Shown: one piece after another, positions 1 to 64,000 of the stretch
Layout of the letters: the number at the start of each line of letters is the position of its first letter
Numbering within the stretch: position 1 is the stretch's first letter
From: Escherichia coli
GTDB lineage: Bacteria; Pseudomonadota; Gammaproteobacteria; Enterobacterales; Enterobacteriaceae
NCBI RefSeq assembly: GCF_050920415.1
Contig: NZ_CP169309.1
Strand: one strand, 5' to 3'
DNA length: 64,000 nucleotides
Translations under genes and position numbers: made by a program
Notes under the pieces: model-generated
The model's database searches: none
What the model was told of the DNA's origin: nothing
The model's input: the letters and a program-made list of their open reading frames with translations, nothing else

Positions 1-1
1 T

Positions 2-439
2 TTGCTGGATTACGGTAACTGGCGGATGAATGGTCTGCGCTGTTCGCTTGATCCGTTGCGTCGTGAAGTGAGCGTTACGGCGCTGACCGACGATAAAGCA
101 TTAATGATGATTAGCTGTGAAGCAGGCGCGTATAACACCATTGATCTTGCGTGGATTGTGTCGCGTAAAAAGCCACTGGCTTCGCGCCCGGTACGGTTGC
201 GTTTGCCGTTCAACAACGGTCAGGAGACCAATGAACTCGAACTGATGAACGCAACATTCGATGAAAAATCGCGTGAACTGGTGACCTTAGCGAAAGGGCG
301 AGGATTAAGCGATTGTGGCATTCAGGCGCGCTGGCGCTTTGACGGTCAGCGTTTTCGCCTGGTGCGTTACGCTGCAGAACCCACCTGCGATAACTGGCAT
401 GGACCAGACGCCTGGCCCACGTTGTGGATCACCCGTTAA
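2..439 (+). CDS. ypfG: C-terminal portion of a DUF1176-family protein (YpfG-like), truncated by the window start
   Basis: ORF runs in from the window edge and stops at 439; the position next to tktB matches the K-12 neighbourhood; identity rests on synteny, not on a recognised motif. Confidence 0.5.
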   Translation: MLDYGNWRMNGLRCSLDPLRREVSVTALTDDKALMMISCEAGAYNTIDLAWIVSRKKPLASRPVRLRLPFNNGQETNELELMNATFDEKSRELVTLAKGRGLSDCGIQARWRFDGQRFRLVRYAAEPTCDNWHGPDAWPTLWITR

Positions 440-461
440 ACATAATAGCGGGAACATGTCA

Positions 462-548
462 GCCTGATAAGACGCGTCAGGCCGGATAAGACGCGGTAGG
501 CCGGATAAGACGCGTCAGCGTCGCATCCGGCAATCAGCATCCGGCGAT
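462..548. repeat. REP/BIME cluster (repetitive extragenic palindromes)
   Basis: Three tandem gccggataagacgcg units followed by cgtcgcatccggc palindromes between ypfG and tktB. Confidence 0.75.
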
Positions 549-553
549 CACCA

Positions 554-2557
554 TCAGGCACCTTTCACTCCCAGTACCTTATGCGCTTTTGCCACAATAT
601 TCTCGGCGGTAAAGCCAAAGAACGGGAACAGCTTATCCGCAGGAGCAGATTCCCCATAACCCGTCATCCCGACAATTGCCCCTTTCAGACCAACATATTT
701 GTACCAGTAATCGGCGATGCCTGCTTCCACCGCCACGCGAGCCGCAACGTTAGAAGGCAACACCGACTCCCGATATTCCTCATCCTGGGCGTCGAAAATA
801 TCGGTCGAGGGCAGGGAAACTACGCGTACATTGCGACCTTCTCCCGCTAATTTCTCCGCTGCTTGCAAGGTGATTTCCATCTCTGAACCAGTGGCAATCA
901 AAATAATATCCGGCTTGCCGCCGCTGTCTTTCAACACATAACCACCGCGGGCAATCTCTTTTACCTGATCTGGCGTACGTTCCACCTGGGCCAGATTCTG
1001 CCTTGAGAGGATAAGCGCCGTCGGCCCGTTGTGACGCTCGACCGCCAGCTTCCAGCCCACCGCAGCTTCCACCTGATCACACGGTCGCCAGGTGCTAAAA
1101 TTCGGCGTCAAGCGCAGACTGGCCAGTTGCTCAACGGCCTGGTGGGTCGGACCATCTTCCCCTAAGCCAATTGAGTCGTGGGTATAAACCATAATCTGCC
1201 GCGCTTTCATCAGTGCCGCCATCCGCGCGGCGTTACGAGCGTATTCAACAAACATCAGGAACGTCGCGGTATACGGCACGAAGCCGCCGTGGTGCGCAAT
1301 GCCATTGGCGATAGCGGTCATACCAAATTCACGCACCCCGTAGTGAATATAATTCCCCGCCGGATCTTCCTTCAGCGACACAGAACCTTTCCAGATGGTG
1401 AGGTTGCTGGGAGCCAGATCCGCCGAACCGCCGAGCAACTCAGGCAGCATCGGCCCGTAAGCGTTAAGCGTATTTTGTGAAGCCTTACGGGTAGCGATTT
1501 TCGCCGGATTCGCCTGCAACTCATTGATATATTTCTGAGTCGTTTTCTCCCAGTCTTTTGGTAAACCACCGCTCATCCGGCGAGTAAACTCTTCTGCCAG
1601 TCGCGGATGAGCCTTTTTATACGCGGCAAACTTCTCATTCCAGCTCTGCTGTGCTTTATCGCCTTTTTCGCGGGCATCCCAGGCGTGATAAATCTCTTTG
1701 GGGATCTCAAATGGCGGATGATGCCAGCCCAGTTTCTGTCGTGCCAGCGCCACCTCTTCTTCACCCAGCGGTGCACCGTGGGCCTCTTCTTTACCCGCTT
1801 TATTGGGTGAACCAAAGCCAATCACCGTACGGCAGATAATCAACGACGGCTTATCTTTTACGCTTTGCGCTTCAAGAATCGCTTCCTTCACCGCCTGCGG
1901 ATCGTGACCGTCGATTTCATGGATCACATGCCAGTGATAGGCTTCAAAACGTTTTGCCGTATCGTCGGTAAACCAGCCTTCGGTTTCACCGTCGATGGAA
2001 ATACCATTGTGATCGTAAAAACCAATCAGCTTGCCCAGCCCCAGCGTGCCCGCCAGCGAACAGACTTCGTGAGAAATACCTTCCATCAGGCAGCCGTCGC
2101 CCATAAACACATAGGTGAAGTGATCGACAATTTCATGATCCGGCTGGTTAAACTGCGCCGCCAGTGTACGTTCTGCTATCGCCAGTCCGACCGCGTTCGC
2201 CAAACCTTGTCCAAGTGGACCGGTGGTGGTTTCAACACCAGGCGTATAGCCAATCTCCGGGTGACCAGGGGTTTTCGAATGCAACTGACGGAAGTTCTTC
2301 AGCTCTTCCAGCGGCAGGTCGTAACCGGTCAGATGAAGCAAACTGTAGAGCAGCATCGACGCGTGACCGTTGGAGAGAATAAAGCGGTCGCGATCATACC
2401 AGGTTGGATCGTTGGGGCTATGTTTAAGAAAATCGTTCCACAGCACTTCGGCAATATCGGCCATGCCCATCGGCGCGCCGGGATGACCAGAATTGGCTTT
2501 TTGCACCGCATCCATACTGAGCGCGCGAATCGCATTGGCAAGGTCTTTTCGGGACAT
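554..2557 (-). CDS. tktB: Transketolase 2
   Basis: ORF 554..2620 trimmed to the internal ATG giving [31 protein letters not shown]..., 667 aa; transketolase TPP-binding N-terminus; the upstream extension would run into talA. Confidence 0.93.
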
Positions 2558-2576
2558 ATAACACTCCGTGGCTGGT

Positions 2577-3527
2577 TTATAGTTTGACGGCAAGAAGATC
2601 TTCCAGTTTGCGTTGATCAACGGCGAACAGGCGGATGCCTTCAGAGAGTTTTTCTACCGCCATTGCATCCTGATTGTGCTCCCAACGGAACTCCGCTTCG
2701 CTCATCGGGGCTGGGCGTGGGAACGTCTGAGAAGGCGGGATTAATTTACGCACTACTGGAGAAACTTTTTCCTGCAGCTCCTTCAGCAAATTCGGCGCAA
2801 TAGTCAGTCGATCACAGCCGGTTAAGGCGAGGATTTGTTCGGTGCGACGGAAGCTCGCGCCCATTACAATGGTTTCGTAGTGGTGTTGCTTATAGTAGTC
2901 GTAGATATTGCGCACTGACTTAACGCCCGGATCTTCTTCCACCACATACGGGTCCATCGGCTTACGCGCCTGATACCAGTCATAAATACGCCCGACAAAC
3001 GGCGAAATCAGAAAAACGCCTGCTTCTGCACAGGCCCGCGCCTGAGCAAAAGAAAACAGTAGCGTCAGGTTGCAGTTAATACCTTCTTTTTCCAGTTCTT
3101 CTGCCGCGCGAATTCCTTCCCAGGTTGAAGCCAGCTTGATCAGAATACGTGATTTCTCAACGCCTTGTTGCTGATACAGGTCCACCAAATGGCGCGCCTT
3201 CTCAATACTTTTTTCTTTATCAAAAGAGAGGCGTGCATCAACTTCTGTTGACACGCGACCGGGTACGATTTTGAGAATTTCAGTGCCGAAATTGACCGCC
3301 AGTTTGTCACATGCAGCGACCACCTGTTGTTCCTGGGTCTTGCCATTTTTTTTACCCCAGGCGATAGCATCGTCTATTAAATGCTCATATTGTGATAATC
3401 CGGCAGCCTTGAGTAACAGCGAAGGATTGGTGGTGGCATCCTGGGGATGATAATGGCGAATGGACTCAATATCACCACTGTCTGCCACGACAGTGGTGAA
3501 CTGTTTGATGCCGTCTAACTCGTTCAT
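2577..3527 (-). CDS. talA: Transaldolase A
   Basis: 316 aa, [23 protein letters not shown]... transaldolase; talA-tktB operon arrangement. Confidence 0.93.
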
Positions 3528-3815
3528 AGGAAATACTCCTTGAAAAGTAAAGTGTTAGATGAGTGCGTTAATTCACACTTCTGAGAAATTTCGCTAAACG
3601 CATCAAAAAAGCATAGCAGACAGGCATGGTATTGCTGGATTAAGCAGGTAACATCAGTGTTATAGGATTATTACCAAAACATTATATTAATGGTGAGAGT
3701 TTGGACTTGCTCAAAGTCTGTAGACTCCGGCAAGGTAATAATGTGCGCCACGTTGTGGGCAGGGGCTGTTGCCCACACACTTTATTTGTGAACGTTACGT
3801 GAAAGGAACAACCAA

Positions 3816-6095
3816 ATGGATGACCAGTTAAAACAAAGTGCACTTGATTTCCATGAATTTCCAGTTCCAGGGAAAATCCAGGTTTCTCCAACCAAGCCTC
3901 TGGCAACGCAGCGCGATCTGGCGCTGGCCTACTCACCAGGCGTTGCCGCACCTTGTCTTGAAATCGAAAAAGACCCGTTAAAAGCCTACAAATATACCGC
4001 TCGTGGTAACCTGGTGGCGGTGATCTCTAACGGTACGGCGGTGCTGGGGTTAGGCAACATTGGCGCGCTGGCAGGCAAACCGGTGATGGAAGGCAAGGGC
4101 GTTCTGTTTAAGAAATTCGCCGGGATTGATGTATTTGACATTGAAGTTGATGAACTTGACCCGGACAAATTTATTGAAGTCGTCGCTGCGCTCGAACCGA
4201 CCTTCGGCGGCATCAACCTCGAAGACATTAAAGCGCCAGAATGTTTCTATATTGAACAGAAACTGCGCGAGCGGATGAATATTCCAGTATTCCACGACGA
4301 TCAGCACGGCACGGCAATTATCAGCACTGCAGCCATCCTCAACGGATTGCGCGTGGTGGAGAAAAACATCTCCGACGTGCGGATGGTGGTTTCCGGCGCG
4401 GGTGCAGCAGCAATTGCCTGTATGAACCTGCTGGTGGCGCTGGGGCTGCAAAAACATAACATCGTGGTTTGTGATTCAAAAGGCGTTATCTATCAGGGCC
4501 GTGAGCCAAATATGGCGGAAACCAAAGCCGCATATGCGGTGGTGGATGACGGCAAACGTACCCTCGATGATGTAATTGAAGGCGCGGATATTTTCCTGGG
4601 CTGTTCCGGCCCGAAAGTGCTGACCCAGGAAATGGTTAAGAAAATGGCTCGTGCGCCGATGATCCTGGCGCTTGCAAACCCGGAACCAGAAATTCTGCCG
4701 CCGCTGGCAAAAGAAGTGCGTCCGGATGCCATCATCTGTACCGGCCGTTCCGACTACCCGAACCAGGTTAATAACGTGCTTTGCTTCCCATTCATCTTCC
4801 GTGGCGCGTTGGACGTTGGTGCAACAGCCATCAACGAGGAAATGAAACTGGCGGCGGTACGCGCGATTGCAGAACTGGCCCATGCGGAACAGAGCGAAGT
4901 CGTTGCTTCGGCGTATGGCGATCAAGATCTGAGCTTCGGCCCGGAATACATCATTCCAAAACCGTTTGATCCGCGTTTGATCGTTAAGATCGCTCCTGCG
5001 GTCGCTAAAGCGGCGATGGAGTCGGGCGTGGCGACGCGTCCGATTGCTGATTTCGACGTCTACATCGACAAGCTGACTGAGTTCGTTTACAAAACCAACC
5101 TGTTTATGAAGCCGATTTTCTCCCAGGCCCGCAAAGCGCCGAAGCGCGTTGTTTTACCGGAAGGGGAAGAGGCACGCGTTCTGCATGCTACTCAGGAACT
5201 GGTGACTCTGGGACTGGCGAAACCGATCCTTATCGGTCGTCCGAACGTGATCGAAATGCGCATTCAAAAACTGGGCTTGCAGATCAAAGCGGGCGTTGAT
5301 TTTGAGATCGTCAATAACGAATCCGATCCGCGTTTTAAAGAATACTGGACCGAATACTTCCAGATCATGAAGCGCCGTGGTGTAACTCAGGAGCAGGCAC
5401 AGCGGGCGCTGATCAGTAACCCGACAGTGATCGGCGCGATCATGGTTCAGCGTGGCGAAGCCGATGCAATGATTTGCGGTACGGTGGGTGATTATCATGA
5501 ACACTTCAGCGTGGTGAAAAATGTCTTTGGTTATCGCGATGGCGTTCACACCGCAGGTGCAATGAACGCGCTGCTATTGCCGAGTGGTAACACTTTTATT
5601 GCCGATACCTACGTCAATGATGAGCCAGACGCAGAAGAGCTGGCGGAGATCACCTTGATGGCGGCAGAAACTGTTCGTCGTTTTGGTATTGAGCCGCGTG
5701 TGGCTCTGTTGTCGCACTCCAACTTTGGTTCTTCTGACTGCCCGTCGTCGAGCAAAATGCGTCAAGCGCTGGAACTGGTCAGAGAGCGTGCGCCAGAACT
5801 GATGATTGATGGTGAAATGCACGGCGATGCAGCGCTGGTGGAAGCGATTCGCAGCGATCGTATGCCGGACAGCCCTTTGAAAGGTTCCGCCAATATTCTG
5901 GTGATGCCGAACATGGAAGCTGCCCGTATTAGTTACAACTTACTGCGCGTTTCCAGCTCGGAAGGTGTGACTGTCGGTCCGGTGCTGATGGGTGTGGCGA
6001 AACCGGTTCACGTGTTAACACCAATCGCATCCGTACGTCGTATCGTCAACATGGTGGCGCTGGCCGTGGTTGAAGCGCAAACCCAACCGCTGTAA
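3816..6095 (+). CDS. maeB: NADP-dependent malic enzyme (malic enzyme domain fused to a phosphotransacetylase-like domain)
   Basis: 759 aa, [23 protein letters not shown]...; length and N-terminus match MaeB. Confidence 0.95.
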
Positions 6096-6112
6096 TTCAT
6101 TCTTAACTCTCA

Positions 6113-6145
6113 CGCTTACCCTGAATATTCAGGGTAAGCGGTTTT
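6113..6145 (+). terminator. Rho-independent terminator downstream of maeB
   Basis: Perfect palindrome cgcttaccctgaa tattcagggtaagcg followed by gtttt, 17 bp after the maeB stop. Confidence 0.7.
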
Positions 6146-6387
6146 ACTATAATATATTAGTAAAGCTTATTACTAAGTTTTCGAATAATAAAAAAAGCAG
6201 CATATAAACTATCTCGATATCATTTTATTTATATTCATGCGTTGCATATGAAAGTTTATGCATCACAGTAAATATCTCTCCATTCTTAGTGATCTACCTC
6301 ACCTTTTAAACGCGCTTGCCGAATTTTGTTATTTACTCTGACGAAAAATTGTCACGATACACGCAAGTTTTTCACAGGCGGCGACTT

Positions 6388-6723
6388 ATGGATAAAGAAC
6401 GCATCATTCAGGAATTTGTGCCCGGCAAACAGGTCACACTGGCGCATCTCATTGCGCATCCCGGCGAAGAACTGGCGAAGAAAATCGGCGTTCCGGATGC
6501 GGGCGCAATCGGCATTATGACGCTAACTCCCGGCGAAACGGCGATGATCGCCGGTGATTTAGCACTGAAAGCTGCCGATGTGCATATCGGTTTCCTCGAC
6601 CGTTTTAGCGGCGCACTAGTGATTTATGGCTCGGTGGGCGCAGTAGAAGAAGCGTTATCACAAACCGTCAGTGGTTTAGGTCGTTTATTAAATTATACGC
6701 TTTGTGAAATGACCAAAAGTTAA
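6388..6723 (+). CDS. eutS: Ethanolamine utilisation microcompartment shell protein EutS
   Basis: ORF 6316..6723 trimmed to ATG 6388 ([15 protein letters not shown]...), 111 aa BMC-domain protein; first gene of the eut operon. Confidence 0.9.
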
Positions 6724-6735
6724 TACGAGGCATTC

Positions 6736-7215
6736 ATGAAACGAATTGCGTTTGTGGGTACCGTCGGGGCAGGAAAAACAACGTTATTTAATGCGTTGCA
6801 GGGGAATTATACCCTCGCCAGAAAAACACAGGCCGTGGAATTTAATGATAAGGGTGATATTGATACGCCGGGTGAATATTTTAGCCATCCCCGCTGGTAT
6901 CACGCCTTAATTACCACGCTACAGGATGTGGACATGCTGATTTATGTCCACGGCGCGAATGACCCGGAAAGCCGATTGCCTGCCGGGTTGCTGGATATTG
7001 GTGCCAGCAAACGGCAAATCGCCGTCATCAGTAAAACGGACATGCCGGATGCTGACGTCGCAGCAACGCGAAAGTTATTGCTTGAAACTGGTTTTGAAGA
7101 GCCGATTTTCGAGCTAAACAGCCACGACCCGCAAAGCGTGCAGCAACTGGTGGATTATCTGGCATCTCTCACCGAACAGGAGGAAGCAGGTGAAAAAACT
7201 CATCACAGCGAATGA
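6736..7215 (+). CDS. eutP: Ethanolamine utilisation protein EutP (P-loop GTPase-like)
   Basis: 159 aa, Walker A motif GTVGAGKTT near the N-terminus. Confidence 0.9.
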   Translation: MKRIAFVGTVGAGKTTLFNALQGNYTLARKTQAVEFNDKGDIDTPGEYFSHPRWYHALITTLQDVDMLIYVHGANDPESRLPAGLLDIGASKRQIAVISKTDMPDADVAATRKLLLETGFEEPIFELNSHDPQSVQQLVDYLASLTEQEEAGEKTHHSE

Positions 7216-7891
7216 TATTCGTGAAGCACATGCGCGCGGCGAACAGGCAATGTCTGTGGTTCTGCGCGCCAGCATTATTACCCCGGAAGCCCGCGAAGTG
7301 GCGGACTTGCTGGGGTTTACCATCACCGAATGCACTGAATCGACGCCAGTAGCGGCATCTGTTCCCGTCAGCGTGCCTGCCGATAAAACTGAAAGCCAGC
7401 GTATCCGCGAAACCATCATCGCCCAGCTGCCGGAAGGCCAGTTTACCGAAAGCCTGGTCGCGCAGCTGATGGAAAAAGTGATAAAGGAAAAACAGTCGCT
7501 GGAGCAGGGTGCAATGCAGCCGAGTTTTAAATCGGTGACCGGCAAAGGCGGCATCAAAGTTATTGATGGCAGCAGCGTGAAGTTTGGTCGTTTCGATGGC
7601 GCGGAACCGCACTGCGTAGGCTTGACTGATCTCGTGACCGGAGACGACGGCAGCAGCATGGCCGCCGGTTTTATGCAGTGGGAGAACGCCTTCTTCCCGT
7701 GGACCCTGAACTACGACGAAATCGACATGGTACTGGAAGGGGAGCTTCATGTTCGCCATGAAGGCGAAACCATGATCGCTAAAGCAGGCGACGTGATGTT
7801 TATCCCGAAAGGTTCCAGCATCGAATTTGGTACGACATCCAGCGTGAAATTCCTGTATGTCGCCTGGCCGGCTAACTGGCAATCCCTATGA
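7190..7891 (+). CDS. eutQ: Ethanolamine utilisation protein EutQ (cupin-fold)
   Basis: 233 aa, MKKLITANDIREAHARGEQ...; overlaps eutP by 26 nt; operon position. Confidence 0.9.
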   Translation: MKKLITANDIREAHARGEQAMSVVLRASIITPEAREVADLLGFTITECTESTPVAASVPVSVPADKTESQRIRETIIAQLPEGQFTESLVAQLMEKVIKEKQSLEQGAMQPSFKSVTGKGGIKVIDGSSVKFGRFDGAEPHCVGLTDLVTGDDGSSMAAGFMQWENAFFPWTLNYDEIDMVLEGELHVRHEGETMIAKAGDVMFIPKGSSIEFGTTSSVKFLYVAWPANWQSL

Positions 7892-8691
7892 AAGATTTCA
7901 TCACCGAAGCATGGCTAAGAGCGAACCATACGCTCAGCGAAGGCGCAGAGATCCATCTCCCTGCGGACAGTCGCCTGACGCCCTCTGCCCGGGAGTTACT
8001 GGAAAGCCGCCATCTGCGCATCAAGTTTATTGACGAGCAGGGCCGCCTGTTTGTTGACGATGAACAGCAGCAGCTACAGCCCGTTCACGTGCTGACCAGT
8101 AGTGATGAACATCCGCAGGCGTGCTGCGAACTGTGTCACCAGCCAGTGGCGAAAAAGCCGGACACGCTGACTCACCTGTCGGCGGAAAAAATGGTCGCCA
8201 AAAGCGATCCGCGCCTGGGTTTTCGCGCTGTTCTCGACAGCACCATTGCGCTGGTAGTGTGGCTGCAAATTGAACTGACAGAACCGTGGCAGCCGTGGCT
8301 GGCGGACATCCGTTCGCGTCTTGGCAACATTATGCGTGCCGATGTGTTGGGCGAACCGCTGGGCTGCCAGGCGATTGTCGGGTTTTCTGACGAAGATCTG
8401 CATCGACTTTCTCACCAGCCACTGCGTTATCTCGACCACGATCATCTGGTGCCGGAAGCCAGCCACGGGCGCGATGCGGCGTTGCTGAATCTGCTACGCA
8501 CCAAAGTGCGGGAAACCGAAACCGTCGCGGCGCAGGTGTTTATTACCCGTAGTTTTGAAGTATTACGCCCGGACATCTTGCAGGCGCTGAACCGCCTTTC
8601 CAGCACGGTTTACGTGATGATGATTTTGAGCGTAACGAAGCAGCCGCTAACGGTGAAGCAGATCCAACAACGACTGGGGGAAACGCAATGA
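7888..8691 (+). CDS. eutT: Ethanolamine utilisation cobalamin adenosyltransferase EutT
   Basis: 267 aa; 4-nt overlap with eutQ; operon position. Confidence 0.9.
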
Positions 8692-9704
8692 TTATTGAAC
8701 GTTGTCGTGAACTGGCGTTGCGAGCGCCCGCCAGAGTGGTTTTTCCTGATGCGTTAGACCAACGCGTGCTGAAAGCCGCGCAATATCTGTATCAACAAAG
8801 TCTGGCGACGCCCGTTCTTATCGCCAATCCGTTTGAACTTCGCCAGTTTGCGCTCAGCCACGGCGTGGCGATGGACGGGCTACTGGTGATTGATCCTCGT
8901 AGCAACCTCGCAATGCGGGAAGAATTTGCTGACCGCTGGCAGGCCCGTGCGGGAGATAAAACGCCGTCGGATGCGCTGGAAAAACTTACCGATCCACTAA
9001 TGTTCGCCGCTGCGATGGTTAGCGCTGGTAAAGCGGATGTCTGTATTGCAGGCAACCTCTCTTCAACGGCAAATGTACTACGTGCCGGATTACGCGTTAT
9101 CGGCTTGCAGCCTGGCTGTAAAACGCTCTCCTCCATTTTCCTGATGCTGCCACAGTACAGCGGTCCAGCATTGGGCTTTGCCGATTGCAGCGTAGTGCCA
9201 CAGCCGACGGCGGCGCAGTTGGCGGATATCGCGCTTGCCAGCGCCGAAACCTGGCGAGCCATCACCGGAGAAGAGCCGCGCGTGGCGATGTTGTCGTTTT
9301 CCAGTAACGGCAGCGCCCGTCACCCCTGCGTTGCCAACGTGCAGCAAGCGACAGAAATCGTCCGTGAGCGCGCACCAAAGCTGGTCGTCGATGGCGAGTT
9401 GCAGTTTGACGCCGCCTTTGTGCCGGAAGTGGCGGCGCAAAAAGCGCCAGCCAGCCCGCTACAAGGCAAAGCCAATGTGATGGTTTTTCCGTCGCTGGAG
9501 GCGGGAAATATTGGCTACAAAATCGCACAACGACTTGGCGGATATCGTGCCGTCGGGCCATTGATACAAGGACTTGCCGCGCCGATGCACGATCTCTCTC
9601 GTGGTTGTAGCGTGCAGGAAATTATCGAGCTGGCGCTGGTGGCAGCCGTGCCGCGTCAGACAAAAGTGAACCGCGAAAGCAGTTTACAAACACTGGTTGA
9701 ATGA
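8688..9704 (+). CDS. eutD: Phosphotransacetylase EutD
   Basis: 338 aa PTA-family protein; 4-nt overlap with eutT. Confidence 0.9.
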
Positions 9705-9742
9705 ACGGTCCCGTTCTGGACCCCTATAAAGAGGAAAACACA

Positions 9743-10036
9743 ATGGAAGCATTAGGAATGATCGAAACCCGGGGCCTGGTTGCACTGATTGAGGCTTCTG
9801 ATGCGATGGTGAAAGCTGCGCGCGTCAAACTGGTTGGTGTTAAGCAGATTGGCGGCGGCCTGTGTACTGCCATGGTTCGCGGTGATGTTGCAGCCTGTAA
9901 AGCCGCGACCGATGCCGGTGCCGCAGCGGCACAGCGTATCGGTGAACTGGTATCCGTACATGTTATTCCGCGTCCGCACGGCGATCTGGAAGAGGTCTTC
10001 CCGATCGGCCTGAAAGGCGATAGCAGCAACCTGTAA
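9743..10036 (+). CDS. eutM: Microcompartment major shell protein EutM (BMC domain)
   Basis: ORF 9701..10036 trimmed to ATG 9743, which sits behind the RBS aaagaggaaa; [28 protein letters not shown]..., 97 aa. Confidence 0.9.
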
Positions 10037-10142
10037 TCACCCTGTGTGACGTCGATTCGGGCGTCACGCTCTCTCCTTTTTCAGTTTACCTTCCGCGGAG
10101 GGTAGGGGGAGCTTTTACCTGAAATACGCCACGGAGGCGGGT

Positions 10143-10430
10143 ATGAAACTGGCAGTCGTCACTGGACAAATTGTTTGTACCGTACGCCATCACGGACTGG
10201 CGCATGACAAATTGCTGATGGTGGAAATGATTGATCCACAAGGTAATCCTGACGGGCAATGCGCCGTCGCCATCGACAATATTGGCGCGGGAACCGGGGA
10301 GTGGGTGTTGCTGGTGAGTGGCAGTTCCGCCCGCCAGGCGCATAAAAGCGAAACGTCACCGGTCGATCTGTGCGTGATTGGCATCGTCGATGAGGTGGTC
10401 TCTGGCGGTCAGGTAATTTTCCACAAATAA
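10143..10430 (+). CDS. eutN: Microcompartment vertex protein EutN
   Basis: 95 aa, MKLAVVTGQIVCTVRHHGL...; EutN/CcmL-family pattern. Confidence 0.9.
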   Translation: MKLAVVTGQIVCTVRHHGLAHDKLLMVEMIDPQGNPDGQCAVAIDNIGAGTGEWVLLVSGSSARQAHKSETSPVDLCVIGIVDEVVSGGQVIFHK

Positions 10431-10441
10431 GGCAGAACATC

Positions 10442-11845
10442 ATGAATCAACAGGATATTGAACAGGTGGTGAAAGCGGTACTGCTGAAAATGCAAAGCAG
10501 TGACACGTCGCCCGCCGCCGTTCATGAGATGGGCGTTTTTGCTTCCCTGGATGACGCTGTTGCGGCAGCCAAAATTGCCCAGCAAGGGTTAAAAAGCGTG
10601 GCAATGCGCCAGTTAGCCATTGCTGCCATTCGTGAAGCAGGCGAAAAACACGCCAGAGATTTAGCGGAACTTGCCGTCAGTGAAACGGGTATGAGCCGCG
10701 TAGAAGATAAATTTGCCAAAAACGTCGCTCAGGCACGCGGTACGCCAGGCGTTGAGTGCCTCTCTCCACAGGTGCTGACCGGTGACAACGGCCTGACTTT
10801 AATTGAAAACGCGCCCTGGGGCGTGGTGGCTTCGGTGACGCCTTCCACTAACCCGGCGGCAACCGTAATTAATAACGCCATCAGCCTGATTGCCGCGGGC
10901 AACAGCGTCATTTTTGCCCCGCATCCGGCGGCGAAAAAAGTCTCTCAACGGGCTATTACGTTGCTCAACCAGGCGATTGTTGCCGCAGGCGGGCCGGAAA
11001 ACTTACTGGTTACTGTGGCAAATCCAGATATCGAAACCGCGCAACGTTTGTTCAAGTTCCCGGGTATCGGCCTGCTGGTGGTGACCGGCGGCGAAGCGGT
11101 AGTGGAAGCGGCGCGCAAACACACCAATAAACGTCTGATTGCCGCAGGTGCTGGCAACCCGCCGGTGGTGGTGGATGAAACCGCCGACCTCGCCCGTGCC
11201 GCTCAGTCTATCGTCAAAGGCGCTTCTTTCGATAACAACATCATTTGTGCCGATGAAAAGGTACTGATTGTTGTTGATAGCGTAGCCGATGAACTGATGC
11301 GTCTGATGGAAGGCCAGCACGCGGTGAAACTGACCGCAGAACAGGCGCAGCGACTGCAACCGGTGTTGCTGAAAAATATCGACGAGCGCGGAAAAGGCAC
11401 CGTCAGCCGTGACTGGGTGGGTCGCGATGCGGCGAAAATCGCGGCGGCAATCGGCCTGAACGTGCCGCAAGAAACGCGCTTGCTGTTTGTAGAAACCCCC
11501 GCAGAACATCCGTTTGCCGTGACCGAACTGATGATGCCAGTGCTGCCGGTCGTGCGCGTCGCCAACGTGGCGGATGCCATTGCGCTGGCGGTGAAACTGG
11601 AAGGCGGTTGCCACCACACGGCGGCAATGCACTCGCGCAATATCGAGAACATGAACCAAATGGCGAACGCCATTGATACCAGTATTTTCGTTAAGAACGG
11701 ACCGTGCATTGCCGGGCTGGGGCTGGGCGGGGAAGGCTGGACCACGATGACCATCACTACGCCAACCGGTGAAGGGGTAACCAGCGCGCGTACGTTTGTC
11801 CGTCTGCGTCGCTGTGTATTAGTCGATGCGTTTCGCATTGTTTAA
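10442..11845 (+). CDS. eutE: Acetaldehyde dehydrogenase (acetylating) EutE
   Basis: 467 aa aldehyde dehydrogenase-family protein; operon position. Confidence 0.92.
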   Translation: MNQQDIEQVVKAVLLKMQSSDTSPAAVHEMGVFASLDDAVAAAKIAQQGLKSVAMRQLAIAAIREAGEKHARDLAELAVSETGMSRVEDKFAKNVAQARGTPGVECLSPQVLTGDNGLTLIENAPWGVVASVTPSTNPAATVINNAISLIAAGNSVIFAPHPAAKKVSQRAITLLNQAIVAAGGPENLLVTVANPDIETAQRLFKFPGIGLLVVTGGEAVVEAARKHTNKRLIAAGAGNPPVVVDETADLARAAQSIVKGASFDNNIICADEKVLIVVDSVADELMRLMEGQHAVKLTAEQAQRLQPVLLKNIDERGKGTVSRDWVGRDAAKIAAAIGLNVPQETRLLFVETPAEHPFAVTELMMPVLPVVRVANVADAIALAVKLEGGCHHTAAMHSRNIENMNQMANAIDTSIFVKNGPCIAGLGLGGEGWTTMTITTPTGEGVTSARTFVRLRRCVLVDAFRIV

Positions 11846-11855
11846 GGAGTAACCG

Positions 11856-12692
11856 ATGGCGCACGACGAACAATGGCTTACCCCGCGGCTGCAAACGGCG
11901 GCAACGCTGTGTAACCAGACGCCCGCCGCGTCGGAATCTCCGCTGTGGCTGGGGGTAGATCTGGGCACCTGCGATGTGGTGTCGATGGTTGTCGACTGCG
12001 ACGGTCAGCCGGTGGCGGTATGTCTCGACTGGGCCGATGTGGTCCGCGACGGCATCGTCTGGGATTTCTTCGGTGCTGTCACCATTGTTCGTCGCCATCT
12101 CGATACCCTTGAGCAGCAATTTGGTCGCCGTTTTAGCCATGCGGCGACCTCATTTCCTCCTGGTACGGACCCGCGTATTTCCATCAACGTGCTGGAGTCT
12201 GCCGGGCTGGAAGTGAGCCATGTGCTTGATGAGCCAACCGCAGTCGCGGATCTACTGCAACTGGACAACGCCGGTGTAGTGGATATTGGCGGCGGCACTA
12301 CCGGAATTGCCATCGTGAAAAAGGGCAAGGTGACTTATTCAGCGGATGAAGCGACCGGCGGACATCACATTTCTCTGACTCTCGCCGGAAATCGCCGTAT
12401 TTCGCTGGAAGAGGCAGAGCAGTACAAGCGCGGTCACGGTGACGAGATTTGGCCTGCGGTGAAGCCGGTGTACGAAAAAATGGCGGACATTGTTGCCCGG
12501 CATATTGAAGGGGAGGGCATTACTGATTTATGGCTGGCGGGCGGCTCTTGTATGCAACCGGGCGTGGCGGAACTGTTTCGCAAACAATTCCCGGCGTTAC
12601 AGGTGCATTTACCGCAGCACAGTTTGTTTATGACCCCGCTGGCGATCGCCAGTAGCGGGCGAGAGAAAGCGGAGGGGCTATATGCAAAATGA
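11856..12692 (+). CDS. eutJ: Ethanolamine utilisation chaperone-like protein EutJ (actin/Hsp70-fold ATPase)
   Basis: 278 aa; DLGTCDVV and DIGGGTTGIA phosphate-binding motifs. Confidence 0.9.
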   Translation: MAHDEQWLTPRLQTAATLCNQTPAASESPLWLGVDLGTCDVVSMVVDCDGQPVAVCLDWADVVRDGIVWDFFGAVTIVRRHLDTLEQQFGRRFSHAATSFPPGTDPRISINVLESAGLEVSHVLDEPTAVADLLQLDNAGVVDIGGGTTGIAIVKKGKVTYSADEATGGHHISLTLAGNRRISLEEAEQYKRGHGDEIWPAVKPVYEKMADIVARHIEGEGITDLWLAGGSCMQPGVAELFRKQFPALQVHLPQHSLFMTPLAIASSGREKAEGLYAK

Positions 12693-13869
12693 ATTGCAGA
12701 CCGCGCTCTTTCAGGCGTTCGATACCCTGAATCTGCAACGGGTAAAAACATTTAGCGTTCCACCGGTGACGCTTTGCGGTCCGGGCGCGGTGAGCAGTTG
12801 TGGGCAGCAAGCGCAAACGCGTGGGCTGAAACATCTGTTCGTGATGGCAGACAGCTTTTTGCATCAGGCGGGGATGACCGCCGGGCTGACGCGCAGTCTG
12901 GCAGTAAAAGGCATCGCCATGACGCTCTGGCCGTGTCCGGTGGGCGAACCGTGCATCACTGACGTGTGTGCAGCCGTGGCGCAGTTGCGTGAATCAGGCT
13001 GTGATGGGGTGATCGCGTTTGGCGGTGGCTCGGTGCTGGATGCGGCAAAAGCCGTGGCGTTGCTGGTAACGAATCCCGATAGCACGCTGGCAGAAATGTC
13101 AGAAACCAGCGTTCTGCAACCGCGCCTGCCGTTGATTGCCATTCCAACTACCGCCGGAACCGGCTCTGAAACCACCAATGTAACGGTGATTATCGACGCG
13201 GTGAGCGGGCGCAAGCAGGTGTTAGCACATGCCTCGTTGATGCCGGATGTGGCGATTCTCGACGCCGCGCTGACCGAAGGTGTGCCGTCGCATGTCACGG
13301 CAATGACCGGTATCGACGCGTTAACTCATGCTATTGAAGCGTACAGCGCGCTGAACGCTACACCGTTTACAGACAGCCTGGCGATTGGCGCAATTGCGAT
13401 GATTGGTAAATCACTGCCGAAAGCAGTGGGCTACGGTCATGACCTTGCCGCGCGCGAGAGTATGTTGCTCGCATCATGCATGGCGGGAATGGCATTTTCC
13501 AGTGCCGGACTTGGGTTATGTCACGCGATGGCGCATCAGCCGGGGGCGGCGCTGCATATTCCGCACGGACTGGCGAACGCCATGCTGCTGCCCACGGTGA
13601 TGGAGTTTAACCGGATGGTCTGTCGCGAACGGTTTAGTCAGATTGGTCGGGCGCTGCGAACTAAAAAATCCGACGATCGTGATGCTATTAACGCGGTAAG
13701 TGAGCTGATTGCGGAAGTCGGGATTGGTAAACGGCTGGGCGATGTTGGCGCGACATCTGCGCATTACGGTGCATGGGCGCAGGCTGCGCAGGACGATATT
13801 TGTCTGCGTAGCAACCCGCGTACTGCCAGCCTGGAGCAGATCGTCGGCCTGTACGCGGCGGCGCAATAA
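12682..13869 (+). CDS. eutG: Iron-containing alcohol dehydrogenase EutG
   Basis: 395 aa; GGGSVLDAAKA motif typical of Fe-ADH. Confidence 0.9.
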   Translation: MQNELQTALFQAFDTLNLQRVKTFSVPPVTLCGPGAVSSCGQQAQTRGLKHLFVMADSFLHQAGMTAGLTRSLAVKGIAMTLWPCPVGEPCITDVCAAVAQLRESGCDGVIAFGGGSVLDAAKAVALLVTNPDSTLAEMSETSVLQPRLPLIAIPTTAGTGSETTNVTVIIDAVSGRKQVLAHASLMPDVAILDAALTEGVPSHVTAMTGIDALTHAIEAYSALNATPFTDSLAIGAIAMIGKSLPKAVGYGHDLAARESMLLASCMAGMAFSSAGLGLCHAMAHQPGAALHIPHGLANAMLLPTVMEFNRMVCRERFSQIGRALRTKKSDDRDAINAVSELIAEVGIGKRLGDVGATSAHYGAWAQAAQDDICLRSNPRTASLEQIVGLYAAAQ

Positions 13870-13870
13870 A

Positions 13871-14057
<187 letters not shown>

Positions 14058-14085
14058 AAATAACAACTAACAGGGAGTAAAGGCG

Positions 14086-15312
14086 ATGGGAATTAACGAA
14101 ATCATCATGTACATCATGATGTTCTTTATGCTGATAGCTGCCGTGGACAGGATCCTGTCGCAGTTCGGCGGTTCTGCTCGTTTCCTCGGTAAGTTCGGTA
14201 AAAGTATCGAAGGATCCGGCGGCCAGTTCGAAGAAGGCTTTATGGCAATGGGCGCACTGGGCCTGGCGATGGTCGGTATGACCGCACTGGCACCAGTTCT
14301 GGCCCACGTACTTGGGCCGGTGATTATCCCGGTTTACGAAATGCTCGGTGCTAACCCATCGATGTTCGCCGGAACACTGCTGGCGTGCGACATGGGCGGC
14401 TTCTTCCTCGCGAAAGAGCTGGCGGGCGGCGATGTGGCAGCGTGGCTATACTCTGGGTTAATTCTCGGATCGATGATGGGGCCAACGATTGTGTTTTCCA
14501 TTCCGGTGGCGCTCGGCATTATCGAACCTTCTGACCGTCGTTATCTGGCGCTCGGCGTGCTGGCGGGCATTGTGACCATTCCAATTGGCTGTATCGCTGG
14601 AGGTCTGGTAGCTATGTATTCCGGTGTGCAGATCAACGGGCAGCCGGTGGAATTCACCTTTGCGCTTATCCTGATGAATATGATCCCGGTACTTATCGTC
14701 GCGGTGCTGGTGGCGCTGGGGCTGAAATTCATCCCGGAAAAAATGATCAACGGCTTCCAGATCTTCGCCAAATTCCTCGTTGCATTGATCACCCTCGGTC
14801 TTGCCGCTGCGGTAGTGAAATTCCTCCTTGGCTGGGAACTGATCCCCGGTCTGGATCCGATCTTCATGGCTCCAGGCGACAAACCCGGTGAAGTGATGCG
14901 CGCCATTGAAGTTATCGGTTCTATCTCCTGCGTTCTGTTAGGGGCGTATCCGATGGTGCTGCTGCTGACACGCTGGTTTGAAAAACCGCTGATGAGCGTC
15001 GGTAAAGTGCTGAATATGAACAATATCGCGGCAGCCGGCATGGTGGCAACGCTTGCCAACAACATCCCGATGTTTGGCATGATGAAGCAGATGGATACCC
15101 GCGGCAAAGTCATCAACTGTGCCTTCGCCGTTTCCGCTGCTTTCGCCCTGGGTGACCACTTAGGCTTCGCCGCTGCCAACATGAACGCCATGATCTTCCC
15201 GATGATTGTCGGCAAGTTGATCGGCGGCGTAACGGCGATTGGCGTGGCGATGATGCTGGTGCCAAAAGAAGACGCGACCGCGGCTAAAACCGAAGCGGAG
15301 GCACAATCGTGA
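14086..15312 (+). CDS. eutH: Ethanolamine permease EutH
   Basis: 408 aa polytopic membrane protein; operon position. Confidence 0.9.
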   Translation: MGINEIIMYIMMFFMLIAAVDRILSQFGGSARFLGKFGKSIEGSGGQFEEGFMAMGALGLAMVGMTALAPVLAHVLGPVIIPVYEMLGANPSMFAGTLLACDMGGFFLAKELAGGDVAAWLYSGLILGSMMGPTIVFSIPVALGIIEPSDRRYLALGVLAGIVTIPIGCIAGGLVAMYSGVQINGQPVEFTFALILMNMIPVLIVAVLVALGLKFIPEKMINGFQIFAKFLVALITLGLAAAVVKFLLGWELIPGLDPIFMAPGDKPGEVMRAIEVIGSISCVLLGAYPMVLLLTRWFEKPLMSVGKVLNMNNIAAAGMVATLANNIPMFGMMKQMDTRGKVINCAFAVSAAFALGDHLGFAAANMNAMIFPMIVGKLIGGVTAIGVAMMLVPKEDATAAKTEAEAQS

Positions 15313-16712
15313 ACACTCGCCAGCTACTGAGCGTCGGTATCGATATCGGCACTACCACCACCCAGGTGATCTTCTCCCACCTGGAGCTGGTTAACCGTGC
15401 GGCGGTGTCGCAGGTGCCGCGCTACGAATTCATCAAACGCGAAATTAGCTGGCAAAGCCCGGTGTTCTTTACCCCTGTCGATAAACAGGGCGGTTTAAAA
15501 GAAGAGGAACTGAAATCCTTAATCCTCGAGCAATATCAGGCTGCGGGCATTGCGCCGGAAAGTGTGGATTCCGGTGCCATCATCATCACCGGCGAAAGCG
15601 CGAAAACCCGCAATGCTCGCCCGGCGGTGATGACGCTCTCTCAGTCGCTGGGCGATTTTGTCGTTGCCAGCGCTGGGCCGCATCTCGAATCCGTGATCGC
15701 CGGTCACGGTGCCGGGGCGCAAACCCTTTCTGAACAACGGTTATGTCGGGTACTGAATATCGACATCGGCGGTGGCACCGCGAACTACGCTTTGTTCGAT
15801 GCCGGAAAAATCAGCGGCACTGCCTGCCTTAACGTCGGCGGCCGCCTGCTGGAAACCGACAGCCAGGGACGCGTGGTTTACGCTCATATACCGGGGCAGA
15901 TGATTGTGGATGAGTGCTTCGGTGCAGGCACTGACGCCTGTTCACTGACCGGCGCGCAGCTGGTGCAGGTTACCCGGCGGATGGCGGAACTGATTGTCGA
16001 AGTGATTGACGGAACGCTCTCGCCGCTCGCGCAGGCATTGATGCAAACCGGTTTGCTGCCCGCAGGTGTTACGCCCGAAATCATTACGCTTTCTGGCGGC
16101 GTGGGCGAATGTTATCGCCACCAGCCCGCTGACCCGTTCTGTTTTGCCGATATTGGCCCGCTTCTGGCAACGGCGCTGCATGAGCATCCTCGTCTGCGTG
16201 AGATGAACGTGCAGTTTCCAGCGCAAACCGTGCGCGCCACGGTGATTGGCGCAGGCGCACATACCCTTTCGCTCTCTGGCAGCACAATCTGGCTGGAGGG
16301 GGTACAACTGCCGCTGCGCAATTTGCCGGTGGCGATCCCAATTGATGAAACGGATCTGGTGAGTGCCTGGCAACAAGCGCTAATTCAACTGGATCTTTGC
16401 CCCAAAACTGACGCGTACGTGCTGGCGCTTCCCGCCTCGCTGCCTGTGCGTTACGCCGCGGTACTGACGGTCATCAACGCGCTGGTCGATTTCGTCGCGC
16501 GTTTTCCGAATCCGCATCCCCTGCTGGTGGTGGCCGGGCAGGACTTTGGTAAAGCTCTGGGCATGTTGTTGCGTCCACAGCTACAACAACTCCCGTTGGC
16601 AGTCATTGACGAAGTGATTGTCCGCGCGGGGGACTATATCGACATTGGTACGCCTCTTTTTGGCGGATCGGTTGTGCCGGTGACGGTGAAATCACTCGCA
16701 TTTCCTTCCTGA
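15309..16712 (+). CDS. eutA: Ethanolamine ammonia-lyase reactivase EutA
   Basis: 467 aa; 4-nt overlap with eutH. Confidence 0.9.
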   Translation: MNTRQLLSVGIDIGTTTTQVIFSHLELVNRAAVSQVPRYEFIKREISWQSPVFFTPVDKQGGLKEEELKSLILEQYQAAGIAPESVDSGAIIITGESAKTRNARPAVMTLSQSLGDFVVASAGPHLESVIAGHGAGAQTLSEQRLCRVLNIDIGGGTANYALFDAGKISGTACLNVGGRLLETDSQGRVVYAHIPGQMIVDECFGAGTDACSLTGAQLVQVTRRMAELIVEVIDGTLSPLAQALMQTGLLPAGVTPEIITLSGGVGECYRHQPADPFCFADIGPLLATALHEHPRLREMNVQFPAQTVRATVIGAGAHTLSLSGSTIWLEGVQLPLRNLPVAIPIDETDLVSAWQQALIQLDLCPKTDAYVLALPASLPVRYAAVLTVINALVDFVARFPNPHPLLVVAGQDFGKALGMLLRPQLQQLPLAVIDEVIVRAGDYIDIGTPLFGGSVVPVTVKSLAFPS

Positions 16713-16723
16713 GGGAACGACTT

Positions 16724-18085
16724 ATGAAACTAAAGACCACATTGTTCGGCAATGTATATCAGTTTAAGGATGTAAAAGAGGTGCTGGCTAAAGCCAACGA
16801 ACTGCGTTCGGGGGATGTGCTGGCGGGCGTTGCAGCGGCAAGCTCACAGGAGCGCGTGGCGGCAAAGCAGGTGTTGTCGGAAATGACCGTAGCGGACATC
16901 CGCAATAATCCGGTGATTGCCTATGAAGATGACTGCGTTACGCGGTTGATTCAGGACGACGTTAACGAAACGGCATACAACCAGATTAAAAACTGGAGCA
17001 TCAGCGAACTGCGTGAGTATGTGCTGAGTGATGAAACCAGCGTTGACGACATTGCTTTTACCCGCAAAGGGCTGACCTCGGAAGTGGTCGCGGCGGTAGC
17101 GAAGATTTGCTCTAACGCGGACCTGATCTACGGCGCGAAGAAAATGCCGGTAATCAAAAAGGCCAATACAACTATTGGTATTCCGGGCACCTTCAGCGCC
17201 CGTTTGCAGCCAAACGATACCCGCGACGACGTGCAAAGTATCGCCGCGCAAATCTACGAAGGGCTTTCTTTCGGGGTGGGCGATGCGGTGATCGGCGTTA
17301 ACCCGGTGACTGACGACGTGGAAAACTTAAGCCGCGTGCTGGATACCATCTATGGCGTGATCGACAAATTCAACATTCCGACCCAGGGCTGCGTGCTGGC
17401 GCACGTTACTACCCAGATTGAAGCGATCCGTCGCGGCGCGCCGGGCGGGCTGATTTTCCAGAGCATCTGCGGCAGCGAAAAAGGGCTGAAAGAATTTGGC
17501 GTGGAGCTGGCGATGCTCGATGAAGCACGCGCAGTGGGCGCAGAGTTTAACCGTATCGCCGGGGAAAACTGCCTCTACTTCGAAACCGGGCAGGGTTCTG
17601 CGCTATCGGCGGGCGCTAACTTCGGTGCAGATCAGGTAACGATGGAAGCGCGTAACTACGGGCTGGCACGTCATTACGATCCGTTTATCGTCAACACCGT
17701 AGTGGGCTTTATTGGGCCAGAGTATCTCTACAACGACCGGCAGATTATCCGTGCGGGCTTAGAAGATCACTTTATGGGCAAACTGAGCGGCATTTCTATG
17801 GGCTGTGACTGCTGCTACACCAACCACGCTGACGCTGACCAGAACCTCAACGAAAACCTGATGATCCTGCTCGCCACCGCAGGCTGTAACTACATCATGG
17901 GGATGCCGCTGGGTGATGACATCATGCTCAACTACCAGACTACGGCCTTCCACGACACCGCCACTGTGCGTCAGTTACTCAACCTGCGCCCGTCACCGGA
18001 GTTTGAACGCTGGCTGGAAAGCATGGGCATTATGGCAAACGGTCGCCTGACCAAACGGGCGGGCGATCCGTCACTGTTCTTCTGA
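16724..18085 (+). CDS. eutB: Ethanolamine ammonia-lyase heavy chain EutB
   Basis: 453 aa; starts 12 bp after the eutA stop. Confidence 0.93.
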   Translation: MKLKTTLFGNVYQFKDVKEVLAKANELRSGDVLAGVAAASSQERVAAKQVLSEMTVADIRNNPVIAYEDDCVTRLIQDDVNETAYNQIKNWSISELREYVLSDETSVDDIAFTRKGLTSEVVAAVAKICSNADLIYGAKKMPVIKKANTTIGIPGTFSARLQPNDTRDDVQSIAAQIYEGLSFGVGDAVIGVNPVTDDVENLSRVLDTIYGVIDKFNIPTQGCVLAHVTTQIEAIRRGAPGGLIFQSICGSEKGLKEFGVELAMLDEARAVGAEFNRIAGENCLYFETGQGSALSAGANFGADQVTMEARNYGLARHYDPFIVNTVVGFIGPEYLYNDRQIIRAGLEDHFMGKLSGISMGCDCCYTNHADADQNLNENLMILLATAGCNYIMGMPLGDDIMLNYQTTAFHDTATVRQLLNLRPSPEFERWLESMGIMANGRLTKRAGDPSLFF

Positions 18086-18105
18086 TGACGCGGAGATAAC
18101 ACATC

Positions 18106-18993
18106 ATGGATCAAAAACAGATTGAAGAAATTGTACGCAGCGTGATGGCGTCAATGGGACAAGCGGCCCCCGCGCCGTCAGAAGCAAAATGCGCCACTAC
18201 CACCTGTGCAGCACCGGTGACCTCGGAAAGCTGCGCGCTGGATTTAGGTTCCGCAGAAGCAAAAGCGTGGATTGGCGTTGAAAACCCGCATCGCGCAGAC
18301 GTATTAACAGAACTGCGCCGCAGCACCGTGGCTCGCGTCTGTACCGGTCGTGCCGGTCCGCGTCCGCGTACCCAGGCGTTGCTGCGTTTCCTGGCCGATC
18401 ACTCTCGTTCGAAAGACACCGTACTGAAAGAAGTGCCGGAGGAGTGGGTGAAAGCGCAGGGCTTGCTGGAAGTCCGCTCTGAAATTAGCGACAAAAATCT
18501 CTATCTGACTCGCCCGGATATGGGCCGCCGCTTGTGTGCAGAGGCTGTTGAAGCGCTGAAAGCGCAGTGTGTTGCCAATCCGGACGTACAGGTGGTTATT
18601 TCCGATGGTCTATCTACTGATGCGATCACCGTGAACTATGAAGAGATTCTGCCACCGCTGATGGCGGGCCTGAAACAGGCCGGGTTGAAAGTCGGCACAC
18701 CGTTCTTTGTGCGTTACGGTCGCGTGAAGATTGAAGATCAGATTGGCGAACTTCTTGGCGCGAAAGTGGTGATCCTGCTGGTGGGTGAACGTCCGGGGTT
18801 GGGGCAGTCAGAAAGTCTCTCCTGCTACGCCGTTTACTTGCCGCGTATGGCAACCACCGTTGAGGCCGACCGTACCTGTATCTCTAACATTCACCAGGGC
18901 GGCACGCCGCCGGTTGAAGCCGCAGCCGTCATTGTGGATTTGGCGAAACGTATGCTGGAGCAGAAAGCATCCGGCATCAACATGACCCGATAA
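18106..18993 (+). CDS. eutC: Ethanolamine ammonia-lyase light chain EutC
   Basis: 295 aa; operon position. Confidence 0.92.
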
Positions 18994-19002
18994 GGAGGCA
19001 TC

Positions 19003-19662
19003 ATGCCAGCTTTAGATTTGATTCGACCGTCGGTAACCGCCATGCGGGTGATTGCCTCTGTTAACGCCGAATTTGCGCGTGAACTGAAATTGCCGCCGCA
19101 TATTCGTAGCCTCGGGCTGATTTCTGCTGATTCCGATGACGTCACCTACATTGCGGCTGACGAAGCGACCAAGCAGGCGATGGTTGAAGTCGTGTATGGT
19201 CGCTCGCTGTATGCGGGAGCTGCACACGGGCCGTCACCGACTGCCGGTGAAGTGCTGATTATGCTCGGGGGGCCAAACCCGGCGGAAGTGCGTGCCGGTC
19301 TGGATGCGATGGTTGCGCATATTGAAAATGGCGCTGCTTTCCAGTGGGCTAATGATGCAGAAAACACAGCCTTCCTGGCGCATGTCGTTTCGCGTACCGG
19401 CTCTTATCTCTCATCAACCGCCGGGATCACGCTTGGCGATCCGCTGGCGTATCTGGTGGCACCGCCGCTGGAAGCGACCTACGGCATTGATGCAGCGTTG
19501 AAATCTGCCGACGTGCAGCTGGTGACCTATGTCCCGCCACCGTCTGAAACCAACTACTCGGCAGCATTTTTAACCGGTAGCCAGGCCGCGTGTAAAGCAG
19601 CCTGTAACGCCTTTACCGATGCAGTGCTGGAAATCGCGCGTAATCCAATCCAGCGTGCGTAA
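19003..19662 (+). CDS. eutL: Microcompartment shell protein EutL (tandem BMC domains)
   Basis: 219 aa; operon position. Confidence 0.9.
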
Positions 19663-19674
19663 CGGAGGTTGCCG

Positions 19675-20175
19675 ATGATCAATGCACTGGGATTGCTGGA
19701 AGTGGACGGCATGGTCGCCGCGATAGATGCAGCTGATGCCATGCTCAAAGCAGCTAACGTTCGTCTGCTCAGTCACGAAGTGCTTGACCCTGGTCGCCTA
19801 ACGCTGGTGGTGGAAGGCGATCTGGCGGCGTGTCGTGCGGCGCTGGACGCAGGTTGTGCTGCCGCGATGCGTACCGGGCGTGTCATCAGCCGTAAGGAGA
19901 TCGGTCGGCCAGACGATGACACCCAGTGGCTGGTTACTGGCTTTAACCGCCAACCGAAGCAACCCGTAAAGGAACCCGACGCGCCAGTTATCGTCGCGGA
20001 ATCTGCTGACGAGTTGTTGGCGCTGTTAACATCAGTACGTCAGGGAATGACGGCAGGAGAAGTGGCTGCCCACTTTGGCTGGCCGCTGGAAAAAGCCAGA
20101 AATGCGCTCGAACAGCTCTTTTCTGCCGGGACGTTACGTAAACGCAGTAGTCGTTATCGTCTCAAGCCCCATTAA
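19675..20175 (+). CDS. eutK: Microcompartment shell protein EutK
   Basis: ORF 19669 (TTG) trimmed to ATG 19675 behind a ggagg RBS; MINALGLLEVDGMVAAIDAADAM..., 166 aa. Confidence 0.88.
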   Translation: MINALGLLEVDGMVAAIDAADAMLKAANVRLLSHEVLDPGRLTLVVEGDLAACRAALDAGCAAAMRTGRVISRKEIGRPDDDTQWLVTGFNRQPKQPVKEPDAPVIVAESADELLALLTSVRQGMTAGEVAAHFGWPLEKARNALEQLFSAGTLRKRSSRYRLKPH

Positions 20176-20220
20176 CCTGTCGGAGGTGCCGGGTGTCCTA
20201 CAACACCCGGCATTAACATC

Positions 20221-21273
20221 ATGAAAAAGACCCGTACAGCCAATTTGCACCATCTTTATCATGAACCCTTACCCGAAAACCTGAAGCTCACGCCGAAGGT
20301 CGAAGTGGATAATGTTCATCAACGACAGACAACGGATGTCTATGAACATGCTTTGACGATTACCGCCTGGCAGCAGATTTACGATCAGCTGCATCCGGGC
20401 AAGTTTCATGGTGAATTTACGGAAATTCTACTCGATGATATTCAGGTTTTTCGTGAATACACCGGTCTGGCGCTGCGTCAGTCGTGCCTGGTCTGGCCGA
20501 ACTCGTTCTGGTTTGGCATTCCGGCGACGCGCGGTGAGCAGGGATTTATCGGTTCGCAATGTCTGGGAAGCGCAGAAATTGCGACACGCCCTGGAGGAAC
20601 CGAGTTTGAATTAAGTACGCCGGACGATTACACGATCCTTGGCGTGGTGCTTTCTGAAGATGTCATCACCCGTCAGGCTAACTTTTTGCATAACCCGGAA
20701 AGGGTGCTGCATATGTTACGTAACCAGTCGGCGCTGGAAGTGAAAGAGCAGCATAAAGCCGCGCTGTGGGGCTTTGTCCAACAGGCTCTGGCGACATTTT
20801 GCGAGAACCCGGAAAATCTCCATCAGCCTGCAGTGCGAAAAGTGCTGGGGGATAATTTGCTAATGGCGATGGGGGCGATGCTGGAAGAAGCGCAGCCAAT
20901 GGTGACGGCGGAAAGTATCAGCCACCAGAGTTACCGTCGCTTGTTGACCCGCGCGCGTGAATATGTGCTGGAGAATATGTCCGAACCGGTAACCGTGCTG
21001 GATTTGTGCAATCAACTGCATGTCAGCCGCCGCACGCTACAAAACGCGTTTCACGCTCTTTTAGGCATTGGCCCAAACGCGTGGCTGAAACGCATTCGCC
21101 TGAACGCCGTGCGCCGCGAACTGATAAGCCCGTGGTCGCAAAGTACAACGGTCAAAGATGCCGCCATGCAGTGGGGATTCTGGCATCTGGGGCAATTCGC
21201 CACGGATTACCAGCAACTGTTTGCCGAGAAGCCGTCTCTGACGCTACATCAGCGGATGCAGGAACTGGAGTGA
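20221..21273 (+). CDS. eutR: AraC-family transcriptional activator of the eut operon, EutR
   Basis: 350 aa; C-terminal AraC-type HTH region; last gene of the operon. Confidence 0.9.
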
Positions 21274-21349
21274 GGGTGAGGGCCGGATGAGGATGGTGTT
21301 TGATCCGGTCCATAGTGAAGTTACAAATTACGTTGAATTGCTATGTATT

Positions 21350-21667
21350 TTATTGCCCAACGGGATAGGCGATAAACAAACCGACAATTGTCAGAATACA
21401 CGCCAGCAGGAATACCAACATACAATTTACGCGCTTTCGCGAAATTTTAAATAAATAGCAAAATAGTGTTGTTACCACGATCACTACCGGGATAGTCATA
21501 AAATTAATAACGATGAGTGCTATCAATCCAAAACTTGCTCCTCCACCGTGGGGAATAAAAATGTGTTCTTCAAAATAAACTTCTATAGCAAATGCCAGCA
21601 CACATCCCAGAAAACTCATATCCAGATGAGGGTGCCATTTACTTTCTTTATTTGATGTGTCTGACAT
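21350..21667 (-). CDS. Small hypothetical membrane protein (about 3 predicted TM helices); accessory relative to K-12
   Basis: 105 aa with hydrophobic stretches (LGCVLAFAIEVYF, FGLIALIVINFMTIPVVIVVTTLF, MLVFLLACILTIVGLFI); visibly AT-rich coding sequence; no counterpart recalled between eutR and hemF in K-12. Confidence 0.5.
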   Translation of the reverse strand: MSDTSNKESKWHPHLDMSFLGCVLAFAIEVYFEEHIFIPHGGGASFGLIALIVINFMTIPVVIVVTTLFCYLFKISRKRVNCMLVFLLACILTIVGLFIAYPVGQ

Positions 21668-21707
21668 TCTTAAATGCTCCCGTGAGCAAACTGGCGCAAA
21701 ATAATTT

Positions 21708-22970
21708 CTAAGATTGCTGATAAGACGTCGCTGTTGTCCGGCACTCCGGGCAGATAAACGCGTAAATTATCCCTTCGCCATATTGTTCAATATCGGCATA
21801 ATCCAGTTGCGCAAGAAACATCATTGTGTGGGAACATTGCGGACAGAGAGGATATTCCGCGTCCTGAATCCAGGTTGGATGCCCGCCAAGTTGCGAGAAA
21901 GAGACAGGTAAAAATGGGTCTGCGGCAAATAACGGTGACCTAAGGTTTCCCTGTCTCATGCTGTTTACAGGGAGTCGACGCCATTCCGATACATCATCCG
22001 GCAGCCAGGCAGGCGGGATATTTTTTGCAGACAAATGAGCGTTACCCTTTGAGTCCATGTAGCCGAAAATGGTGCTGTAGGCGGTGCAACATTCGCAAGT
22101 CACGACGCGAAAACTGCCGTTATCGCTAAGACCCGTTGCCTTCAGGTCAACGTCGAAAAGATTTGTTAGGGGCAATGCGCACTTTGGACAGGTATCGCTG
22201 CGTTCATCAACAACACGCAAAGCTTCGCAAGACCCGGTGCTTTTCATCTCCAGATGAAAACATTGAGGAAAATAGAGATTACGCCTTTGATCTTCAGCGG
22301 TTAACTCCCAACCGGCCTCATGCGCATATTCTTCTGGCGCGATGTAAAGTGAACTGCGCCACAGCGGCGGGTTATTGCGCCAGTAGGCAAAACGTTCAAC
22401 AACAACGTCATCCCCAATCCATGCCAGACATTGCAGAATACAATTTCTGTTTTCTGCATCATCCTCAACCCGTTCTAACAGCGTATCGCGAACATCCGCT
22501 GGGGCGCGGTGGAAAGGCAGAGGAGAATAAGCGTCTAAATCATCATAAGAGATCCACTCTCGTAAATATGCATCCAGATTTGCCTGGGTAAACGCCGCCA
22601 GACAAAGACAAATCTCCTGAGCGTGTTCATATTCACCAGACGCAAAGCGTTCTGTGGCGTAATCAGCCATTTGCTGCGCTTGCTCGGCGGTCAACTGTTG
22701 ATACAGGGCATCGGTGGGAACGGGGCAGGGAGTCCAGTCGATTAACGCATCGAATTTCCGCGGTTGGTGAATTAATTTAAGCATGGCAACCGGATCGCTT
22801 AACCCAGCAAACGCATTCACGATCTTTTTGTTTTTCTTGATATATTCGTCGTGCTCACGCTGCTGTTGGGCCTGCTCGCAGGGCATGCAGTATCCGTTAG
22901 TACGCGCTGCGGTTTCCGGAAGAATGGTTGATGTACAAGCGGGGCTTTTACAGGGAATACGGTGAGTCAT
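21708..22970 (-). CDS. Hypothetical Cys-rich protein with DUF1963/YwqG-like C-terminal signature; accessory relative to K-12
   Basis: 420 aa; several CxxC pairs (CMPC, CPKC, CPQC, CPEC); C-terminal GGHPTWIQDAEYPLCPQCSHTMMFLAQLDY...GIIYAFICPEC resembles the DUF1963 family by recollection. Confidence 0.6.
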   Translation of the reverse strand: MTHRIPCKSPACTSTILPETAARTNGYCMPCEQAQQQREHDEYIKKNKKIVNAFAGLSDPVAMLKLIHQPRKFDALIDWTPCPVPTDALYQQLTAEQAQQMADYATERFASGEYEHAQEICLCLAAFTQANLDAYLREWISYDDLDAYSPLPFHRAPADVRDTLLERVEDDAENRNCILQCLAWIGDDVVVERFAYWRNNPPLWRSSLYIAPEEYAHEAGWELTAEDQRRNLYFPQCFHLEMKSTGSCEALRVVDERSDTCPKCALPLTNLFDVDLKATGLSDNGSFRVVTCECCTAYSTIFGYMDSKGNAHLSAKNIPPAWLPDDVSEWRRLPVNSMRQGNLRSPLFAADPFLPVSFSQLGGHPTWIQDAEYPLCPQCSHTMMFLAQLDYADIEQYGEGIIYAFICPECRTTATSYQQS

Positions 22971-23107
22971 AGAGGCGCTCCTTGCCTGAGGATATTAAGT
23001 CGAAAGAGATTATTATTAGATATTAGGGTGTCACTATGGCACACAAATTAAACAGAATTAATTTCAAGCCACAAACATAGGGTTATTTTTCTTTTATTTT
23101 CATGATA

Positions 23108-24010
<903 letters not shown>

Positions 24011-24880
24011 TTACCGCTTTCTCGAGTGTGCTTTCTGGTTGTCAAACCAGTGGAAATAACTGATCACGCCTTCGGCAATGGCTGTGGCGATTTTCTGGCG
24101 AAATGCCGCCGTGCCTAACAGCCGCTCTTCTTCCGGGTTGGTGATAAAAGAAGTTTCCACCAGCACCGAAGGAACAGATGGCGATTTCAACACTACAAAC
24201 GCGGCTTGTTCGGTATTGCGACTGTGCAGCTTATGCACCGGCTTAATCTTCTTCAGAATATGCGAGCCAAGCGTCAGGCTGTTTTTAATGGTATCGGTTT
24301 GCACCAGATCAAACAGCACTTGCTGCAATAGGTGATCCTTGTCAGTCGCTTTTTTACCGGCAACTTCATCAGCGCGGTTTTCGCGTTCAGACAGGTATTT
24401 CGCCATTGCGCTACTTGCGCCGCGGTTAGAGAGAGCAAATACCGAAGCACCGGCAGCTTTCGGGTTAGTAAAGCCGTCGGCGTGAATTGACATAAACAGG
24501 TCAGCGCCATGTTTATGGGCGATTTCAACGCGATCGTACAGCGGGATAAACGTATCGCCAGAACGCGTTAAACGCGCATCAATGCCATGATTACGCAATA
24601 TGGAACGGACGTTTTTGGCAATCGCCAGCACCACATGTTTTTCTTTCGATCCATTGCGACCAATCGCTCCGGTATCAATTCCGCCGTGGCCTGGATCGAG
24701 AACAACGACACGTTTGCCGCCGCTTTTTTTGGCTTTCGGCTTACTGTGTCCGTTACTGGTTTTTAAAGGTTCTTCTTTGGCGATGGCTTGCGACATTCCT
24801 GACAACGTCAGGGCAGCCAATCCGGCTTTCAGCACCTGGCGGCGCGAAGTGAGTGTTTTTAGTGGTTTAAAAGTGCTCAT
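24011..24880 (-). CDS. amiA: N-acetylmuramoyl-L-alanine amidase AmiA
   Basis: 289 aa; Tat-type signal peptide (SRRQVLKAG); amidase_3-family body. Confidence 0.92.
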   Translation of the reverse strand: MSTFKPLKTLTSRRQVLKAGLAALTLSGMSQAIAKEEPLKTSNGHSKPKAKKSGGKRVVVLDPGHGGIDTGAIGRNGSKEKHVVLAIAKNVRSILRNHGIDARLTRSGDTFIPLYDRVEIAHKHGADLFMSIHADGFTNPKAAGASVFALSNRGASSAMAKYLSERENRADEVAGKKATDKDHLLQQVLFDLVQTDTIKNSLTLGSHILKKIKPVHKLHSRNTEQAAFVVLKSPSVPSVLVETSFITNPEEERLLGTAAFRQKIATAIAEGVISYFHWFDNQKAHSRKR

Positions 24881-25093
24881 ACGGCCTGAGTTGTAATAAT
24901 AAAGTTCCAGATGTTATATCGTATCGCGTAATCCGTTACGACCGTTTGCTGTTGAGAATTGTTTTACTTTTCATTTCAATAGTTGACAACTCCCCATTAT
25001 GCCACTTTTTTAACCGATTTTCGTCAGATATTGGCTAATTCGACCGTTCACGCCATAATCAGCCTTTTAACCCGCAAAAAGGTAACGAATACC

Positions 25094-25519
25094 ATGGAGA
25101 TACGCGTATTTCGCCAGGAAGATTTCGAAGAGGTCATCACCCTTTGGGAGCGTTGCGACTTGCTGCGTCCGTGGAACGATCCGGAAATGGACATCGAGCG
25201 CAAAATGAACCATGACGTCAGTCTGTTTCTGGTCGCTGAGGTAAACGGTGAAGTGGTCGGAACGGTGATGGGCGGTTATGACGGGCATCGCGGGTCTGCT
25301 TATTATCTTGGCGTGCATCCAGAGTTTCGTGGGCGTGGGATTGCTAATGCGTTGCTTAATCGGCTGGAGAAAAAGCTGATTGCTCGCGGCTGCCCGAAAA
25401 TTCAGATCAATGTGCCGGAAGATAACGACATGGTGCTCGGAATGTATGAACGCCTTGGATATGAACACGCCGACGTGCTGAGTCTGGGCAAGCGTTTGAT
25501 TGAAGATGAAGAGTACTGA
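25094..25519 (+). CDS. ypeA: GNAT-family N-acetyltransferase YpeA
   Basis: ORF 24983..25519 trimmed to ATG 25094 ([14 protein letters not shown]...), 141 aa. Confidence 0.85.
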
Positions 25520-25955
25520 GTTTCATCCTGCCCATTATGATGCGCACGGACGCCTGCGTTTACCTTTTCTCTTCTGGCTTGTGCTGTTGCTTCAGGCGCG
25601 AACCTGGGTGCTGTTTGTCATTGCCGGTGCGTCGCGTGAGCAGGGTACTGCGCTGTTGAATCTGTTTTATCCCGATCACGATAATTTCTGGCTGGGGTTA
25701 ATTCCTGGCATTCCTGCGGTGCTGGCGTTTTTGTTGAGCGGTCGGCGGGCTACGTTTCCTCGCATCTGGTATGTACTCTATTTTCTGTTGCTGTTGGCGC
25801 AGCTCGTTTTGCTTTGCTGGCAACCGTGGTTGTGGCTGAACGGTGAATCCGTTAGCGGTATCGGTCTGGCGCTGGTAGTGGCGGATATTGTGGCGTTAAT
25901 CTGGCTGCTGACCAATCGACGTTTACGCGCTTGTTTTAATGAAGAAAAAGAATAA
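25506..25955 (+). CDS. yfeZ: Inner membrane protein YfeZ
   Basis: About 149 aa hydrophobic protein; start taken at the second ATG ([11 protein letters not shown]...); overlaps the ypeA end. Confidence 0.8.
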
Positions 25956-26015
25956 CGGCACTTTTTGGTGAATTTGCACTCCAAGCAACGTTATTGAATA
26001 ACCAAAGGAAGTGAC

Positions 26016-26591
26016 ATGAAATCGCTGCGTTTAATGTTATGCGCTATGCCGTTGATGCTGACCGGCTGTTCCACGATGTCGTCAGTTAACTGGTCTGCCG
26101 CTAACCCGTGGAACTGGTTTGGGTCGTCCACCAAAGTGAGCGAGCAGGGCGTTGGTGAATTAACGGCGTCCACACCACTGCAAGAACAAGCCATTGCCGA
26201 TGCGCTTGATGGCGATTATCGCCTGCGCAGCGGAATGAAAACCGCGAACGGCAACGTGGTGCGCTTTTTTGAAGTGATGAAAGGCGACAACGTGGCGATG
26301 GTGATTAACGGCGATCAGGGCACGATCAGCCGCGTTGATGTGCTGGATAGCGATATTCCAGCTGACTCCGGTGTTAAAATCGGTACACCGTTTAGCGACC
26401 TTTACAGCAAAGCATTTGGCAATTGCCAAAAAGCTGATGGTGATGATAATCGTGCCGTCGAATGTAAAGCCGAAGGCAGTCAACATATTAGCTACCAGTT
26501 CAGCGGGGAATGGAGTGGTCCTGAAGGGTTAATGCCTTCGGACGATACCCTGAAAAACTGGAAAGTCAGTAAAATTATCTGGCGGCGTTAA
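26016..26591 (+). CDS. yfeY: Lipoprotein YfeY
   Basis: 191 aa; lipobox LTGC in the signal peptide (MKSLRLMLCAMPLMLTGCS). Confidence 0.88.
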   Translation: MKSLRLMLCAMPLMLTGCSTMSSVNWSAANPWNWFGSSTKVSEQGVGELTASTPLQEQAIADALDGDYRLRSGMKTANGNVVRFFEVMKGDNVAMVINGDQGTISRVDVLDSDIPADSGVKIGTPFSDLYSKAFGNCQKADGDDNRAVECKAEGSQHISYQFSGEWSGPEGLMPSDDTLKNWKVSKIIWRR

Positions 26592-26602
26592 TTTGCGTCT
26601 GA

Positions 26603-27586
<984 letters not shown>

Positions 27587-27606
27587 GCGCTTCTGATTCG
27601 ATGATT

Positions 27607-27643
27607 AAAGGCCAGCCAGTATCACAACTGACTGGCCTTTTTA
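27607..27643. terminator. Bidirectional rho-independent terminator between convergent yfeX and yfeW
   Basis: aaaggccag...ctggccttt 9-bp stem with an internal ccagt/actgg helix, flanked by A-run and T-run. Confidence 0.6.
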
Positions 27644-28945
27644 TTACTGCTTTAACGCCGCATACACCTGATCCACCACCCAACCATAAGTTGCAATCGG
27701 TAGCTGACCGCTTTCGAACATATTGGGATTTTTGTGTGGATCGGCAACTGGTGAATGTGGCTTGTTGCTTAACATCACAATCGCCATATGATTGATAGGA
27801 TCGATAACGGTCACCGTCCCGGTCCAGCCAGTGTGACCGTAGGTTTGCGGGCTTGCCAGCGTGCCAAACGTCGGCGTCATGGTGGCATTACCATTCACGC
27901 GCCAGCCGAGGCCAAAAGTAGCATCTTCCTTAGAGCTGGTGGTGAACATCTTCACCGTTTCCGCACTGAACAGCTGCACATCGCCATAGCCGCCGCCGTT
28001 CAGCATCGTTTGCATTAACACCGCAATATCGCCGGTATTGGAAAACAAACCTGCGTGCCCGGAAACGCCGCCCATCGAATAGAATGCTTTTTCATCGTGC
28101 ACCTGACCCCAGAGAGTGGAGGTGCGGATATTCGGGAAGTGAATCACGCCATCGCGGGTATTGCCGTTCAGTTCCGTGGCGGCAATTTGCTGTGGTTTAA
28201 AGCCTTTCAGCAGCGGATTAAACACCGTATGCGTCAGGCCGAGCGGGCGATAAATCGACTCTTCAACATAGCGGTCAAGCGGCTGACCAGTAACTGACTC
28301 GACGATAAATCCAAGCAGCATATAATCGACATCGCTGTAGATATGTTTGCTGCCGGGCTGATATTCCAGGGGCGTGCGCTTGATCATTTCCAGCGTCTGG
28401 CCTTTATCCTGGGAATATAACGCGCCCGCGACGGCTTTATTTGGGTATTGCGGGTCTGCCGGGAAACCGCCGCTGTGATGCAGCAGATCAGAAATCCGCA
28501 GCGTGTTTTTGCCTTTGATGGTGTCATTTGGACTGTCGGCAAATCCCGGAATATATTTCGCAATCCGATCGTCAGGATGTAGTTTGCCTTCGCTCATTAG
28601 CTTTTGTAGGGCGAAGTTAGTGGCGTACATTTTTGTGTTTGAGGCCAGGTCATACAGCGTCTCGGTGGTTGCTTTTACTGGCTGCTTCATTAACACGCTG
28701 CCATCGTACTTTTTCGCCGCGCCCCAGGCTTTGCGATACACAATCTGATTATCTTTAATGATCAGCAGGTTAACGCCGGGATAACCGGCATCAACTTGCT
28801 GGCTAATCCAGCGATCCATCTGATTAAGCCGTTCGACGTTAAACCCTGCTTTCTCTGGCGAACTTTCTGTCAGAACAGGGTATTTTGCGGCGCTGACGCT
28901 ACAGCTGACAGCCAGCAGAGAAAAATAGAGCATTGTCCGTTTCAT
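27644..28945 (-). CDS. yfeW: Penicillin-binding protein 4B (beta-lactamase/DD-peptidase family) YfeW
   Basis: 433 aa; signal peptide; SNTK active-site motif (DLASNTKMYATNFALQ). Confidence 0.88.
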   Translation of the reverse strand: MKRTMLYFSLLAVSCSVSAAKYPVLTESSPEKAGFNVERLNQMDRWISQQVDAGYPGVNLLIIKDNQIVYRKAWGAAKKYDGSVLMKQPVKATTETLYDLASNTKMYATNFALQKLMSEGKLHPDDRIAKYIPGFADSPNDTIKGKNTLRISDLLHHSGGFPADPQYPNKAVAGALYSQDKGQTLEMIKRTPLEYQPGSKHIYSDVDYMLLGFIVESVTGQPLDRYVEESIYRPLGLTHTVFNPLLKGFKPQQIAATELNGNTRDGVIHFPNIRTSTLWGQVHDEKAFYSMGGVSGHAGLFSNTGDIAVLMQTMLNGGGYGDVQLFSAETVKMFTTSSKEDATFGLGWRVNGNATMTPTFGTLASPQTYGHTGWTGTVTVIDPINHMAIVMLSNKPHSPVADPHKNPNMFESGQLPIATYGWVVDQVYAALKQ

Positions 28946-28947
28946 AA

Positions 28948-30372
<1,425 letters not shown>

Positions 30373-30375
30373 GGG

Positions 30376-31272
30376 TTATTCCTTGTCTAAAACCTGACGA
30401 ATAAAGCCGCCGTGTTGATCCAGGCGTTTTTTTGCTTCTGCGGCATCGAGATTTTTCAGCACCATCACAATGGCCGTTTTGCAGTTGCGCTCGCAGGCAA
30501 TTAACGCCGCTTCCGCTTGTTCGGCGTTACATCCGGTGGCGTTTTTAACGATATTGACCTGGCGCACATGCAATTTTTCGTTGGTGGCGACCACATCGAC
30601 CATCAGGTTGCCGAACACTTTGCCGGATTTAATCATCAGCCCGGTAGAAAGCATATTGAGCACCAGTTTCTGCGCTGTGCCTGCTTTCATTCGCGAAGAA
30701 CCGGTAACCACTTCGGCACCAACCACCGGAGTAATAGCAAACTCAGCGGTGGTTGAAACGGCGCTCCCCGGATTACAGGAAATGCCCACTGTGCGGCAAC
30801 CGAGTTGGCGTGCGTATTCCAGCCCGGCAATCACATACGGTGTGCGACCGCTGGCAGCAATACCAACCACCACATCCTGTGCGGTTAAGCCGATATTTTT
30901 TAGATCGTTAACACCACCTTCCCGGCTATCTTCTGCGCCTTCCACCGCGTGCTGAATGGCATATTCACCGCCAGCAATCAAACCAACCACCAGGTCCGGT
31001 TTGACGCCGTAGGTCGGCGGACATTCGCTGGCATCAAGAATACCCAGACGACCGGAAGTCCCCGCACCGATGTAAATCAGTCGACCGCCGCCGCTTACCT
31101 GGGCGTGGATAACATCGATCGCTGCGGCGATATCCGGCAGTACACGCTCAACGGCAAGTGGTACGGTTTTATCTTCATCGTTGATAATCCGGCACATTTC
31201 CAGCGTTGATACGCGGTCAATTTCAGCCGAAGCGGCGTTCGAGCCTTCGGTAATCATCTTTTCAAGTTGCAT
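30376..31272 (-). CDS. murQ: N-acetylmuramic acid 6-phosphate etherase MurQ
   Basis: 298 aa SIS-domain protein; 3 bp upstream of murP. Confidence 0.92.
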
Positions 31273-31435
31273 CGGTGGTGACCTTACTATTTACGATCAA
31301 ATAATTGCAGATGGATGGAATCATATATCCCGAATTGACAGACTTAAAGGAATCATTGAGTCTACACTCGCAGAGTGTGAAGAGCGTCATAAGAACTTAA
31401 GCGGAATTTTTGCTGCCAGCCCAGGAGAGTGGAAG
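31273..31435. promoter_or_regulatory. Divergent murQ / murR control region
   Basis: 163-bp intergenic region between divergently oriented murQ and murR; promoter and MurR operator are expected here from established knowledge, exact sites not resolved. Confidence 0.5.
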
Positions 31436-32293
31436 ATGTTGTACCTGACGAAAATACGCAATGCAGAAAGTGAATTTACCGAGAACGAGCAAAAAATAGC
31501 TGACTTTCTGCAGGCTAAAGTGAGTGAGCTGAAATCCGTCTCTTCGCGCAAGATGGCGAAACAGCTCGGTATCAGCCAGTCGAGTATTGTGAAGTTTGCC
31601 CAGAAGCTCGGCGCGCAAGGATTTACTGAATTGCGTATGGCGTTAATTGGCGAATACAGTGCCAGCCGGGAGAAAACGAATGCCACGGCGCTGCACTTGC
31701 ACAGTTCGATTACCAGTGACGATTCGCTGGAAGTGATTGCCCGCAAACTGAATCGCGAAAAAGAGCTGGCACTGGAGCAAACCTGCGCCTTACTCGATTA
31801 CGCGCGGCTGCAAAAAATCATTGAGGTCATCAGTAAAGCGCCGTTTATCCAGATAACAGGCCTGGGCGGGTCGGCGCTGGTGGGGCGCGATCTTTCATTC
31901 AAACTGATGAAAATTGGTTATCGCGTGGCCTGTGAAGCCGACACGCACGTACAAGCTACCGTTTCCCAGGCGTTGAAAAAAGGTGATGTACAAATCGCTA
32001 TCTCTTACAGCGGCAGTAAAAAAGAGATTTTGCTATGCGCCGAGGCAGCGCGAAAGCAGGGGGCAACGGTGATTGCCATTACTTCACTGACTGATTCTTC
32101 GCTGCGGCGGTTGGCACATTTCACCCTCGATACCGTTTCTGGTGAAACCGAATGGCGTAGCTCGTCGATGTCCACCCGCACGGCGCAAAATTCGGTTACC
32201 GATTTACTGTTTGTTGGGCTGGTACAACTTAATGATGTCGAGTCATTGAAAATGATTGAGCGCAGCAGTGAGCTAACACAACGCCTGAAATGA
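31436..32293 (+). CDS. murR: RpiR/SIS-family transcriptional repressor MurR
   Basis: ORF 31181..32293 trimmed to ATG 31436 ([25 protein letters not shown]...), 285 aa; the longer ORF would overlap murQ on the opposite strand. Confidence 0.9.
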
Positions 32294-32421
32294 TGCATAA
32301 AGCAGCGACTGGATTGAGATTTTCCTGAATTAGTGAGCTGATCCGCAGCAATATTTTGTTTATCCTGTATTTTCAGAGGGAATGGAGTGTAACGCTCTGT
32401 ATTAACAAGGAGAGCATTAAA

Positions 32422-33213
32422 ATGGGTAAACTCACGGGCAAGACAGCACTGATTACGGGCGCATTGCAGGGAATTGGCGAAGGAATTGCCAGAACTTTTG
32501 CGCGTCATGGCGCAAACCTAATCTTGCTGGATATCTCCCCTGAGATCGAAAAGCTGGCGGACGAACTGTGTGGTCGTGGTCATCGCTGTACGGCGGTTGT
32601 CGCCGATGTGCGTGACCCGGCGTCGGTAGCCGCAGCTATCAAGCGCGCAAAGGAAAAAGAAGGGCGCATTGATATCCTGGTGAATAACGCAGGCGTTTGT
32701 CGTCTGGGCAGTTTCCTCGATATGAGCGATGAAGATCGCGATTTCCATATTGATATCAATATAAAAGGCGTATGGAACGTCACGAAGGCGGTGCTGCCGG
32801 AGATGATTGCCCGCAAAGATGGTCGCATTGTGATGATGTCTTCGGTCACTGGCGATATGGTGGCCGATCCGGGCGAAACGGCGTATGCCTTAACGAAAGC
32901 GGCGATTGTTGGCCTGACTAAATCGCTGGCGGTGGAGTACGCGCAGTCTGGTATTCGCGTTAACGCCATCTGCCCAGGATATGTTCGCACGCCAATGGCG
33001 GAAAGCATCGCGCGTCAGTCAAACCCGGAGGATCCGGAATCGGTGCTGACTGAAATGGCGAAAGCAATCCCGCTGCGTCGCCTCGCCGATCCGCTGGAAG
33101 TTGGCGAACTGGCGGCCTTCCTCGCATCCGATGAATCCAGCTATTTAACCGGTACACAGAATGTGATTGATGGCGGCAGCACACTGCCGGAGACGGTTAG
33201 CGTCGGCATCTGA
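32422..33213 (+). CDS. ucpA: Short-chain dehydrogenase/reductase UcpA
   Basis: ORF trimmed to ATG 32422 (MGKLTGKTALITGALQGIGEG...), 263 aa; Rossmann TGxxxGIG motif. Confidence 0.9.
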   Translation: MGKLTGKTALITGALQGIGEGIARTFARHGANLILLDISPEIEKLADELCGRGHRCTAVVADVRDPASVAAAIKRAKEKEGRIDILVNNAGVCRLGSFLDMSDEDRDFHIDINIKGVWNVTKAVLPEMIARKDGRIVMMSSVTGDMVADPGETAYALTKAAIVGLTKSLAVEYAQSGIRVNAICPGYVRTPMAESIARQSNPEDPESVLTEMAKAIPLRRLADPLEVGELAAFLASDESSYLTGTQNVIDGGSTLPETVSVGI

Positions 33214-33516
33214 TTCACCTCTGTTTCCTCCCTGCATGTGTGGGGAGGATTTCGTCTTGAACTAAGTTCACCAGGCTATTTTATTTGTCATTTTGGCCCC
33301 GGGCAGTGCTCGAAATCCTCACGTACTATGTGTACGCTCCGGTTTCTCCGCGCTGTTCGTGTCCAAACTGACTGCAACAATTACGCCTGTTGAACCAAGT
33401 TCTTATTCCCTTTTCAACTTCCAAATCACCAAACGGTATATAAAACCGTTACTCCTTTCACGTCCGTTATAAATATGATGACTAATAGAAAGTCATTTAA
33501 TTAATAAGGGTGCGCA

Positions 33517-34533
33517 ATGGCCGTTAACTTACTGAAAAAGAACTCACTCGCGCTGGTCGCTTCTCTGCTGCTGGCGGGCCATGTACAGGCAACGGAACTG
33601 CTGAACAGTTCTTATGACGTCTCCCGCGAGCTGTTTGCTGCCCTGAATCCGCCGTTTGAGCAACAATGGGCCAAAGACAACGGCGGCGATAAACTGACGA
33701 TAAAACAATCTCATGCCGGGTCATCAAAACAGGCGCTGGCGATTTTGCAGGGCTTAAAAGCGGACGTTGTCACTTATAACCAGGTGACCGACGTGCAGAT
33801 CCTGCATGATAAAGGCAAGCTGATCCCGGCTGACTGGCAGTCGCGCCTGCCGAATAACAGCTCGCCGTTTTACTCCACCATGGGCTTCCTGGTGCGTAAG
33901 GGCAACCCGAAGAATATCCATGACTGGAACGATCTGGTGCGCTCCGACGTGAAGCTGATTTTCCCGAACCCAAAAACCTCCGGTAACGCGCGTTATACCT
34001 ATCTGGCGGCATGGGGCGCAGCGGATAAAGCTGACGGTGGCGATAAAGCCAAAACCGAACAGTTTATGACCCAGTTCCTGAAAAACGTGGAAGTGTTCGA
34101 TACCGGCGGTCGTGGCGCGACCACTACTTTTGCCGAGCGCGGGCTGGGCGATGTGCTGATTAGCTTCGAATCGGAAGTGAACAACATCCGCAAGCAGTAT
34201 GAAGCGCAGGGCTTTGAAGTGGTGATTCCGAAAACCAACATTCTGGCGGAATTCCCGGTGGCGTGGGTCGATAAAAACGTGCAGGCCAACGGCACGGAAA
34301 AAGCGGCAAAAGCTTACCTGAACTGGCTCTACAGCCCACAGGCGCAAACGATCATTACCGATTATTACTACCGCGTGAATAACCCGGAAGTCATGGACAA
34401 ACTGAAAGACAAATTCCCGCAGACCGAGCTGTTTCGCGTGGAAGATAAATTTGGCTCCTGGCCGGAAGTGATGAAAACCCACTTCAACAGCGGCGGCGAG
34501 TTAGACAAGCTGTTAGCGGCGGGGCGTAACTAA
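33517..34533 (+). CDS. cysP: Thiosulfate/sulfate-binding periplasmic protein CysP
   Basis: 338 aa with signal peptide; first gene of cysPUWAM. Confidence 0.92.
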
Positions 34534-35366
34534 TGTTTGCAGTTTCTTCCAGACGCGTGCTGCCGGGCTTTACCTTAAGCCTCGGCACCAGTCTGCTGTT
34601 TGTGTGCCTGATTTTGCTGCTGCCGCTCTCCGCACTGGTGATGCAACTGGCTCAGATGAGCTGGGCGCAGTATTGGGAGGTGATCACCAACCCGCAGGTG
34701 GTTGCGGCCTATAAAGTGACGCTGCTGTCGGCGTTTGTGGCATCGATTTTTAACGGCGTTTTCGGCCTGCTGATGGCGTGGATTTTAACCCGCTATCGCT
34801 TTCCGGGCCGCACGCTGCTTGATGCGCTGATGGATTTACCGTTTGCGCTACCAACGGCGGTAGCAGGTTTAACGCTGGCCTCGCTCTTTTCCGTGAACGG
34901 TTTTTACGGTGAATGGCTGGCGAAGTTTGATATCAAAGTCACCTATACGTGGCTTGGTATCGCGGTGGCGATGGCCTTTACCAGTATTCCGTTTGTGGTG
35001 CGTACCGTGCAGCCGGTGCTGGAGGAGTTAGGCCCGGAATATGAAGAAGCCGCAGAAACGCTCGGCGCAACGCGCTGGCAGAGTTTCTGCAAAGTGGTGC
35101 TGCCGGAGCTTTCTCCGGCGCTGGTGGCGGGCGTGGCGCTGTCGTTTACCCGTAGTCTCGGTGAGTTTGGTGCGGTGATTTTTATCGCCGGGAACATCGC
35201 CTGGAAGACGGAAGTGACGTCGCTGATGATTTTTGTTCGCTTACAGGAGTTTGATTACCCGGCGGCGAGCGCAATTGCTTCGGTGATCCTCGCGGCGTCA
35301 CTGCTGCTGCTGTTCTCAATTAACACTCTGCAAAGTCGCTTTGGTCGGCGTGTGGTAGGTCATTAA
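34533..35366 (+). CDS. cysU: Sulfate/thiosulfate ABC transporter permease CysU (CysT)
   Basis: 277 aa polytopic permease. Confidence 0.92.
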   Translation: MFAVSSRRVLPGFTLSLGTSLLFVCLILLLPLSALVMQLAQMSWAQYWEVITNPQVVAAYKVTLLSAFVASIFNGVFGLLMAWILTRYRFPGRTLLDALMDLPFALPTAVAGLTLASLFSVNGFYGEWLAKFDIKVTYTWLGIAVAMAFTSIPFVVRTVQPVLEELGPEYEEAAETLGATRWQSFCKVVLPELSPALVAGVALSFTRSLGEFGAVIFIAGNIAWKTEVTSLMIFVRLQEFDYPAASAIASVILAASLLLLFSINTLQSRFGRRVVGH

Positions 35367-36241
35367 TGGCGGAAGTGACACAGTTGAAGCGTTATGACGC
35401 GCGCCCAATTAACTGGGGCAAATGGTTTCTGGTTGGCATCGGGATGCTGGTTTCGGCGTTCATCCTGCTGGTGCCGATGATTTACATTTTCGTGCAGGCA
35501 TTCAGCAAAGGGCTGATGCCGGTGTTACAGAATCTTGCTGACCCGGACATGCTGCACGCTATTTGGCTGACGGTGATGATCGCGCTGATTGCCGTACCGG
35601 TAAACCTGGTGTTCGGTATTCTGCTGGCGTGGCTGGTGACGCGCTTTAACTTCCCCGGACGCCAGTTATTGCTGACGCTGCTGGACATTCCGTTTGCCGT
35701 GTCGCCGGTGGTTGCCGGTCTGGTCTATCTGCTGTTCTACGGCTCTAACGGCCCGCTCGGCAGCTGGCTGGATGAACATAATCTGCAAATTATGTTCTCC
35801 TGGCCGGGAATGGTGCTGGTCACCATCTTCGTGACCTGTCCGTTTGTGGTGCGCGAGCTGGTGCCGGTGATGTTAAGCCAGGGCTGCCAGGAAGACGAAG
35901 CGGCGATTTTGCTTGGCGCGTCTGGCTGGCAGATGTTCCGCCGCGTCACGCTGCCGAACATCCGCTGGGCGCTGCTTTACGGCGTGGTGCTGACCAACGC
36001 CCGCGCGATAGGCGAGTTTGGCGCGGTGTCGGTGGTATCCGGCTCGATTCGCGGCGAAACACTTTCGCTGCCGTTACAGATTGAATTGCTGGAGCAGGAC
36101 TACAACACCGTCGGCTCCTTTACCGCCGCTGCGCTGTTGACGCTGATGGCGATTATCACCCTGTTTTTAAAGAGTATGTTGCAGTGGCGCCTGGAGAATC
36201 AGGAAAAACGCGCGCAACAGGAGGAACATCATGAGCATTGA
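35366..36241 (+). CDS. cysW: Sulfate/thiosulfate ABC transporter permease CysW
   Basis: 291 aa polytopic permease. Confidence 0.92.
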
Positions 36242-37328
36242 GATTGCCAATATTAAGAAGTCGTTTGGTCGCACCCAGGTGCTGAACGATATCTCACTGG
36301 ATATTCCTTCTGGTCAGATGGTCGCATTGCTGGGGCCGTCCGGTTCCGGGAAAACCACGCTGCTGCGGATTATCGCCGGGCTGGAGCATCAAACCAGCGG
36401 GCATATTCGTTTCCACGGCACCGACGTCAGCCGCCTGCATGCACGCGATCGTAAAGTCGGTTTCGTGTTTCAGCATTACGCGCTGTTCCGCCATATGACG
36501 GTGTTCGACAATATCGCCTTCGGCCTGACGGTGCTGCCGCGTCGCGAGCGCCCGAATGCCGCAGCCATCAAAGCGAAAGTGACAAAATTGCTGGAAATGG
36601 TGCAGCTTGCGCATCTGGCGGATCGTTATCCGGCCCAGCTTTCAGGCGGGCAGAAACAGCGTGTGGCGCTGGCGCGCGCGCTGGCTGTGGAACCGCAAAT
36701 TCTGCTGCTTGATGAACCGTTTGGCGCGCTGGATGCGCAGGTGCGTAAAGAGCTGCGTCGTTGGCTGCGTCAGTTGCATGAAGAGCTGAAATTCACCAGC
36801 GTGTTCGTTACCCACGACCAGGAAGAAGCGATGGAAGTCGCCAACCGCGTTGTGGTGATGAGCCAGGGCAATATCGAACAGGCTGATGAACCGGATCAGG
36901 TCTGGCGCGAACCGGCGACCCGTTTTGTGCTGGAGTTTATGGGCGAAGTGAACCGCTTGCAGGGAACGATTCGCGGTGGGCAGTTCCACGTTGGTGCGCA
37001 CCGCTGGCCGCTGGGATACACCCCTGCGTATCAGGGGCCGGTGGATCTCTTCCTGCGCCCGTGGGAAGTGGATATCAGCCGCCGCACCAGCCTCGATTCG
37101 CCGCTGCCGGTGCAGGTGCTGGAAGCCAGCCCGAAAGGCCACTACACCCAATTAGTCGTGCAGCCGCTGGGGTGGTATGAAGATCCGCTCACCGTGGTAA
37201 TGCGTGGCGATGATGCGCCAGTGCGCGGCGATCGTTTGTTCGTCGGGCTGCAACATGCGCGGCTGTATCACGGCGACGAGCGTATTGAAACCCGTGATGA
37301 GGAACTTGCCCTCGCACAAAGCGCCTGA
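36231..37328 (+). CDS. cysA: Sulfate/thiosulfate ABC transporter ATP-binding protein CysA
   Basis: 365 aa; Walker [13 protein letters not shown] signature LSGGQKQR, Walker B LLLDEP. Confidence 0.94.
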
Positions 37329-37404
37329 TAGGTTGAGTGAATGTTAAACGCCCGGAGGCGCTTCCCGCGATCCGGGCTTTTTAATGGCAAGGTTTTGTAA
37401 CCTG

Positions 37405-37441
37405 TAGGCCTGATAAGACGCGTAAACGTCGCATCAGGCAA
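37405..37441. repeat. REP element between cysA and cysM
   Basis: gtaggcctgataagacgcgtaaacgtcgcatcaggca palindrome. Confidence 0.7.
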
Positions 37442-37462
37442 CACCACGTATGGACAGAGATC

Positions 37463-38374
37463 GTGAGTACATTAGAACAAACAATAGGCAATACGCCTCT
37501 GGTGAAATTACAACGAATGGGGCCGGATAACGGCAGTGAAGTGTGGTTAAAGCTGGAAGGCAATAATCCGGCCGGTTCGGTGAAAGATCGTGCGGCGCTT
37601 TCGATGATCGTCGAGGCGGAAAAGCGCGGGGAAATTAAACCGGGTGATGTGTTAATCGAAGCCACCAGTGGTAACACCGGGATTGCGCTGGCAATGATTG
37701 CCGCGCTAAAAGGCTATCGCATGAAATTGCTGATGCCCGATAACATGAGCCAGGAGCGTCGCGCGGCGATGCGTGCCTACGGTGCGGAGCTAATTCTGGT
37801 CACCAAAGAGCAGGGCATGGAAGGTGCGCGCGATCTGGCGCTAGAGATGGCGAATCGTGGCGAAGGCAAGCTGCTCGATCAGTTTAATAATCCCGATAAT
37901 CCTTATGCGCATTACACCACCACCGGGCCGGAAATCTGGCAGCAAACCGGCGGTCGCATTACCCATTTTGTCTCCAGCATGGGGACGACCGGTACGATTA
38001 CCGGCGTGTCGCGCTTTATGCGCGAGCAATCCAAACCGGTGACCATTGTTGGTCTGCAGCCGGAAGAGGGCAGCAGCATTCCCGGCATTCGTCGCTGGCC
38101 TGAGGAATATCTGCCAGGCATCTTCAACGCTTCGCTGGTGGATGAGGTGCTGGATATTCATCAGCGCGATGCGGAAAACACCATGCGCGAACTGGCAGTG
38201 CGGGAAGGGATTTTCTGCGGTGTAAGTTCCGGCGGCGCGGTTGCCGGAGCACTGCGGGTGGCAAAAGCCAACCCCGGCGCTGTAGTGGTGGCGATCATCT
38301 GCGATCGCGGCGATCGCTACCTTTCTACCGGGGTGTTTGGGGAAGAGCACTTTAGTCAGGGGGCGGGGATTTAA
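37463..38374 (+). CDS. cysM: Cysteine synthase B (O-acetylserine sulfhydrylase B)
   Basis: 303 aa; PLP-lysine region NPAGSVKDRAA. Confidence 0.93.
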   Translation: MSTLEQTIGNTPLVKLQRMGPDNGSEVWLKLEGNNPAGSVKDRAALSMIVEAEKRGEIKPGDVLIEATSGNTGIALAMIAALKGYRMKLLMPDNMSQERRAAMRAYGAELILVTKEQGMEGARDLALEMANRGEGKLLDQFNNPDNPYAHYTTTGPEIWQQTGGRITHFVSSMGTTGTITGVSRFMREQSKPVTIVGLQPEEGSSIPGIRRWPEEYLPGIFNASLVDEVLDIHQRDAENTMRELAVREGIFCGVSSGGAVAGALRVAKANPGAVVVAIICDRGDRYLSTGVFGEEHFSQGAGI

Positions 38375-38416
38375 GGATTAATAGCATTGGAGGCTGATGA
38401 CAAACGCAAAACTGCC

Positions 38417-38512
38417 TGATGCGCTACGCTTATCAGGCCTACAAGGTTCCTGTAATATATTGAATTAGCAATATTTTGTAGGCCGAATAAGGCGTTTACG
38501 CTGCATCTGGCA
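38417..38512. repeat. REP/BIME elements downstream of cysM
   Basis: ctgcctgatgcgctacgcttatcaggcctac ... gtaggccgaataaggcgtttacgctgcatctggc inverted pair. Confidence 0.7.
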
Positions 38513-38578
38513 TAAACAAAGTGCACTTTGTCAATAATCTGCTTTGTCGGCAGTTGTTGCTGCCGACAAATGCAGTTT

Positions 38579-39313
38579 TTAATTTTCGTGTGGAAACGTA
38601 GTAAGGTCATCAATCATTTTTTGAAGTATTGGTGAGTCCTGACCATCACCCCATTGAAGAATTTTTGCGGTAAGCTGATGACGGGCTAGTGCATTGAGTC
38701 CCATCTTTTTAAGTTTATGGGAGATTTTACCCATGACTTTAATCTGACCGAATGCAGTTGCGTAGGTAATCATATTGCTCTGGATAGTGCTCATTTCATC
38801 GGCTAGTAATTGCGCACGAATATCCTCTTCAAGAATACTTTCCATAGCGATATATTTCATACCCCAGATAGTTTCAATTAACATTTGAGGGAAATCAGCA
38901 CAATCTAGATCCGGCTCTTTACGCAGGCTATTTTCAAGAACGTTTAGAGCATCAGCACCTTCATCGCTGCCAAAAGGTGATTCTTCATCCCAGCAACACA
39001 CATAAAGTGGATCAGTAAAATGGCACTGGAAGTTTGGGTGTGACGTTTTAACATGTAACCCAATTTCTTCATCATCAAAATAGTAGCGATCCATGTAGTT
39101 AAAGTTTGGATCTTCTTGATAGCCTTTCTTCATTTTTGCGGCAATCAATTTACTGGCTTCTTTCAGACACTGTTCTTCATTATCGAACTCTTTTGTCTGG
39201 AATTTACCAATATTACCTACCTTGCCATAGTTGATAGCTAAACTATCCCCTTCGTAATCTATCCACCAAAATTTATTCGATTTTTCATCGTTATAAATAA
39301 AGCATTTTTTCAT
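38579..39313 (-). CDS. yfeS: WGR-domain protein YfeS
   Basis: 244 aa; N-terminal KFWWIDYEGDSLAINYGKVG (WGR-like); AT-rich gene. Confidence 0.82.
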   Translation of the reverse strand: MKKCFIYNDEKSNKFWWIDYEGDSLAINYGKVGNIGKFQTKEFDNEEQCLKEASKLIAAKMKKGYQEDPNFNYMDRYYFDDEEIGLHVKTSHPNFQCHFTDPLYVCCWDEESPFGSDEGADALNVLENSLRKEPDLDCADFPQMLIETIWGMKYIAMESILEEDIRAQLLADEMSTIQSNMITYATAFGQIKVMGKISHKLKKMGLNALARHQLTAKILQWGDGQDSPILQKMIDDLTTFPHEN

Positions 39314-39345
39314 GTTACCTCCTGTAAATGCCTTGCCAAAGCGGA

Positions 39346-39720
39346 TTAATTCCCTTCCGCAGGCACCGTTTTATCCGTCTGCGCAATTAACGCATGTAAA
39401 AAAGGTTGCGCGTTTTCATCGCTCTTACCGGGCATCTTCACGATATACGGCTTCCCGGTAATCGATGATGACGAAGCAACCTTATCAATAAATTGCTCAG
39501 CAGTATCAATGCGATTACGGGTATTGCCCAGCTTCAGACGCAAATGGGAAACCGCTTCATCGCAGGTATGTTCATCGCCGTTGCGCACAAATATCAAATC
39601 CTTTTTCTGTGCTAATCCCTCCAGCATGGCGTTGATGCGGGCTTCTTCGTGGGCGGTTAACTTCGCGTAAGCGGGGAGTGTCATTAGCAGCGTAATGACC
39701 AGACAAATGATTTTCTTCAT
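39346..39720 (-). CDS. yfeK: Secreted protein YfeK
   Basis: 124 aa; signal peptide [19 protein letters not shown]. Confidence 0.82.
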
Positions 39721-39745
39721 TGAATTACCTTATCCTTGTTTTGTG

Positions 39746-39811
<66 letters not shown>

Positions 39812-39824
39812 GAGAAAAAATTAA

Positions 39825-40676
39825 ATGAGTAGTTTGTTGTTGTTTAACGATAAGAGCAGGGCATTGCAGGCGGATATCGTCGCCGTGCAGTCGCAGGTAG
39901 TGTACGGCAGCGTAGGCAACAGCATTGCCGTGCCTGCTATCAAACAGAACGGCCTGAATGTCTTTGCCGTGCCGACGGTATTGCTGAGCAATACGCCGCA
40001 TTATGACACTTTCTACGGTGGTGCGATTCCGGACGAATGGTTTAGCGGTTATTTGCGTGCGCTTCAGGAGCGTGATGCGCTGCGCCAGCTGCGCGCTGTC
40101 ACCACGGGCTATATGGGAACGGCATCGCAAATCAAAATCCTTGCCGAGTGGCTGACTGCGCTACGCAAAGACCATCCTGACTTATTGATTATGGTCGATC
40201 CGGTGATTGGCGATATTGATAGCGGAATTTATGTCAAACCTGACCTTCCTGAGGCATACCGACAATATTTACTGCCTCTGGCGCAGGGTATTACGCCCAA
40301 TATCTTTGAGCTGGAAATCCTGACAGGTAAAAATTGCCGCGATCTCGACAGCGCCATTGCTGCCGCAAAAAGTCTGCTTTCAGACACATTAAAGTGGGTG
40401 GTGATTACCAGTGCCTCCGGTAATGAAGAAAATCAGGAGATGCAGGTGGTGGTGGTCAGTGCCGACAGCGTGAATGTCATTTCCCATTCACGGGTTAAAA
40501 CTGACCTGAAAGGGACTGGCGACCTGTTTTGTGCTCAGCTTATCAGTGGCTTGTTGAAAGGTAAGGAATTAACTGACGCGGTACATAGCGCGGGATTACG
40601 CGTGCTGGAGGTGATGCGCTATACCCAGCAGTATGGTAGCGATGAATTGATTTTGCCGCCGCTGACTGAAGCATAA
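39825..40676 (+). CDS. pdxK: Pyridoxal/pyridoxine/pyridoxamine kinase
   Basis: 283 aa ribokinase-fold protein; [32 protein letters not shown]... Confidence 0.9.
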
Positions 40677-40705
40677 AAAAATGGCGCCGATGGGCGCCAT
40701 TTTTC
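40675..40705. terminator. Bidirectional rho-independent terminator shared by convergent pdxK and crr
   Basis: aaaaaaa-atggcgcc-gatg-ggcgccat-ttttt: 8-bp perfect stem flanked by an A-run and a T-run. Confidence 0.85.
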
Positions 40706-40718
40706 ACTGCGGCAAGAA

Positions 40719-41228
40719 TTACTTCTTGATGCGGATAACCGGGGTTTCACCCACAGTCACGCTACCGGACAGTTTGATCAGTTCTTTGATTTCGTCCATG
40801 TTGGAGATAACAACCGGAGTCAGGGTAGACTTGGCTTTCTCTTCCAGCAGCGGCAGATCGAATTCAATCACGGTATCACCAACTTTCACGCGCTGACCTT
40901 CTTCAGCAATACGCTTGAAGCCTTCGCCTTTCAGTTCAACGGTGTCGATACCGAAGTGGACGAACAGTTCAACGCCGCTATCAGATTCGATAGAGAACGC
41001 GTGGTTGGTCTCAAAGATTTTACCAATGGTGCCGTCTACAGGCGCGACCATTTTGTTTCCAGTTGGTTTGATAGCAATGCCATCACCAACGATTTTTTCC
41101 GCAAAAACGACATCCGGCACGTCTTCGATATTGACGATCTCGCCAGAGAGCGGAGCAATGATCTCAATAGTTCCGGTATCCTTCTTGTCGTCGGAAACCA
41201 GAGATTTCAGTTTATCGAACAAACCCAT
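40719..41228 (-). CDS. crr: PTS glucose-specific EIIA component (EIIA-Glc)
   Basis: 169 aa, [39 protein letters not shown]... Confidence 0.96.
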
Positions 41229-41268
41229 GATCTTCTCCTAAGCAGTAAATTGGGCCGCATCTCGTGGA

Positions 41269-42996
41269 TTAGCAGATTGTTTTTTCTTCAATGAACTTGT
41301 TAACCAGCGTCATTAACTCGTCCGTTGTCGGTTGAGCAAGAGCCTGCTCTGCTAACACCTTCGCATCTTCGAAGTTCGTGTTACGGATAATCTTCTTAAT
41401 GCGCGGGATAGAAATGGCGCTCATAGAGAATTCGTCCAGACCCATCCCCAGCAACAGAAGTGTAGCACGTTCATCGCCAGCAAGCTCACCACACATGCCA
41501 GTCCATTTGCCTTCAGCATGAGAAGCATCAATAACTTGCTTGATCAAGTTCAGCACGGACGGTGACATTGGCTGGTAAAGGTGTGAAATCATATCATTAC
41601 CACGGTCAACTGCCAGAGTGTACTGCGTTAAATCATTGGTGCCGATACTAAAGAAATCAACTTCTTTGGCTAAATGACGTGCAATTGTTGCGGCCGCTGG
41701 TGTTTCCACCATTACGCCGATTTCAATTGACTCGTCAAACGCTTTACCTTCGTCGCGCAGTTCCTGTTTGTAGATTTCGATCTCTTTGCGCAGTGCACGC
41801 ACTTCTTCAACAGAGATGATCATCGGGAACATGATGCGCAATTTACCGAAAGCAGAGGCACGCAGGATAGCGCGGAGCTGATCGCGAAGGATCTCTTTAC
41901 GATCCATCGCGATACGGATAGCGCGCCAGCCGAGGAACGGGTTCTCTTCTTTCGGGAAGTTCATGTATGGCAGCTCTTTGTCGCCGCCGATGTCCATGGT
42001 ACGAACGATAACCGCTTGTGAGCCACACGCTTCAGCTACTGCTTTGTAAGCAGCAAACTGTTCTTCTTCAGTGGGCAGCGCGTCGCGGTCCATGAACAGG
42101 AACTCAGTACGATAAAGACCAACGCCTTCAGCGCCGTTACGCTCAGCACCTTCAACGTCACGAACCGTACCGATGTTAGCGCACACTTCTACCTGGTGAC
42201 CGTCCAGCGTAATAGCTGGCAGATCTTTCAGTTTAGCAAGCTCTGCTTTTTCAGAAGCCACTTGCTCCTGAACAGCGCGCATTTTATCAATAACTTCGTT
42301 GGTTGGATTGACGTAAACCTGATTATTTACGGCATCCAGAATCAGATAGTCGTCATTTTTCACCTGAGAGGTGACGCTACCGGTACCCACGATAGCAGGC
42401 AGTTCCAGAGAACGCGCCATGATAGAGGTGTGGGAAGTACGGCCACCCGCGTCGGTGATGAAACCCAGCACCTTCTTCAGGTTCAGCTGTGCGGTTTCGG
42501 ACGGCGTCAGATCAGCGGCAACCAGAATGACTTCATCCTGAATGGCGCTCAGGTCGATAATCTTCAGGCCCAGGATGTTGCGCAGCAGGCGCTTACCGAT
42601 ATCACGTACGTCAGCCGCACGTTCTTTCAGGTATTCATCATCCAGTTCTTCCAGGGCAGAAGCCTGACCTTCGATAACTTCATGAGCAGCTGCGTCAGCT
42701 GTCATGTGCTTATCTTTAATCAGGGCTATGATTTCCTGCTCCAGCTCCTCATCTTCGAGCAGCATAATATGCCCTTCAAAGATGGCTTCTTTTTCTTCAC
42801 CGAACGTTTCACCAGCTTTCGTTTTGATCGTTTCCAGCTGGGCTGATGCCTTGGCACGACCGCTCAGAAAACGTTCAACTTCCTGATCAACCTGGTCGGC
42901 AGAAATTTTTTTCCGGTCAATGACAATTTCGTCTTCTTTCAGAAGCAGAGCTTTACCGAAAGCGATACCCGGGGATGCTAAAATGCCTGAAATCAT
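41269..42996 (-). CDS. ptsI: PTS Enzyme I (phosphoenolpyruvate-protein phosphotransferase)
   Basis: 575 aa, [43 protein letters not shown]... Confidence 0.96.
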
Positions 42997-43040
42997 AACC
43001 CTACCTTACTTGTGACTGATTTTTAAAAGAACCCGGGAAA

Positions 43041-43298
43041 TTACTCGAGTTCCGCCATCAGTTTAACCAGATGTTCAACCGCTTTCTGTTCGTCTTCGCC
43101 TTCTGCGGAGATAGTCACAACGGTACCTTGAGTCAGGCCCAGAGTCTGCAGTTTAAACAGGCTTTTCGCGCTGGCGCTTTTGCCGTTGGAAGTCACAGTA
43201 ATTTCAGAAGTGAAGCCCTTAGCTTCTTTTACAAACTGGGCAGCAGGGCGGGTGTGCAGACCGTTCGGAGCGGTAATGGTAACTTCTTGCTGGAACAT
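43041..43298 (-). CDS. ptsH: PTS phosphocarrier protein HPr
   Basis: 85 aa, [23 protein letters not shown]... with active-site His15. Confidence 0.96.
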
Positions 43299-43630
43299 TG
43301 TATTTCCCCAACTTATAGGTTTAGTGTTGTGGAACTAAAGTCTAGCCTGGCGGTTCGACTTTAGCCTGTATTGTTAGCGCCAGTTTTTAACAGACGCGAC
43401 GCACGAAGAGCGCAATACAGTCCTTTGCTGGCGGGTGTTGACCGCTGACGTTTCGTACGTCATTAAACATTATGCCGCTAAAGGAAGAATTGAACCAAAT
43501 CATAAAATCGATTCAGCTATGGCTTTTCCTGTAACGATTAATTTCGCGCATCAAAATAATTAGTCTGGTTAAATACCAGTTCCGACAGGCTGAATCAATG
43601 CCAGGAGGGGCGAAAGTTTGAAGCAGGCCA
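43299..43630 (-). promoter_or_regulatory. ptsHI-crr upstream control region
   Basis: About 330-bp non-coding leader upstream of ptsH; promoters and CRP sites are expected from established knowledge, individual sites not mapped here. Confidence 0.45.
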
Positions 43631-43660
43631 CAAAAAAGCACCTGAAAAGGTGCTTTTTTA
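43631..43660 (-). terminator. Rho-independent terminator downstream of cysK
   Basis: aaaaaa-gcacc-tgaaaa-ggtgc-tttttt, symmetric hairpin flanked by A- and T-runs, 22 bp past the cysK stop. Confidence 0.8.
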
Positions 43661-43681
43661 CGCATTTTTAACAAGCTGGCA

Positions 43682-44653
43682 TTACTGTTGCAATTCTTTC
43701 TCAGTGAAGAGATCGGCAAACAATGCGGTGCTTAAATAACGCTCACCCGATGACGGTAGAATAACCACAATATTCTTGTTGGTAAAGCTTTCATCTTCTT
43801 GTAGTTTCAATGCTGCAGCAACAGCCGCTCCAGAAGAGATACCTGCAAGAATACCTTCCTCTTCCATCAGACGACGCGCGGTAGAAATAGCTTCTTCATT
43901 GGTGATGCCAATGACTTTATCGACCAGCTTGAGATCAAGGTTAGCCGGGATAAAACCAGCGCCAATCCCCTGAATTTTATGCGGGCCAGGTTTAATCTCT
44001 TCACCTGCCAGCGCCTGGGCGATAACCGGAGAATCGGTTGGCTCCACGGCGACAGAGATGAGATCGGTCTTGCCTTTGGTGCCTTTAATGTAGCGGCTGA
44101 CGCCGGTCAGCGTACCGCCAGTCCCAACACCAGCAATAAATACATCAACCTGACCGTCGGTATCTTCCCAGATCTCCGGACCGGTGGTTTTTTCGTGAAT
44201 TTCAGGGTTTGCCGGATTGCTGAATTGTTGCAGCAGTAGGTATTTCTCTGGATTGCTGGCGACAATTTCTTCTGCTTTTTGGATTGCGCCTTTCATGCCT
44301 TTAGCACCTTCGGTCAGCACCAGGTTTGCACCTAACGCTTTCAGCAGCTTGCGGCGTTCAATACTCATGGTTTCTGGCATGGTCAGGGTGAGTTTGTAAC
44401 CGCGAGCGGCAGCCACATAGGCCAGTGCAATCCCGGTATTACCGCTGGTTGGTTCAACCAGTTCAACGCCTGGTTTCAGCACGCCGCGCTTTTCGGCATC
44501 CCAAATCATATTGGCACCGATACGGCACTTAACGCTGAAGCTGGGGTTACGAGATTCCACCTTCGCCAGAATGCGTCCGTTACCGATGCGATTCAGGCGA
44601 ACCAGCGGTGTGTGACCGATAGTCAGCGAGTTATCTTCAAAAATCTTACTCAT
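43682..44653 (-). CDS. cysK: Cysteine synthase A (O-acetylserine sulfhydrylase A)
   Basis: 323 aa; PLP-lysine region [11 protein letters not shown]. Confidence 0.95.
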
Positions 44654-44837
44654 GGCCTGTCCTTAACTGTATGAAATTGGGATACAACAGGTAGCATACC
44701 CGCTCAGAGAATATGCGGAAGTAAGGATTTAGCATATCTATATGCAGAAGGGAAATAATGACATGCAAGATGGAATAAGGGGTGGCATAAGCCACCCCTG
44801 TTTCACACAAACGGTTTACAAAATAACCGGTAGATTG

Positions 44838-45599
44838 TTACCGCCACATCGCGTGTTTATCGCGATAGCAATCGACCCACATCGCCGTCGCGCCACAAAC
44901 GGCAACGGGCATGATGAACAGGTTAAGCAGCGGGATCATCGTAAACAGGCTGGTTAAAGCACCAAACTGCATATTGGTGATTTTGCGTGTGCGCAGGGCG
45001 GTACGCATCTCTTTAAACGGCACTTTGTGGTTATCGAAGGGGTAATCGCAATACTGGATGGCTAACATCCAGGCGCTAAACAGGAACCACAGTACCGGTG
45101 CGACGGTTTGCCCAATGCCAGGGATGAAGTAAAGAATTAGCAATACAATTGCGCGCGGCAGATACCAGGCAAATTTTTGCCATTCGCGTTTCATGATTCG
45201 CGGCACATCTTTCATGATACCGAAAATTCCAGTATCTGGCGGTGTAGCGCCAGTCAGTCTTGCTTCCAGTTGTTCAGCCAATAAACCGTTGAACGGAGCA
45301 GCAATCCAGTTAGCAATCGTTGAGAAGAAATAGCCAAACACTAACAGCACAGAGATGACAGCCAGGGGCCACAACAGATAGCTCAGCCATTGTAACCAGT
45401 CCGGAACATAACTCATGAGAGTCGGGATCCAGACATCGAGTTGCGTAAAGAGCCACCAGAATGCGCCCCCCATCAACAAAATATTGACCAACAGCGGTAA
45501 AATAACAAAACGCCGAATCCCTGGTTGCGAGACGAGCTTCCAGCCTTGCGCAAAATAGTAAAAACCGCTGCGTGGGGCAGATGTGAATGATGAAACCAT
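44838..45599 (-). CDS. cysZ: Sulfate transporter CysZ
   Basis: 253 aa polytopic membrane protein. Confidence 0.9.
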
Positions 45600-45828
45600 A
45601 ATCAGGATGAGCTCCTTTTGACCAATCCCAGGAAAATTCTGCGTATTTTACCGGGTAATTGCGCAATGGACAGTTAGGATATGTTCGAAAAAACAGCAAA
45701 AAGCACGATTTCATCTATCTTTGTGCTGTGAAAGTTAATAGTGCACTTGCACTTGAGGTAATCGGCAAATACTCTTAGTGAGTAAATGTTTGCCGTGGTG
45801 GCAAGGTGTTAGAACAACAGAGAATATA

Positions 45829-46827
45829 ATGATGCAGGATTTGCGTCTGATATTAATCATTGTTGGCGCGATCGCCATAATCGCTTTACTGGTACATGGT
45901 TTCTGGACCAGCCGTAAAGAACGATCTTCTATGTTCCGCGATCGGCCATTAAAACGAATGAAGTCAAAACGTGACGACGATTCTTATGACGAGGATGTCG
46001 AAGATGATGAGGGCGTTGGTGAGGTTCGTGTTCACCGCGTGAATCATGCCCCGGCTAACGCCCAGGAGCATGAGGCTGCTCGTCCGTCGCCGCAACACCA
46101 GTACCAACCGCCTTATGCGTCTGCGCAGCCGCGTCAACCGGTCCAGCAGCCGCCTGAAGCGCAGGTACCGCCGCAACATGCTCCGCGTCCAACGCAGCCG
46201 GTGCAGCAACCCGTGCAGCAGCCTGCCTATCAGCCTCAGCCTGAACAGCCGTTGCAGCAGCCAGTTTCGCCACAGGTCGCGTCAGCGCCGCAGCCAGTGC
46301 ATTCAGCACCGCAACCGGCACAACAGGCTTTCCAGCCTGCAGAACCTGTAGCGGCACCACAGCCTGAGCCTGTAGCGGAACCGGCTCCAGTTATGGATAA
46401 ACCGAAGCGCAAAGAAGCGGTGATTATTATGAACGTCGCGGCGCATCACGGTAGCGAGTTAAACGGTGAACTGCTTCTTAACAGCATTCAACAAGCGGGC
46501 TTCATTTTTGGCGATATGAATATTTACCATCGTCATCTTAGCCCGGATGGCAGCGGCCCGGCGTTATTCAGCCTGGCGAATATGGTGAAACCGGGAACCT
46601 TCGATCCTGAAATGAAGGATTTCACTACTCCGGGTGTCACTATCTTTATGCAGGTACCGTCTTACGGTGACGAGCTGCAGAACTTTAAGCTGATGCTGCA
46701 ATCTGCGCAGCATATTGCCGATGAAGTGGGCGGTGTAGTGCTTGACGATCAGCGCCGTATGATGACTCCGCAGAAATTGCGCGAGTACCAGGACATCATC
46801 CGCGAAGTCAAAGACGCCAACGCCTGA
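45829..46827 (+). CDS. zipA: Cell division protein ZipA
   Basis: ORF trimmed to ATG 45829 ([26 protein letters not shown]...), 332 aa; N-terminal TM anchor, charged region, P/Q-rich linker and C-terminal FtsZ-binding domain. Confidence 0.9.
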
Positions 46828-46856
46828 TACACTTAAGGCAAATTAACTCCTCTTCG

Positions 46857-46880
46857 AACCCCCGCTTGTCGGGGGTTTTT
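46857..46880 (+). terminator. Rho-independent terminator between zipA and ligA
   Basis: cccccg-cttgt-cggggg followed by ttttt, 30 bp past the zipA stop. Confidence 0.65.
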
Positions 46881-46888
46881 AGCATTGA

Positions 46889-48913
<2,025 letters not shown>

Positions 48914-48914
48914 G

Positions 48915-49133
48915 ATGGAAAAAGAGCAGCTGATTGAAATAGCCAATACGATAATGCCGTTTGGCAAATACAAAGGGCGTCGATTAATCGACCTGCCGGA
49001 GGAGTATCTTCTGTGGTTTGCCCGCAAAGATGAGTTCCCGGCAGGGAAGCTCGGTGAGCTAATGCAAATCACGCTGCTGATTAAAACCGAGGGGCTGACG
49101 CAACTGGTCCAGCCCCTGAAACGCCCACTTTAA
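48915..49133 (+). CDS. ypeB: Small protein YpeB
   Basis: ORF trimmed to ATG 48915, directly after the ligA stop; 72 aa, MEKEQLIEIANTIMPFGKYKGRRLIDLPEEY... Confidence 0.8.
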   Translation: MEKEQLIEIANTIMPFGKYKGRRLIDLPEEYLLWFARKDEFPAGKLGELMQITLLIKTEGLTQLVQPLKRPL

Positions 49134-50128
49134 GCTTTATCGGCGCTGCTTTCCTGCTGCGCCTGTAACTGTTCGGTCTGGCGTTTGTATCGACGCGCCA
49201 GCACCGCACAGACCATCAATTGGATCTGATGGAAAATCATCAGAGGCAGCACCATCATACCGATCACCGATGTGGGGAACAGAATGTTTGCCATCGGGAT
49301 GCCATTTGCCAGACTCTTTTTCGAACCACAAAAGACGATAGTAATTTCATCTGCCTTATTGAAGCCTAGTCGGCGTGCCATAAAGACGTTAACTACAATC
49401 ACGATAGCCAGAAGAACGCAACTGACCACCACGATAAACAGCAATGATCCCCAGCCAACTTTGTGCCAGATACCGTTAACGACGGCTTCGCTGAATGCCG
49501 TATAAACCACCAACAGAATGGACGTCTGGTCAGTTTTCGCAATCCATTTTTTATTACGCGACACCCAGTCACCAATCCACGGCCGCGAAAGATGCCCCAA
49601 CACAAATGGCAGCAGCAGTTGCAGCATTATCTTACCTACCTGCTCAAGGCTGCCCCCTGCACCGTGAACATTCATCACCAGGCCAACCAGCAACGGTGAA
49701 AGGAAAATCCCCAGTAGGCTGGATGCTGACGCAGAACAAACCGCCGCCGCGACGTTACCGCCCGCCATTGACGTGAAGGCGATTGCAGACTGCACGGTCG
49801 CGGGGAGAATGCACAAGTAGAGAAAACCGGAGTAGAGCATCGGGTCGACATTTACCGGTTTCCACCACGCAAACAGCACGCCCAGAATCGGAAACAGCAC
49901 GAAGGTGCTGCACATTACCCATAAATGCAGTCGCCAATGACCACCGCCTGCAATAATGGCCTCTCGCGATAACTTCGCGCCGTGCATAAAGAACAGCAGA
50001 GCAATGGCTGCGGTAGTCAGATTTTCAAAGAAGGGAACGAAATCGCCCCTGGCCGGAAAGAAAGAGGCCAGCAACACCACCGTGATCAGGGTTAAGGTGA
50101 AAGGATCGAGGATACGAAAAAGTTTCAT
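49130..50128 (-). CDS. yfeH: Putative Na+-dependent transporter of the bile acid:sodium symporter family, YfeH
   Basis: 332 aa polytopic membrane protein. Confidence 0.85.
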   Translation of the reverse strand: MKLFRILDPFTLTLITVVLLASFFPARGDFVPFFENLTTAAIALLFFMHGAKLSREAIIAGGGHWRLHLWVMCSTFVLFPILGVLFAWWKPVNVDPMLYSGFLYLCILPATVQSAIAFTSMAGGNVAAAVCSASASSLLGIFLSPLLVGLVMNVHGAGGSLEQVGKIMLQLLLPFVLGHLSRPWIGDWVSRNKKWIAKTDQTSILLVVYTAFSEAVVNGIWHKVGWGSLLFIVVVSCVLLAIVIVVNVFMARRLGFNKADEITIVFCGSKKSLANGIPMANILFPTSVIGMMVLPLMIFHQIQLMVCAVLARRYKRQTEQLQAQQESSADKA

Positions 50129-50217
50129 AAAGACTCCAGATGATCGATGGTTCTATTGTGCTTCTTCCAGTTTGAGAAATAAAATTGATTTATTGCATCC
50201 ATTCATGAAGAAAACAG

Positions 50218-51144
50218 ATGAATTATTCTTTAAAGCAATTAAAGGTTTTCGTCACAGTAGCGCAGGAGAAAAGTTTTAGTCGTGCAGGAGAGCGTATCGG
50301 CCTGAGCCAGTCGGCAGTGAGTCACAGTGTGAAGGAGCTGGAAAATCATACTGGTGTTCGCCTGCTGGACAGAACCACGCGTGAAGTGGTGCTTACAGAT
50401 GCAGGGCAGCAGTTGGCTTTGCGTCTTGAGCGACTGCTGGATGAACTTAACAGCACGTTGCGCGATACCGGGCGTATGGGGCAACAACTGAGCGGAAAAG
50501 TTCGGGTCGCTGCCAGCCAGACCATTTCCGCGCATCTTATTCCGCAATGCATTGCTGAAAGCCATCGCCGCTATCCAGATATTCAGTTTATCCTCCACGA
50601 TCGTCCGCAGCAGTGGGTGATGGAAAGTATTCGCCAGGGAGATGTCGATTTTGGCATCGTCATCGATCCAGGCCCAGTGGGCGATCTGCAATGTGAAGCG
50701 ATTCTTTCCGAGCCTTTCTTTCTGCTTTGCCATCGCGATAGCGCTTTGGCCGTGGAAGATTATGTACCCTGGCAGGCATTACAGGGAGCGAAATTGGTGT
50801 TGCAGGATTACGCGTCAGGCAGCCGACCGCTGATTGACGCAGCGCTGGCGCGCAATGGTATTCAGGCGAATATTGTGCAGGAGATTGGTCATCCGGCGAC
50901 GCTGTTCCCGATGGTAGCCGCAGGCATCGGCATCAGTATTCTTCCCGCACTGGCGCTACCATTGCCTGAAGGTAGCCCGCTGGTGGTAAAGCGCATTACG
51001 CCGGTGGTTGAACGCCAGTTGATGCTGGTGCGCAGGAAGAACCGTTCACTTTCCACCGCCGCTGAAGCGTTATGGGACGTAGTACGAGACCAGGGCAATG
51101 CGCTAATGGCTGGGCGGGAAGGGGATCCGTTGTATCAGATATAG
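50218..51144 (+). CDS. yfeR: LysR-family transcriptional regulator YfeR
   Basis: 308 aa; N-terminal LysR HTH ([23 protein letters not shown]). Confidence 0.88.
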
Positions 51145-51154
51145 AGTGAATTCA

Positions 51155-51177
51155 TACTGCCGGGAGCTCCGGCAGTA
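51155..51177. other. Perfect 9-bp stem hairpin between convergent yfeR and yfeN (possible terminator lacking a T-run)
   Basis: tactgccgg-gagct-ccggcagta. Confidence 0.4.
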
Positions 51178-51182
51178 ATCAA

Positions 51183-51947
51183 TCAGAAATTAAATTTGAT
51201 GGAGTAGATTATCGCATCCTGGTAAAAATCTTCGCCCAGTTTGTCATCCGCATAACGATACTGAATCCCTGTGGTGATGTGTGAAGTTGCATTCCACCAA
51301 AGTGCGACGGCACCATTCAGACCTTCTTTGCCGCCATTACCTGCCGCGTAGGTGGCATCACGATCAAACTCGTACTCGTTCCAGTTGGTGAGGGTGAATT
51401 TCTCACTGCCCAGCATAAAGCTGTAACCTGCAACCCAACCGGCGACATAACCGTTATCGCCGGTATAATAGGTTTGGTCTGTATAGCGTTTTGCAAAGAA
51501 CGGTTTGAACCACCAACCGCTGCCGGTGAAATTGTAGCCGATCCCGTAAAGGAACATATCGTCATGGAAATTCACACGATTCGCAGAACCGTAGGTGCCA
51601 TACGCATGCAAGTAGAGATTAAATCCGGTGTCACCCAGGTAAATACGGTTGGTATTTTTAAATGTATAACGCTGCTCGCTACCCTGTTTATCATGACGAT
51701 CATTATAAAAGTTTTCCCAGTCGAAGAACCCGTACATTTCTCCCCAACTAAAGTTAGCGCCGCCTTCCAGTTCCAGATATCCAAAATCATCTTTGTGTGA
51801 TTTGGTCGACGATTTCTCAGTGGTTCTGCTAGTCCAGTCAAGATAATGAATACCTATATCAGCAAAACCGCCTTTAAATTCTGCATGGGATACTGCTGGT
51901 ATCGCCAATACAGAAGAGAGTGTCAGAGTAAAAAGATGTTTTTTCAT
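51183..51947 (-). CDS. yfeN: Putative outer-membrane beta-barrel protein YfeN
   Basis: 254 aa; signal peptide; aromatic-rich alternating pattern and C-terminal F typical of OM beta-barrels. Confidence 0.85.
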   Translation of the reverse strand: MKKHLFTLTLSSVLAIPAVSHAEFKGGFADIGIHYLDWTSRTTEKSSTKSHKDDFGYLELEGGANFSWGEMYGFFDWENFYNDRHDKQGSEQRYTFKNTNRIYLGDTGFNLYLHAYGTYGSANRVNFHDDMFLYGIGYNFTGSGWWFKPFFAKRYTDQTYYTGDNGYVAGWVAGYSFMLGSEKFTLTNWNEYEFDRDATYAAGNGGKEGLNGAVALWWNATSHITTGIQYRYADDKLGEDFYQDAIIYSIKFNF

Positions 51948-52195
51948 AGCATAATTCCCTATGCCGATCGTTATTAGTTGATTGCTTAATAAAAAGGTTG
52001 ATTAAAAGCGGCATATTGTTAATGCAAGGGAAAGGAGAGTACCAATACAGTTTTTTCAGCCTATTAATAGTGAAAAAATATAAATATATCGATATCGAAT
52101 AACTATCGGATACATGAAAAAAGTGTATTGGTATGAGGTAGGGCAATCTCGTTATAAAAAGGCGTTAGATTCCACCCTACAAAAAAAGGATATAT

Positions 52196-53029
52196 ATGTA
52201 TCAGGCTCAGTTTTCTCATAACCCACTGTATTGCGTAGATATTATCAAGACTTATAAACCTGATTTCACGCCACGAGTGGCCTTTATTTTAGGTTCCGGG
52301 CTGGGCGCGCTGGCCGATCAGATTGAGAACGCGGTCGCAATTTCCTACGAAAAGCTGCCTGGGTTCCCGGTAAGTACCGTACACGGTCATGCGGGTGAGC
52401 TGGTGCTGGGTTATCTCCAGGGGGTGCCAGTGGCGTGCATGAAAGGTCGCGGACATTTCTACGAAGGTCGTGGGATGACCATCATGACGGATGCAATCCG
52501 TACCTTTAAGTTGCTGGGCTGCGAGTTGCTGTTCTGCACCAATGCGGCTGGCTCACTGCGTCCTGAAGTGGGGGCCGGCAGTCTGGTCGCATTGAAAGAT
52601 CACATCAACACCATGCCGGGAACGCCGATGGTGGGTCTTAATGATGAACGTTTTGGTGAGCGCTTCTTCTCGCTGGCGAATGCCTACGATGCGGAATACC
52701 GCGCACTGTTACAAAAAGTGGCGAAAGAAGAGGGGGTCCCTCTGACGGAGGGCGTGTTCGTCTCGTATCCGGGGCCGAATTTCGAGACTGCGGCGGAAAT
52801 TCGCATGATGCAAATTATTGGTGGGGATGTTGTTGGTATGTCTGTGGTGCCTGAGGTTATTTCAGCTCGCCATTGCGAACTTAAAGTCGTTGCGGTCTCT
52901 GCGATTACCAACATGGCGGAAGGTCTGAGTGACGTGAAGCTTTCTCATGCCCAAACGCTGGCAGCAGCGGAACTCTCAAAGCAAAACTTTATTAATCTTA
53001 TTTGCGGCTTTCTGCGCAAAATTGCCTGA
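52196..53029 (+). CDS. xapA: Purine nucleoside phosphorylase II (xanthosine phosphorylase)
   Basis: 277 aa PNP-family protein. Confidence 0.92.
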   Translation: MYQAQFSHNPLYCVDIIKTYKPDFTPRVAFILGSGLGALADQIENAVAISYEKLPGFPVSTVHGHAGELVLGYLQGVPVACMKGRGHFYEGRGMTIMTDAIRTFKLLGCELLFCTNAAGSLRPEVGAGSLVALKDHINTMPGTPMVGLNDERFGERFFSLANAYDAEYRALLQKVAKEEGVPLTEGVFVSYPGPNFETAAEIRMMQIIGGDVVGMSVVPEVISARHCELKVVAVSAITNMAEGLSDVKLSHAQTLAAAELSKQNFINLICGFLRKIA

Positions 53030-53089
53030 GTAAAACAACAATAAACGGCCTCACTGAGTGAGGCCATATGATGCGACAAGGAAACGATT

Positions 53090-54346
53090 ATGAGCATCGC
53101 TTTGCGCTTAAAGGTAATGTCCTTTTTGCAATATTTTATCTGGGGGAGCTGGCTGGTTACCCTCGGTTCTTACATGATTAATACCCTTCATTTCACCGGC
53201 GCTAATGTTGGCATGGTTTACAGTTCCAAAGGGATCGCCGCGATTATTATGCCTGGTATAATGGGGATCATCGCAGACAAATGGCTGCGTGCAGAACGTG
53301 CATACATGCTGTGTCACCTGGTGTGTGCAGGCGTACTTTTTTATGCGGCATCCGTAACTGATCCGGATATGATGTTTTGGGTGATGTTAGTCAATGCGAT
53401 GGCGTTTATGCCGACTATTGCGTTATCGAACAGCGTCTCTTATTCCTGTCTTGCCCAGGCAGGGCTTGACCCGGTGACCGCTTTCCCGCCCATTCGCGTT
53501 TTTGGTACGGTGGGGTTCATTGTCGCCATGTGGGCAGTAAGCCTGCTGCATCTGGAATTGAGTAGTCTGCAACTGTATATCGCGTCCGGTGCGTCATTGC
53601 TGCTGTCGGCTTATGCGCTGACTTTGCCGAAGATTCCGGTTGCGGAGAAAAAAGCGACTACATCGCTTGCCAGCAAGCTGGGTCTGGATGCCTTCGTGCT
53701 GTTTAAAAATCCACGCATGGCTATCTTTTTCCTCTTCGCCATGATGCTGGGTGCGGTGCTGCAAATTACCAACGTTTTTGGCAACCCGTTCCTGCATGAT
53801 TTCGCCCGTAATCCTGAGTTTGCTGATAGCTTCGTGGTGAAATATCCGTCCATTTTACTGTCAGTTTCACAGATGGCTGAAGTCGGTTTCATTCTGACGA
53901 TACCGTTCTTTTTGAAGCGTTTCGGTATTAAAACCGTCATGCTGATGAGTATGGTGGCGTGGACGCTGCGCTTTGGCTTCTTTGCCTATGGCGATCCATC
54001 ACCAACCGGGTTTATTTTGCTGTTGCTGTCGATGATTGTTTACGGTTGTGCATTCGATTTCTTCAATATTTCTGGTTCGGTCTTTGTCGAACAGGAAGTT
54101 GATTCCAGCATTCGTGCCAGCGCCCAGGGCCTTTTTATGACGATGGTAAATGGCGTCGGCGCATGGGTTGGCTCGATTCTGAGCGGTATGGCAGTGGATT
54201 ACTTCTCGGTGGATGGCGTAAAAGATTGGCATACCATTTGGCTGATGTTTGCAGGGTATGCTCTTTTCCTCGCAGTGATATTTTTCTTTGGGTTTAAATA
54301 TAACCATGACCCTGAAAAGATAACGCATCGTTCAGTTACACATTAA
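53090..54346 (+). CDS. xapB: Xanthosine permease (nucleoside:H+ symporter family)
   Basis: 418 aa 12-TM transporter. Confidence 0.92.
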   Translation: MSIALRLKVMSFLQYFIWGSWLVTLGSYMINTLHFTGANVGMVYSSKGIAAIIMPGIMGIIADKWLRAERAYMLCHLVCAGVLFYAASVTDPDMMFWVMLVNAMAFMPTIALSNSVSYSCLAQAGLDPVTAFPPIRVFGTVGFIVAMWAVSLLHLELSSLQLYIASGASLLLSAYALTLPKIPVAEKKATTSLASKLGLDAFVLFKNPRMAIFFLFAMMLGAVLQITNVFGNPFLHDFARNPEFADSFVVKYPSILLSVSQMAEVGFILTIPFFLKRFGIKTVMLMSMVAWTLRFGFFAYGDPSPTGFILLLLSMIVYGCAFDFFNISGSVFVEQEVDSSIRASAQGLFMTMVNGVGAWVGSILSGMAVDYFSVDGVKDWHTIWLMFAGYALFLAVIFFFGFKYNHDPEKITHRSVTH

Positions 54347-54597
54347 AAGGATTCGCAGCTCTGTTCCTTGGGGCTGCTTTCATGATAAAGGTTAATTAGT
54401 GAAAGATATTTTATTTTCTTCTGGCGTTGGTTTTGGCATTGGTGCTTTGTTTACAATCGTGCGATTACCTATTCCTGTTCCAAATGTATTGCCGGGTATA
54501 TTATCCATCGTGTTTATGTATGTCGGATATCTGGTGGTGAAATACTTTATGCCATGATAATTTAATACGATGTATTTTTTATATGGAGCACTTAATT

Positions 54598-55482
54598 ATG
54601 GAACGCATATATAGAACAGATCTTAAGTTGCTCCGTTATTTTCTTGCCGTAGCGGAAGAGTTGCATTTTGGTCGCGCAGCAGCGCGTTTAAATATGTCTC
54701 AGCCTCCGCTCAGTATTCATATTAAAGAGCTGGAAAATCAACTCGGCACGCAGCTTTTTATTCGCCATTCGCGCAGCGTCGTACTGACACACGCGGGCAA
54801 AATCTTGATGGAAGAATCGCGTCGATTGCTGGTGAATGCAAATAATATATTGGCTCGGGTTGAACAAATAGGTCGGGGAGAAGCAGGGCGGATTGAACTC
54901 GGGGTTGTGGGAACGGCAATGTGGGGACGGATGCGCCCGGTTATGCGGCGATTCCTTAGAGAAAATCCTAACGTTGAAGTTCTGTTTCGCGAAAAGATGC
55001 CCGCGATGCAAATGGCCTTGCTGGAACGCCGCGAACTTGATGCCGGGATCTGGCGAATGGCGACAGAACCACCGACTGGTTTTACCAGCTTACGGTTGCA
55101 TGAATCGGCGTTTCTGGTGGCGATGCCTGAAGAGCATCATCTCTCATCATTTTCCACCGTCCCGCTGGAAGCGCTACGTGACGAGTATTTCGTTACAATG
55201 CCGCCCGTGTACACTGACTGGGATTTTTTGCAGCGAGTTTGCCAGCAGGTGGGATTTTCACCGGTTGTTATTCGCGAAGTTAATGAACCGCAAACGGTAC
55301 TCGCCATGGTCAGTATGGGTATTGGTATCACATTGATAGCGGACAGCTACGCGCAGATGAACTGGCCCGGTGTCATATTCCGTCCGCTCAAAGAACGCAT
55401 CCCGGCAGACTTATATATTGTTTATGAAACGCAGCAGGTGACGCCCGCGCTGGTTAAACTGCTGGCGGCGTTGGCGCAGTAG
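54598..55482 (+). CDS. xapR: LysR-family activator of the xap operon, XapR
   Basis: ORF 54583..55482; start taken at ATG 54598 (MERIYRTDLKLLRYF...), 294 aa; the 54583 ATG is an alternative. Confidence 0.88.
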   Translation: MERIYRTDLKLLRYFLAVAEELHFGRAAARLNMSQPPLSIHIKELENQLGTQLFIRHSRSVVLTHAGKILMEESRRLLVNANNILARVEQIGRGEAGRIELGVVGTAMWGRMRPVMRRFLRENPNVEVLFREKMPAMQMALLERRELDAGIWRMATEPPTGFTSLRLHESAFLVAMPEEHHLSSFSTVPLEALRDEYFVTMPPVYTDWDFLQRVCQQVGFSPVVIREVNEPQTVLAMVSMGIGITLIADSYAQMNWPGVIFRPLKERIPADLYIVYETQQVTPALVKLLAALAQ

Positions 55483-55500
55483 ATGAGAGGCACGGGAACT

Positions 55501-55540
55501 GCCGGACATAGTTGGTCTGATAAGCGAAGCGCATCAGGCA
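55501..55540. repeat. REP element downstream of xapR
   Basis: gccggacatagttggtctgataagcgaagcgcatcaggc. Confidence 0.6.
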
Positions 55541-55552
55541 ATTTCGCAAATT

Positions 55553-55607
55553 GCAGATAGTAAAAAAGCGCCTTTAGGGCGCTTTTTTACATTGGTGGGT
55601 CGTGCAG
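55553..55607 (-). repeat. Direct repeat copy 1: tRNA-Lys 3'-end fragment plus terminator hairpin
   Basis: gcagatagtaaaaaagcgcctttagggcgcttttttacattggtgggtcgtgcag; on the minus strand this reads CTGCACGACCCACCA (tRNA 3' end) followed by an A-run/gcgcc/ggcgc/T-run terminator. Confidence 0.7.
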
Positions 55608-55674
55608 GATGACTCGCTTCGCTCGCCCTTCGGGCCGTCGCCGCGAGCGGCTCCGTTGTTTCGCTGCGCTCAAC

Positions 55675-55698
55675 TCGAACCTGCTGCAGGTTCGAATC
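55675..55698. other. Palindrome built from head-to-head tRNA T-arm fragments
   Basis: tcgaacctgc-tgcaggttcgaatc; GGTTCGAATC is the conserved tRNA T-arm, present in both orientations. Confidence 0.55.
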
Positions 55699-55708
55699 TT
55701 TGAGTATC

Positions 55709-55763
55709 GCAGATAGCAAAAAAGCGCCTTTAGGGCGCTTTTTTACATTGGTGGGTCGTGCAG
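55709..55763 (-). repeat. Direct repeat copy 2: tRNA-Lys 3'-end fragment plus terminator hairpin
   Basis: 55-bp copy with one mismatch to copy 1, 156 bp downstream of it. Confidence 0.7.
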
Positions 55764-55927
55764 AATCCTTATTCAGACTCTAACCTTTTGAAAAATCAAG
55801 AGATATAACACTAACAACCATCACTGTGGGCCTAATTATAGGCCCATTTTTGAAAGCTGCAAGTAAGAATTGATTTTGGTGATTTAAGTGCACAATTTTC
55901 AGGCAGCGCGGGAGTTGCAGCGGCATA

Positions 55928-56227
55928 TCAGGAGATCATTAACCCGGATTCACCTTCCACGATCACACCACCATGTTCGGTGGTATCTCCCATACGGGCA
56001 ACGGCTTTACCGTTAATTTTGAGAACCGTTGAACCGGAAACAATAGTGTCTTTGCTACCGCTACCTTTGCAGGTGAGCTTATCACCCACCAACGCCAGCG
56101 GAACACCATTATACGTAACAAAGGTCTGCTGACATTCACTGACCGGGCCACCAATATGTGGGCGGGGGCCGGGATCAACTTTCGGGCAGGTATGGTTATG
56201 TCCTTTGAGTACCACGGCTTTACTCAT
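55928..56227 (-). CDS. PAAR-domain protein (putative T6SS spike-sharpening protein)
   Basis: ORF 55928..56317 trimmed to ATG 56227, which overlaps the upstream stop as ATGA; 99 aa, MSKAVVLKGHNHTCP...LKINGKAVARMGDTTEHGGVIVEGESGLMIS with a PAAR-like KAVAR motif. Confidence 0.7.
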   Translation of the reverse strand: MSKAVVLKGHNHTCPKVDPGPRPHIGGPVSECQQTFVTYNGVPLALVGDKLTCKGSGSKDTIVSGSTVLKINGKAVARMGDTTEHGGVIVEGESGLMIS

Positions 56228-56982
56228 CGTCTGTTCTCCTGCGCAGTTTTTGTGAATATGTCCAGAAGTCGCCAGTAAGCATACTCCTGTTGTCCCAGAT
56301 TCAGGCAACCATACCACCGTGGATGCAGAGGATCATCAAAACAACGAAATCCGTCATAATATTGGGCTACTGCCAGTAGCACTTCGGCCTGTCCGCCGGA
56401 TTCATAGCGGGATAGCGCCCGCCTTGCACTAGCCATCAGTTGTCGGTATATATTTTCATATAGCTCAACTGTTGGCGAAAAAGCCGTTCTTTTTTCCACC
56501 GTATACAGGCGGGTGAAAATCTGACCACTCCCCAGCCAGGCATTGTGATATTGGGGGATAATGCAGTGAGGCGTATCCGGCCCCCAGGAATGTTTATAGT
56601 GTTCACTAAGCCAGTCAACAGACCAGTCATCTTTATGTGCTATCAGGTATGCAGGTATAGTCTCATCTTGCGGGGATGTCTTTGCACTAATGTAGTGTTC
56701 AACAATTTTCTGCAATTCCGTATAGCGGACATCCTCCATAAAAAACGATCCCAGGCACAATCTGGCACTGGCAATATGTATAGCAAGCAATTGATCAGGA
56801 ACTTTTTGAGTCTCAGTCCATTGATAGCTCTGTCTGATTAATTCATCAATAGCGGATGCGGGAAGCTTTCTGTCGGTAATAACCTTACCAAAGCGGTTTA
56901 CCAGCCAGACGCGGCCCTTTTTCAGAAATTCCATCATCCGGTGCTCCGCCAGACTACGGTAAGTTGCTTCTGTTATCCTCAT
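56224..56982 (-). CDS. Hypothetical protein, paralog of the 309-aa upstream gene; candidate T6SS immunity protein
   Basis: 252 aa; shares FMEDVRYTELQKIVEHYISA and LLAIHIASA motifs with FVKEALYTQNEVLLKEWLTA and IVLAIEMLAS of the neighbour. Confidence 0.45.
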   Translation of the reverse strand: MRITEATYRSLAEHRMMEFLKKGRVWLVNRFGKVITDRKLPASAIDELIRQSYQWTETQKVPDQLLAIHIASARLCLGSFFMEDVRYTELQKIVEHYISAKTSPQDETIPAYLIAHKDDWSVDWLSEHYKHSWGPDTPHCIIPQYHNAWLGSGQIFTRLYTVEKRTAFSPTVELYENIYRQLMASARRALSRYESGGQAEVLLAVAQYYDGFRCFDDPLHPRWYGCLNLGQQEYAYWRLLDIFTKTAQENRR

Positions 56983-57014
56983 GACTTCAGCCTCTCCCTT
57001 ACGCTATTGCAACA

Positions 57015-57944
57015 TTATTTAAAAAGCGTTTTTGTAAAAGCCAATTCCGGGTTAATGGCGATCAGTTTATCCAGCAATGGATAAAACCACTCCGGGGCAT
57101 TCCAGCGGCTGAAATCGGGGCGATGATCAATTGCCAGCGGTGTTTTTAACAGCGGATGATCGATTTCTGGGGTGGAAAGACCATGCTCTGCCCGAAAATT
57201 TTTTACTGCCTGATATTCAAACGGCCAGAGCAGCAATTCTCGGTCTTCAATTTCATAACCATTTCTGGCATATTCGTCTTCAGTTGTTTCGGTACGTGCC
57301 GACCATTTAAGATGGTTATCGCAAAGTGCTGTCAGCCACTCCTTCAGCAAGACTTCATTCTGTGTGTAGAGCGCTTCTTTTACAAACTGGGTATAAAAAC
57401 GATCAGAGGGGATACCAAATGTCTCCCAGTTGATAGTTTGTTTCTGTTCGCTGGCAAGCATTTCAATTGCCAGCACAATCATTTTTTGCGGTTTAAGCTT
57501 TTTAGCTTTTGCTACGTCAAAGTTTTTCAAACCTTGGGTGAAATAAGGATAATAAAGACGGGCGATATCAAGACGATGCGTTGCCATAAATGATAGGAGT
57601 GGAATTCCTTTCTTATAGAAAAAACCATCTAAGAAACCTGTGGTTTTAGAATATTGAATGGCTTCACAAAACAAATTCATGGATTTACATGCAACATAAT
57701 CACATATTAACGAGTTATCCTCTTTGTTTTTGTAAAATAAATACCACGCATATAGATAACAAAAGGATGAAGCTGCATCATAGAATATATATTGTGAATC
57801 AGATATTTCCTCGCCATTCGAATTGCCCACTTCTAATAAAGCATCAGAAATATCCTCATTGGAAATGTTTATATATCTGTTAACATCCATGTTAAAGGAA
57901 CTTTCATTAACAAAATAAGAATGAATTTCATTGTATCTTTTCAA
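57015..57944 (-). CDS. Hypothetical protein, paralog of the 252-aa downstream gene; candidate T6SS immunity protein
   Basis: 309 aa; AT-rich N-terminal third; C-terminal region homologous to the 252-aa ORF. Confidence 0.45.
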   Translation of the reverse strand: MKRYNEIHSYFVNESSFNMDVNRYINISNEDISDALLEVGNSNGEEISDSQYIFYDAASSFCYLYAWYLFYKNKEDNSLICDYVACKSMNLFCEAIQYSKTTGFLDGFFYKKGIPLLSFMATHRLDIARLYYPYFTQGLKNFDVAKAKKLKPQKMIVLAIEMLASEQKQTINWETFGIPSDRFYTQFVKEALYTQNEVLLKEWLTALCDNHLKWSARTETTEDEYARNGYEIEDRELLLWPFEYQAVKNFRAEHGLSTPEIDHPLLKTPLAIDHRPDFSRWNAPEWFYPLLDKLIAINPELAFTKTLFK

Positions 57945-57946
57945 TT

Positions 57947-58972
57947 TTAATTTCCTTCTTTTTGAGGAAGACTACTGTGAAAAGGAATATCCGTTTTAAA
58001 TTTATCTTTGACTATTTTTGCATCACCAAACCACAAGGAAATAGATGACATTCCCTCTGGGCAAGCTATGTTTTCAATTAATTTATATTCTTCGTTTATA
58101 CCTTGACCAATAACAAGTCCTATAACGCCCATTTCACCATTAGGTTTATTTTGATCTCGAAGTGCTTTTAGCAATTTTTTTACATTTCTTCGTTTTTCAT
58201 CATCCATCACATAACCACCTGGATTTTCTTTATTCATTTTTAACGCATTTTCAATTCTCTCTATAGCATAGTCAATGGCTCCCTCCTGTTTCTCTGATAA
58301 AATACCTTCATACTGCGTAAAATCACCTGCATCGTCACCATGACATGCCTTTGTTTTTACTTCACAGATCAGCCAAAAATCATCCGGCGGCGGTGAAGGG
58401 TTTTTTACTTTAGCAACAAGATCAAGGCCGTTTTTGGTTTTGACGTGCTGAACCGACATCACCGAACCTTCTACTACGCTGAAGTTAACGGTAGCCGTTG
58501 CCTGTTTAGCCTCCTTATTATAGATATGAAATTGTGCATTTCCCTGTTTCATCTTCCTGGCGAGAAGCACCTCGCCAACATCACCAGTAAACTGATTGAT
58601 TTTCAAAGAAAATAAGCTATCAAAAATCTTATTTTTAATCAAAAAATTAGCAACCTCAGTTGCGCTCATGCCAATTTCTGTATCGCCATTAACCTTTACG
58701 CGAAATGTTGCGTGTGTTGTACTGCCAGGCTCAAGCTCTGACTCAATACGTACAATTGCTTCCGTTGCATCTTTATTACCGGAACCTGACGCATGTGTTA
58801 TCCCTACAGTAATCCTGGTCGGGCCGGCTTGTTCTTCAAAAGTGGCAAAGGCCGTATTGGCTCTGAGGACTTCAGCCTCGGCTTCTTTTACTCTTTTCGC
58901 ATCATTAATCGCACGCCGGTTTACCTGCGTAACATTTACTGCATCTTCGATAGCCCCTGTACCTTTTCCCAT
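57947..58972 (-). CDS. Hypothetical protein with a possible PD-(D/E)xK nuclease motif; candidate T6SS toxin domain or immunity protein
   Basis: 341 aa; start overlaps the upstream stop as TAATG; literal PDDFWLICEVK matches the P-D...(D/E)-x-K pattern. Confidence 0.4.
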   Translation of the reverse strand: MGKGTGAIEDAVNVTQVNRRAINDAKRVKEAEAEVLRANTAFATFEEQAGPTRITVGITHASGSGNKDATEAIVRIESELEPGSTTHATFRVKVNGDTEIGMSATEVANFLIKNKIFDSLFSLKINQFTGDVGEVLLARKMKQGNAQFHIYNKEAKQATATVNFSVVEGSVMSVQHVKTKNGLDLVAKVKNPSPPPDDFWLICEVKTKACHGDDAGDFTQYEGILSEKQEGAIDYAIERIENALKMNKENPGGYVMDDEKRRNVKKLLKALRDQNKPNGEMGVIGLVIGQGINEEYKLIENIACPEGMSSISLWFGDAKIVKDKFKTDIPFHSSLPQKEGN

Positions 58973-60306
58973 TATTTTTCCACTCCCTGGTCTTCATTCT
59001 CAATCTTCATTGAGGAAACCTCTACTTCATTTACCAGTGCAACCTTACTGCCAAGGTAAGCGCCGCCACCACTGGTAACTAATGCTGAAGCAAATTTATA
59101 TTGTGGTTTTTTACCAAATACCATCAGGGTATTTATTGCATGAAAGGCCACTTCAATATTATGTCCCCCACCTGATTTTTTATCCAGATAGCGGGAAAAC
59201 TCAAGCAGTGGATTATATCCATCGGCTTTTGAACCAAGCCACCGATTACGCAGTTTATCCGCTACCTCAATACCATGATTGACATCCACAACAAGCATAG
59301 CAATACGAAGAACCTTCATTGAACCTTTTAAAAAAATAGTCCCGGAAACAATAGCAGCAATCGTCAGAAGTGCATCAGCGACCTCTAAAATAACATCCCT
59401 TACAACATCAAGAGACCGGTTCTCATCAGCCTGATTAAGAACGGCACGGATAAATTCTTCCGCCAGATCAGAGGGGGATTTATGTAATGGGCCGGCCAGT
59501 CTTTCAGGACGACTTCCTGCACTATTTGTCGCCAGCTCACCATATATCAGCGATACATCAAGTGTTTCATATGGACGGTATTTCAGTTGCTCATCGGTTA
59601 ACACATCCCGGTATTCAGCAGGAAGACCTATCGGAACTTCTGCATCTCTGTAGATATAAATATCCGGCGCAACCTCAACAACAAAATCATCTCCCCAGAA
59701 TGTACTGCCATGAGTTCTGGCATGTTCCACTTTATAATTATTACTGTAATAAGGGATAATATTTGCACCAACCTCATGGTATCTTAATTTAAATTTAGCA
59801 TCTTCCAGTTGAACGGTTTCTCCTTTATATTTAACAGCAAACCCGTTGCCGTCTGGGCTTTCCCTGGCCTGTTCGTCAAAAAGCAGTGCAAAATTGAGAA
59901 ATGCTTCATCCCCAAGTTGTTTTCTGACGGCATCAAAAAACGCATCCATTGCCACAATTTCTTTTGCTGTTTCAATAGCATTTCTTTCCGCATCCGTTAA
60001 ATCTGGCGAGTCCTGTATTGTTGCATAACGGGTGATTTCATTATTCAGACTACGGAGTGGAATACCTCGCTGTAAATGTACCTGTGAGGTCTTCTTATCC
60101 ACTGGCTCAAAGAAAGATCCCATGAAACTGGCTGTATTCTTATAAAAGTCTTCTATCGCCTGCTGTCCCTCAGCCGTTGAGCTGTCAAACTCCACAAAAG
60201 CGCCAAATGGTTTCAGCGGGCATGTTGCTGTTGCGCTTTTTGCATCACACGGTATTGCGTCAGAAGGAATGCTTCCCGTTGCCGCTCCGTCAGTATCATC
60301 CATCAC
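58972..60306 (-). CDS. Hypothetical protein; candidate T6SS cargo effector partnered with the DUF4123 adaptor
   Basis: 444 aa; sits directly downstream of the DUF4123 gene, the canonical effector position; hydrophobic segment ALLTIAAIVSGTIFL; no GxSxG lipase motif. Confidence 0.45.
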   Translation of the reverse strand: MMDDTDGAATGSIPSDAIPCDAKSATATCPLKPFGAFVEFDSSTAEGQQAIEDFYKNTASFMGSFFEPVDKKTSQVHLQRGIPLRSLNNEITRYATIQDSPDLTDAERNAIETAKEIVAMDAFFDAVRKQLGDEAFLNFALLFDEQARESPDGNGFAVKYKGETVQLEDAKFKLRYHEVGANIIPYYSNNYKVEHARTHGSTFWGDDFVVEVAPDIYIYRDAEVPIGLPAEYRDVLTDEQLKYRPYETLDVSLIYGELATNSAGSRPERLAGPLHKSPSDLAEEFIRAVLNQADENRSLDVVRDVILEVADALLTIAAIVSGTIFLKGSMKVLRIAMLVVDVNHGIEVADKLRNRWLGSKADGYNPLLEFSRYLDKKSGGGHNIEVAFHAINTLMVFGKKPQYKFASALVTSGGGAYLGSKVALVNEVEVSSMKIENEDQGVEK

Positions 60307-60322
60307 TTACACTCCTTTTTTG

Positions 60323-60898
60323 CTATATAAAGACCAGACTATTTTTTTCTTTTGGGTTTTCACAAATAATATTTGTCAGTCCGGTGGTAAATTCTGCAAA
60401 ATCGTCCGCAGGTAAAAAAGGAATAAAATCCCGCACTGTTTCAGGCGCATAATACCGGAACATGACCCACATTTTATTTACCTCATCATAAAGCTGATTA
60501 AATTTTCGCAGATGATGAGTCAGTTCATTCAGGGAAAGATAGCTGCGGATAAAAATACCCCAGCCATTACCCCGGCTGCTTCTTATCAGCCATTCCGTAA
60601 ATGGCTTATCTTTTTCCAGCCGGACGATATAAGGCGCATAAAGAGAAAACTGTTCTCCCAGTTCACCTTTCCATAAGCATGACCATTCCGTCTCATACGC
60701 ATCAAGTAAAACGGCAATATCCGGTTTTTTTAATGCATCAATGATGGCATAAGTGTGGCAGTCAGTTATTTTACTGGCAGATATCACTGATATATCATCA
60801 GATGCTGTTTTTTCCGGCATACTGAAAAGAAAGCCTGTCAGCGCATCCTGGTATAATTGTGTATCTTCCGGCACATCAATAATTTTCAGTCGGCTCAT
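60323..60898 (-). CDS. DUF4123-family T6SS effector adaptor/chaperone (Tap/Tec-like)
   Basis: 191 aa; YAIIDA, YAPYIV, HLRKF and RYYAPETVRDF motifs match my recollection of the DUF4123 signature; ATGA overlap with the vgrG stop. Confidence 0.75.
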   Translation of the reverse strand: MSRLKIIDVPEDTQLYQDALTGFLFSMPEKTASDDISVISASKITDCHTYAIIDALKKPDIAVLLDAYETEWSCLWKGELGEQFSLYAPYIVRLEKDKPFTEWLIRSSRGNGWGIFIRSYLSLNELTHHLRKFNQLYDEVNKMWVMFRYYAPETVRDFIPFLPADDFAEFTTGLTNIICENPKEKNSLVFI

Positions 60899-62967
60899 TT
60901 TTTCCCGTCCTCTTCTTCGGCCTGTTTTGCTTTCGCACAGATTTCGCAGAACGGTTTGCCCTCATTCACCATCGCCGTCAGTGCTTCCACCTGATCCACG
61001 CCGCCGCCCCGGATATCCATTGCTGGCGTCAGGATCTGAAGTTTTTTTGCCTTTATCGTAACGCCACCACCATCAATGGTCAGACTGCCGCCAGGCCCGG
61101 CGATCACCAGTCGCTCTCCGGCGTGCATAATGTATTTATTGGTCTGCGAAAAAATCTTCGTATTTACCGTTTCATCCTTCACGCCCTGGATCACCACCGT
61201 TTTATTGCCGCCAATATCGTCCAGGGAATCAGCAAATATTTTCTTTCTTTCCGAACTGTTCACCACCAGCGTCCGGTTTCTGTCCACTTCGATTTCCTGA
61301 TCCTGAACCACCCGGACAACGGAGTTCCTGCCGATGGTTTCATAGTGATCCCGGCCCACATCTGTTTTCTTGTCCTGACCAATGGTTTCCTGCTGGTCAA
61401 CGCCCACGCTTTTGGCGCGGTTATTACCGATGGTATGGCTTTCATCGTGCAGAATTTCCGTCACATGGTCTTTCTGCGCGTGCATATAGACCTGTTCCCG
61501 GTTTGTGGCGTCTTCAAAACGCAGTTCATTAAAACCCTCGCCCCGGTAGGTCTGCGTGCGGATAGTGGTCTGCGTTTTCGTTTCCGGTAAATCCCCCGGC
61601 GAGCGATTTTTCTCATGGTAGGTGCGCCCCATGATGATCGGCTGGTCAGGATCACCGTTTAAAAAATCGACAATCACCTCCTGACCCACACGCGGAATGG
61701 CAAGATGACCAAATCCCGTCCCGGCCCATGGCTGTGATACTCTGATCCAGCAGGAACTGTTCTCATCCTGTTTGTGATAACGATCCCACAAAAATTTCAC
61801 CCGCACCCGGCCATGCTCGTCGCAGAAGATTTCCTCACCTTCCGGCCCGGTGACGACCGCTGGTTGTGGGCCATCCACTTTCGGCTTAGGCTGCGGCGTG
61901 GGACGCCAGGTTTTATCCGCTGGTATGGCCTGAAACGTATTCACCAGCGTGGTTCCCTGGCCCCGGCTTCCGGGAACGGCCTGCGGCTGCTCGCCGTGCA
62001 GTTCGCTGGCGATCACCTGCCATTCCCGGTTCAGATCGTCAGCCGGATGATCGGTCAGCGTAAAGCGCGTACCGGGCCACAGTTTTGGCGAGTTGCTGCA
62101 TCCCCTGGCGATCTCCGCATCATTGCGCCAGCCTTCCATCTGGTAACGGGTAAAATCTCTGCCATGCTGTTCGTCCTTAAAACGCCCCGGATAGTCCATC
62201 ACCTCATACTGGTTGCGCTGGCCGTTAAGACTGGCGGCATTATGGCGAAAACGCCCCGGCCAGTCAGGGTATTTGAAGGTGTAGTCTTTGCTGATGACAT
62301 ACGCCGGGCGTATCTGCGCACTGTGGCGGAACTGGCTGATATACTCCGTTTCCGTGGCGCGGGGTTCCGGGTTAAACGGAAGGGGGAAGGCTTCCGGCAG
62401 GTAGTAAACTTTATCGCAGAACACCAGCGGCTGATCCTTCCCTTCACGGGCGTGCTCTTCGTAAAAAAATATCCCTTCTTCCGCCAGCAGGCGGCAGAGA
62501 AAACCAAAATCAGTTTCACCGTACTGCACGCAGAACTCCCGCGCCGGATGAGGCTCGCCCAGCAGATAAGCCGTCTGCATCACCCGGTTGTCATCCAGCA
62601 GGTGCTTAATAATGGACTGAATATCCTGCTGCTGAAAATGGCGAAAATTTTCCCGCAGGCTGCTGCGCCAGAAAGGAGGATGCACCCGCAGGTAGTAGTT
62701 CATTTTATGACCGTCATATTCCCCGCGCTCAATCCTGGCTACCAGCCCGGTGATATGGCGCTGTGCGGTATTGTTTTGCCACAGGGTAAGCGTGGCATTC
62801 AGTTCCAGCAGTTCCGTAGATTTAAGGTGGATAGTGTCGCTGATGAGATGAAGATCGAGGGTGAATAATGCGGAGTAATGCTGGGTAAGATGAAAGTTTA
62901 CGACGGCAAAGGTTTCTGTATCAAAATCGCCGATATCAACGGTAAAACGGGTTCCTGTCCGGGGCAT
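60895..62967 (-). CDS. vgrG: Type VI secretion system spike protein VgrG
   Basis: 690 aa; gp27/gp5-like body, e.g. CDEHGRVRVKFLWDRYHKQDENSSCWIRVSQPWAG and repetitive beta-helix region; short C-terminal tail EGKPFCEICAKAKQAEEEDGKK. Confidence 0.9.
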   Translation of the reverse strand: MPRTGTRFTVDIGDFDTETFAVVNFHLTQHYSALFTLDLHLISDTIHLKSTELLELNATLTLWQNNTAQRHITGLVARIERGEYDGHKMNYYLRVHPPFWRSSLRENFRHFQQQDIQSIIKHLLDDNRVMQTAYLLGEPHPAREFCVQYGETDFGFLCRLLAEEGIFFYEEHAREGKDQPLVFCDKVYYLPEAFPLPFNPEPRATETEYISQFRHSAQIRPAYVISKDYTFKYPDWPGRFRHNAASLNGQRNQYEVMDYPGRFKDEQHGRDFTRYQMEGWRNDAEIARGCSNSPKLWPGTRFTLTDHPADDLNREWQVIASELHGEQPQAVPGSRGQGTTLVNTFQAIPADKTWRPTPQPKPKVDGPQPAVVTGPEGEEIFCDEHGRVRVKFLWDRYHKQDENSSCWIRVSQPWAGTGFGHLAIPRVGQEVIVDFLNGDPDQPIIMGRTYHEKNRSPGDLPETKTQTTIRTQTYRGEGFNELRFEDATNREQVYMHAQKDHVTEILHDESHTIGNNRAKSVGVDQQETIGQDKKTDVGRDHYETIGRNSVVRVVQDQEIEVDRNRTLVVNSSERKKIFADSLDDIGGNKTVVIQGVKDETVNTKIFSQTNKYIMHAGERLVIAGPGGSLTIDGGGVTIKAKKLQILTPAMDIRGGGVDQVEALTAMVNEGKPFCEICAKAKQAEEEDGKK

Positions 62968-63406
62968 AACGTTTCCTTAGCAATAATACGGCTCAGAGAT
63001 AACGAAATCATTCATGAGCAATATGAATTATGATTAATAATTCGTAAAAGGAATGTATTTTATAATGACTCTTCCTGTTTTTAGTCAAAGTTGTCATTAT
63101 AATTAATATTATACTAATTAATTTCCAGAAAACTTCTGTAACCAGTAAAAACACTGCTCCGACAACCTAACATAATGTAAATTAACACTATTAACTGGAA
63201 ATTATCATCTTTAAGTTTACATAAATTCCGTGATGCATATCGCAAAGCGGTGATAAATATATATCCTGTGAAAATGAACTTTGCACCTCCACAGAATATG
63301 TTAACGTAATATCATATGGTAGCAGAAGGCTATTAATTAATTATCCGTATTATAAATCTTGTCTGACGCCTTTCTGTTTCTGCTGTATTACGGGAAGGAT
63401 TACCTA
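62968..63406. promoter_or_regulatory. AT-rich divergent control region between vgrG and tssF
   Basis: 439 bp, visibly AT-rich (runs such as ttataattaatattatactaattaattt); no ORF; flanked by divergent starts. Confidence 0.5.
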
Positions 63407-64000
63407 TGGCAATGAACGAACGTTTTTACCGGGAAGAACTGGATTATCTTCGTCAGTATGGCGCGCTGCTGGCGCAGGAATATCCCGCCCTGAAATCTTT
63501 CCTGGGCAGTAAAAACGCTGATCCGAACGTGGAACGCCTGCTGGAAGGGTTCGCGTTTCTCTCCGGCAGACTGCGGGAAAAAATCGAGGATGAGTTTCCC
63601 GAAATCACCGTTCCGCTGATTAACCGTCAGTGGCCCAATTATTTGCGCCCCGTTCCGCCGATGACCGTTATCGAATACACGCCGGACAGCTGCAGGCTTA
63701 CCGCTCCCCTGACCGTTTCACGCGGTGAGCAGGTGATGAATCCGGGGCAGGACAGCCAGCCGGAAAACAGCCGCCCCGGTGATGAATCAGGGGCTACCGG
63801 GGGGCCACCTTCCTGTATCTTCACTTTGTGCCGTGATATCCGCCTCCTGCCGTTGTGCATTGAAACAATACAGAGTCGCAGCAGCCCGCAATCCAGTACC
63901 CTTGATCTCATTTTCACCGTGACGGGAAAAGGCCGGATCGCCACCGCCGATCTGAATCAGATCAGTTTCTGGCTGGGCGATGCGGACGAACGCAGCCGCA
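63407..64000 (+). CDS. tssF: Type VI secretion baseplate protein TssF (ImpG/VasA family), N-terminal 198 aa; continues beyond the window
   Basis: Open frame from ATG 63407 to the window end with no stop (absent from the ORF track for that reason); MAMNERFYREELDYLRQYGALLAQEYPALKSFLGSKNADPNVERLLEGFAFLSGRL... matches the TssF N-terminal signature. Confidence 0.75.

What the first reader, a model, noticed from the sequence alone, without database searches (positions are those of the whole stretch)
58972..60306. 444-aa protein in the effector slot lacks recognisable catalytic motifs
It sits where the cargo effector is expected, immediately after the DUF4123 adaptor, yet has no GxSxG lipase motif, no obvious Cys-His amidase pair, no HNH/AHH signature and no Rhs/PAAR/MIX marker. 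It has a hydrophobic segment (ALLTIAAIVSGTIFL followed by VLRIAMLVVDV) that could insert into membranes. It may be a new effector family, or the delivery/loading half of a two-gene effector whose toxic half is the overlapping 341-aa ORF.
Basis: inference. Interest (0 to 1): 0.7.

Follow-up and report, generated by a model that had tools for sequence, protein, structure and literature searches.

The report
Orphan partner protein of a T6SS nuclease
The 444-aa protein is a real, rare and unannotated protein that most likely is not a toxin itself but the hydrophobic loading or translocation partner of the nuclease-like toxin encoded right after it, in a seven-gene weapon cassette that bacteria swap between strains.

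Summary
The ORF is real: minus strand 58972-60306, 444 aa from GTG and 443 aa from ATG. It starts 16 nt after a DUF4123 gene and overlaps the 341-aa ORF by 1 nt. It has no Pfam, NCBIfam, PHROG or PDB match.

An exhaustive profile search of 1.84 billion representatives found 14 clusters. Every context read holds the same genes: VgrG, DUF4123, A (this protein), B, C, D and PAAR.

- **A:** no acidic, His or Lys residue is invariant. Its hallmark is a conserved C-terminal domain with a marginally hydrophobic, Gly/Ala-rich helical hairpin. dN/dS is 0.23.
- **B (341 aa):** it carries an invariant E..GxD..PPPP..(D/E)xK..Q signature. This is PD-(D/E)xK-type and resembles the PoNe DNase motif.
- **C:** it behaves as the immunity protein. 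Its N-terminal half is hypervariable, and a Pectobacterium array keeps C copies while A and B copies decay.
- **D:** it travels with DUF4123 and PAAR, so it is a candidate split adaptor.
- No membrane or periplasmic immunity gene is present.

The best reading is that A is a co-effector of a two-gene effector. It is a new variant of a known kind, and both structure models failed.

The parts
60895..62967 (-). VgrG spike protein (690 aa). Its C-terminal tail ...GGGVDQVEALTAMVNEGKPFCEICAKAK is conserved across most related cassettes.
   Evidence: TIGR03361 E=3.9e-180; annotated as Vgr family; C-termini compared.
60323..60898 (-). Short DUF4123 adaptor (191 aa). Its length corresponds to the conserved VgrG-binding N-lobe only.
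   Evidence: Annotated as DUF4123. PF13503 is recorded on all orthologues. The Tla1 model matches residues 51-156 to profile positions 19-129 of 245. The N-lobe is about 177 residues in Colautti 2024 (PMC11582642).
58972..60306 (-). Protein A, the finding (444 aa). It belongs to an orphan family and is the proposed co-effector, or loading and translocation partner, of B.
   Evidence: No Pfam, NCBIfam, PHROG or PDB hit. 14 clusters in 1.84 billion representatives. Conserved synteny. dN/dS 0.23.
58975..59475 (-). C-terminal domain of A (residues about 278-444). It is the best-conserved part of the family, with motifs D300xxRD, G322, G358, GY364NPLL, FHAxN392xxMxFG398K and a Gly-rich tail.
   Evidence: Distant homologues match mainly profile positions about 266-430. 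Invariant columns. dN/dS 0-0.09 over residues 347-444.
59281..59391 (-). Marginally hydrophobic helical hairpin of A (residues about 306-342: ILEVADALLTIAAIVSGTIFLKGSMKVLRIAMLVVDV).
   Evidence: Kyte-Doolittle 19-residue maximum is 1.6-2.3 in all 17 family members. The crude Hessa sum is +0.6 to +3.7 kcal/mol, against +5.5 to +10.6 for B, C and D.
57947..58972 (-). Protein B (341 aa). It is the predicted PD-(D/E)xK, PoNe-like nuclease toxin and is translationally coupled to A.
   Evidence: Invariant E134, G182, D184, K206 and Q229, with D/E at 204, across 12 sequences down to 21% identity. The only PDB profile hit is the PoNe DNase 9waq_B over GxD..PPPP..ExK. hhalign P=4.4e-4 and 1.3e-3.
58286..58573 (-). 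Predicted catalytic core of B (residues 134-229: E134, D184, E204-x-K206, Q229).
   Evidence: The secondary-structure order helix(E)-strand-strand(D)-strand(ExK)-helix(Q) appears in the low-confidence model. This core is deleted in the decayed B' copy of Pectobacterium.
57015..57944 (-). Protein C (309 aa). It is the predicted cytoplasmic immunity protein, with a hypervariable N-terminal half and a highly conserved C-terminal half.
   Evidence: It lies directly downstream of B in every locus read through that position. Pectobacterium has three tandem copies while the A and B copies decay. pN is 0.35-0.45 over residues 1-100 between E. coli alleles. No TM segment.
56224..56982 (-). Protein D (252-aa ORF; RefSeq start gives 237 aa, 56224-56937). 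It is a candidate co-chaperone or split C-lobe of the DUF4123 adaptor.
   Evidence: It sits next to DUF4123 in L008 and L012. In L012 it is in the VgrG-DUF4123-D-PAAR operon, apart from A-B-C. Its C-terminal half is co-inherited with PAAR and VgrG, and its N-terminal half with the cargo. The split-adaptor precedent TecT/co-TecT is described in PMC11582642.
55928..56227 (-). PAAR spike-tip protein (99 aa). Its gene overlaps the D gene by 4 nt.
   Evidence: NF033420 E=1.1e-7; annotated as a PAAR domain protein.

Best explanation
The 444-aa protein (A) is the non-catalytic half of a two-polypeptide T6SS cargo effector.

Proposed mechanism (inferred):
1. A and the 341-aa protein B are made in fixed ratio by coupled translation and form a complex.
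2. A is recruited to the VgrG tail by its cognate short DUF4123 adaptor, probably helped by protein D, which would link to the VgrG-PAAR tip.
3. The complex is fired with the spike into a neighbouring cell.
4. There, A's conserved C-terminal domain uses its marginally hydrophobic, small-residue-rich helical hairpin to engage the inner membrane. This helps B, a Mg-dependent PD-(D/E)xK (PoNe-like) DNase, reach the cytoplasm.
5. Kin cells are protected by the cytoplasmic protein C, which binds B.

Shown directly:
- the anatomy and conservation of the seven-gene cassette;
- the absence of conserved catalytic residues in A;
- the invariant nuclease signature in B;
- the conserved hydrophobic hairpin in A;
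- the behaviour of C as a retained, diversifying gene.

Inferred only: A-B complex formation, secretion of A, A's membrane role, D's adaptor role and B's DNase activity.
For: 1. **Obligate pairing.** In all 10 distinct contexts read, A is immediately followed by a B homologue. The start/stop overlap is 1 or 4 nt in the window, L002, L004, L008 and L018. No A-B fusion and no A without B was found (10, 13, 25).
2. **A lacks a catalytic set.** Across 17 sequences the only invariant residues are C29, S60, G81, G132, F143, V212, A282, G322, G358, Y364, N392 and G398. The Asp/Glu/His/Lys residues conserved among close relatives (E168, D169, K171, H195, H199) are lost in distant members.
3. **B has a catalytic set.** E134, D184, (D/E)204-x-K206 and Q229 are invariant at 21-55% identity, in the canonical order. 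The motif set G-E / G-[ILV]-D / PPPP / [WY]x3-[DE]-x-K / KQ parallels the published PoNe motif Kx3GExnGIDx2YxnYx3ExK.
4. **C behaves as immunity and A+B as the offensive unit.** The Pectobacterium array is A-B-C, then B'(core deleted)-C', then remnant A plus remnant B followed by C''. Between E. coli alleles the most variable stretches are C 1-100, B 251-300 and A 201-300.
5. **Hydrophobicity.** Only A has a hydrophobic segment. B, C and D have none and have no signal peptide. No small ORF that could encode a membrane immunity protein fits in the cassette.
6. **Operon structure.** In L012, A-B-C form their own operon separate from VgrG-DUF4123-D-PAAR. This is the three-gene layout of secreted adaptor or co-effector, toxin and immunity described for RIX tethers (PMC10435454), and the same three roles occur in the MIX co-effector VP1388 module (PMC8728615).
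7. **Analogy to one-chain effectors.** Single-chain FIX-PoNe effectors carry equally marginal hydrophobic Gly/Ser-rich segments in their N-terminal delivery region. FIX is reported to be fused only to cytoplasm-targeting toxins (PMC12135965). Tde1, a DUF4123-dependent DNase, needs an N-terminal glycine zipper for translocation (PMC10240207).
8. **Co-inheritance.** DUF4123 and A travel together. Both are swapped in L006, and DUF4123 plus A residues 1-100 are identical in L018.
Against: - No experiment and no usable structure exists. The AF2 models had pLDDT 38.5 (A) and 46.1 (B), and the fold searches were meaningless.
- A-B interaction, secretion of A and any membrane activity are untested.
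- The hydrophobic hairpin is only marginal (crude dG +0.6 to +3.7 kcal/mol; +3.06 in the window protein itself). It could simply be the buried core of a soluble helical domain.
- A shows no detectable homology to FIX (hhalign P=0.098), MIX or any other delivery domain.
- B's link to PoNe is at motif level only (hhalign probability 18-33%), and C is not detectably PoNi/DUF1911.
- The invariant Cys29 of A is unexplained.
- The E. coli island carries only tssF and tssG of the core apparatus nearby, so function in this strain is uncertain.
Confidence: 0.5

Rival explanations
1. A is itself a toxin that perturbs the target cell's inner membrane by pore formation or depolarisation through its hydrophobic C-terminal hairpin. 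On this reading the cassette delivers two toxins, A and B.
For: Every family member has a conserved hydrophobic hairpin. Small-residue and Gly-rich helices and a Gly-rich C-terminal tail are present. A sits in the classical effector slot after DUF4123. DUF4123-dependent membrane toxins are a known class, for example the MIX effectors listed in PMC11582642. A remnants decay together with B in the Pectobacterium array, as expected for an offensive gene.
Against: Membrane-acting T6SS effectors are normally matched by membrane-anchored or periplasmic immunity proteins, such as Vai1 (PMC13373197). Here C and D lack any TM segment or signal peptide, and there is no room for a small ORF. Only C is multiplied in the orphan array, not D. 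D groups with the delivery genes rather than with A in L012. The segment's hydrophobicity is marginal.
Confidence: 0.2
2. A is a non-secreted cytoplasmic chaperone or extra adaptor that stabilises B and hands it to DUF4123 and VgrG, staying behind in the attacker.
For: A has no catalytic motif. It is tightly coupled with B. Multi-component adaptor sets exist, such as TecT/co-TecT (PMC11582642) and Tvp complexes (PMC13373197).
Against: The cassette already has two adaptor candidates, DUF4123 and D. A hydrophobic hairpin conserved in all members is unusual for a soluble chaperone. A diverges as fast as B and lies inside the exchanged polymorphic tract. A copies decay with B in the orphan array, which is effector-like behaviour.
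Confidence: 0.12
3. A is an enzyme toxin of an unrecognised fold, for example one that uses the invariant Cys29 with His389 and Asn392. B would then be a second toxin or an accessory nuclease-fold protein.
For: Cys29 is invariant in an otherwise variable N-terminus. Asn392 is invariant, and His389 is present in 15 of 17 sequences. About 170 residues in the middle of A have mixed alpha/beta character and strong conservation among close relatives (LEDAKFK, THGS, GDDFVxEV).
Against: His389 is Asp in P0014 and P0015, including the allele in the same E. coli island type. His389 and Asn392 are three residues apart on one predicted helix, unlike Cys-His-Asn/Asp hydrolases. The mid-domain acidic and His residues are not conserved in distant members. 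There is no hit to any enzyme family in Pfam, NCBIfam or PDB.
Confidence: 0.08

Closest known systems
Binary effector module VP1388 (MIX co-effector) / VP1390 (toxin) / VP1389 (immunity) of Vibrio parahaemolyticus T6SS1 (Dar et al. 2021, PMC8728615)
   Same: It is a three-gene unit in which a non-toxic partner protein is needed for, and secreted with, a separately encoded toxin, with a single immunity protein. A-B-C has the same logic and forms its own operon in L012.
   Different: A has no MIX motif or Pfam MIX hit. The toxin here is predicted to act in the cytoplasm as a nuclease, not in the periplasm. A DUF4123 adaptor, a fourth protein D and a PAAR are part of the conserved cassette. Co-secretion is untested.
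RIX-domain secreted adaptors (tethers) with Rte1/Rti1 (Kanarek et al. 2023, PMC10435454)
   Same: The first gene of a three-gene operon encodes a toxin-less secreted protein that tethers the downstream cargo effector to the spike, and the third gene is the immunity gene.
   Different: RIX is a short arginine-rich N-terminal domain of Vibrionaceae. A has no Arg in its first 79 residues (sequence), is 444 aa long and carries a conserved hydrophobic C-terminal domain. No homology was found.
FIX-PoNe effector V12_14465 with PoNi immunity (Jana et al. 2019, PMC6688995; structure 9waq, PMC13377157)
   Same: It is a T6SS cargo DNase of the PD-(D/E)xK superfamily, often encoded after VgrG or DUF4123. 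B shares the motif set GE / G[ILV]D / PPPP / [YW]x3ExK / KQ. The FIX-containing N-terminal region has hydrophobic Gly/Ser-rich segments of the same strength as A's hairpin. A+B therefore looks like a two-chain analogue of this one-chain effector.
   Different: Delivery region and toxin are one polypeptide in FIX-PoNe and two here. A versus FIX-PoNe gives hhalign P=0.098. B versus PoNe aligns only over 54-58 columns (P about 1e-3). C is not DUF1911/PoNi.
TseT / TsiT / TecT (DUF4123) / co-TecT / PAAR4 of Pseudomonas aeruginosa (Burkinshaw et al. 2018, as summarised in PMC11582642)
   Same: A DUF4123-dependent DNase effector is delivered with a split adaptor and a dedicated PAAR: a conserved DUF4123 lobe plus a separately encoded effector-binding partner. 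Here a short DUF4123 (191 aa) plus D could play these roles.
   Different: TecT binds a PAAR extension, whereas this PAAR is a bare 99-aa domain and the cassette has its own VgrG. There is no equivalent of A in the description read. D shows no detectable similarity to any family. The original paper could not be read.
Tde1-Tap1 of Agrobacterium tumefaciens (Ali et al. 2023, PMC10240207) and prePAAR/TMD effectors with Eag chaperones (bioRxiv 10.1101/2020.10.28.356139)
   Same: A cytoplasm-acting T6SS toxin depends on a hydrophobic or glycine-zipper element for crossing the target inner membrane, and that element is shielded or handled by an adaptor in the attacker.
   Different: In those systems the hydrophobic element is in the same polypeptide as the toxin and is N-terminal. 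In A it is C-terminal and on a separate protein. The window protein has only weak GxxxG character in the hairpin.

Membership tests
DUF4123 (Tap/Tec)-dependent T6SS cargo effector | Encoded directly downstream of a vgrG gene and a DUF4123 gene | tested here: met
   VgrG 60895-62967, DUF4123 60323-60898 and A 58972-60306 are all on the minus strand. The same order is seen in 7 other loci read, with D inserted before A in L008 and a split layout in L012.
DUF4123 (Tap/Tec)-dependent T6SS cargo effector | Physical binding to the cognate DUF4123 protein and T6SS-dependent export | not testable with these tools
   Only indirect support is available: DUF4123 and A (or A's first 100 residues) are co-inherited across recombinant alleles.
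Binary effector module / co-effector (VP1388-type) | MIX domain in the co-effector | tested here: not met
   No Pfam hit and no hRxGhhY motif.
Binary effector module / co-effector (VP1388-type) | Non-toxic partner encoded with a toxin and one immunity gene in one operon | tested here: met
   A-B-C are adjacent in every locus and form a separate operon in L012. A lacks a conserved catalytic set and B has one. Non-toxicity of A is inferred, not measured.
Binary effector module / co-effector (VP1388-type) | Mutual dependence of the two proteins for secretion, and direct interaction | not testable with these tools
   This needs secretion assays or pull-downs.
FIX-domain T6SS effectors | Sequence similarity to the FIX region (residues about 40-125 of V12_14465) | tested here: not met
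   hhalign of the A family (A3) against 12 full-length FIX-PoNe effectors (A8) gave P=0.098 and probability 0.6%. Only an analogous hydrophobic character is shared.
RIX secreted adaptors | Arginine-rich N-terminal RIX domain | tested here: not met
   The first Arg of A is R80 and the N-terminus is acidic and polar (sequence). No RIX sequences were available for a profile comparison.
Membrane-disrupting or pore-forming T6SS effectors (VasX, Tme, Ssp6 type) | Hydrophobic or glycine-zipper helices able to insert into membranes | tested here: inconclusive
   The conserved segment has a KD of 1.6-2.3, but its crude Hessa sum is +0.6 to +3.7 kcal/mol, which is marginal.
Membrane-disrupting or pore-forming T6SS effectors (VasX, Tme, Ssp6 type) | Cognate immunity protein located in the inner membrane or periplasm | tested here: not met
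   C and D have no TM segment (KD max 1.4 or less; Hessa +5.5 or more) and polar N-termini. No small ORFs fit in the 0-32 nt gaps of the cassette.
Tle lipases / amidases / HNH-AHH nucleases / Rhs / PAAR-fused effectors (for A) | GxSxG; a conserved Cys-His pair; HNH or AHH; YD repeats; PAAR | tested here: not met
   Regex and Pfam are negative. Cys29 is invariant but no His is invariant.
PD-(D/E)xK nuclease superfamily (for B) | Conserved E ... D ... (D/E)xK (... Q) on a helix-strand-strand-strand-helix core | tested here: met
   E134, D184, D/E204, K206 and Q229 are invariant in 12 sequences. The secondary-structure order is consistent in the low-confidence model. The fold itself is unconfirmed.
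PoNe DNase family (for B) | Motif Kx3GExnGIDx2YxnYx3ExK and profile similarity to PoNe | tested here: inconclusive
   GE, G[ILV]D, PPPP and [WY]x3[DE]xK are present, but the Kx3 and x2Y elements are not. PDB profile hit to 9waq_B has E=1.2. hhalign gave P=4.4e-4 and 1.3e-3, probability 18-33%.
PoNe DNase family (for B) | Cognate immunity of the PoNi type (DUF1911/DUF1910) | tested here: not met
   No Pfam DUF1911 hit in 10 C sequences. hhalign of the C family against 12 PoNi sequences gave P=0.69.
Split DUF4123 adaptor (TecT / co-TecT type) (for DUF4123 + D) | A DUF4123 protein reduced to the conserved N-lobe, plus a separately encoded effector-binding partner | tested here: inconclusive
   The DUF4123 proteins are 189-194 aa, against an N-lobe of about 177 residues. 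D is adjacent to DUF4123 in L008 and L012. D has no detectable homology to anything, and co-TecT was not available for comparison.

The most novel reading that the evidence does not exclude
A is a dedicated, separately encoded membrane-translocation subunit. It is fired with the spike, inserts its hairpin into the prey inner membrane and carries the nuclease B into the cytoplasm. That would make A-B a genetically separable 'translocator plus toxin' pair for a T6SS cargo effector, with a four-protein loading set (DUF4123, A, D, PAAR) that is exchanged between strains as a block.
Probability: 0.3. Interest if true: 0.8.

Novelty: new variant of a known kind. Interest (0 to 1): 0.55.

Why it matters
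How T6SS cargo toxins that act in the cytoplasm cross the prey's inner membrane is still unresolved. Known clues, such as prePAAR transmembrane domains, the Tde1 glycine zipper and possibly FIX, all sit in the same polypeptide as the toxin. That makes loading, translocation and toxicity hard to separate.

In this cassette the hydrophobic element and the nuclease are on two proteins that are always co-encoded, so the steps could be dissected genetically.

The cassette also adds four unannotated protein families (A, B, C, D) to the T6SS repertoire of Enterobacterales:
- a divergent PoNe-like nuclease with a non-PoNi immunity protein;
- a candidate split partner of a minimal DUF4123 adaptor.

If A turns out to be an ordinary accessory protein, the finding remains a useful annotation of a rare auxiliary module.

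Tried and rejected
**Database searches**
- Pfam on A, B, C and D and on every member of their alignments gave nothing.
- NCBIfam on the window proteins and on distant members hit only VgrG, PAAR and a weak Tla1 match for DUF4123. PHROGs gave nothing.
- PDB sequence-profile searches with A1, A2 and A3 gave only chance-level hits. A4 gave only the PoNe chain at E=1.2.
- tblastn of A and of a PoNe fragment against plasmids found no match.
- A literature search for the RefSeq accessions found no paper. Burkinshaw 2018 is not held.

**Structure**
- AlphaFold2 with shallow alignments gave pLDDT 38.5 (A) and 46.1 (B).
- Foldseek against the PDB with both models gave no match at E<=0.001. The listed hits (levivirus coats, methyltransferases, McsB) are disregarded.

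**Specific hypotheses tested and not supported**
- A carries a FIX domain: hhalign P=0.098.
- C is PoNi-like: hhalign P=0.65 and 0.69, so a by-eye resemblance (W..C..H and W.FE..A[VL]) is not supported.
- A contains a PD-(D/E)xK site at D144/E168-D169-x-K171: rejected because these residues are not conserved in distant homologues.
- A has a Cys-His-Asn triad (C29/H389/N392): judged unlikely because H389 is Asp in two members and lies 3 residues from N392.

**Other**
- An orphan PoNe fragment locus (L015-L017) gave no full-length effector.


Full report

Yes. On the minus strand the window carries, in order:
- VgrG (62967-60895, 690 aa; TIGR03361 E=3.9e-180);
- a 191-aa DUF4123 protein (60898-60323);
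- the 444-aa ORF (60306-58972; 443 aa from the ATG used by RefSeq, WP_000342837.1);
- a 341-aa ORF (58972-57947);
- a 309-aa ORF (57944-57015);
- a 252-aa ORF (56982-56224; 237 aa in RefSeq);
- a 99-aa PAAR protein (56227-55928).

I call the four middle proteins A (the finding), B, C and D.

A's stop and B's start share one base (TAATG), with a GGAG inside A's 3' end. A GGAG precedes A's start.

A regex scan confirms that A has no GxSxG, AHH, HExxH, PAAR, YD or MIX motif. It places the quoted hydrophobic strings at residues 312-326 and 332-342.

The region has about 42% G+C, against about 51% in the flanking xap/yfe genes. It lies in an island bounded by xapR on one side. On the other side are tssF-tssG, two integrase genes and a tRNA cluster. 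Only 1 of 5,426 complete E. coli genomes carries it.

**2. A is a real gene from a very small, unannotated family.**

A has no match in any annotated library:
- Pfam;
- NCBIfam;
- PHROGs;
- PDB sequence profiles.

A word-indexed search of 5.8 billion proteins returned 7 relatives. An exhaustive HMM search of 1.84 billion cluster representatives returned 14, all 395-550 aa except one 300-aa entry (P0020), and none fused to another domain.

Against a second E. coli allele (86% identity) the whole-gene dN/dS is 0.23. It is 0-0.09 over residues 347-444. The gene is therefore under purifying selection.

**3. The surroundings are the main evidence.**

I read ten distinct contexts of A homologues:
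- Klebsiella spallanzanii;
- Pectobacterium parmentieri;
- two further E. coli-type islands (one from a public sequencing-run assembly without an organism name);
- one further unnamed NCBI genome assembly;
- five metagenome or public sequencing-run contigs.

Identity to A goes down to 21-27%.

Every contig long enough to show it has the same set of genes: VgrG, DUF4123, A, B, C, D, PAAR.

Two variants are informative.
- In L012, A-B-C form one operon and VgrG-DUF4123-D-PAAR form a convergent one.
- In L008 the order is DUF4123-D-A-B.

So D belongs with the delivery genes, and A-B-C is the cargo unit. None of A, B, C or D, nor any of their homologues, hits a Pfam family.

**4. Which gene is the toxin?**

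*Protein A.* Aligning 17 A sequences leaves only C29, S60, G81, G132, F143, V212, A282, G322, G358, Y364, N392 and G398 invariant. The acidic, His and Lys residues that look conserved among close relatives (E168, D169, K171, H195, H199, D206, E211) are lost in distant members.

*Protein B.* Aligning 12 B sequences (21-55% identity) leaves just eight invariant columns: E99, G130, E134, G182, D184, P195, K206 and Q229. Position 204 is always Asp or Glu. This is the E...GxD...(D/E)xK...Q signature of PD-(D/E)xK nucleases. In the low-confidence model these residues fall on helix 116-142, the start of strand 185-189, strand 200-206 and helix 225-249, which is the expected topology.

*Link to PoNe.* The only PDB profile hit of the B family is chain 9waq_B, 'VP14465' (E=1.2). 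The alignment runs exactly over GRGIDGIY..NPPPPY-VVTETK. That chain is the PoNe DNase of a Vibrio parahaemolyticus T6SS effector (PMC6688995, PMC13377157). Its published motif is Kx3GExnGIDx2YxnYx3ExK.

B shares GE, G[ILV]D, the PPPP loop, [WY]x3[DE]xK and a downstream KQ. Profile-profile comparison gives:
- P=4.4e-4 against PoNe fragments;
- P=1.3e-3 against 12 full-length FIX-PoNe effectors fetched from genomes.

Probability is only 18-33%, over 54-58 columns. I therefore call B a PD-(D/E)xK nuclease with a PoNe-like motif set, not a proven PoNe member.

**5. C behaves as the immunity protein, and A+B as one offensive unit.**

C follows B in every locus read through that position. In Pectobacterium the cassette reads:
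- A-B-C;
- then B' followed by C', where B' keeps residues 2-129 and 289-329 and the nuclease core is deleted;
- then a remnant of A (residues 397-424) and a remnant of B (residues 285-329), followed by an intact C'';
- then D and PAAR.

Copies of A and B have decayed while all three C copies are intact. This is the classical pattern of orphan immunity retention.

Between the two E. coli alleles a divergent tract (pS 0.3-0.7) runs from about residue 100 of A, through B, to about residue 250 of C. The flanks are nearly identical. Amino-acid divergence peaks in C 1-100 (pN 0.35-0.45), B 251-300 (0.29) and A 201-300 (0.23-0.26).

C is not detectably related to PoNi/DUF1911.

**6. What A looks like.**

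From the N-terminus, A has four parts:
- about 45 variable, acidic residues containing the invariant Cys29;
- a helical region (residues 45-145);
- a strand-rich region and a variable linker (about 155-275);
- the family's hallmark, a conserved C-terminal domain (278-444).

Distant homologues match mainly this last domain.

The C-terminal domain contains a hairpin of two hydrophobic, small-residue-rich helices around the invariant G322. Its hydropathy compares as follows.

| Protein or region | Kyte-Doolittle 19-residue maximum | Crude Hessa sum (kcal/mol) |
|---|---|---|
| A family (17 members) | 1.6-2.3 | +0.6 to +3.7 |
| B, C, D | 1.4 or less | +5.5 to +10.6 (window copies) |
| FIX region of FIX-PoNe effectors | 1.5-2.5 | +0.7 to +2.3 |

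The segment is marginal rather than a classical transmembrane helix. That fits proteins that switch from soluble to membrane-bound, but it also fits a buried core helix.

The N-terminal FIX-containing region of the single-chain FIX-PoNe effectors carries segments of the same strength. FIX is reported to be fused only to cytoplasm-targeting toxins (PMC12135965). There is no detectable homology between A and that region (hhalign P=0.098).

**7. The delivery genes.**

The DUF4123 proteins of these cassettes are only 189-194 aa. The Tla1 model matches just its first 129 of 245 positions.

Colautti et al. describe DUF4123 adaptors as two lobes:
- a conserved N-lobe of about 177 residues that binds the VgrG C-terminal helix-turn-helix;
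- a variable helical C-lobe that binds the effector.

In TecT/co-TecT the two lobes are encoded separately (PMC11582642). D, which sits beside DUF4123 in L008 and L012, is a candidate for that second piece.

Comparing the window with L006 (a contig with the same tssG-tssF/VgrG layout) gives the following identities.

| Gene or region | Identity, window vs L006 |
|---|---|
| VgrG | 98% |
| PAAR | 97% |
| D, C-terminal half | 95-100% |
| DUF4123 | 43% |
| A | 39% |
| B | 27% |
| C | 40% |
| D, N-terminal part | 22-42% |

The exchangeable block is therefore DUF4123, A, B, C and the N-terminal part of D, set between constant spike parts. Recombination junctions may simply follow sequence conservation, so this is suggestive only.

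**8. Mechanism proposed.**

Confidence in the overall model is 0.5. A and B are co-translated and form a complex. The cognate DUF4123, with D, loads A-B on the VgrG-PAAR tip. After firing, A's C-terminal hairpin engages the prey inner membrane and helps the DNase B reach the cytoplasm. C protects kin.

My confidence in the separate steps is:
- A belongs to the offensive unit with B: about 0.8;
- A is not the catalytic toxin: about 0.65;
- A acts specifically in membrane translocation: about 0.3.

Rivals:
- A is a second, membrane-active toxin (0.2). This is weakened by the absence of any membrane or periplasmic immunity candidate and by D's association with delivery genes.
- A is a non-secreted chaperone (0.12).
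- A is an enzyme of unknown fold using Cys29 (0.08).

**9. Comparison with known systems.**

Functionally the closest are three:
- the MIX co-effector module VP1388/VP1390 (PMC8728615);
- the RIX secreted adaptors (PMC10435454);
- the one-chain FIX-PoNe effectors (PMC6688995).

A fails the sequence tests for MIX, RIX and FIX. The cassette differs from all three in combining a minimal DUF4123, a fourth conserved protein D and a PAAR. It is best described as a new variant of the binary-effector theme with four orphan families.

**10. Limits.**

- Both structure predictions were run on shallow alignments and failed. The fold searches on them are meaningless.
- Nothing here measures toxicity, secretion or binding.
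- The E. coli island has only tssF and tssG of the core apparatus next to it. No second copy of that tssF/tssG type was found in the one complete genome that carries it. Activity in this host is therefore uncertain.
- The invariant Cys29 of A remains unexplained.

Noticed in passing
L004:12351-16943 (Pectobacterium parmentieri): A tandem array follows the primary A-B-C. It holds a 161-aa B' that keeps B residues 2-129 and 289-329 but lacks the nuclease core, then C', then short remnants of A (residues 397-424) and B (residues 285-329), then C''. The three C copies share a near-identical C-terminal region and differ in their N-terminal halves.
   Followed up: yes
window 55928-62967 compared with L006 and L018: The cassette is mosaic between E. 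coli-type islands. Against L018 a divergent tract runs from about residue 100 of A to about residue 250 of C, with identical flanks. Against L006 the whole block from DUF4123 to the N-terminal part of D is replaced, while VgrG, the C-terminal half of D and PAAR stay 95-100% identical.
   Followed up: yes
window 63406-64000 and L014:603-8658: Divergently upstream of vgrG lie only tssF and tssG, followed by a 153-aa hypothetical protein, an HTH protein, two integrase-domain genes and a tRNA-Lys/Val cluster. This looks like a truncated or auxiliary T6SS island at a tRNA site. This tssF-tssG type is found in 1 of 5,426 complete E. coli genomes, and that genome has no second copy detectable by megablast.
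   Followed up: partly
window 60895-60985 (last ~30 codons of vgrG): The VgrG C-terminal tail ...GGGVDQVEALTAMVNEGKPFCEICAKAK, with a CxxC pair, is conserved in five of six cassettes compared, even where the rest of VgrG is 52-68% identical. A has an invariant Cys29, and D carries cysteines conserved in most homologues (ARLCFGSFF, DGFRCFDDP). Whether these cysteines form a shared metal site or disulphide is unknown.
   Followed up: no
L020-L036 (FIX-PoNe effectors from Vibrio, Aeromonas, Grimontia, Burkholderia): The FIX region of single-chain PoNe effectors contains two or three hydrophobic Gly/Ser-rich segments (KD 1.5-2.5), for example WIALVLTLIGCIPTLGSAVKGVVKIIFLF. The PoNi proteins downstream also show a variable N-terminal part and a conserved C-terminal part, like protein C here, although no homology to C is detectable.
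   Followed up: partly
window 55483-55927; L001:7794-7919: RefSeq annotates an RtT sRNA (a tyrT-associated repeat) in the 445-nt gap between xapR and the PAAR gene, at the island's left junction.
   Followed up: no
window 50128-50218 compared with L001:993-2404: The only complete genome with the cassette (E. coli MFDS1022581) has an IS2 between yfeH and yfeR that is absent from the window. The window therefore comes from a different isolate. In L018 and L019 the xapABR-yfeN genes are missing between the PAAR gene and yfeR.
   Followed up: no
P0004, P0015, P0020 (A homologues); L013:708-2312: Three A-family members carry an extra N-terminal extension of about 100 aa. It is rich in Gly, Ser, Thr, Asp and Asn and of low complexity, and its role is unknown.
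   Followed up: no
window 56224-56982 and 55928-56317: The mechanical ORFs are longer than the RefSeq calls: D is 252 aa against 237 aa, and PAAR is 129 aa (GTG) against 99 aa (ATG). With the RefSeq PAAR start, the D and PAAR genes overlap by 4 nt.
   Followed up: partly

Follow-up and report, generated by a model that had tools for sequence, protein, structure and literature searches.

A 341-aa protein encoded in the 64,000-nt stretch of Escherichia coli DNA analysed here (the window) is probably the toxic subunit of a T6SS cargo effector and the founder of a PD-(D/E)xK nuclease sequence family that has so far gone unannotated. A predicted nuclease fold with a conserved active site, taken together with a conserved T6SS cassette around the gene, makes an injected antibacterial nuclease of a new sequence family the most likely interpretation. 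An earlier, sequence-only reading had proposed a restriction-endonuclease-fold T6SS toxin from a literal PD...ExK string in the protein. Its conclusion is supported by the predicted fold, the invariant residues, synteny and orphan copies of the downstream gene d1, whereas the PD element on which it was based is not. The coding sequence corresponds to RefSeq WP_000515785.1, a hypothetical protein of E. coli MFDS1022581.

Results

The open reading frame and its literal PD...ExK string

The reading frame comprises exactly 341 codons, as originally reported, and lies on the minus strand (Table 1). Its start codon shares 1 nt with the stop codon of the 444-aa gene that lies upstream (TAATG), again in agreement with the sequence-only reading, and the string NPSPPPDDFWLICEVKTK, which contains P196-D197-D198, E204 and K206, is indeed present in the protein. 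As a signature, however, this string proved uninformative, its frequency being no better than chance: the pattern PD-x(2-30)-[DE]xK was recovered in 17% of shuffles of the 341-aa protein (5% for the short-spacing version), and of the window's 52 ORFs with 200 aa or more, 8 contain it. The proposal that P196-D197/D198 supplies the catalytic aspartate also fails, since these residues sit in an unconserved, variable loop joining two strands. Position 197 is proline in four of six close homologues and position 198 is histidine in Serratia; in distant homologues neither position is constrained, and across homologues P, E, K, G or H are found there. The ExK half of the string, on the other hand, is retained as a conserved site (K206 is invariant and residue 204 is always acidic). 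The conserved acidic residue is D184, 19 residues ahead of E204-x-K206, which resolves the earlier worry that the D-to-E spacing was too short.

Table 1. Features of the nuclease gene and its cassette, with positions in the window
Feature	Position	Strand	Remarks
Start of tssF, baseplate subunit	63406..64000	+	Divergent from vgrG; runs past the window end
vgrG, spike protein, 690 aa	60895..62967	-	First cassette gene; TIGR03361, E 3.9e-180; annotated Vgr family protein
DUF4123 adaptor/chaperone, 191 aa	60323..60898	-	Annotation DUF4123; weak Tla1 match
Partner, 444 aa (443 aa from the ATG at 60303)	58972..60306	-	Candidate co-effector/carrier
Predicted PD-(D/E)xK nuclease gene, 341 aa	57947..58972	-	Candidate T6SS toxin
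N-terminal region, aa 1-115	58628..58972	-	Four strands and a helix predicted
Nuclease domain, aa 116-341	57950..58627	-	Predicted fold
Codon E134, invariant	58571..58573	-	Helix alpha1, G-x-x-G-E motif
Codon D184, invariant	58421..58423	-	G-[LI]-D, strand start; proposed true 'PD' aspartate
P196-D197-D198 of the sequence-only reading	58379..58387	-	Variable proline-rich loop, unconserved
Codons E204-V205-K206, (D/E)xK	58355..58363	-	E204, 58361-58363; K206, 58355-58357, invariant; 204 is E/D in 18/18 sequences
Codon Q229, invariant	58286..58288	-	Directly ahead of the long helix after the (D/E)xK strand
d1, 309 aa, TTG start	57015..57944	-	Candidate cognate immunity; orphan tandem arrays
d2, 252 aa	56224..56982	-	Candidate second immunity or accessory protein; in every complete cassette
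PAAR, spike tip, 99 aa	55928..56227	-	Last cassette gene; NF033420, E 1.1e-7; annotation

A predicted restriction-endonuclease-like fold with conserved active-site residues

In PD-(D/E)xK nucleases the second core strand opens with an acidic residue, the third holds the (D/E)xK motif, and the first helix frequently contributes a Glu. In an alignment of 18 family sequences sharing 18-78% identity, the sole invariant columns besides the initiator Met are E134, D184, K206 and Q229. Structure prediction assigns a restriction-endonuclease-like fold, with high confidence, to the C-terminal two thirds of the protein (residues 116-341). The elements of this domain follow one another in the order alpha1 (E134), extra strands, beta (D184), beta (E204-x-K206), helices (Q229) and beta (283-292), and the alpha-beta-beta-beta-alpha-beta core, for which a secondary-structure check had been suggested, is recovered in the predicted model. 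In that model E134, D184, E204 and K206 occupy the helix and strand positions expected of PD-(D/E)xK nucleases. Structural neighbours of the modelled domain are mostly DNA endonucleases at the top of the ranking, with the Hjc junction resolvase among the nearest; tRNA-splicing and cap-snatching endonucleases also appear among the matches.

The N-terminal 115 residues were modelled poorly, with pLDDT of 26-64 in 10-residue blocks up to aa 110, and are a candidate partner- or spike-binding domain. A structure search with the full-length model returned no nuclease among its top matches. Its best matches, to T3SS chaperones, spanned only about 70-80 residues and probably reflect the N-terminal domain of the model.

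A small sequence family without database matches

A set of 1.84 billion proteins contains just 23 representatives of the nuclease family. The 341-aa protein has no match in Pfam, NCBIfam, PHROG, PADLOC or PDB sequences, and none of the 18 family members matches a Pfam-A family at E <= 0.001. Pfam matches to Tox-REase-1 to Tox-REase-10 (which include the Tox-REase-5 of TseT) and to the VRR_NUC domain of TseV were absent from the query and all 18 members, as were matches to PF02021 (UPF0102/YraN) from the 18 members. Pfam-A searches with the 341-, 444-, 309- and 252-aa proteins gave nothing significant, and neither did PDB sequence searches with the single sequence and with profiles A2, A4 and A5; hhalign comparison of the domain alignment A3 with a single E. 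coli YraN sequence returned a probability of 0.07% and was uninformative. A literature search on the RefSeq accessions of six proteins retrieved no paper. Two published loci were considered as prior descriptions and found to be different systems: the Proteus pef operon (PMC5714391) encodes a PAAR-HNH effector, and ECUMN_0231-0233 of E. coli UMN026 (PMC11114119) is a three-gene module.

The predicted nuclease gene belongs to a conserved T6SS cassette

The gene is one of seven in the order VgrG-DUF4123-partner-nuclease-d1-d2-PAAR, which overlap or pack tightly in an operon-like manner. The ATG of the DUF4123 gene, whose orthologues carry PF13503, overlaps the vgrG stop (ATGA), and the d2 stop likewise overlaps the PAAR ATG (ATGA). 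A promoter scan found sites at chance level and a terminator scan found no match marking an operon boundary; these scans were therefore uninformative and add nothing on operon structure. The GC content of the cargo genes is 38-47% against 51.5% for the window. The only T6SS core genes flanking the island in E. coli are tssF and tssG, so that delivery would need a T6SS encoded elsewhere in the genome.

Klebsiella spallanzanii, Serratia fonticola and Salmonella share this cassette, as do five loci of metagenomic or genomic origin whose nuclease is only 26-31% identical. Beyond the window, eight loci of distinct lineages (L002, L004, L005, L006, L007, L008, L015 and L017) have it either complete or up to the contig end. 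At every locus with enough flanking DNA, across at least five genera, the nuclease gene lies inside the VgrG...PAAR cassette, and one such locus sits within a full T6SS cluster, with TssF upstream and ImpA_N/VasL downstream.

The partner gene is always located between the DUF4123 and nuclease genes at the loci examined. Its product has a hydrophobic C-terminal region at about aa 301-330 (Kyte-Doolittle windows above 1.6) and no Pfam (E <= 0.001), NCBIfam, PADLOC, PHROG or PDB sequence match; a Pfam scan at the same threshold recognised no MIX or other loading domain, and the precomputed Pfam field is empty for every homologue. Partner and nuclease identities fall in parallel across homologous pairs (57/56, 52/50, 33/31, 33/29, 36/30 and 32/26%). 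No fused partner-nuclease protein was found among the 23 nuclease representatives or 8 partner clusters, indicating that the two-gene state is ancestral and stable, and we rejected a recent gene split or frameshift on the same grounds. The notion of a split two-gene effector, put forward in the sequence-only reading, fits this co-divergence. Obligate adjacency, translational coupling and parallel divergence may thus reflect two proteins that bind one another and depend on one another for secretion, and the effector is possibly delivered as two proteins.

Homologues of d1 form at least 142 clusters. The N-terminal ~140 aa of d1 are variable and co-vary with the toxin, whereas the C-terminal ~170 aa are highly conserved (alignment A5), far more so than the toxin, which is unusual in an immunity protein. 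Gilliamella, Proteus and Salmonella carry orphan tandem arrays of d1, and ahead of some of these lie 3' fragments of the nuclease gene. In Salmonella a PAAR::nuclease-3'-fragment chimera is followed by d1, in Proteus a 196-aa nuclease fragment lies within a d1/d2 array, and in Gilliamella three d1 genes stand alone in tandem. Judged from gene arrangement, this behaviour appears typical of an immunity gene. The second downstream protein, d2, has no family match in Pfam, NCBIfam, PADLOC or PHROGs. Neither d1 nor d2 contains a strongly hydrophobic window (Kyte-Doolittle), which fits a cytoplasmic target.

Discussion

In the mechanism that we propose, the DUF4123 adaptor would load the 444-aa partner on the VgrG/PAAR spike and the nuclease would be bound to the partner through its N-terminal ~115 residues, giving a binary effector. 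Once injected, the nuclease would cut nucleic acid, most likely DNA, in the cytoplasm of the rival in a metal-dependent reaction, and the hydrophobic C-terminal region of the partner may aid its passage across the inner membrane. Cytoplasmic d1 would shield sister cells, its variable N-terminal half tracking the toxin, and d2 may add to this protection. A more elaborate form of the mechanism is speculative, and we hold it as possible if rather doubtful. It supposes an undescribed two-polypeptide T6SS effector, in which a DUF4123-loaded 444-aa carrier with a membrane-active C-terminus would ferry the non-covalently attached nuclease to the spike and then across the target inner membrane; d1 and d2 would provide a two-part protection, the d1 C-domain serving functions beyond toxin binding (for instance an enzymatic reversal, or docking to parts of the spike that are conserved) and its N-domain setting specificity.

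The roles within the pair could be assigned differently. The real toxin might be the 444-aa partner, for example a membrane-disrupting protein acting via its hydrophobic C-terminus, and the 341-aa protein a non-toxic accessory that has a restriction-endonuclease-like fold (scaffold, co-chaperone or secreted helper). We think this improbable, since the sole residues kept at 18-78% identity are the four polar residues of an active PD-(D/E)xK site; a scaffold would not keep exactly these, and the conservation therefore counts against an accessory role. In addition, the lack of a strongly hydrophobic window in d1 and d2 does not suit the periplasmic or membrane site at which immunity to a membrane-acting toxin would be expected, orphan d1 adjoins fragments of the nuclease gene rather than of the partner gene, and a PAAR-like DUF4280 protein fused to a nuclease-type domain exists. 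Alternatively, as the sequence-only reading had allowed, the 341-aa protein might confer immunity to the 444-aa effector encoded upstream of it. Its gene is directly downstream of, and translationally coupled to, a gene in the usual effector position, and the two proteins diverge in step, all of which would suit such a role. However, the enzyme-like conservation and the predicted nuclease fold disfavour it; orphan copies of the 341-aa gene are only fragments, none full-length, whereas it is d1 that forms tandem orphan arrays, and the family of 23 representatives compares with the far more numerous clusters of d1. We consequently regard an immunity role as highly improbable.

Other alternatives accept the nuclease and differ over its substrate or its purpose. 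A T6SS-delivered, active PD-(D/E)xK enzyme might kill not through bulk DNA but by attacking RNA (tRNA, rRNA or mRNA) or DNA of one particular structure, a possibility that we consider unlikely while giving it some weight. The PD-(D/E)xK superfamily includes RNA-cleaving members, and both the tRNA-splicing and cap-snatching endonucleases among the structural matches and the proximity of the Hjc junction resolvase are in keeping with such substrates. Among known effectors, TseTBg (Tox-REase-5) reportedly cuts DNA as well as RNA and T6EC2, a Tox-REase-5 match by Foldseek, gives no DAPI phenotype (PMC11148199), and the TseV VRR-Nuc effectors are structure-specific (PMC9635880). Set against this, the top structural neighbours are mostly DNA endonucleases, and the sequence holds nothing that tells these substrates apart. 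The protein could also be a nuclease that works for the genomic island itself, in recombination, defence against phages or upkeep of a mobile element, and lie beside T6SS genes by coincidence. This is hard to credit, given that PADLOC and PHROG yielded no match and that the gene keeps its place in the cassette at all loci with sufficient flank, one of them in a full T6SS cluster. The preferred reading is accordingly that of an injected nuclease toxin.

TseT of P. aeruginosa, reportedly described by Burkinshaw et al. in 2018 together with TecT (DUF4123), co-TecT, PAAR4 and TsiT, is said to have a cytoplasmic target and immunity. PMC11148199 cites TseT as a Tox-REase-5 (PF15648) T6SS effector. 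The 341-aa protein resembles TseT as a predicted antibacterial T6SS effector of PD-(D/E)xK fold with a DUF4123 adaptor and a PAAR protein, and its target and immunity are likewise predicted to be cytoplasmic. It differs in that no Pfam Tox-REase model matches the 18 members of its family. TseT is one polypeptide that includes a loading region, whereas here the nuclease stands alone behind a separately encoded partner of 407-542 aa; moreover d1 and d2 follow the nuclease, and no co-TecT-type co-chaperone was recognised in the cassette. Resemblance of the nuclease domain to UPF0102/YraN (PF02021) and archaeal Hjc is structural only, with no sequence-level match. Compared with these housekeeping proteins the domain here, found in a toxin context, has ~100 more residues. 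Strands are added ahead of the D-strand, and both helices and strands at the C-terminal end; the hairpin has a proline-rich loop of 19 residues, and an N-terminal domain of ~115 aa precedes the whole.

Among other T6SS nucleases, TseV1-4 of Salmonella bongori (VRR-Nuc, PMC9635880) differ from the 341-aa family, which has no VRR_NUC Pfam match and whose PAAR is a separate gene. The PoNe DNase effectors (PMC6688995) likewise owe their place in the PD-(D/E)xK phosphodiesterase superfamily to distant similarity of a T6SS toxin domain. They differ from the 341-aa family in that PoNe forms the C-terminus of polymorphic effectors, which often have a MIX domain. A precedent for the mechanism proposed for the 444-aa/341-aa pair is provided by VP1388/VP1390 of Vibrio parahaemolyticus (with VP1389 as immunity protein), a toxin and separate co-effector that bind and whose secretion is interdependent (PMC8728615). 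There the co-effector carries MIX and the toxin is periplasmic, whereas here no MIX was detected, a DUF4123 protein is added and the nuclease is predicted to act in the cytoplasm. Tde5, a single T6SS nuclease with two unrelated immunity proteins, Tdi5a and Tdi5b, at the same locus (PMC13392607), may be a parallel to d1 and d2.

Nuclease toxins of the T6SS are well established as a class, and one more is in itself unsurprising. The present family nevertheless escapes Pfam, NCBIfam, PHROGs and PADLOC, and the annotation of all four companion genes is 'hypothetical'. Naming the family would let annotators spot the seven-gene cassette in Escherichia, Salmonella, Klebsiella, Serratia, Pectobacterium, Proteus, Providencia and the bee-gut bacteria Gilliamella and Frischella, and would account for the orphan d1 arrays as immunity collections. 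The partner-plus-nuclease pair would also offer a tractable Enterobacteriaceae system for DUF4123 loading of a stand-alone, cytoplasm-acting toxin, and one suited to the question of how such toxins pass over the target inner membrane.

A conserved signature distinct from the literal motif

The sequence-only reading had linked the 341-aa protein to the PD-(D/E)xK superfamily through a literal motif. The ORF does have 341 codons, read from the minus strand (stops riddle the frame on the plus strand), and the peptide NPSPPPDDFWLICEVKTK, with P196, D197, D198, E204 and K206, is present in the protein, but D197/D198 do not provide the conserved Asp since homologues vary there. The literal pattern is of little information alone, because PD-x(2-30)-[DE]xK occurs in 17% of shuffled versions of this protein (its short-spacing form in 5%) and in 8 of the 52 long ORFs of the window.

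A word-indexed search of 5.8 billion proteins returned no more than six clusters: two metagenomic ones and those of E. coli, Klebsiella spallanzanii, Serratia fonticola and an Enterobacteriaceae MAG. In their alignment, position 197 is proline in four of six and position 198 is histidine in Serratia; E204 and K206 are invariant. A profile search across 1.84 billion cluster representatives yielded no more than 23 proteins at E <= 0.001. When twelve full-length distant homologues (18-27% identity) were combined with the six, only E134, D184, K206 and Q229 were invariant among the 18 sequences, initiator methionine aside, and position 204 was E or D in all of them. This conservation gives the family signature G-x-x-G-E134 ... 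G-[LI]-D184 - 19 residues - [ED]204-x-K206 ... Q229, and on this alignment the conserved aspartate is D184, not D197/D198. An earlier worry that the D-to-E spacing was too short thereby disappears, since the distance from D184 to ExK is within the usual range.

Neither the query nor any of the 18 members gave a significant match in Pfam-A, and the Tox-REase, VRR_NUC and UPF0102 Pfam models matched no family member. Likewise, nothing significant was obtained for the 341-aa protein in NCBIfam, PADLOC or PHROGs, among PDB sequences searched with the single sequence and with the profile, or by hhalign of the nuclease domain against a single E. coli YraN sequence. The 341-aa protein and its homologues are thus a sequence family of their own, new within an established superfamily.

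Residues 116-341 were modelled alone from the nuclease-domain alignment (pLDDT 91.9, pTM 0.89). The predicted domain comprises a long helix with E134, three short strands, a strand starting at D184, a proline-rich loop holding the PDD of the literal motif, a long strand with E204-x-K206 at its middle, helices with Q229 directly ahead of the main one, and a hydrophobic strand (283-292). Its structural neighbours (scores in brackets) were Hjc resolvases (5.5, 5.3, 4.7, 4.6), the UPF0102/YraN protein 3fov (5.3), Sen15 (5.3), R.SwaI (5.2) and NhoI (5.1), followed by lambda-exonuclease-like enzymes, VRR-Nuc, HincII, EcoRV, MGME1 and Cas4; cap-snatching endonucleases, Dna2, FokI, AddA, RecB, NucS, Card1 and HamA were also found. 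Foldseek against AFDB50 returned the protein's own family (Serratia, Providencia, Frischella, Proteus, Pectobacterium, Yoonia, Jannaschia, Endozoicomonas), a 499-aa Cellulophaga baltica protein annotated as DUF4280 (PAAR-like; A0AAU8RIP5, E 3e-4, 16% identity) and, ranked below these, dozens of UPF0102 proteins. In predicted structure, the 341-aa protein is nearest to small Hjc/YraN-type nucleases, and the DUF4280 match suggests that Bacteroidota may have this toxin fold joined to a spike-tip domain.

Cassette and genomic island

The gene lies in a seven-gene cassette with intergenic gaps of 0-35 nt or else small overlaps; as noted from the sequence, its ATG overlaps by one base (TAATG) the stop codon of the 444-aa ORF upstream, here called the partner. 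The genes d1 and d2 lie downstream. GC content is 38-47% in the cargo genes and 51.5% over the whole window.

Cassette genes and flanking features in the window
Feature	Position	Strand	Remark
tssF (start)	63406-64000	+	runs off the window; with tssG, see also L001 19607-22482
vgrG	60895-62967	-	first in cassette order
DUF4123 adaptor gene	60323-60898	-	
Partner, 444 aa	58972-60306	-	
Predicted nuclease gene, 341 aa	57947-58972	-	
d1, 309 aa	57015-57944	-	
d2, 252 aa	56224-56982	-	
PAAR gene	55928-56227	-	last of seven
RtT RNA element (RF00391)	55593-55718	-	51.6 bits; between xapR and PAAR gene, island edge

The 252-aa reading of d2 starts MRITEATY and homologues start MRIT..., MRLT... or VRIT...; the start of the RefSeq CDS (WP_000969802.1, 237 aa) is probably placed 15 codons too far downstream.

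Around the nuclease gene, a 7.2-kb stretch matches the E. coli MFDS1022581 chromosome at 100% identity; the annotation of the gene there is hypothetical protein WP_000515785.1. Among 5,426 complete E. coli genomes, just one carries this stretch. At the opposite island edge in the matching genome, two integrase genes adjoin tRNA-Lys/Val genes, which suggests a tRNA-associated genomic island. The only T6SS core genes beside vgrG are tssF and tssG, followed by small hypothetical genes and then integrases. What the island carries of a T6SS looks like a remnant or a minimal fragment, and the cassette would have to rely on a system encoded at another site. In NZ_CP169399.1, an IS2 lies between yfeH and yfeR (L001 5112-6340) that is absent from the window (50128-50218); the window thus derives from another strain or assembly with this island.

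The seven-gene order is identical in K. spallanzanii and S. fonticola and recurs at two loci with a nuclease of just 26-30% identity; one of these loci lies within a full T6SS cluster. Three short metagenomic contigs keep the order in the parts they hold, and Salmonella has a cassette with d1 duplicated. Partner, nuclease, d1 and d2 had no Pfam match at any locus compared. In Salmonella enterica DAJBYT010000011.1 (L008 4813-5756), the nuclease orthologue is called as two ORFs (240 and 74 aa) that jointly span the family profile, with two full d1 copies following; this gene is probably a frameshifted pseudogene.

Candidate toxin, immunity protein and partner

Identities to the window's proteins, measured at seven loci, run in step for partner and nuclease (57/56, 52/50, 33/31, 33/29, 36/30 and 32/26%), and the N-terminal ~140 aa of d1 diverge like these two (42 to 24% across loci). 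Conserved across loci are DUF4123 (about 50%), PAAR (74-77%) and the C-terminal ~170 aa of d1 (50-76%). Invariant d1 residues include C208, D209, H211, W214, WPFEYQAV (240-247), H263, P264 and K267, and d1 has no family match and no PDB sequence match. A simple immunity protein would not be expected to show such two-part conservation.

With at least 142 clusters, d1 has a far bigger family than the nuclease; these clusters come from Salmonella, Pectobacterium, Serratia, Proteus, Providencia, Gilliamella and Frischella. In Gilliamella sp. M0320 (L011 10001-13083), three tandem d1 paralogues of 318 aa each lie amid metabolic genes with no vgrG, PAAR, DUF4123 or other T6SS genes nearby, an arrangement that resembles an orphan array of immunity genes in a bacterium of the bee gut. 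Downstream of VgrG-DUF4123-Lipase_3 in Proteus vulgaris (CP090064.1, 893662-914612), a 20-kb array holds four d1 copies, two d2-like genes, a 196-aa nuclease-gene fragment, repeated PAAR genes, and ~262-aa and ~308-317-aa genes. In S. enterica MXNZ01000046.1 (L009 1827-2342), a chimeric 171-aa ORF begins as a truncated PAAR (about aa 1-72) and continues in frame into the final ~95 residues of a nuclease-type gene, with an orphan d1 (61% identity to the window's) and then a d2 fragment downstream. The chimera looks like a scar left by recombination during cassette replacement.

Turnover of toxin/immunity cassettes usually leaves truncated toxin 3' ends with intact downstream genes behind them, as well as stand-alone arrays of those downstream genes. 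The truncated nuclease 3' ends and orphan d1 arrays point to the 341-aa protein as the candidate toxin and d1 as its candidate immunity protein. The reverse possibility raised earlier, that the 341-aa protein is itself the immunity protein, is disfavoured by its enzyme-like conservation and by the lack of full-length orphan copies. Consistent with action in the cytoplasm, no strongly hydrophobic window occurs in d1 or d2.

The partner family is similarly rare (8 clusters), its homologues contain no Pfam domain, and it occupies the DUF4123 cargo position. No fused partner-nuclease protein exists among the 23 nuclease-family representatives or 8 partner clusters, and at two distant loci the genes are 16-17 nt apart rather than overlapping, indicating that the two-gene state is old and stable rather than the product of a recent split. 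The most economical reading of the adjacency, translational coupling and parallel divergence is a binary effector of partner and nuclease. DUF4123 would load the partner onto VgrG/PAAR; the partner in turn would be bound by the nuclease, whose N-terminal ~115 residues perhaps make the contact. The partner has a hydrophobic segment (about aa 301-330) and additional glycine-rich hydrophobic stretches, and the hydrophobic region might also help entry into the target cytoplasm.

Relation to known effectors

Co-dependent secretion of a toxin and co-effector has a published precedent in Vibrio VP1388/VP1390 (PMC8728615), a module using a MIX domain; none was detected in the 444-aa partner. Two immunity proteins against one T6SS nuclease are described for Tde5/Tdi5a/Tdi5b (PMC13392607). 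T6SS effectors of the PD-(D/E)xK superfamily include TseT and other Tox-REase-5 proteins (PMC11148199) and PoNe (PMC6688995), and TseV VRR-Nuc effectors (PMC9635880). The predicted action of the 341-aa protein is like theirs, but it matches neither Tox-REase nor VRR_NUC profiles; PoNe is a C-terminal domain of polymorphic, often MIX-containing, effectors, and no member of the present family matched any Pfam family at E <= 0.001. No earlier description turned up when the literature was searched for the RefSeq accessions and for T6SS effectors resembling YraN or Hjc. PD-(D/E)xK T6SS effectors are already known, and what is new here, judged by profile comparison, is the sequence family of the 341-aa protein. 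Less ordinary are its obligate separate partner, the conserved d1/d2 pair downstream and the high conservation of d1's C-terminal domain, and most of the remaining interest rests on these three features.

What the first reader, a model, noticed from the sequence alone, without database searches (positions are those of the whole stretch)
62968..63406. AT-rich 439-bp divergent region between vgrG and tssF: probable silenced bidirectional promoter
The only long non-coding stretch in the T6SS part of the window is strongly AT-rich, with runs such as ttataattaatattatactaattaattt, and separates divergently transcribed vgrG and tssF. Horizontally acquired T6SS loci are commonly repressed through such tracts, so this is where regulation of both the cargo operon and the core genes would sit.
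Basis: inference. Interest (0 to 1): 0.35.

Follow-up and report, generated by a model that had tools for sequence, protein, structure and literature searches.

The report
AT-rich control region of orphan T6SS island
The AT-rich gap between vgrG and tssF is real and is almost certainly where both operons' promoters sit, an ordinary kind of region, but it belongs to a small mobile island carrying only the spike and two baseplate genes rather than to a complete type VI secretion system.

Summary
A 438-bp non-coding stretch (62968-63405; the tssF ATG is at 63406) has 30.6% GC against 51.5% for the window. It separates divergent vgrG and tssF.

Both operons can only start here. Composition, TpA richness and horizontal origin fit H-NS-type silencing, but no promoter or protein binding was shown, and sigma70 matches are no better than in shuffled sequence.

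The "T6SS locus" is a roughly 16-kb island at tRNA-Lys. It holds PAAR, cargo genes, DUF4123 and vgrG on one side and only tssF-tssG on the other. The same layout, always with a 28-34% GC spacer, recurs in at least nine further lineages.

Two E. coli alleles of the spacer are 80% identical, against 91% at fourfold sites of the flanking genes. Three blocks stay invariant:
- a 27-mer with a palindromic ATTATAAT, giving overlapping -10 hexamers on both strands;
- the two arms of an inverted repeat, TAATTTCCAG.

Weaker leads are a CRP-like site and a minus-strand hairpin.

Verdict: an ordinary regulatory spacer in an unusual island. Interest is low to moderate.

The parts
62968..63405 (.). AT-rich divergent intergenic (control) region, 438 bp, 30.6% GC
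   Evidence: The equivalent spacer is 220-438 bp and 28-34% GC in all nine lineages measured.
60895..62967 (-). vgrG, 690 aa; first gene of the leftward operon
   Evidence: Pfam Phage_GPD, Phage_base_V and Gp5_trimer_C. RefSeq annotation of the near-identical genome.
55928..60898 (-). Cargo genes downstream of vgrG: DUF4123 adaptor, four genes with no family match (probable effector and immunity genes) and PAAR. They are tightly packed, with overlaps or gaps of at most about 77 nt.
63406..64000 (+). tssF, 5' part (runs off the window); followed by tssG in the near-identical genome
   Evidence: Pfam T6SS_TssF 6e-40. L001 annotation shows tssF-tssG, then a hypothetical gene, an SfsB-like HTH gene, two integrase genes and tRNA-Lys.
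62968..62989 (-). vgrG-proximal leader with a Shine-Dalgarno sequence AAGGAA (62973-62978 on the + ruler); 100% identical in both E. coli alleles
62990..63050 (.). Segment that is essentially replaced between the two E. coli alleles (61% identity)
63087..63113 (.). Invariant 27-mer AAAGTTGTCATTATAATTAATATTATA. It contains the palindrome ATTATAAT (63096-63103), which gives overlapping perfect -10 hexamers on both strands, and a further TATAAT on the - strand (63113 to 63108). Candidate shared bidirectional promoter core; the predicted curvature peak is at about 63116.
   Evidence: Longest identical run in the 72%-identical centre, permutation P=0.005. Hexamers. Curvature (parameters recalled from memory).
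63119..63128 (+). Left arm of the inverted repeat, TAATTTCCAG, inside an invariant 16-mer (63119-63134)
   Evidence: only 2 copies in 64 kb, 0.14 expected; P=0.0016.
63195..63204 (-). Right arm of the inverted repeat, TAATTTCCAG, inside an invariant 17-mer (63189-63205). The arms are 76 bp apart centre to centre. Candidate paired operator sites, or -35-like elements (TTTCCA) of two face-to-face promoters.
   Evidence: P=0.017.
63229..63244 (.). CRP-like site CGTGATGCATATCGCA (8 of 10 core positions). The other allele has TATGATACACGTCACA (9 of 10) at the same position.
   Evidence: It is weak on its own (P=0.17 in this sequence). A perfect site occurs in the Citrobacter relative L016 and a 9/10 site in L012.
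63261..63299 (-). Hairpin on the minus (vgrG-sense) strand, 16 pairs, -17 kcal/mol, terminator-like, followed by a weak U-rich tail
   Evidence: (z -4.9; the + strand gives only -7.6 kcal/mol). It is weaker in allele B (-12 kcal/mol, z -2.5) and shows no compensatory changes.
63267..63405 (+). tssF-proximal block, 92% identical between alleles. It holds a second symmetric -10-like cluster (63348-63356: TATAAA on +, TATAAT on -) and the Shine-Dalgarno sequence GGGAAGGA (63392-63399).

Best explanation
The 438-bp stretch is the shared control region of two divergent operons in a small horizontally acquired island. One operon is vgrG-DUF4123-cargo-PAAR, running leftward. The other is tssF-tssG, running rightward.

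Shown:
- the gene layout;
- the extreme and localised AT and TpA richness;
- its recurrence in every related island where it was measured;
- three phylogenetic footprints between the two E. coli alleles.

Inferred:
- Transcription starts from weak promoters driven mainly by their -10 elements. The best candidate is the invariant palindrome ATTATAAT at 63096-63103. It offers RNA polymerase a -10 element in both orientations, a shared bidirectional core as described for E. coli (PMC12825309). A second symmetric -10 cluster lies at 63348-63356, about 50 nt upstream of tssF.
- The flexible, locally curved AT-rich DNA is a preferred substrate for H-NS/StpA filaments. These would keep both operons off until an anti-silencer or activator acts.
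- The conserved inverted repeat TAATTTCCAG (two copies, 76 bp apart) and the CRP-like site are the most likely places for such specific factors to bind.
For: - Topology: divergent genes, with no other gap above about 77 nt in the 7-kb leftward operon.
- Composition: 30.6% GC, lowest 0.4% of the window; highest TpA density in the window; predicted bend at about 63116.
- Horizontal origin: the island lies at tRNA-Lys with integrases and a 19-nt tRNA-Lys repeat at its far end, and is found in 1 of 5426 genomes.
- A 28-34% GC trough between genes of about 49-61% GC is kept in nine lineages whose TssF proteins are only 57-66% identical.
- Complete T6SS-2-type relatives have the same kind of AT-rich divergent region, 29-33% GC and 580-697 bp. 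In EHEC that region is described as an H-NS-repressed bidirectional promoter (PMC13141884).
- Footprints: the three longest invariant runs in the 72%-identical centre are the -10 palindrome block and the two inverted-repeat arms (P 0.005, 0.017, 0.0016). The -10 hexamers are perfect and conserved on both strands.
- The centre has diverged far more than fourfold sites of the neighbouring genes (72% against 91%). H-NS-bound regulatory spacers in E. coli are reported to be unusually diverse (PMC4720273).
Against: - No transcription start, H-NS occupancy or regulation has been observed for this sequence.
- Sigma70 -35/-10 scores are no better than in shuffled sequence.
- The Lang H-NS motif is not enriched.
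- No motif is shared across lineages beyond what AT richness gives.
- Only two alleles exist, so the footprinting rests on one comparison.
- The curvature parameters, the sigma70 matrix and the transcription-factor consensus sequences were recalled from memory.
- The only complete genome with the island shows no T6SS-1 or T6SS-2 sheath gene, so what the region controls may be inert in this host.
Confidence: 0.6

Rival explanations
1. The region is controlled mainly by specific regulators rather than by generic silencing. A dimeric or looping repressor or activator binds the two TAATTTCCAG sites. CRP binds at 63229-63244 and ties expression to carbon status. This is not exclusive of the best explanation.
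For: - The two inverted-repeat arms are the only copies of that 10-mer in 64 kb, and both are invariant in a diverged background.
- A CRP-like site sits at the same position in both alleles although its sequence has changed.
- In Citrobacter sp. wls619 the orphan spacer has a perfect CRP site and the main-cluster hcp|tssB spacer has a 9/10 site.
- The island encodes an SfsB/Ner-like HTH protein.
Against: - The window's CRP site matches only 8 of 10 positions (P=0.17), and five of nine lineages have none.
- It is not at a standard class I or class II distance from any good -10 element (my inspection).
- I know of no regulator that recognises TAATTTCCAG.
- The repeat is absent from other lineages.
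Confidence: 0.3
2. It is a plain, unsilenced divergent promoter spacer. The AT richness simply reflects relaxed constraint and mutational bias in non-coding DNA of a foreign island.
For: Promoter spacers are usually more AT-rich than genes. There is no enrichment of the H-NS motif. Sequence is not conserved across lineages.
Against: A 25-point GC drop kept in nine lineages with GC-rich flanks is much larger than I would expect for an ordinary spacer (own knowledge). The related EHEC region is reported to be H-NS repressed (PMC13141884).
Confidence: 0.2
3. It is a deletion scar in a decaying relic. A T6SS-2-type cluster lost hcp-tssB-tssC-tssE between vgrG and tssF, and everything after tssG. 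The spacer is left-over DNA with no present function.
For: - The layout equals a T6SS-2 cluster minus those genes.
- tssG is missing (L014, L019) or split or not called (L009, L010) in some lineages.
- The host genome lacks T6SS-1 and T6SS-2 tssC.
Against: - No remnant of hcp, tssB, tssC or tssE and no DNA homology to canonical spacers.
- The VgrG core, TssF and TssG stay intact and co-diverge over about 35-40% amino-acid divergence.
- Third-codon positions change four to eight times more than first and second positions between the E. coli alleles, which indicates purifying selection.
- There are invariant blocks inside the spacer.
Confidence: 0.12
4. The spacer hides a small gene or small RNA. 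One example would be an RNA of about 90 nt on the minus strand, starting near 63342 and ending at the 63299-63261 hairpin.
For: The hairpin is strand-specific and stable (z -4.9). It lies in the well-conserved tssF-proximal block, downstream of a conserved minus-strand TATAAT at 63354-63349.
Against: - No Rfam match in the spacer.
- Substitutions between the alleles break two pairs and none is compensatory.
- The tail is only weakly U-rich, and I see no -35 element.
- The small ORFs have non-ATG starts, no ribosome-binding site and differing ends.
- Larger folds are unremarkable.
Confidence: 0.07

Closest known systems
hcp|tssB divergent (bidirectional) promoter region of the E. coli T6SS-2 cluster (EHEC), repressed by H-NS (PMC13141884)
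   Same: It is a long, AT-rich (29-33% GC) spacer between divergent T6SS operons, with the spike and cargo genes on one side and structural genes on the other. It belongs to the closest complete relatives of this TssF, TssG and VgrG.
   Different: The flanking genes are vgrG and tssF, not hcp and tssB. The spacer is shorter (438 against 580-697 bp). There is no detectable sequence homology. H-NS control is untested here.
H-NS silencing of Salmonella SPI-6 T6SS promoters, and xenogeneic silencing in general (own knowledge; PMC4720273, PMC8894471)
   Same: Foreign island, AT- and TpA-rich regulatory DNA, and faster divergence of the regulatory spacer.
   Different: No binding data exist for this sequence. 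The island's genes are more GC-rich than the host average, so only the spacer and some cargo genes are likely H-NS targets.
Bacterial bidirectional promoters with a shared symmetric -10 element (Warman, Grainger and colleagues; PMC12825309)
   Same: Perfect TATAAT hexamers overlap on opposite strands (ATTATAAT) and are conserved. Predicted starts would be about 21 bp apart, within the reported 10-23 bp range.
   Different: No start sites have been mapped and the -35 elements are poor. Genes would be reached only through leaders of about 120 nt (vgrG) and about 300 nt (tssF).
Fur- and Dam-controlled sci1 (T6SS-1) promoter of enteroaggregative E. coli (own knowledge)
   Same: A T6SS promoter in E. 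coli under tight repression.
   Different: The spacer has no GATC site and no Fur box above chance.
Auxiliary or orphan vgrG islands (hcp/vgrG/PAAR, adaptor, effector and immunity genes)
   Same: vgrG, a DUF4123 adaptor, unknown cargo genes and PAAR lie outside any main cluster, on a mobile island.
   Different: This island also carries the baseplate wedge genes tssF and tssG, divergently from vgrG. Four literature searches found no description of such an island.

Membership tests
H-NS (xenogeneic silencer) target region | AT content far above the genome average over hundreds of bp | tested here: met
   69.4% AT over 438 bp against 48.5% for the window; lowest 0.4% of windows by GC.
H-NS (xenogeneic silencer) target region | Horizontally acquired context | tested here: met
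   Island at tRNA-Lys with two integrase genes and a 19-nt tRNA-Lys repeat at its far end; present in 1 of 5426 complete E. coli genomes.
H-NS (xenogeneic silencer) target region | TpA-step-rich, flexible or curved DNA | tested here: met
   Highest TpA density in the window. Predicted bend at about 63116, in the lowest 0.5% of positions (parameters recalled from memory).
H-NS (xenogeneic silencer) target region | High-affinity nucleation motif TCGATAAATT | tested here: not met
   One 8/10 match against 1.3 expected in shuffles.
H-NS (xenogeneic silencer) target region | H-NS occupancy, and derepression in an hns mutant | not testable with these tools
   Needs ChIP and expression data from an island-bearing strain.
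Bidirectional promoter with shared symmetric -10 | Overlapping -10 hexamers on opposite strands | tested here: met
   ATTATAAT at 63096-63103, perfect on both strands and invariant in both alleles.
Bidirectional promoter with shared symmetric -10 | Divergent transcription start sites about 10-23 bp apart | not testable with these tools
   No transcript data. The predicted spacing is about 21 bp (inference).
Sigma70 consensus promoter | -35 and -10 hexamers at 16-18 bp spacing, scoring above background | tested here: not met
   2 sites against 2.1 expected. Best matrix scores were 6.3 and 7.2 bits against a shuffle mean of 9.0.
T6SS-2 hcp|tssB promoter region (homology) | Sequence similarity to the canonical spacer, or remnants of hcp, tssB, tssC or tssE | tested here: not met
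   Only low-complexity blastn hits; tblastn E-values of 1 or more.
Fur/Dam-switched sci1-type promoter | Fur boxes overlapping GATC sites | tested here: not met
   No GATC in the spacer. Best Fur match 13/19, P=0.25.
Sigma54-dependent T6SS promoter | TGGCAC-N5-TTGCW | tested here: not met
   Best match 7/11, P=0.99.
Known RNA family (Rfam) | Covariance-model match | tested here: not met
   No hit in the spacer at E<=1. The only hit in 55000-64000 is RtT at 55593-55718.
Complete T6SS gene cluster | The 13 core genes tssA-tssM clustered | tested here: not met
   The island in the near-identical genome has only vgrG (tssI), tssF and tssG, plus PAAR. Every related locus fetched has the same layout.
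Orphan or auxiliary vgrG island | vgrG with adaptor, effector or immunity genes and PAAR, away from a main cluster | tested here: met
   The presence of tssF-tssG is an addition not typical of the kind.

The most novel reading that the evidence does not exclude
The spacer is the control hub of a previously undescribed mobile 'spike plus wedge' satellite: VgrG, TssF, TssG, adaptor, toxin cargo and PAAR, carried on integrase islands. The satellite would supply its own matched baseplate subunits so that a foreign VgrG-toxin set can be mounted on a resident T6SS-2-type machine. The palindromic -10 core and the paired TAATTTCCAG sites would give coordinated two-way firing of spike and wedge genes. 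The unusually fast turnover of the rest of the spacer would reflect rewiring to each new host.
Probability: 0.2. Interest if true: 0.65.

Novelty: new member of a known kind. Interest (0 to 1): 0.3.

Why it matters
On its own the spacer is one more AT-rich divergent promoter region of foreign DNA. Its practical value is that it gives defined, testable elements for switching this island on: the ATTATAAT core, two repeat arms, a CRP-like site and a hairpin.

The wider point is the island around it. A coherent, widely diverged family links a VgrG to its own TssF and TssG without the rest of the machine. If these proteins work with a resident T6SS, baseplate wedge subunits would be exchangeable cargo-matching parts. 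That would bear on how new VgrG-effector sets become compatible with existing secretion systems.

Tried and rejected
- Rfam scan of 55000-64000 at E<=1: nothing in the spacer.
- Small ORFs: three minus-strand ORFs of 33-48 aa, with GTG or TTG starts, no ribosome-binding site and different ends in the other allele. Rejected.
- RNA folds of the tssF leader, the vgrG leader and the inverted-repeat region: z = +1.0, -1.3 and -1.75. Unremarkable.
- Remnants of hcp, tssB, tssC or tssE, or homology to canonical hcp|tssB spacers: none.
- Repeated element or MITE: no other copy in 5426 E. coli genomes or in 72,556 plasmids.
- Motifs shared across lineages: none beyond chance. TATAATTAA occurs in 3 of 7 lineages, P=0.53.
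- Consensus scans for Fur, sigma54, FNR, LexA, IHF, PhoP, ArcA, RcsB and SlyA: none above chance in the window. The consensus strings were recalled from memory.
- Lang H-NS motif: not enriched.
- More alleles for footprinting: three further E. coli loci fell into the same two allele classes.
- Inverted repeat I1 (63060-63069 / 63093-63102): the left arm is not conserved in allele B. Dropped.
- The tool's + strand promoter TCCACA-16-TATCAT at 63288-63315: the -10 is destroyed in allele B (TCCCAT). Dropped.
- Four literature searches for an orphan vgrG|tssF-tssG island: nothing found.

Full report
**1. Observation**

The non-coding stretch is 62968-63405 (438 bp). The left neighbour (60895-62967, minus strand) is a VgrG and the right neighbour is TssF.

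GC is 30.6% against 51.5% for the window. Only 0.36% of 438-bp windows are as AT-rich, and all the others lie in cargo genes at about 57.5-58.3 kb. TpA-step density is the highest in the window. The quoted run is at 63097-63124.

Inside the island this is the only sizeable gap. The seven leftward genes overlap or are separated by at most about 77 nt. A second non-coding stretch (55483-55927) lies at the island border and holds an RtT-like element.

**2. What the surrounding locus is**

The window matches E. coli MFDS1022581 (NZ_CP169399.1) at 99.985%, apart from one IS2 insertion in that genome. It is the only one of 5426 complete E. coli genomes with this sequence.

Its annotation shows the full island. 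Reading from xapR, the order is:
- an RtT-like element;
- PAAR, four hypothetical genes, DUF4123 and vgrG, all on the minus strand;
- the spacer;
- tssF and tssG on the plus strand;
- a hypothetical gene, an SfsB-like HTH gene and two integrase genes;
- tRNA-Lys.

A 19-nt copy of the tRNA-Lys 3' end lies at the far border. The island is about 16 kb, sits at lysV, and has no other T6SS core gene.

A chimeric-query search gave one matching place only in that genome. The query joined an island segment to the tssC gene of T6SS-2, and in a second search to the tssC gene of the EAEC T6SS-1. Neither sheath gene is therefore detectable there by megablast. T6SS-3 was not tested.

**3. Relatives**

TssF homologues of 56-66% identity form a small clade. 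Every member whose context I fetched has vgrG (-), an AT-rich spacer and tssF(-tssG) (+), with variable cargo (Rhs proteins, or DUF4123-linked cargo genes with no family match) and often integrase genes. The hosts are:
- E. coli, in two variants;
- Salmonella salamae and S. houtenae;
- Citrobacter sp. wls619;
- Escherichia sp. MOD1-EC7003;
- an Enterobacter;
- a gut Enterobacteriaceae isolate;
- metagenome contigs.

Only 3 of 100,044 species-representative genomes carry it, and no plasmid does.

The VgrG core, TssF and TssG co-diverge. They are 66-74%, 57-66% and 70-75% identical to the window's proteins within the clade, against 60%, 50% and 55% for T6SS-2. Between the two E. coli variants, third-codon positions change far more than first and second positions. 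This indicates purifying selection.

tssG is absent (L014, L019) or split or not called (L009, L010) in some lineages.

The next TssF clade (about 50% identity) is the complete T6SS-2/EHEC type. Its layout is rhs, vgrG and hcp leftward, a spacer, then tssB, tssC, tssE, tssF, tssG and the remaining core genes rightward. Citrobacter sp. wls619 has both a complete cluster and the orphan island.

**4. The spacer across relatives**

In nine lineages the spacer is 220-438 bp and 28-34% GC, between genes of about 49-61% GC. The sequences do not align except between closest pairs. No word is shared across lineages beyond chance.

Canonical hcp|tssB spacers are equally AT-rich (29-33% GC, 580-697 bp). 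They show no homology to the orphan spacers, and the orphan spacers hold no remnant of the missing genes. What is conserved is therefore composition, not sequence.

**5. Footprints within E. coli**

Only two alleles exist. They are 80% identical overall, whereas fourfold-degenerate sites in vgrG, tssF and tssG are 91% identical.

| Segment | Identity |
|---|---|
| 62968-62989 | 100% |
| 62990-63050 | 61% |
| 63051-63136 | 85% |
| 63137-63266 | 69% |
| 63267-63405 | 92% |

Within the 72%-identical centre, three invariant runs stand out (permutation P 0.005, 0.0016 and 0.017):
- 63087-63113;
- 63119-63134;
- 63189-63205.

The first holds the palindrome ATTATAAT (63096-63103). This gives perfect -10 hexamers on both strands. 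A third TATAAT lies on the minus strand. The other two runs carry the arms of the inverted repeat TAATTTCCAG, the only two copies of that 10-mer in 64 kb.

A second symmetric -10-like cluster lies at 63348-63356. A predicted bend peaks at about 63116 (parameters recalled from memory).

**6. Promoter and regulator scans**

- The consensus scan found 2 sigma70-like sites against 2.1 expected.
- My approximate matrix gave best scores below the shuffle mean.
- There is no GATC site in the spacer.
- Fur, sigma54, FNR, LexA, IHF, PhoP, ArcA, RcsB and SlyA consensus matches are at chance.
- A CRP-like site (8/10) at 63229-63244 is matched by a 9/10 site at the same position in allele B. L016 has a perfect site and L012 a 9/10 site. 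The Citrobacter main-cluster spacer also has a 9/10 site. This is a lead, not a result.

**7. RNA-level features**

There is no Rfam hit in the spacer, and larger folds are unremarkable.

A minus-strand hairpin at 63299-63261 is unusually stable (-17 kcal/mol, z -4.9). It is strand-specific. In allele B it is weaker, and no change between the alleles is compensatory.

**8. Interpretation**

By topology the promoters of both operons must lie in this spacer or inside the opposite gene. Three things make H-NS-type silencing the most likely regime: the composition, the foreign origin, and the documented H-NS repression of the equivalent region in the closest complete systems (PMC13141884). The excess divergence of the spacer also fits what is reported for H-NS-bound regulatory spacers (PMC4720273).

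The conserved symmetric -10 elements fit the bidirectional promoter architecture described for E. coli (PMC12825309). All of this remains inference; no binding or transcript evidence exists.

The right-hand operon is only tssF-tssG, and the island is an orphan.

**9. Verdict**

A few concrete, testable elements were found in it. The more unusual thing is the island family it serves, and that is recorded separately.

Noticed in passing
window about 55600-64000, continued in L001 12650-28900: The 'T6SS part' is an island of about 16 kb at tRNA-Lys that carries vgrG, cargo genes and PAAR, plus only tssF-tssG of the structural genes. The same vgrG|tssF(-tssG) module recurs in at least nine other lineages of Enterobacteriaceae, with VgrG core, TssF and TssG co-diverging. 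Four literature searches found no description of it.
   Followed up: partly
NZ_CP169399.1 (whole genome; L001 is part of it): The only complete E. coli genome with the island shows no T6SS-1 or T6SS-2 tssC by megablast, so the module may have no machine to work with there. In contrast, Citrobacter sp. wls619 has both the orphan module (L016) and a complete T6SS-2-type cluster (L026).
   Followed up: partly
window 57481-58340: A second stretch is as AT-rich as the spacer (28-34% GC), but it is coding. It lies in two cargo genes with no family match (57015-57944 and 57947-58972). Predicted curvature peaks lie at about 57409, 57614 and 58631. It may be a further H-NS target or recently swapped cargo.
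   Followed up: no
window 55592-55770: An RtT-like element (Rfam RF00391, 51.6 bits, 55593-55718) lies at the island's left border. Two copies of the tRNA-Lys 3' end are also here: an exact 19-mer at about 55592 and a one-mismatch copy at about 55748. They are probably the attachment-site repeat of the island.
   Followed up: partly
window 62990-63050 and 63137-63266: The two E. coli spacer alleles differ far more here (61-69% identity) than neutral sites of the adjoining genes do (91%). This suggests replacement by recombination or accelerated turnover of regulatory DNA.
   Followed up: partly
L009 11824-12881, L010, L014 11861-11900, L019 11858-12090: tssG is split into two ORFs (L009) or not called (L010) in S. 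houtenae, and is absent from an Enterobacter locus and one further locus where tssF abuts host genes. This indicates decay of the module in some hosts.
   Followed up: no
L016 205-220 of the spacer; L026 7355-7370: In Citrobacter sp. wls619 the orphan spacer has a perfect CRP site (TGTGATAATTATCACA). The main-cluster hcp|tssB spacer has a 9/10 site. This hints at common CRP control in that host.
   Followed up: partly
window 50227-50235 against L001 6001-7327: MFDS1022581 has an IS2 inserted between yfeH and yfeR that the window lacks. The 9-bp overlap of the two alignments looks like the target duplication.
   Followed up: no
L002 1-2520 against window 50218-55927: In the allele-B lineage the island abuts yfeR directly. 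yfeN, xapA, xapB and xapR are missing there.
   Followed up: no
L001 23718-24430 (just beyond the window end): A 153-aa protein with no family match and an SfsB/Ner-like HTH protein follow tssG. The pair recurs in other lineages (L011, L023-L025), and the 153-aa ORF is also seen in L018. The HTH protein is a candidate island-encoded regulator, or the pair may be an addiction module.
   Followed up: no

Follow-up and report, generated by a model that had tools for sequence, protein, structure and literature searches.

A tssF reading frame that runs off the end of a sequenced stretch raises the question of what it belongs to: a complete T6SS cluster lying just out of sight, or something smaller. 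The stretch analyzed here (the window, 64,000 nucleotides in full) is part of the Escherichia coli chromosome, carrying cysK, ptsHI, ligA, yfeH, yfeR, yfeN, and xapABR. An initial annotation of the window had proposed that a full secretion locus continues past 64 kb and that the vgrG cargo operon preceding tssF is not an orphan vgrG island but the neighbor of a core T6SS cluster. The locus is organized differently: an intact tssF opens a two-gene tssF–tssG unit, divergent to vgrG, in an island that contains no other core T6SS genes except vgrG and PAAR.

The tssF frame and its continuation

The start codon of tssF is the ATG at 63406–63408 on the plus strand, with a GGAAGGA Shine–Dalgarno sequence 6 nt upstream, and the frame is free of stops from 63406 to 63999 (198 codons), leaving the window still open as initially described. 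The reading frame had been assigned correctly, and its translation includes all of the peptides quoted at the time (FYREELDYLRQYG, DPNVERLLEGFAFLSGRL, and NYLRPVPPMTVIEY); the start coordinate of 63407 had not, as the frame beginning there is full of stops. The 198-codon fragment matches the Pfam family T6SS_TssF (PF05947) with E = 6.3e-40 and 137.7 bits (cut-off 25) over profile positions 7–196 of 608, and the TssF model TIGR03359 with E = 5e-47. As sequence-profile matches, both are far above chance. The proposed TssF-type N-terminus is thereby borne out, the matching family being TssF and not another.

Genes beyond position 64,000 were read in identical or near-identical genomes, which serve as the continuation of the window. 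Among 5,426 complete E. coli genomes, RefSeq NZ_CP169399.1 (strain MFDS1022581) is the only one in which window positions 62900–64000 are 100% identical, and there the gene is annotated as tssF (WP_001251214.1, 615 aa). The window and this genome share 99.985% identity over 13.8 kb; over positions 44236–64000, the differences amount to two substitutions and an IS2 insertion that the window lacks, which places the window in a strain that is closely related but distinct. In this genome, an early stop or frameshift past the window edge was looked for and is absent, tssF running through its full 615 codons to an end that would fall at ~65253 in window-equivalent coordinates. The full-length product of the identical locus reaches 363 bits with PF05947 (profile positions 7–607) and 448 bits with TIGR03359 (curated cut-off 260.3). 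It aligns with the enteroaggregative E. coli (EAEC) TssF structures 6GIY/6N38 over residues 5–608 (E = 1e-55), and by this sequence alignment it has the three-domain TssF layout of an N-terminal helix, central β-barrels, and a C-terminal domain. The domain limits in Table 1 follow the alignment to 6GIY/6N38 as well as Park et al. 2018 (PMC6300606).

Directly 3′ of tssF, and overlapping it by 37 nt, is tssG (354 aa; outside the window, read from identical-sequence genomes). Its full-length product scores 312 bits against TIGR03347 (curated cut-off 143) and aligns with the solved EAEC TssG (E = 7e-28). The gene calls themselves are ordinary, RefSeq already naming both proteins TssF and TssG.

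Table 1. Features of the island that lie within the window.
Feature	Position	Strand	Details
Left island boundary	55748..55766	.	18/19 copy of the tRNA-Lys 3′ end (TTGGTGGGTCGTGCAGAAT); from repeat search and sequence
PAAR-domain gene, 99 aa as annotated	55928..56227	-	PF05488 E = 1e-20; longest ORF to 56317, GTG start
Hypothetical cargo gene	56224..56982	-	252-aa ORF; RefSeq: 237 aa ending 56937
309-aa hypothetical cargo gene	57015..57944	-	No family match
341-aa hypothetical cargo gene	57947..58972	-	No family match
443-aa hypothetical	58972..60303	-	Candidate effector by position after the DUF4123 adaptor
DUF4123 (Tap/Tec-type) adaptor gene	60323..60898	-	PF13503 E = 1e-20; weak Tla1 match
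vgrG, spike, 690 aa	60895..62967	-	Phage_GPD, Phage_base_V, Gp5_trimer_C; TIGR03361 E = 4e-180
vgrG–tssF intergenic region	62968..63405	.	438 bp, AT-rich, divergent
tssF, 5′ third	63406..64000	+	N-terminal helical stem and first part of the central β-barrel domain

Integration and gene content of the island

The locus is an island of ~16 kb with integrase genes, integrated within the 3′ end of lysV (tRNA-Lys) on the E. coli chromosome. It spans window position 55767 to ~71725 (window-equivalent), and its left half lies within the window. The 19-bp repeat that marks the left boundary recurs ~16 kb away, past the end of the window, in the intact lysV that closes the island. Homology to more than 5,400 island-free E. 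coli genomes stops at window positions 55763–55766. In the island-free strain N96, whose flank is 99.7% identical, lysV stands exactly where the island would start and is followed by gltX, representing the empty site. A P4-type integrase beside tRNA-Lys, a repeat of the tRNA 3′ end, and an empty site, the features that characterize a tRNA island, are all present. The island itself is found in one of the 5,426 complete E. coli genomes.

The order of genes after tssF in NZ_CP169399.1 is tssG, a 153-aa hypothetical gene, a Ner-like HTH_35 gene, an Integrase_1 gene (integrase-like, PF12834/PF12835), the P4-type integrase, and tRNA-Lys, beyond which are three tRNA-Val genes and gltX. The identical 615-aa TssF occurs in 135 blocks of the assembly collection (90 contigs counted), and all 24 of the contigs read with it have PAAR–cargo–DUF4123–VgrG divergent to TssF–TssG, with small genes, a pair of integrases, and then lysV beyond. 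The same gene order at the same tRNA (lysV) is seen in an E. coli variant whose TssF is 96% identical, in a background without xapABR.

Searches of the island by tblastn, using as queries 16 core T6SS proteins of the carrier's own T6SS and seven from the O157:H7 cluster, match only vgrG, tssF, tssG, and, weakly, PAAR; hcp, tssB, tssC, tssE, tagH, tssJ, tssK, tssL, tssH, vasI, tssA, and tssM leave no trace. From the 13 clustered core genes tssA–M that make up a complete cluster, the island thus has only vgrG (tssI), tssF, and tssG, in addition to PAAR. Nor does the 438-bp gap between vgrG and tssF hold tssE, tssB, tssC, or hcp, the genes that lie ahead of tssF when the cluster is full, and tblastn with host core proteins finds no further core genes in six related islands either. 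The extension proposed in the initial annotation, with a call for tssG, tssA–M, hcp, and clpV, therefore recovers tssG, while the other core genes are absent from the island.

NZ_CP169399.1, the one genome in which co-occurrence of the island with a full T6SS was checked, does encode a complete T6SS, located 2.6 Mb from the island beside yafV. On one side of this cluster stand hcp and three vgrG genes; transcribed away from them are, in order, tssB, C, E, F, G, tagH, tssJ, K, L, H, vasI, tssA, tssM, and vasL, and no core gene is flagged as a pseudogene. A full locus continuing past 64 kb is thus contradicted by every identical-sequence genome read, and the cargo operon turns out not to adjoin a core cluster or the remnants of one.

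The minus-strand genes are those of an orphan island, with vgrG, an adaptor, an effector cassette, and PAAR separate from the main cluster. The departure from this type is that the island is not confined to secreted and accessory proteins, tssF and tssG being present and intact. On its sequence, the locus is an orphan tRNA-integrated vgrG island that is unusual only in carrying tssF–tssG. The four cargo proteins have no match in Pfam, NCBIfam, or PDB sequences. Between the two E. coli island variants, vgrG, DUF4123, and PAAR are 98–99.5% identical (vgrG, 98.8%), and the amino acid identity of the cargo is 86% for the 443-aa, 78% for the 341-aa, and 73% for the 309-aa protein. The vgrG–tssF gap presumably holds both divergent promoters; a consensus promoter scan of its 438 bp returns 2 promoter-like sites, no more than in shuffles, and no conserved regulatory motif is found in this gap across 10 islands (mean column identity 47%).

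Recurrence, co-inheritance, and selection

Homologues of the island TssF split into two groups. The nearer group consists of 15 protein clusters at 56–96% identity to the query, and all others are at ≤51%, including the common TssF of E. coli, Salmonella, and Citrobacter; the branch between the two is recovered in 30 of 30 neighbor-joining (NJ) bootstraps. Identity is 55–82% within the island clade and about 50% to full-cluster TssF. Genomic context was read for nine of the 15 near-group clusters, the other six being on short contigs. All nine of these other lineages have cargo and VgrG divergent to TssF(–TssG), with no other core gene within reach. TssF relatives at ≤50% identity, in contrast, are found in complete clusters, with hcp divergent to tssB, C, E, F, G, tagH, J, K, L, and H.

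The second E. coli variant occupies lysV with the same module as the query island. In Salmonella enterica subsp. houtenae, the module carries Rhs cargo and tssF–tssG at amn/tRNA-Asn, while in S. enterica subsp. salamae, tssF–tssG is found at nadA/tRNA-Lys/pal, a site shared by another assembly that also has tssF–tssG. A Hadza gut metagenome module combines Rhs cargo with tssF–tssG, and two further runs harbor tssF–tssG on short contigs. In two lineages, tssG is missing and tssF is kept: an Enterobacter sp., with neither tRNA nor integrase nearby, and run SRR1749239, where the module lies between lolE and mfd. Of two S. houtenae assemblies, one has a split tssG and the other has none called. 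The tssF–tssG pair is thus not indispensable everywhere.

The minimal module of VgrG divergent to TssF(–TssG) is therefore unusual but recurrent in enterobacteria. Its presence at six or more chromosomal sites indicates that the reduction is old and that the module has since been kept and moved. In a tblastn search of plasmids with the island TssF, the matches listed are all of the canonical type (≤49%), with one further record in the 60–80% band; IMG/VR viral contigs give no match.

The gp27-like head of the island VgrG is 69–90% identical to the heads of other mini-island VgrGs and 54–59% identical to those of the resident and O157:H7 full-cluster VgrGs. In pairwise comparisons of seven islands, identity of the head (residues 1–370) tracks that of TssF with r = 0.96, whereas the β-helix and the C-terminus do not (r = 0.13 and −0.07, respectively). 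The latter two group by cargo type, and Rhs-linked VgrGs resemble the O157:H7 VgrG. Together with the diverged cargo, this pattern suggests that the stable unit is the VgrG head plus TssF (and TssG), with the cargo end swapped behind it. The correlation between head and TssF could be explained by physical linkage alone, without co-adaptation.

The VgrG OB-fold shows no island-specific divergence, at 77–86% identity between island and host VgrGs. In the published model, the OB-fold is the part of VgrG contacted by TssF. Divergence of the TssF central domain was considered as a signal of co-adaptation and rejected; the central domain is the most divergent one in every comparison, also between full clusters, and hence does not provide specific evidence.

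Between the two E. coli island variants, dN/dS is 0.138 for tssF, 0.115 for tssG, and 0.065 for vgrG (dS 0.09–0.13). The less saturated between-species pairs give 0.13–0.15 for tssF and 0.07 for tssG (dS 0.75–0.82). The tssF and tssG values are close to those of the neighboring integrase and core genes, and all TssF, TssG, and VgrG genes compared are full-length and stop-free. Values of 0.07–0.15 indicate that tssF and tssG are under purifying selection and are not relics.

Proposed role and relation to known systems

Three other explanations of the locus have to be weighed. The initial one, in which a complete T6SS cluster lies past the window, with tssF the first of its genes to come into view, and the vgrG operon is part of the main locus, now has next to no likelihood. 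It took account of a tssF that is genuine, intact, and divergent to vgrG, as in full enterobacterial clusters (e.g., Rhs–VgrG–Hcp divergent to tssB, C, E, F, G in O157:H7), in a window that stops short of the region that decides. In that region, however, the loci read with identical or 96%-identical TssF all pass from tssF–tssG to non-T6SS genes, integrases, and lysV. The lack of remnants of other core genes, the absence of tssE, tssB, tssC, and hcp from the intergenic gap, and the distance of 2.6 Mb to the carrier's full T6SS all speak against it as well. A related explanation looks to the past, taking the island as the remains of a once complete cluster in which tssF–tssG are functionless leftovers not yet inactivated. 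The shared polarity and the same 37-nt tssF/tssG overlap do make an origin from a full cluster plausible, by loss of hcp–tssBCE and of all genes after tssG, and the lineages in which tssG is missing, split, or uncalled would be in line with decay. Nevertheless, present-day lack of function is unlikely: tssF is full-length and intact in ten of ten lineages despite divergence down to 55% amino acid identity, dN/dS at unsaturated dS resembles that of the neighboring integrase and core genes, the same reduced architecture recurs at six or more chromosomal sites, and the TssK-binding loops of TssG are conserved.

Alternatively, the island TssF and TssG might act by interference or regulation, competing with or modulating the resident wedge proteins so as to bias or damp resident firing to the benefit of the island. 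Complexes that are mixed or poisoned can be imagined, given ~50–55% identity to the host TssF/TssG and TssK-docking loops that are conserved, and two lineages have tssF alone. That a vgrG with its cargo, PAAR, and an adaptor always accompanies them points instead to delivery, and the literature searched holds no precedent, such that this role appears very improbable. The explanation that we consider probable is an orphan vgrG-cargo island with its own tssF–tssG, that is, a mobile spike and wedge kit that uses the resident T6SS.

Structural work on EAEC provides the frame for such a mechanism. [quoted passage not shown] The proximal TssF protomers contact VgrG, which has been proposed to nucleate wedge hexamerization (PMC6300606). 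In the eight island TssG sequences aligned, all six TssK-docking positions are hydrophobic, and loop 2 of the island TssG (GMRLGD..LGRTSFIG) barely differs from loop 2 of the resident TssG in the carrier, even though the island has no tssK.

Functioning in trans with the resident T6SS is inferred from these sequence features. The island VgrG, with a gp27-like head that differs in type from those of the resident VgrGs, would be the center on which the island (TssF)2–TssG heterotrimer assembles. TssK, TssE, the membrane complex (TssJLM), the tube (Hcp), the sheath (TssBC), and ClpV would be supplied in trans, so that the resident machine could fire a spike gained by horizontal transfer, along with its toxins. 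In this scheme, TssF, TssG, and the VgrG head would move as one block, with recombination exchanging the C-terminus of VgrG and the cargo downstream of it.

A broader proposal, which we put forward tentatively and as somewhat less than an even chance, is that Enterobacteriaceae harbor a family of mobile "spike plus wedge" kits, in which a VgrG with a distinct head and its own TssF (usually with TssG) form hybrid baseplates with the resident TssK, TssE, membrane complex, and sheath. If so, wedge subunits would not be the fixed core parts they have so far been taken for but specificity modules, exchangeable and passed on horizontally, that choose which spikes can be fired. Should the island wedge proteins work with the resident machine, T6SS spike compatibility would be set in part by exchangeable baseplate subunits, with a bearing on the recruitment of new effectors, on the nucleation of the baseplate by VgrG, and on how "partial" T6SS loci are read in annotation.

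No description of vgrG–tssF–tssG mini-islands or of an orphan or extra tssF was found for E. coli, Salmonella, Klebsiella, Enterobacter, or Pantoea in the literature searched, which comprised few of the subscription journals. In a 2026 survey that covered chromosomes and plasmids, a locus counts as an orphan island on the basis of hcp, vgrG, and PAAR only, and clusters with other core genes are classed as "incomplete". The "incomplete" cluster of vgrG with tssF(–tssG) emerges from the present comparison as a discrete clade, mobile, tRNA-targeted, and under purifying selection, with occurrences in E. coli, S. enterica subspecies salamae and houtenae, Enterobacter, and gut isolates.

The nearest complete system is the full cluster by yafV/aspV (O157:H7 NE92, MFDS1022581, and Salmonella relatives). 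Its TssF, TssG, and VgrG are ~50%, ~55%, and ~53% identical to those of the island, and it shares with the island the divergent polarity of vgrG and tssF–tssG and the 37-nt tssF/tssG overlap. Unlike in the island, vgrG and tssF are separated there by hcp, tssB, tssC, and tssE, and tssG is followed by tagH, tssJ, K, L, H, vasI, tssA, tssM, and vasL. With respect to integration, the island resembles other tRNA-integrated islands with a P4-type integrase in having the integrase by the tRNA, a repeat of the tRNA 3′ end, and no counterpart in close relatives; only its payload is unusual. Its tRNA-Lys(UUU) target is also used, at another locus, in S. enterica subsp. salamae.

Compared with the EAEC TssK–TssF–TssG wedge (PDB 6N38, 6GIY, and 6GJ1; PMC6300606), the six TssK-docking residues of the island TssG are conserved in kind. 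However, the sequence relation is distant, and the EAEC wedge is the product of a complete cluster that includes its own tssK gene, whereas the TssK and TssE used by the island would have to come from another locus.

Orphan or auxiliary vgrG islands, such as the Aux clusters of Vibrio cholerae, are the type that the island most resembles in gene content. Like them, it lies off the main T6SS cluster and comprises vgrG, a DUF4123 adaptor, an effector/immunity cassette, and PAAR, with polymorphic cargo exchanged behind a conserved 5′ part of vgrG and a presumed need for a resident T6SS. As reviewed for E. coli, where vgrG islands with VT effectors are known, orphan islands are limited to secreted parts (Hcp, VgrG, and PAAR), adaptors, and toxins (PMC6730261). 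The lysV island differs from these in adding the non-secreted wedge genes tssF and tssG, which are of a clade of their own.

Accessory proteins specific to one VgrG are known in the form of the DUF4123 Tap/Tec adaptors and the Tvp complexes (PMC13373197). In both cases, extra genes are tied to a single vgrG paralogue, as they are in the island, and allow a shared T6SS to assemble or load its spike, as the island genes would do. These proteins, however, are chaperones and adaptors outside the 13 core components, whereas the additional genes of the island are paralogues of core subunits.

Cargo genes and the left island junction

Between the two E. coli island versions, the proteins encoded by the three cargo ORFs are 86, 78, and 73% identical, with dS values of 0.37-0.69, whereas the vgrG, DUF4123, and PAAR genes flanking them are 98-99.5% identical. 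This disparity suggests that the cargo ORFs form a polymorphic effector/immunity cassette that is exchanged via recombination.

At the left boundary of the island, two tRNA-Lys 3′-end copies flank an element of ~126 nt, annotated in RefSeq as “RtT sRNA”. Strains that lack the island likewise have this RtT-like element and the first of the two copies; the junction of the island is the second copy.

The window is near-identical to the complete genome of MFDS1022581, except that the latter carries an IS2 between yfeH and yfeR (L001, its island locus, 6012-7240), which is missing from the corresponding site of the window (about 50129-50217). Thus, the window strain differs from MFDS1022581, though the two are very closely related. 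In the resident T6SS cluster of MFDS1022581 (L024, 14376-18734), one of the three vgrG genes is broken by an IS21 element and is followed downstream by a Tle1-like phospholipase, three DUF3304 genes, and a group II intron.

Positions of features in the window and in related loci
Feature	Location	Strand	Remark
Cargo ORFs (three)	window 57015-60303	minus	no Pfam, NCBIfam, or PDB sequence match for any of the three
Two tRNA-Lys 3′-end copies (TTGGTGGGTCGTGCAG[G/A]AT) with RtT-like element between	window 55592-55766		
Gene for 153-aa protein and overlapping gene for 84-aa Ner-like HTH_35 protein	L001 (E. coli MFDS1022581) 23718-24430		just 3′ of tssG
Integrase_1 gene, tyrosine-recombinase-like	L001 25321-26205; L007 (S. 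houtenae) 14059-14931; L025 (second E. coli island version) 15071-15955		PF12834 and PF12835
Stand-alone VgrG-linked TssF of the island clade	L011 (Enterobacter sp.) 10001-11860		
Stand-alone VgrG-linked TssF of the island clade	L014 (another enterobacterial assembly) 10001-11857		
Salamae-type mini-island (Salmonella)	L009 and L019, about 13100-14800		adjoins tRNA array

tssF, tssG, and the genes that follow them

The island-type TssF can occur by itself. At the L011 and L014 loci, neither tssG nor a remnant of it is found, and there is no nearby integrase or tRNA. Among the S. houtenae loci, the island tssG is intact in L007 and L008, broken into two ORFs in L005 (11824-12881), and not called in L006; the defects in the latter two are a sign of lineage-specific erosion.

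The 153-aa protein encoded downstream of tssG in L001 has no family match, and its gene exhibits the highest dN/dS of the island (0.55). The same gene also occurs in the S. houtenae loci, where 7-8 kb separate it from the upstream tssG. An HTH_3-type gene takes the place of the HTH_35 gene in the second E. coli island variant. The Integrase_1 gene, which follows tssF-tssG in the islands of both E. coli and S. houtenae, constitutes a second recombinase-like gene besides the P4-type integrase at the tRNA, and its two E. coli versions are just 87% identical.

Salamae-type islands at a tRNA-Lys array

Of the integrase, only a fragment remains in L009 and nothing in L019. In both loci, the mini-island adjoins a multi-copy tRNA-Lys(UUU)/tRNA-Val array in the nadA-pal interval. 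The tRNA-Lys(UUU) of this interval is the tRNA species also targeted in E. coli (lysV), at another chromosomal locus.
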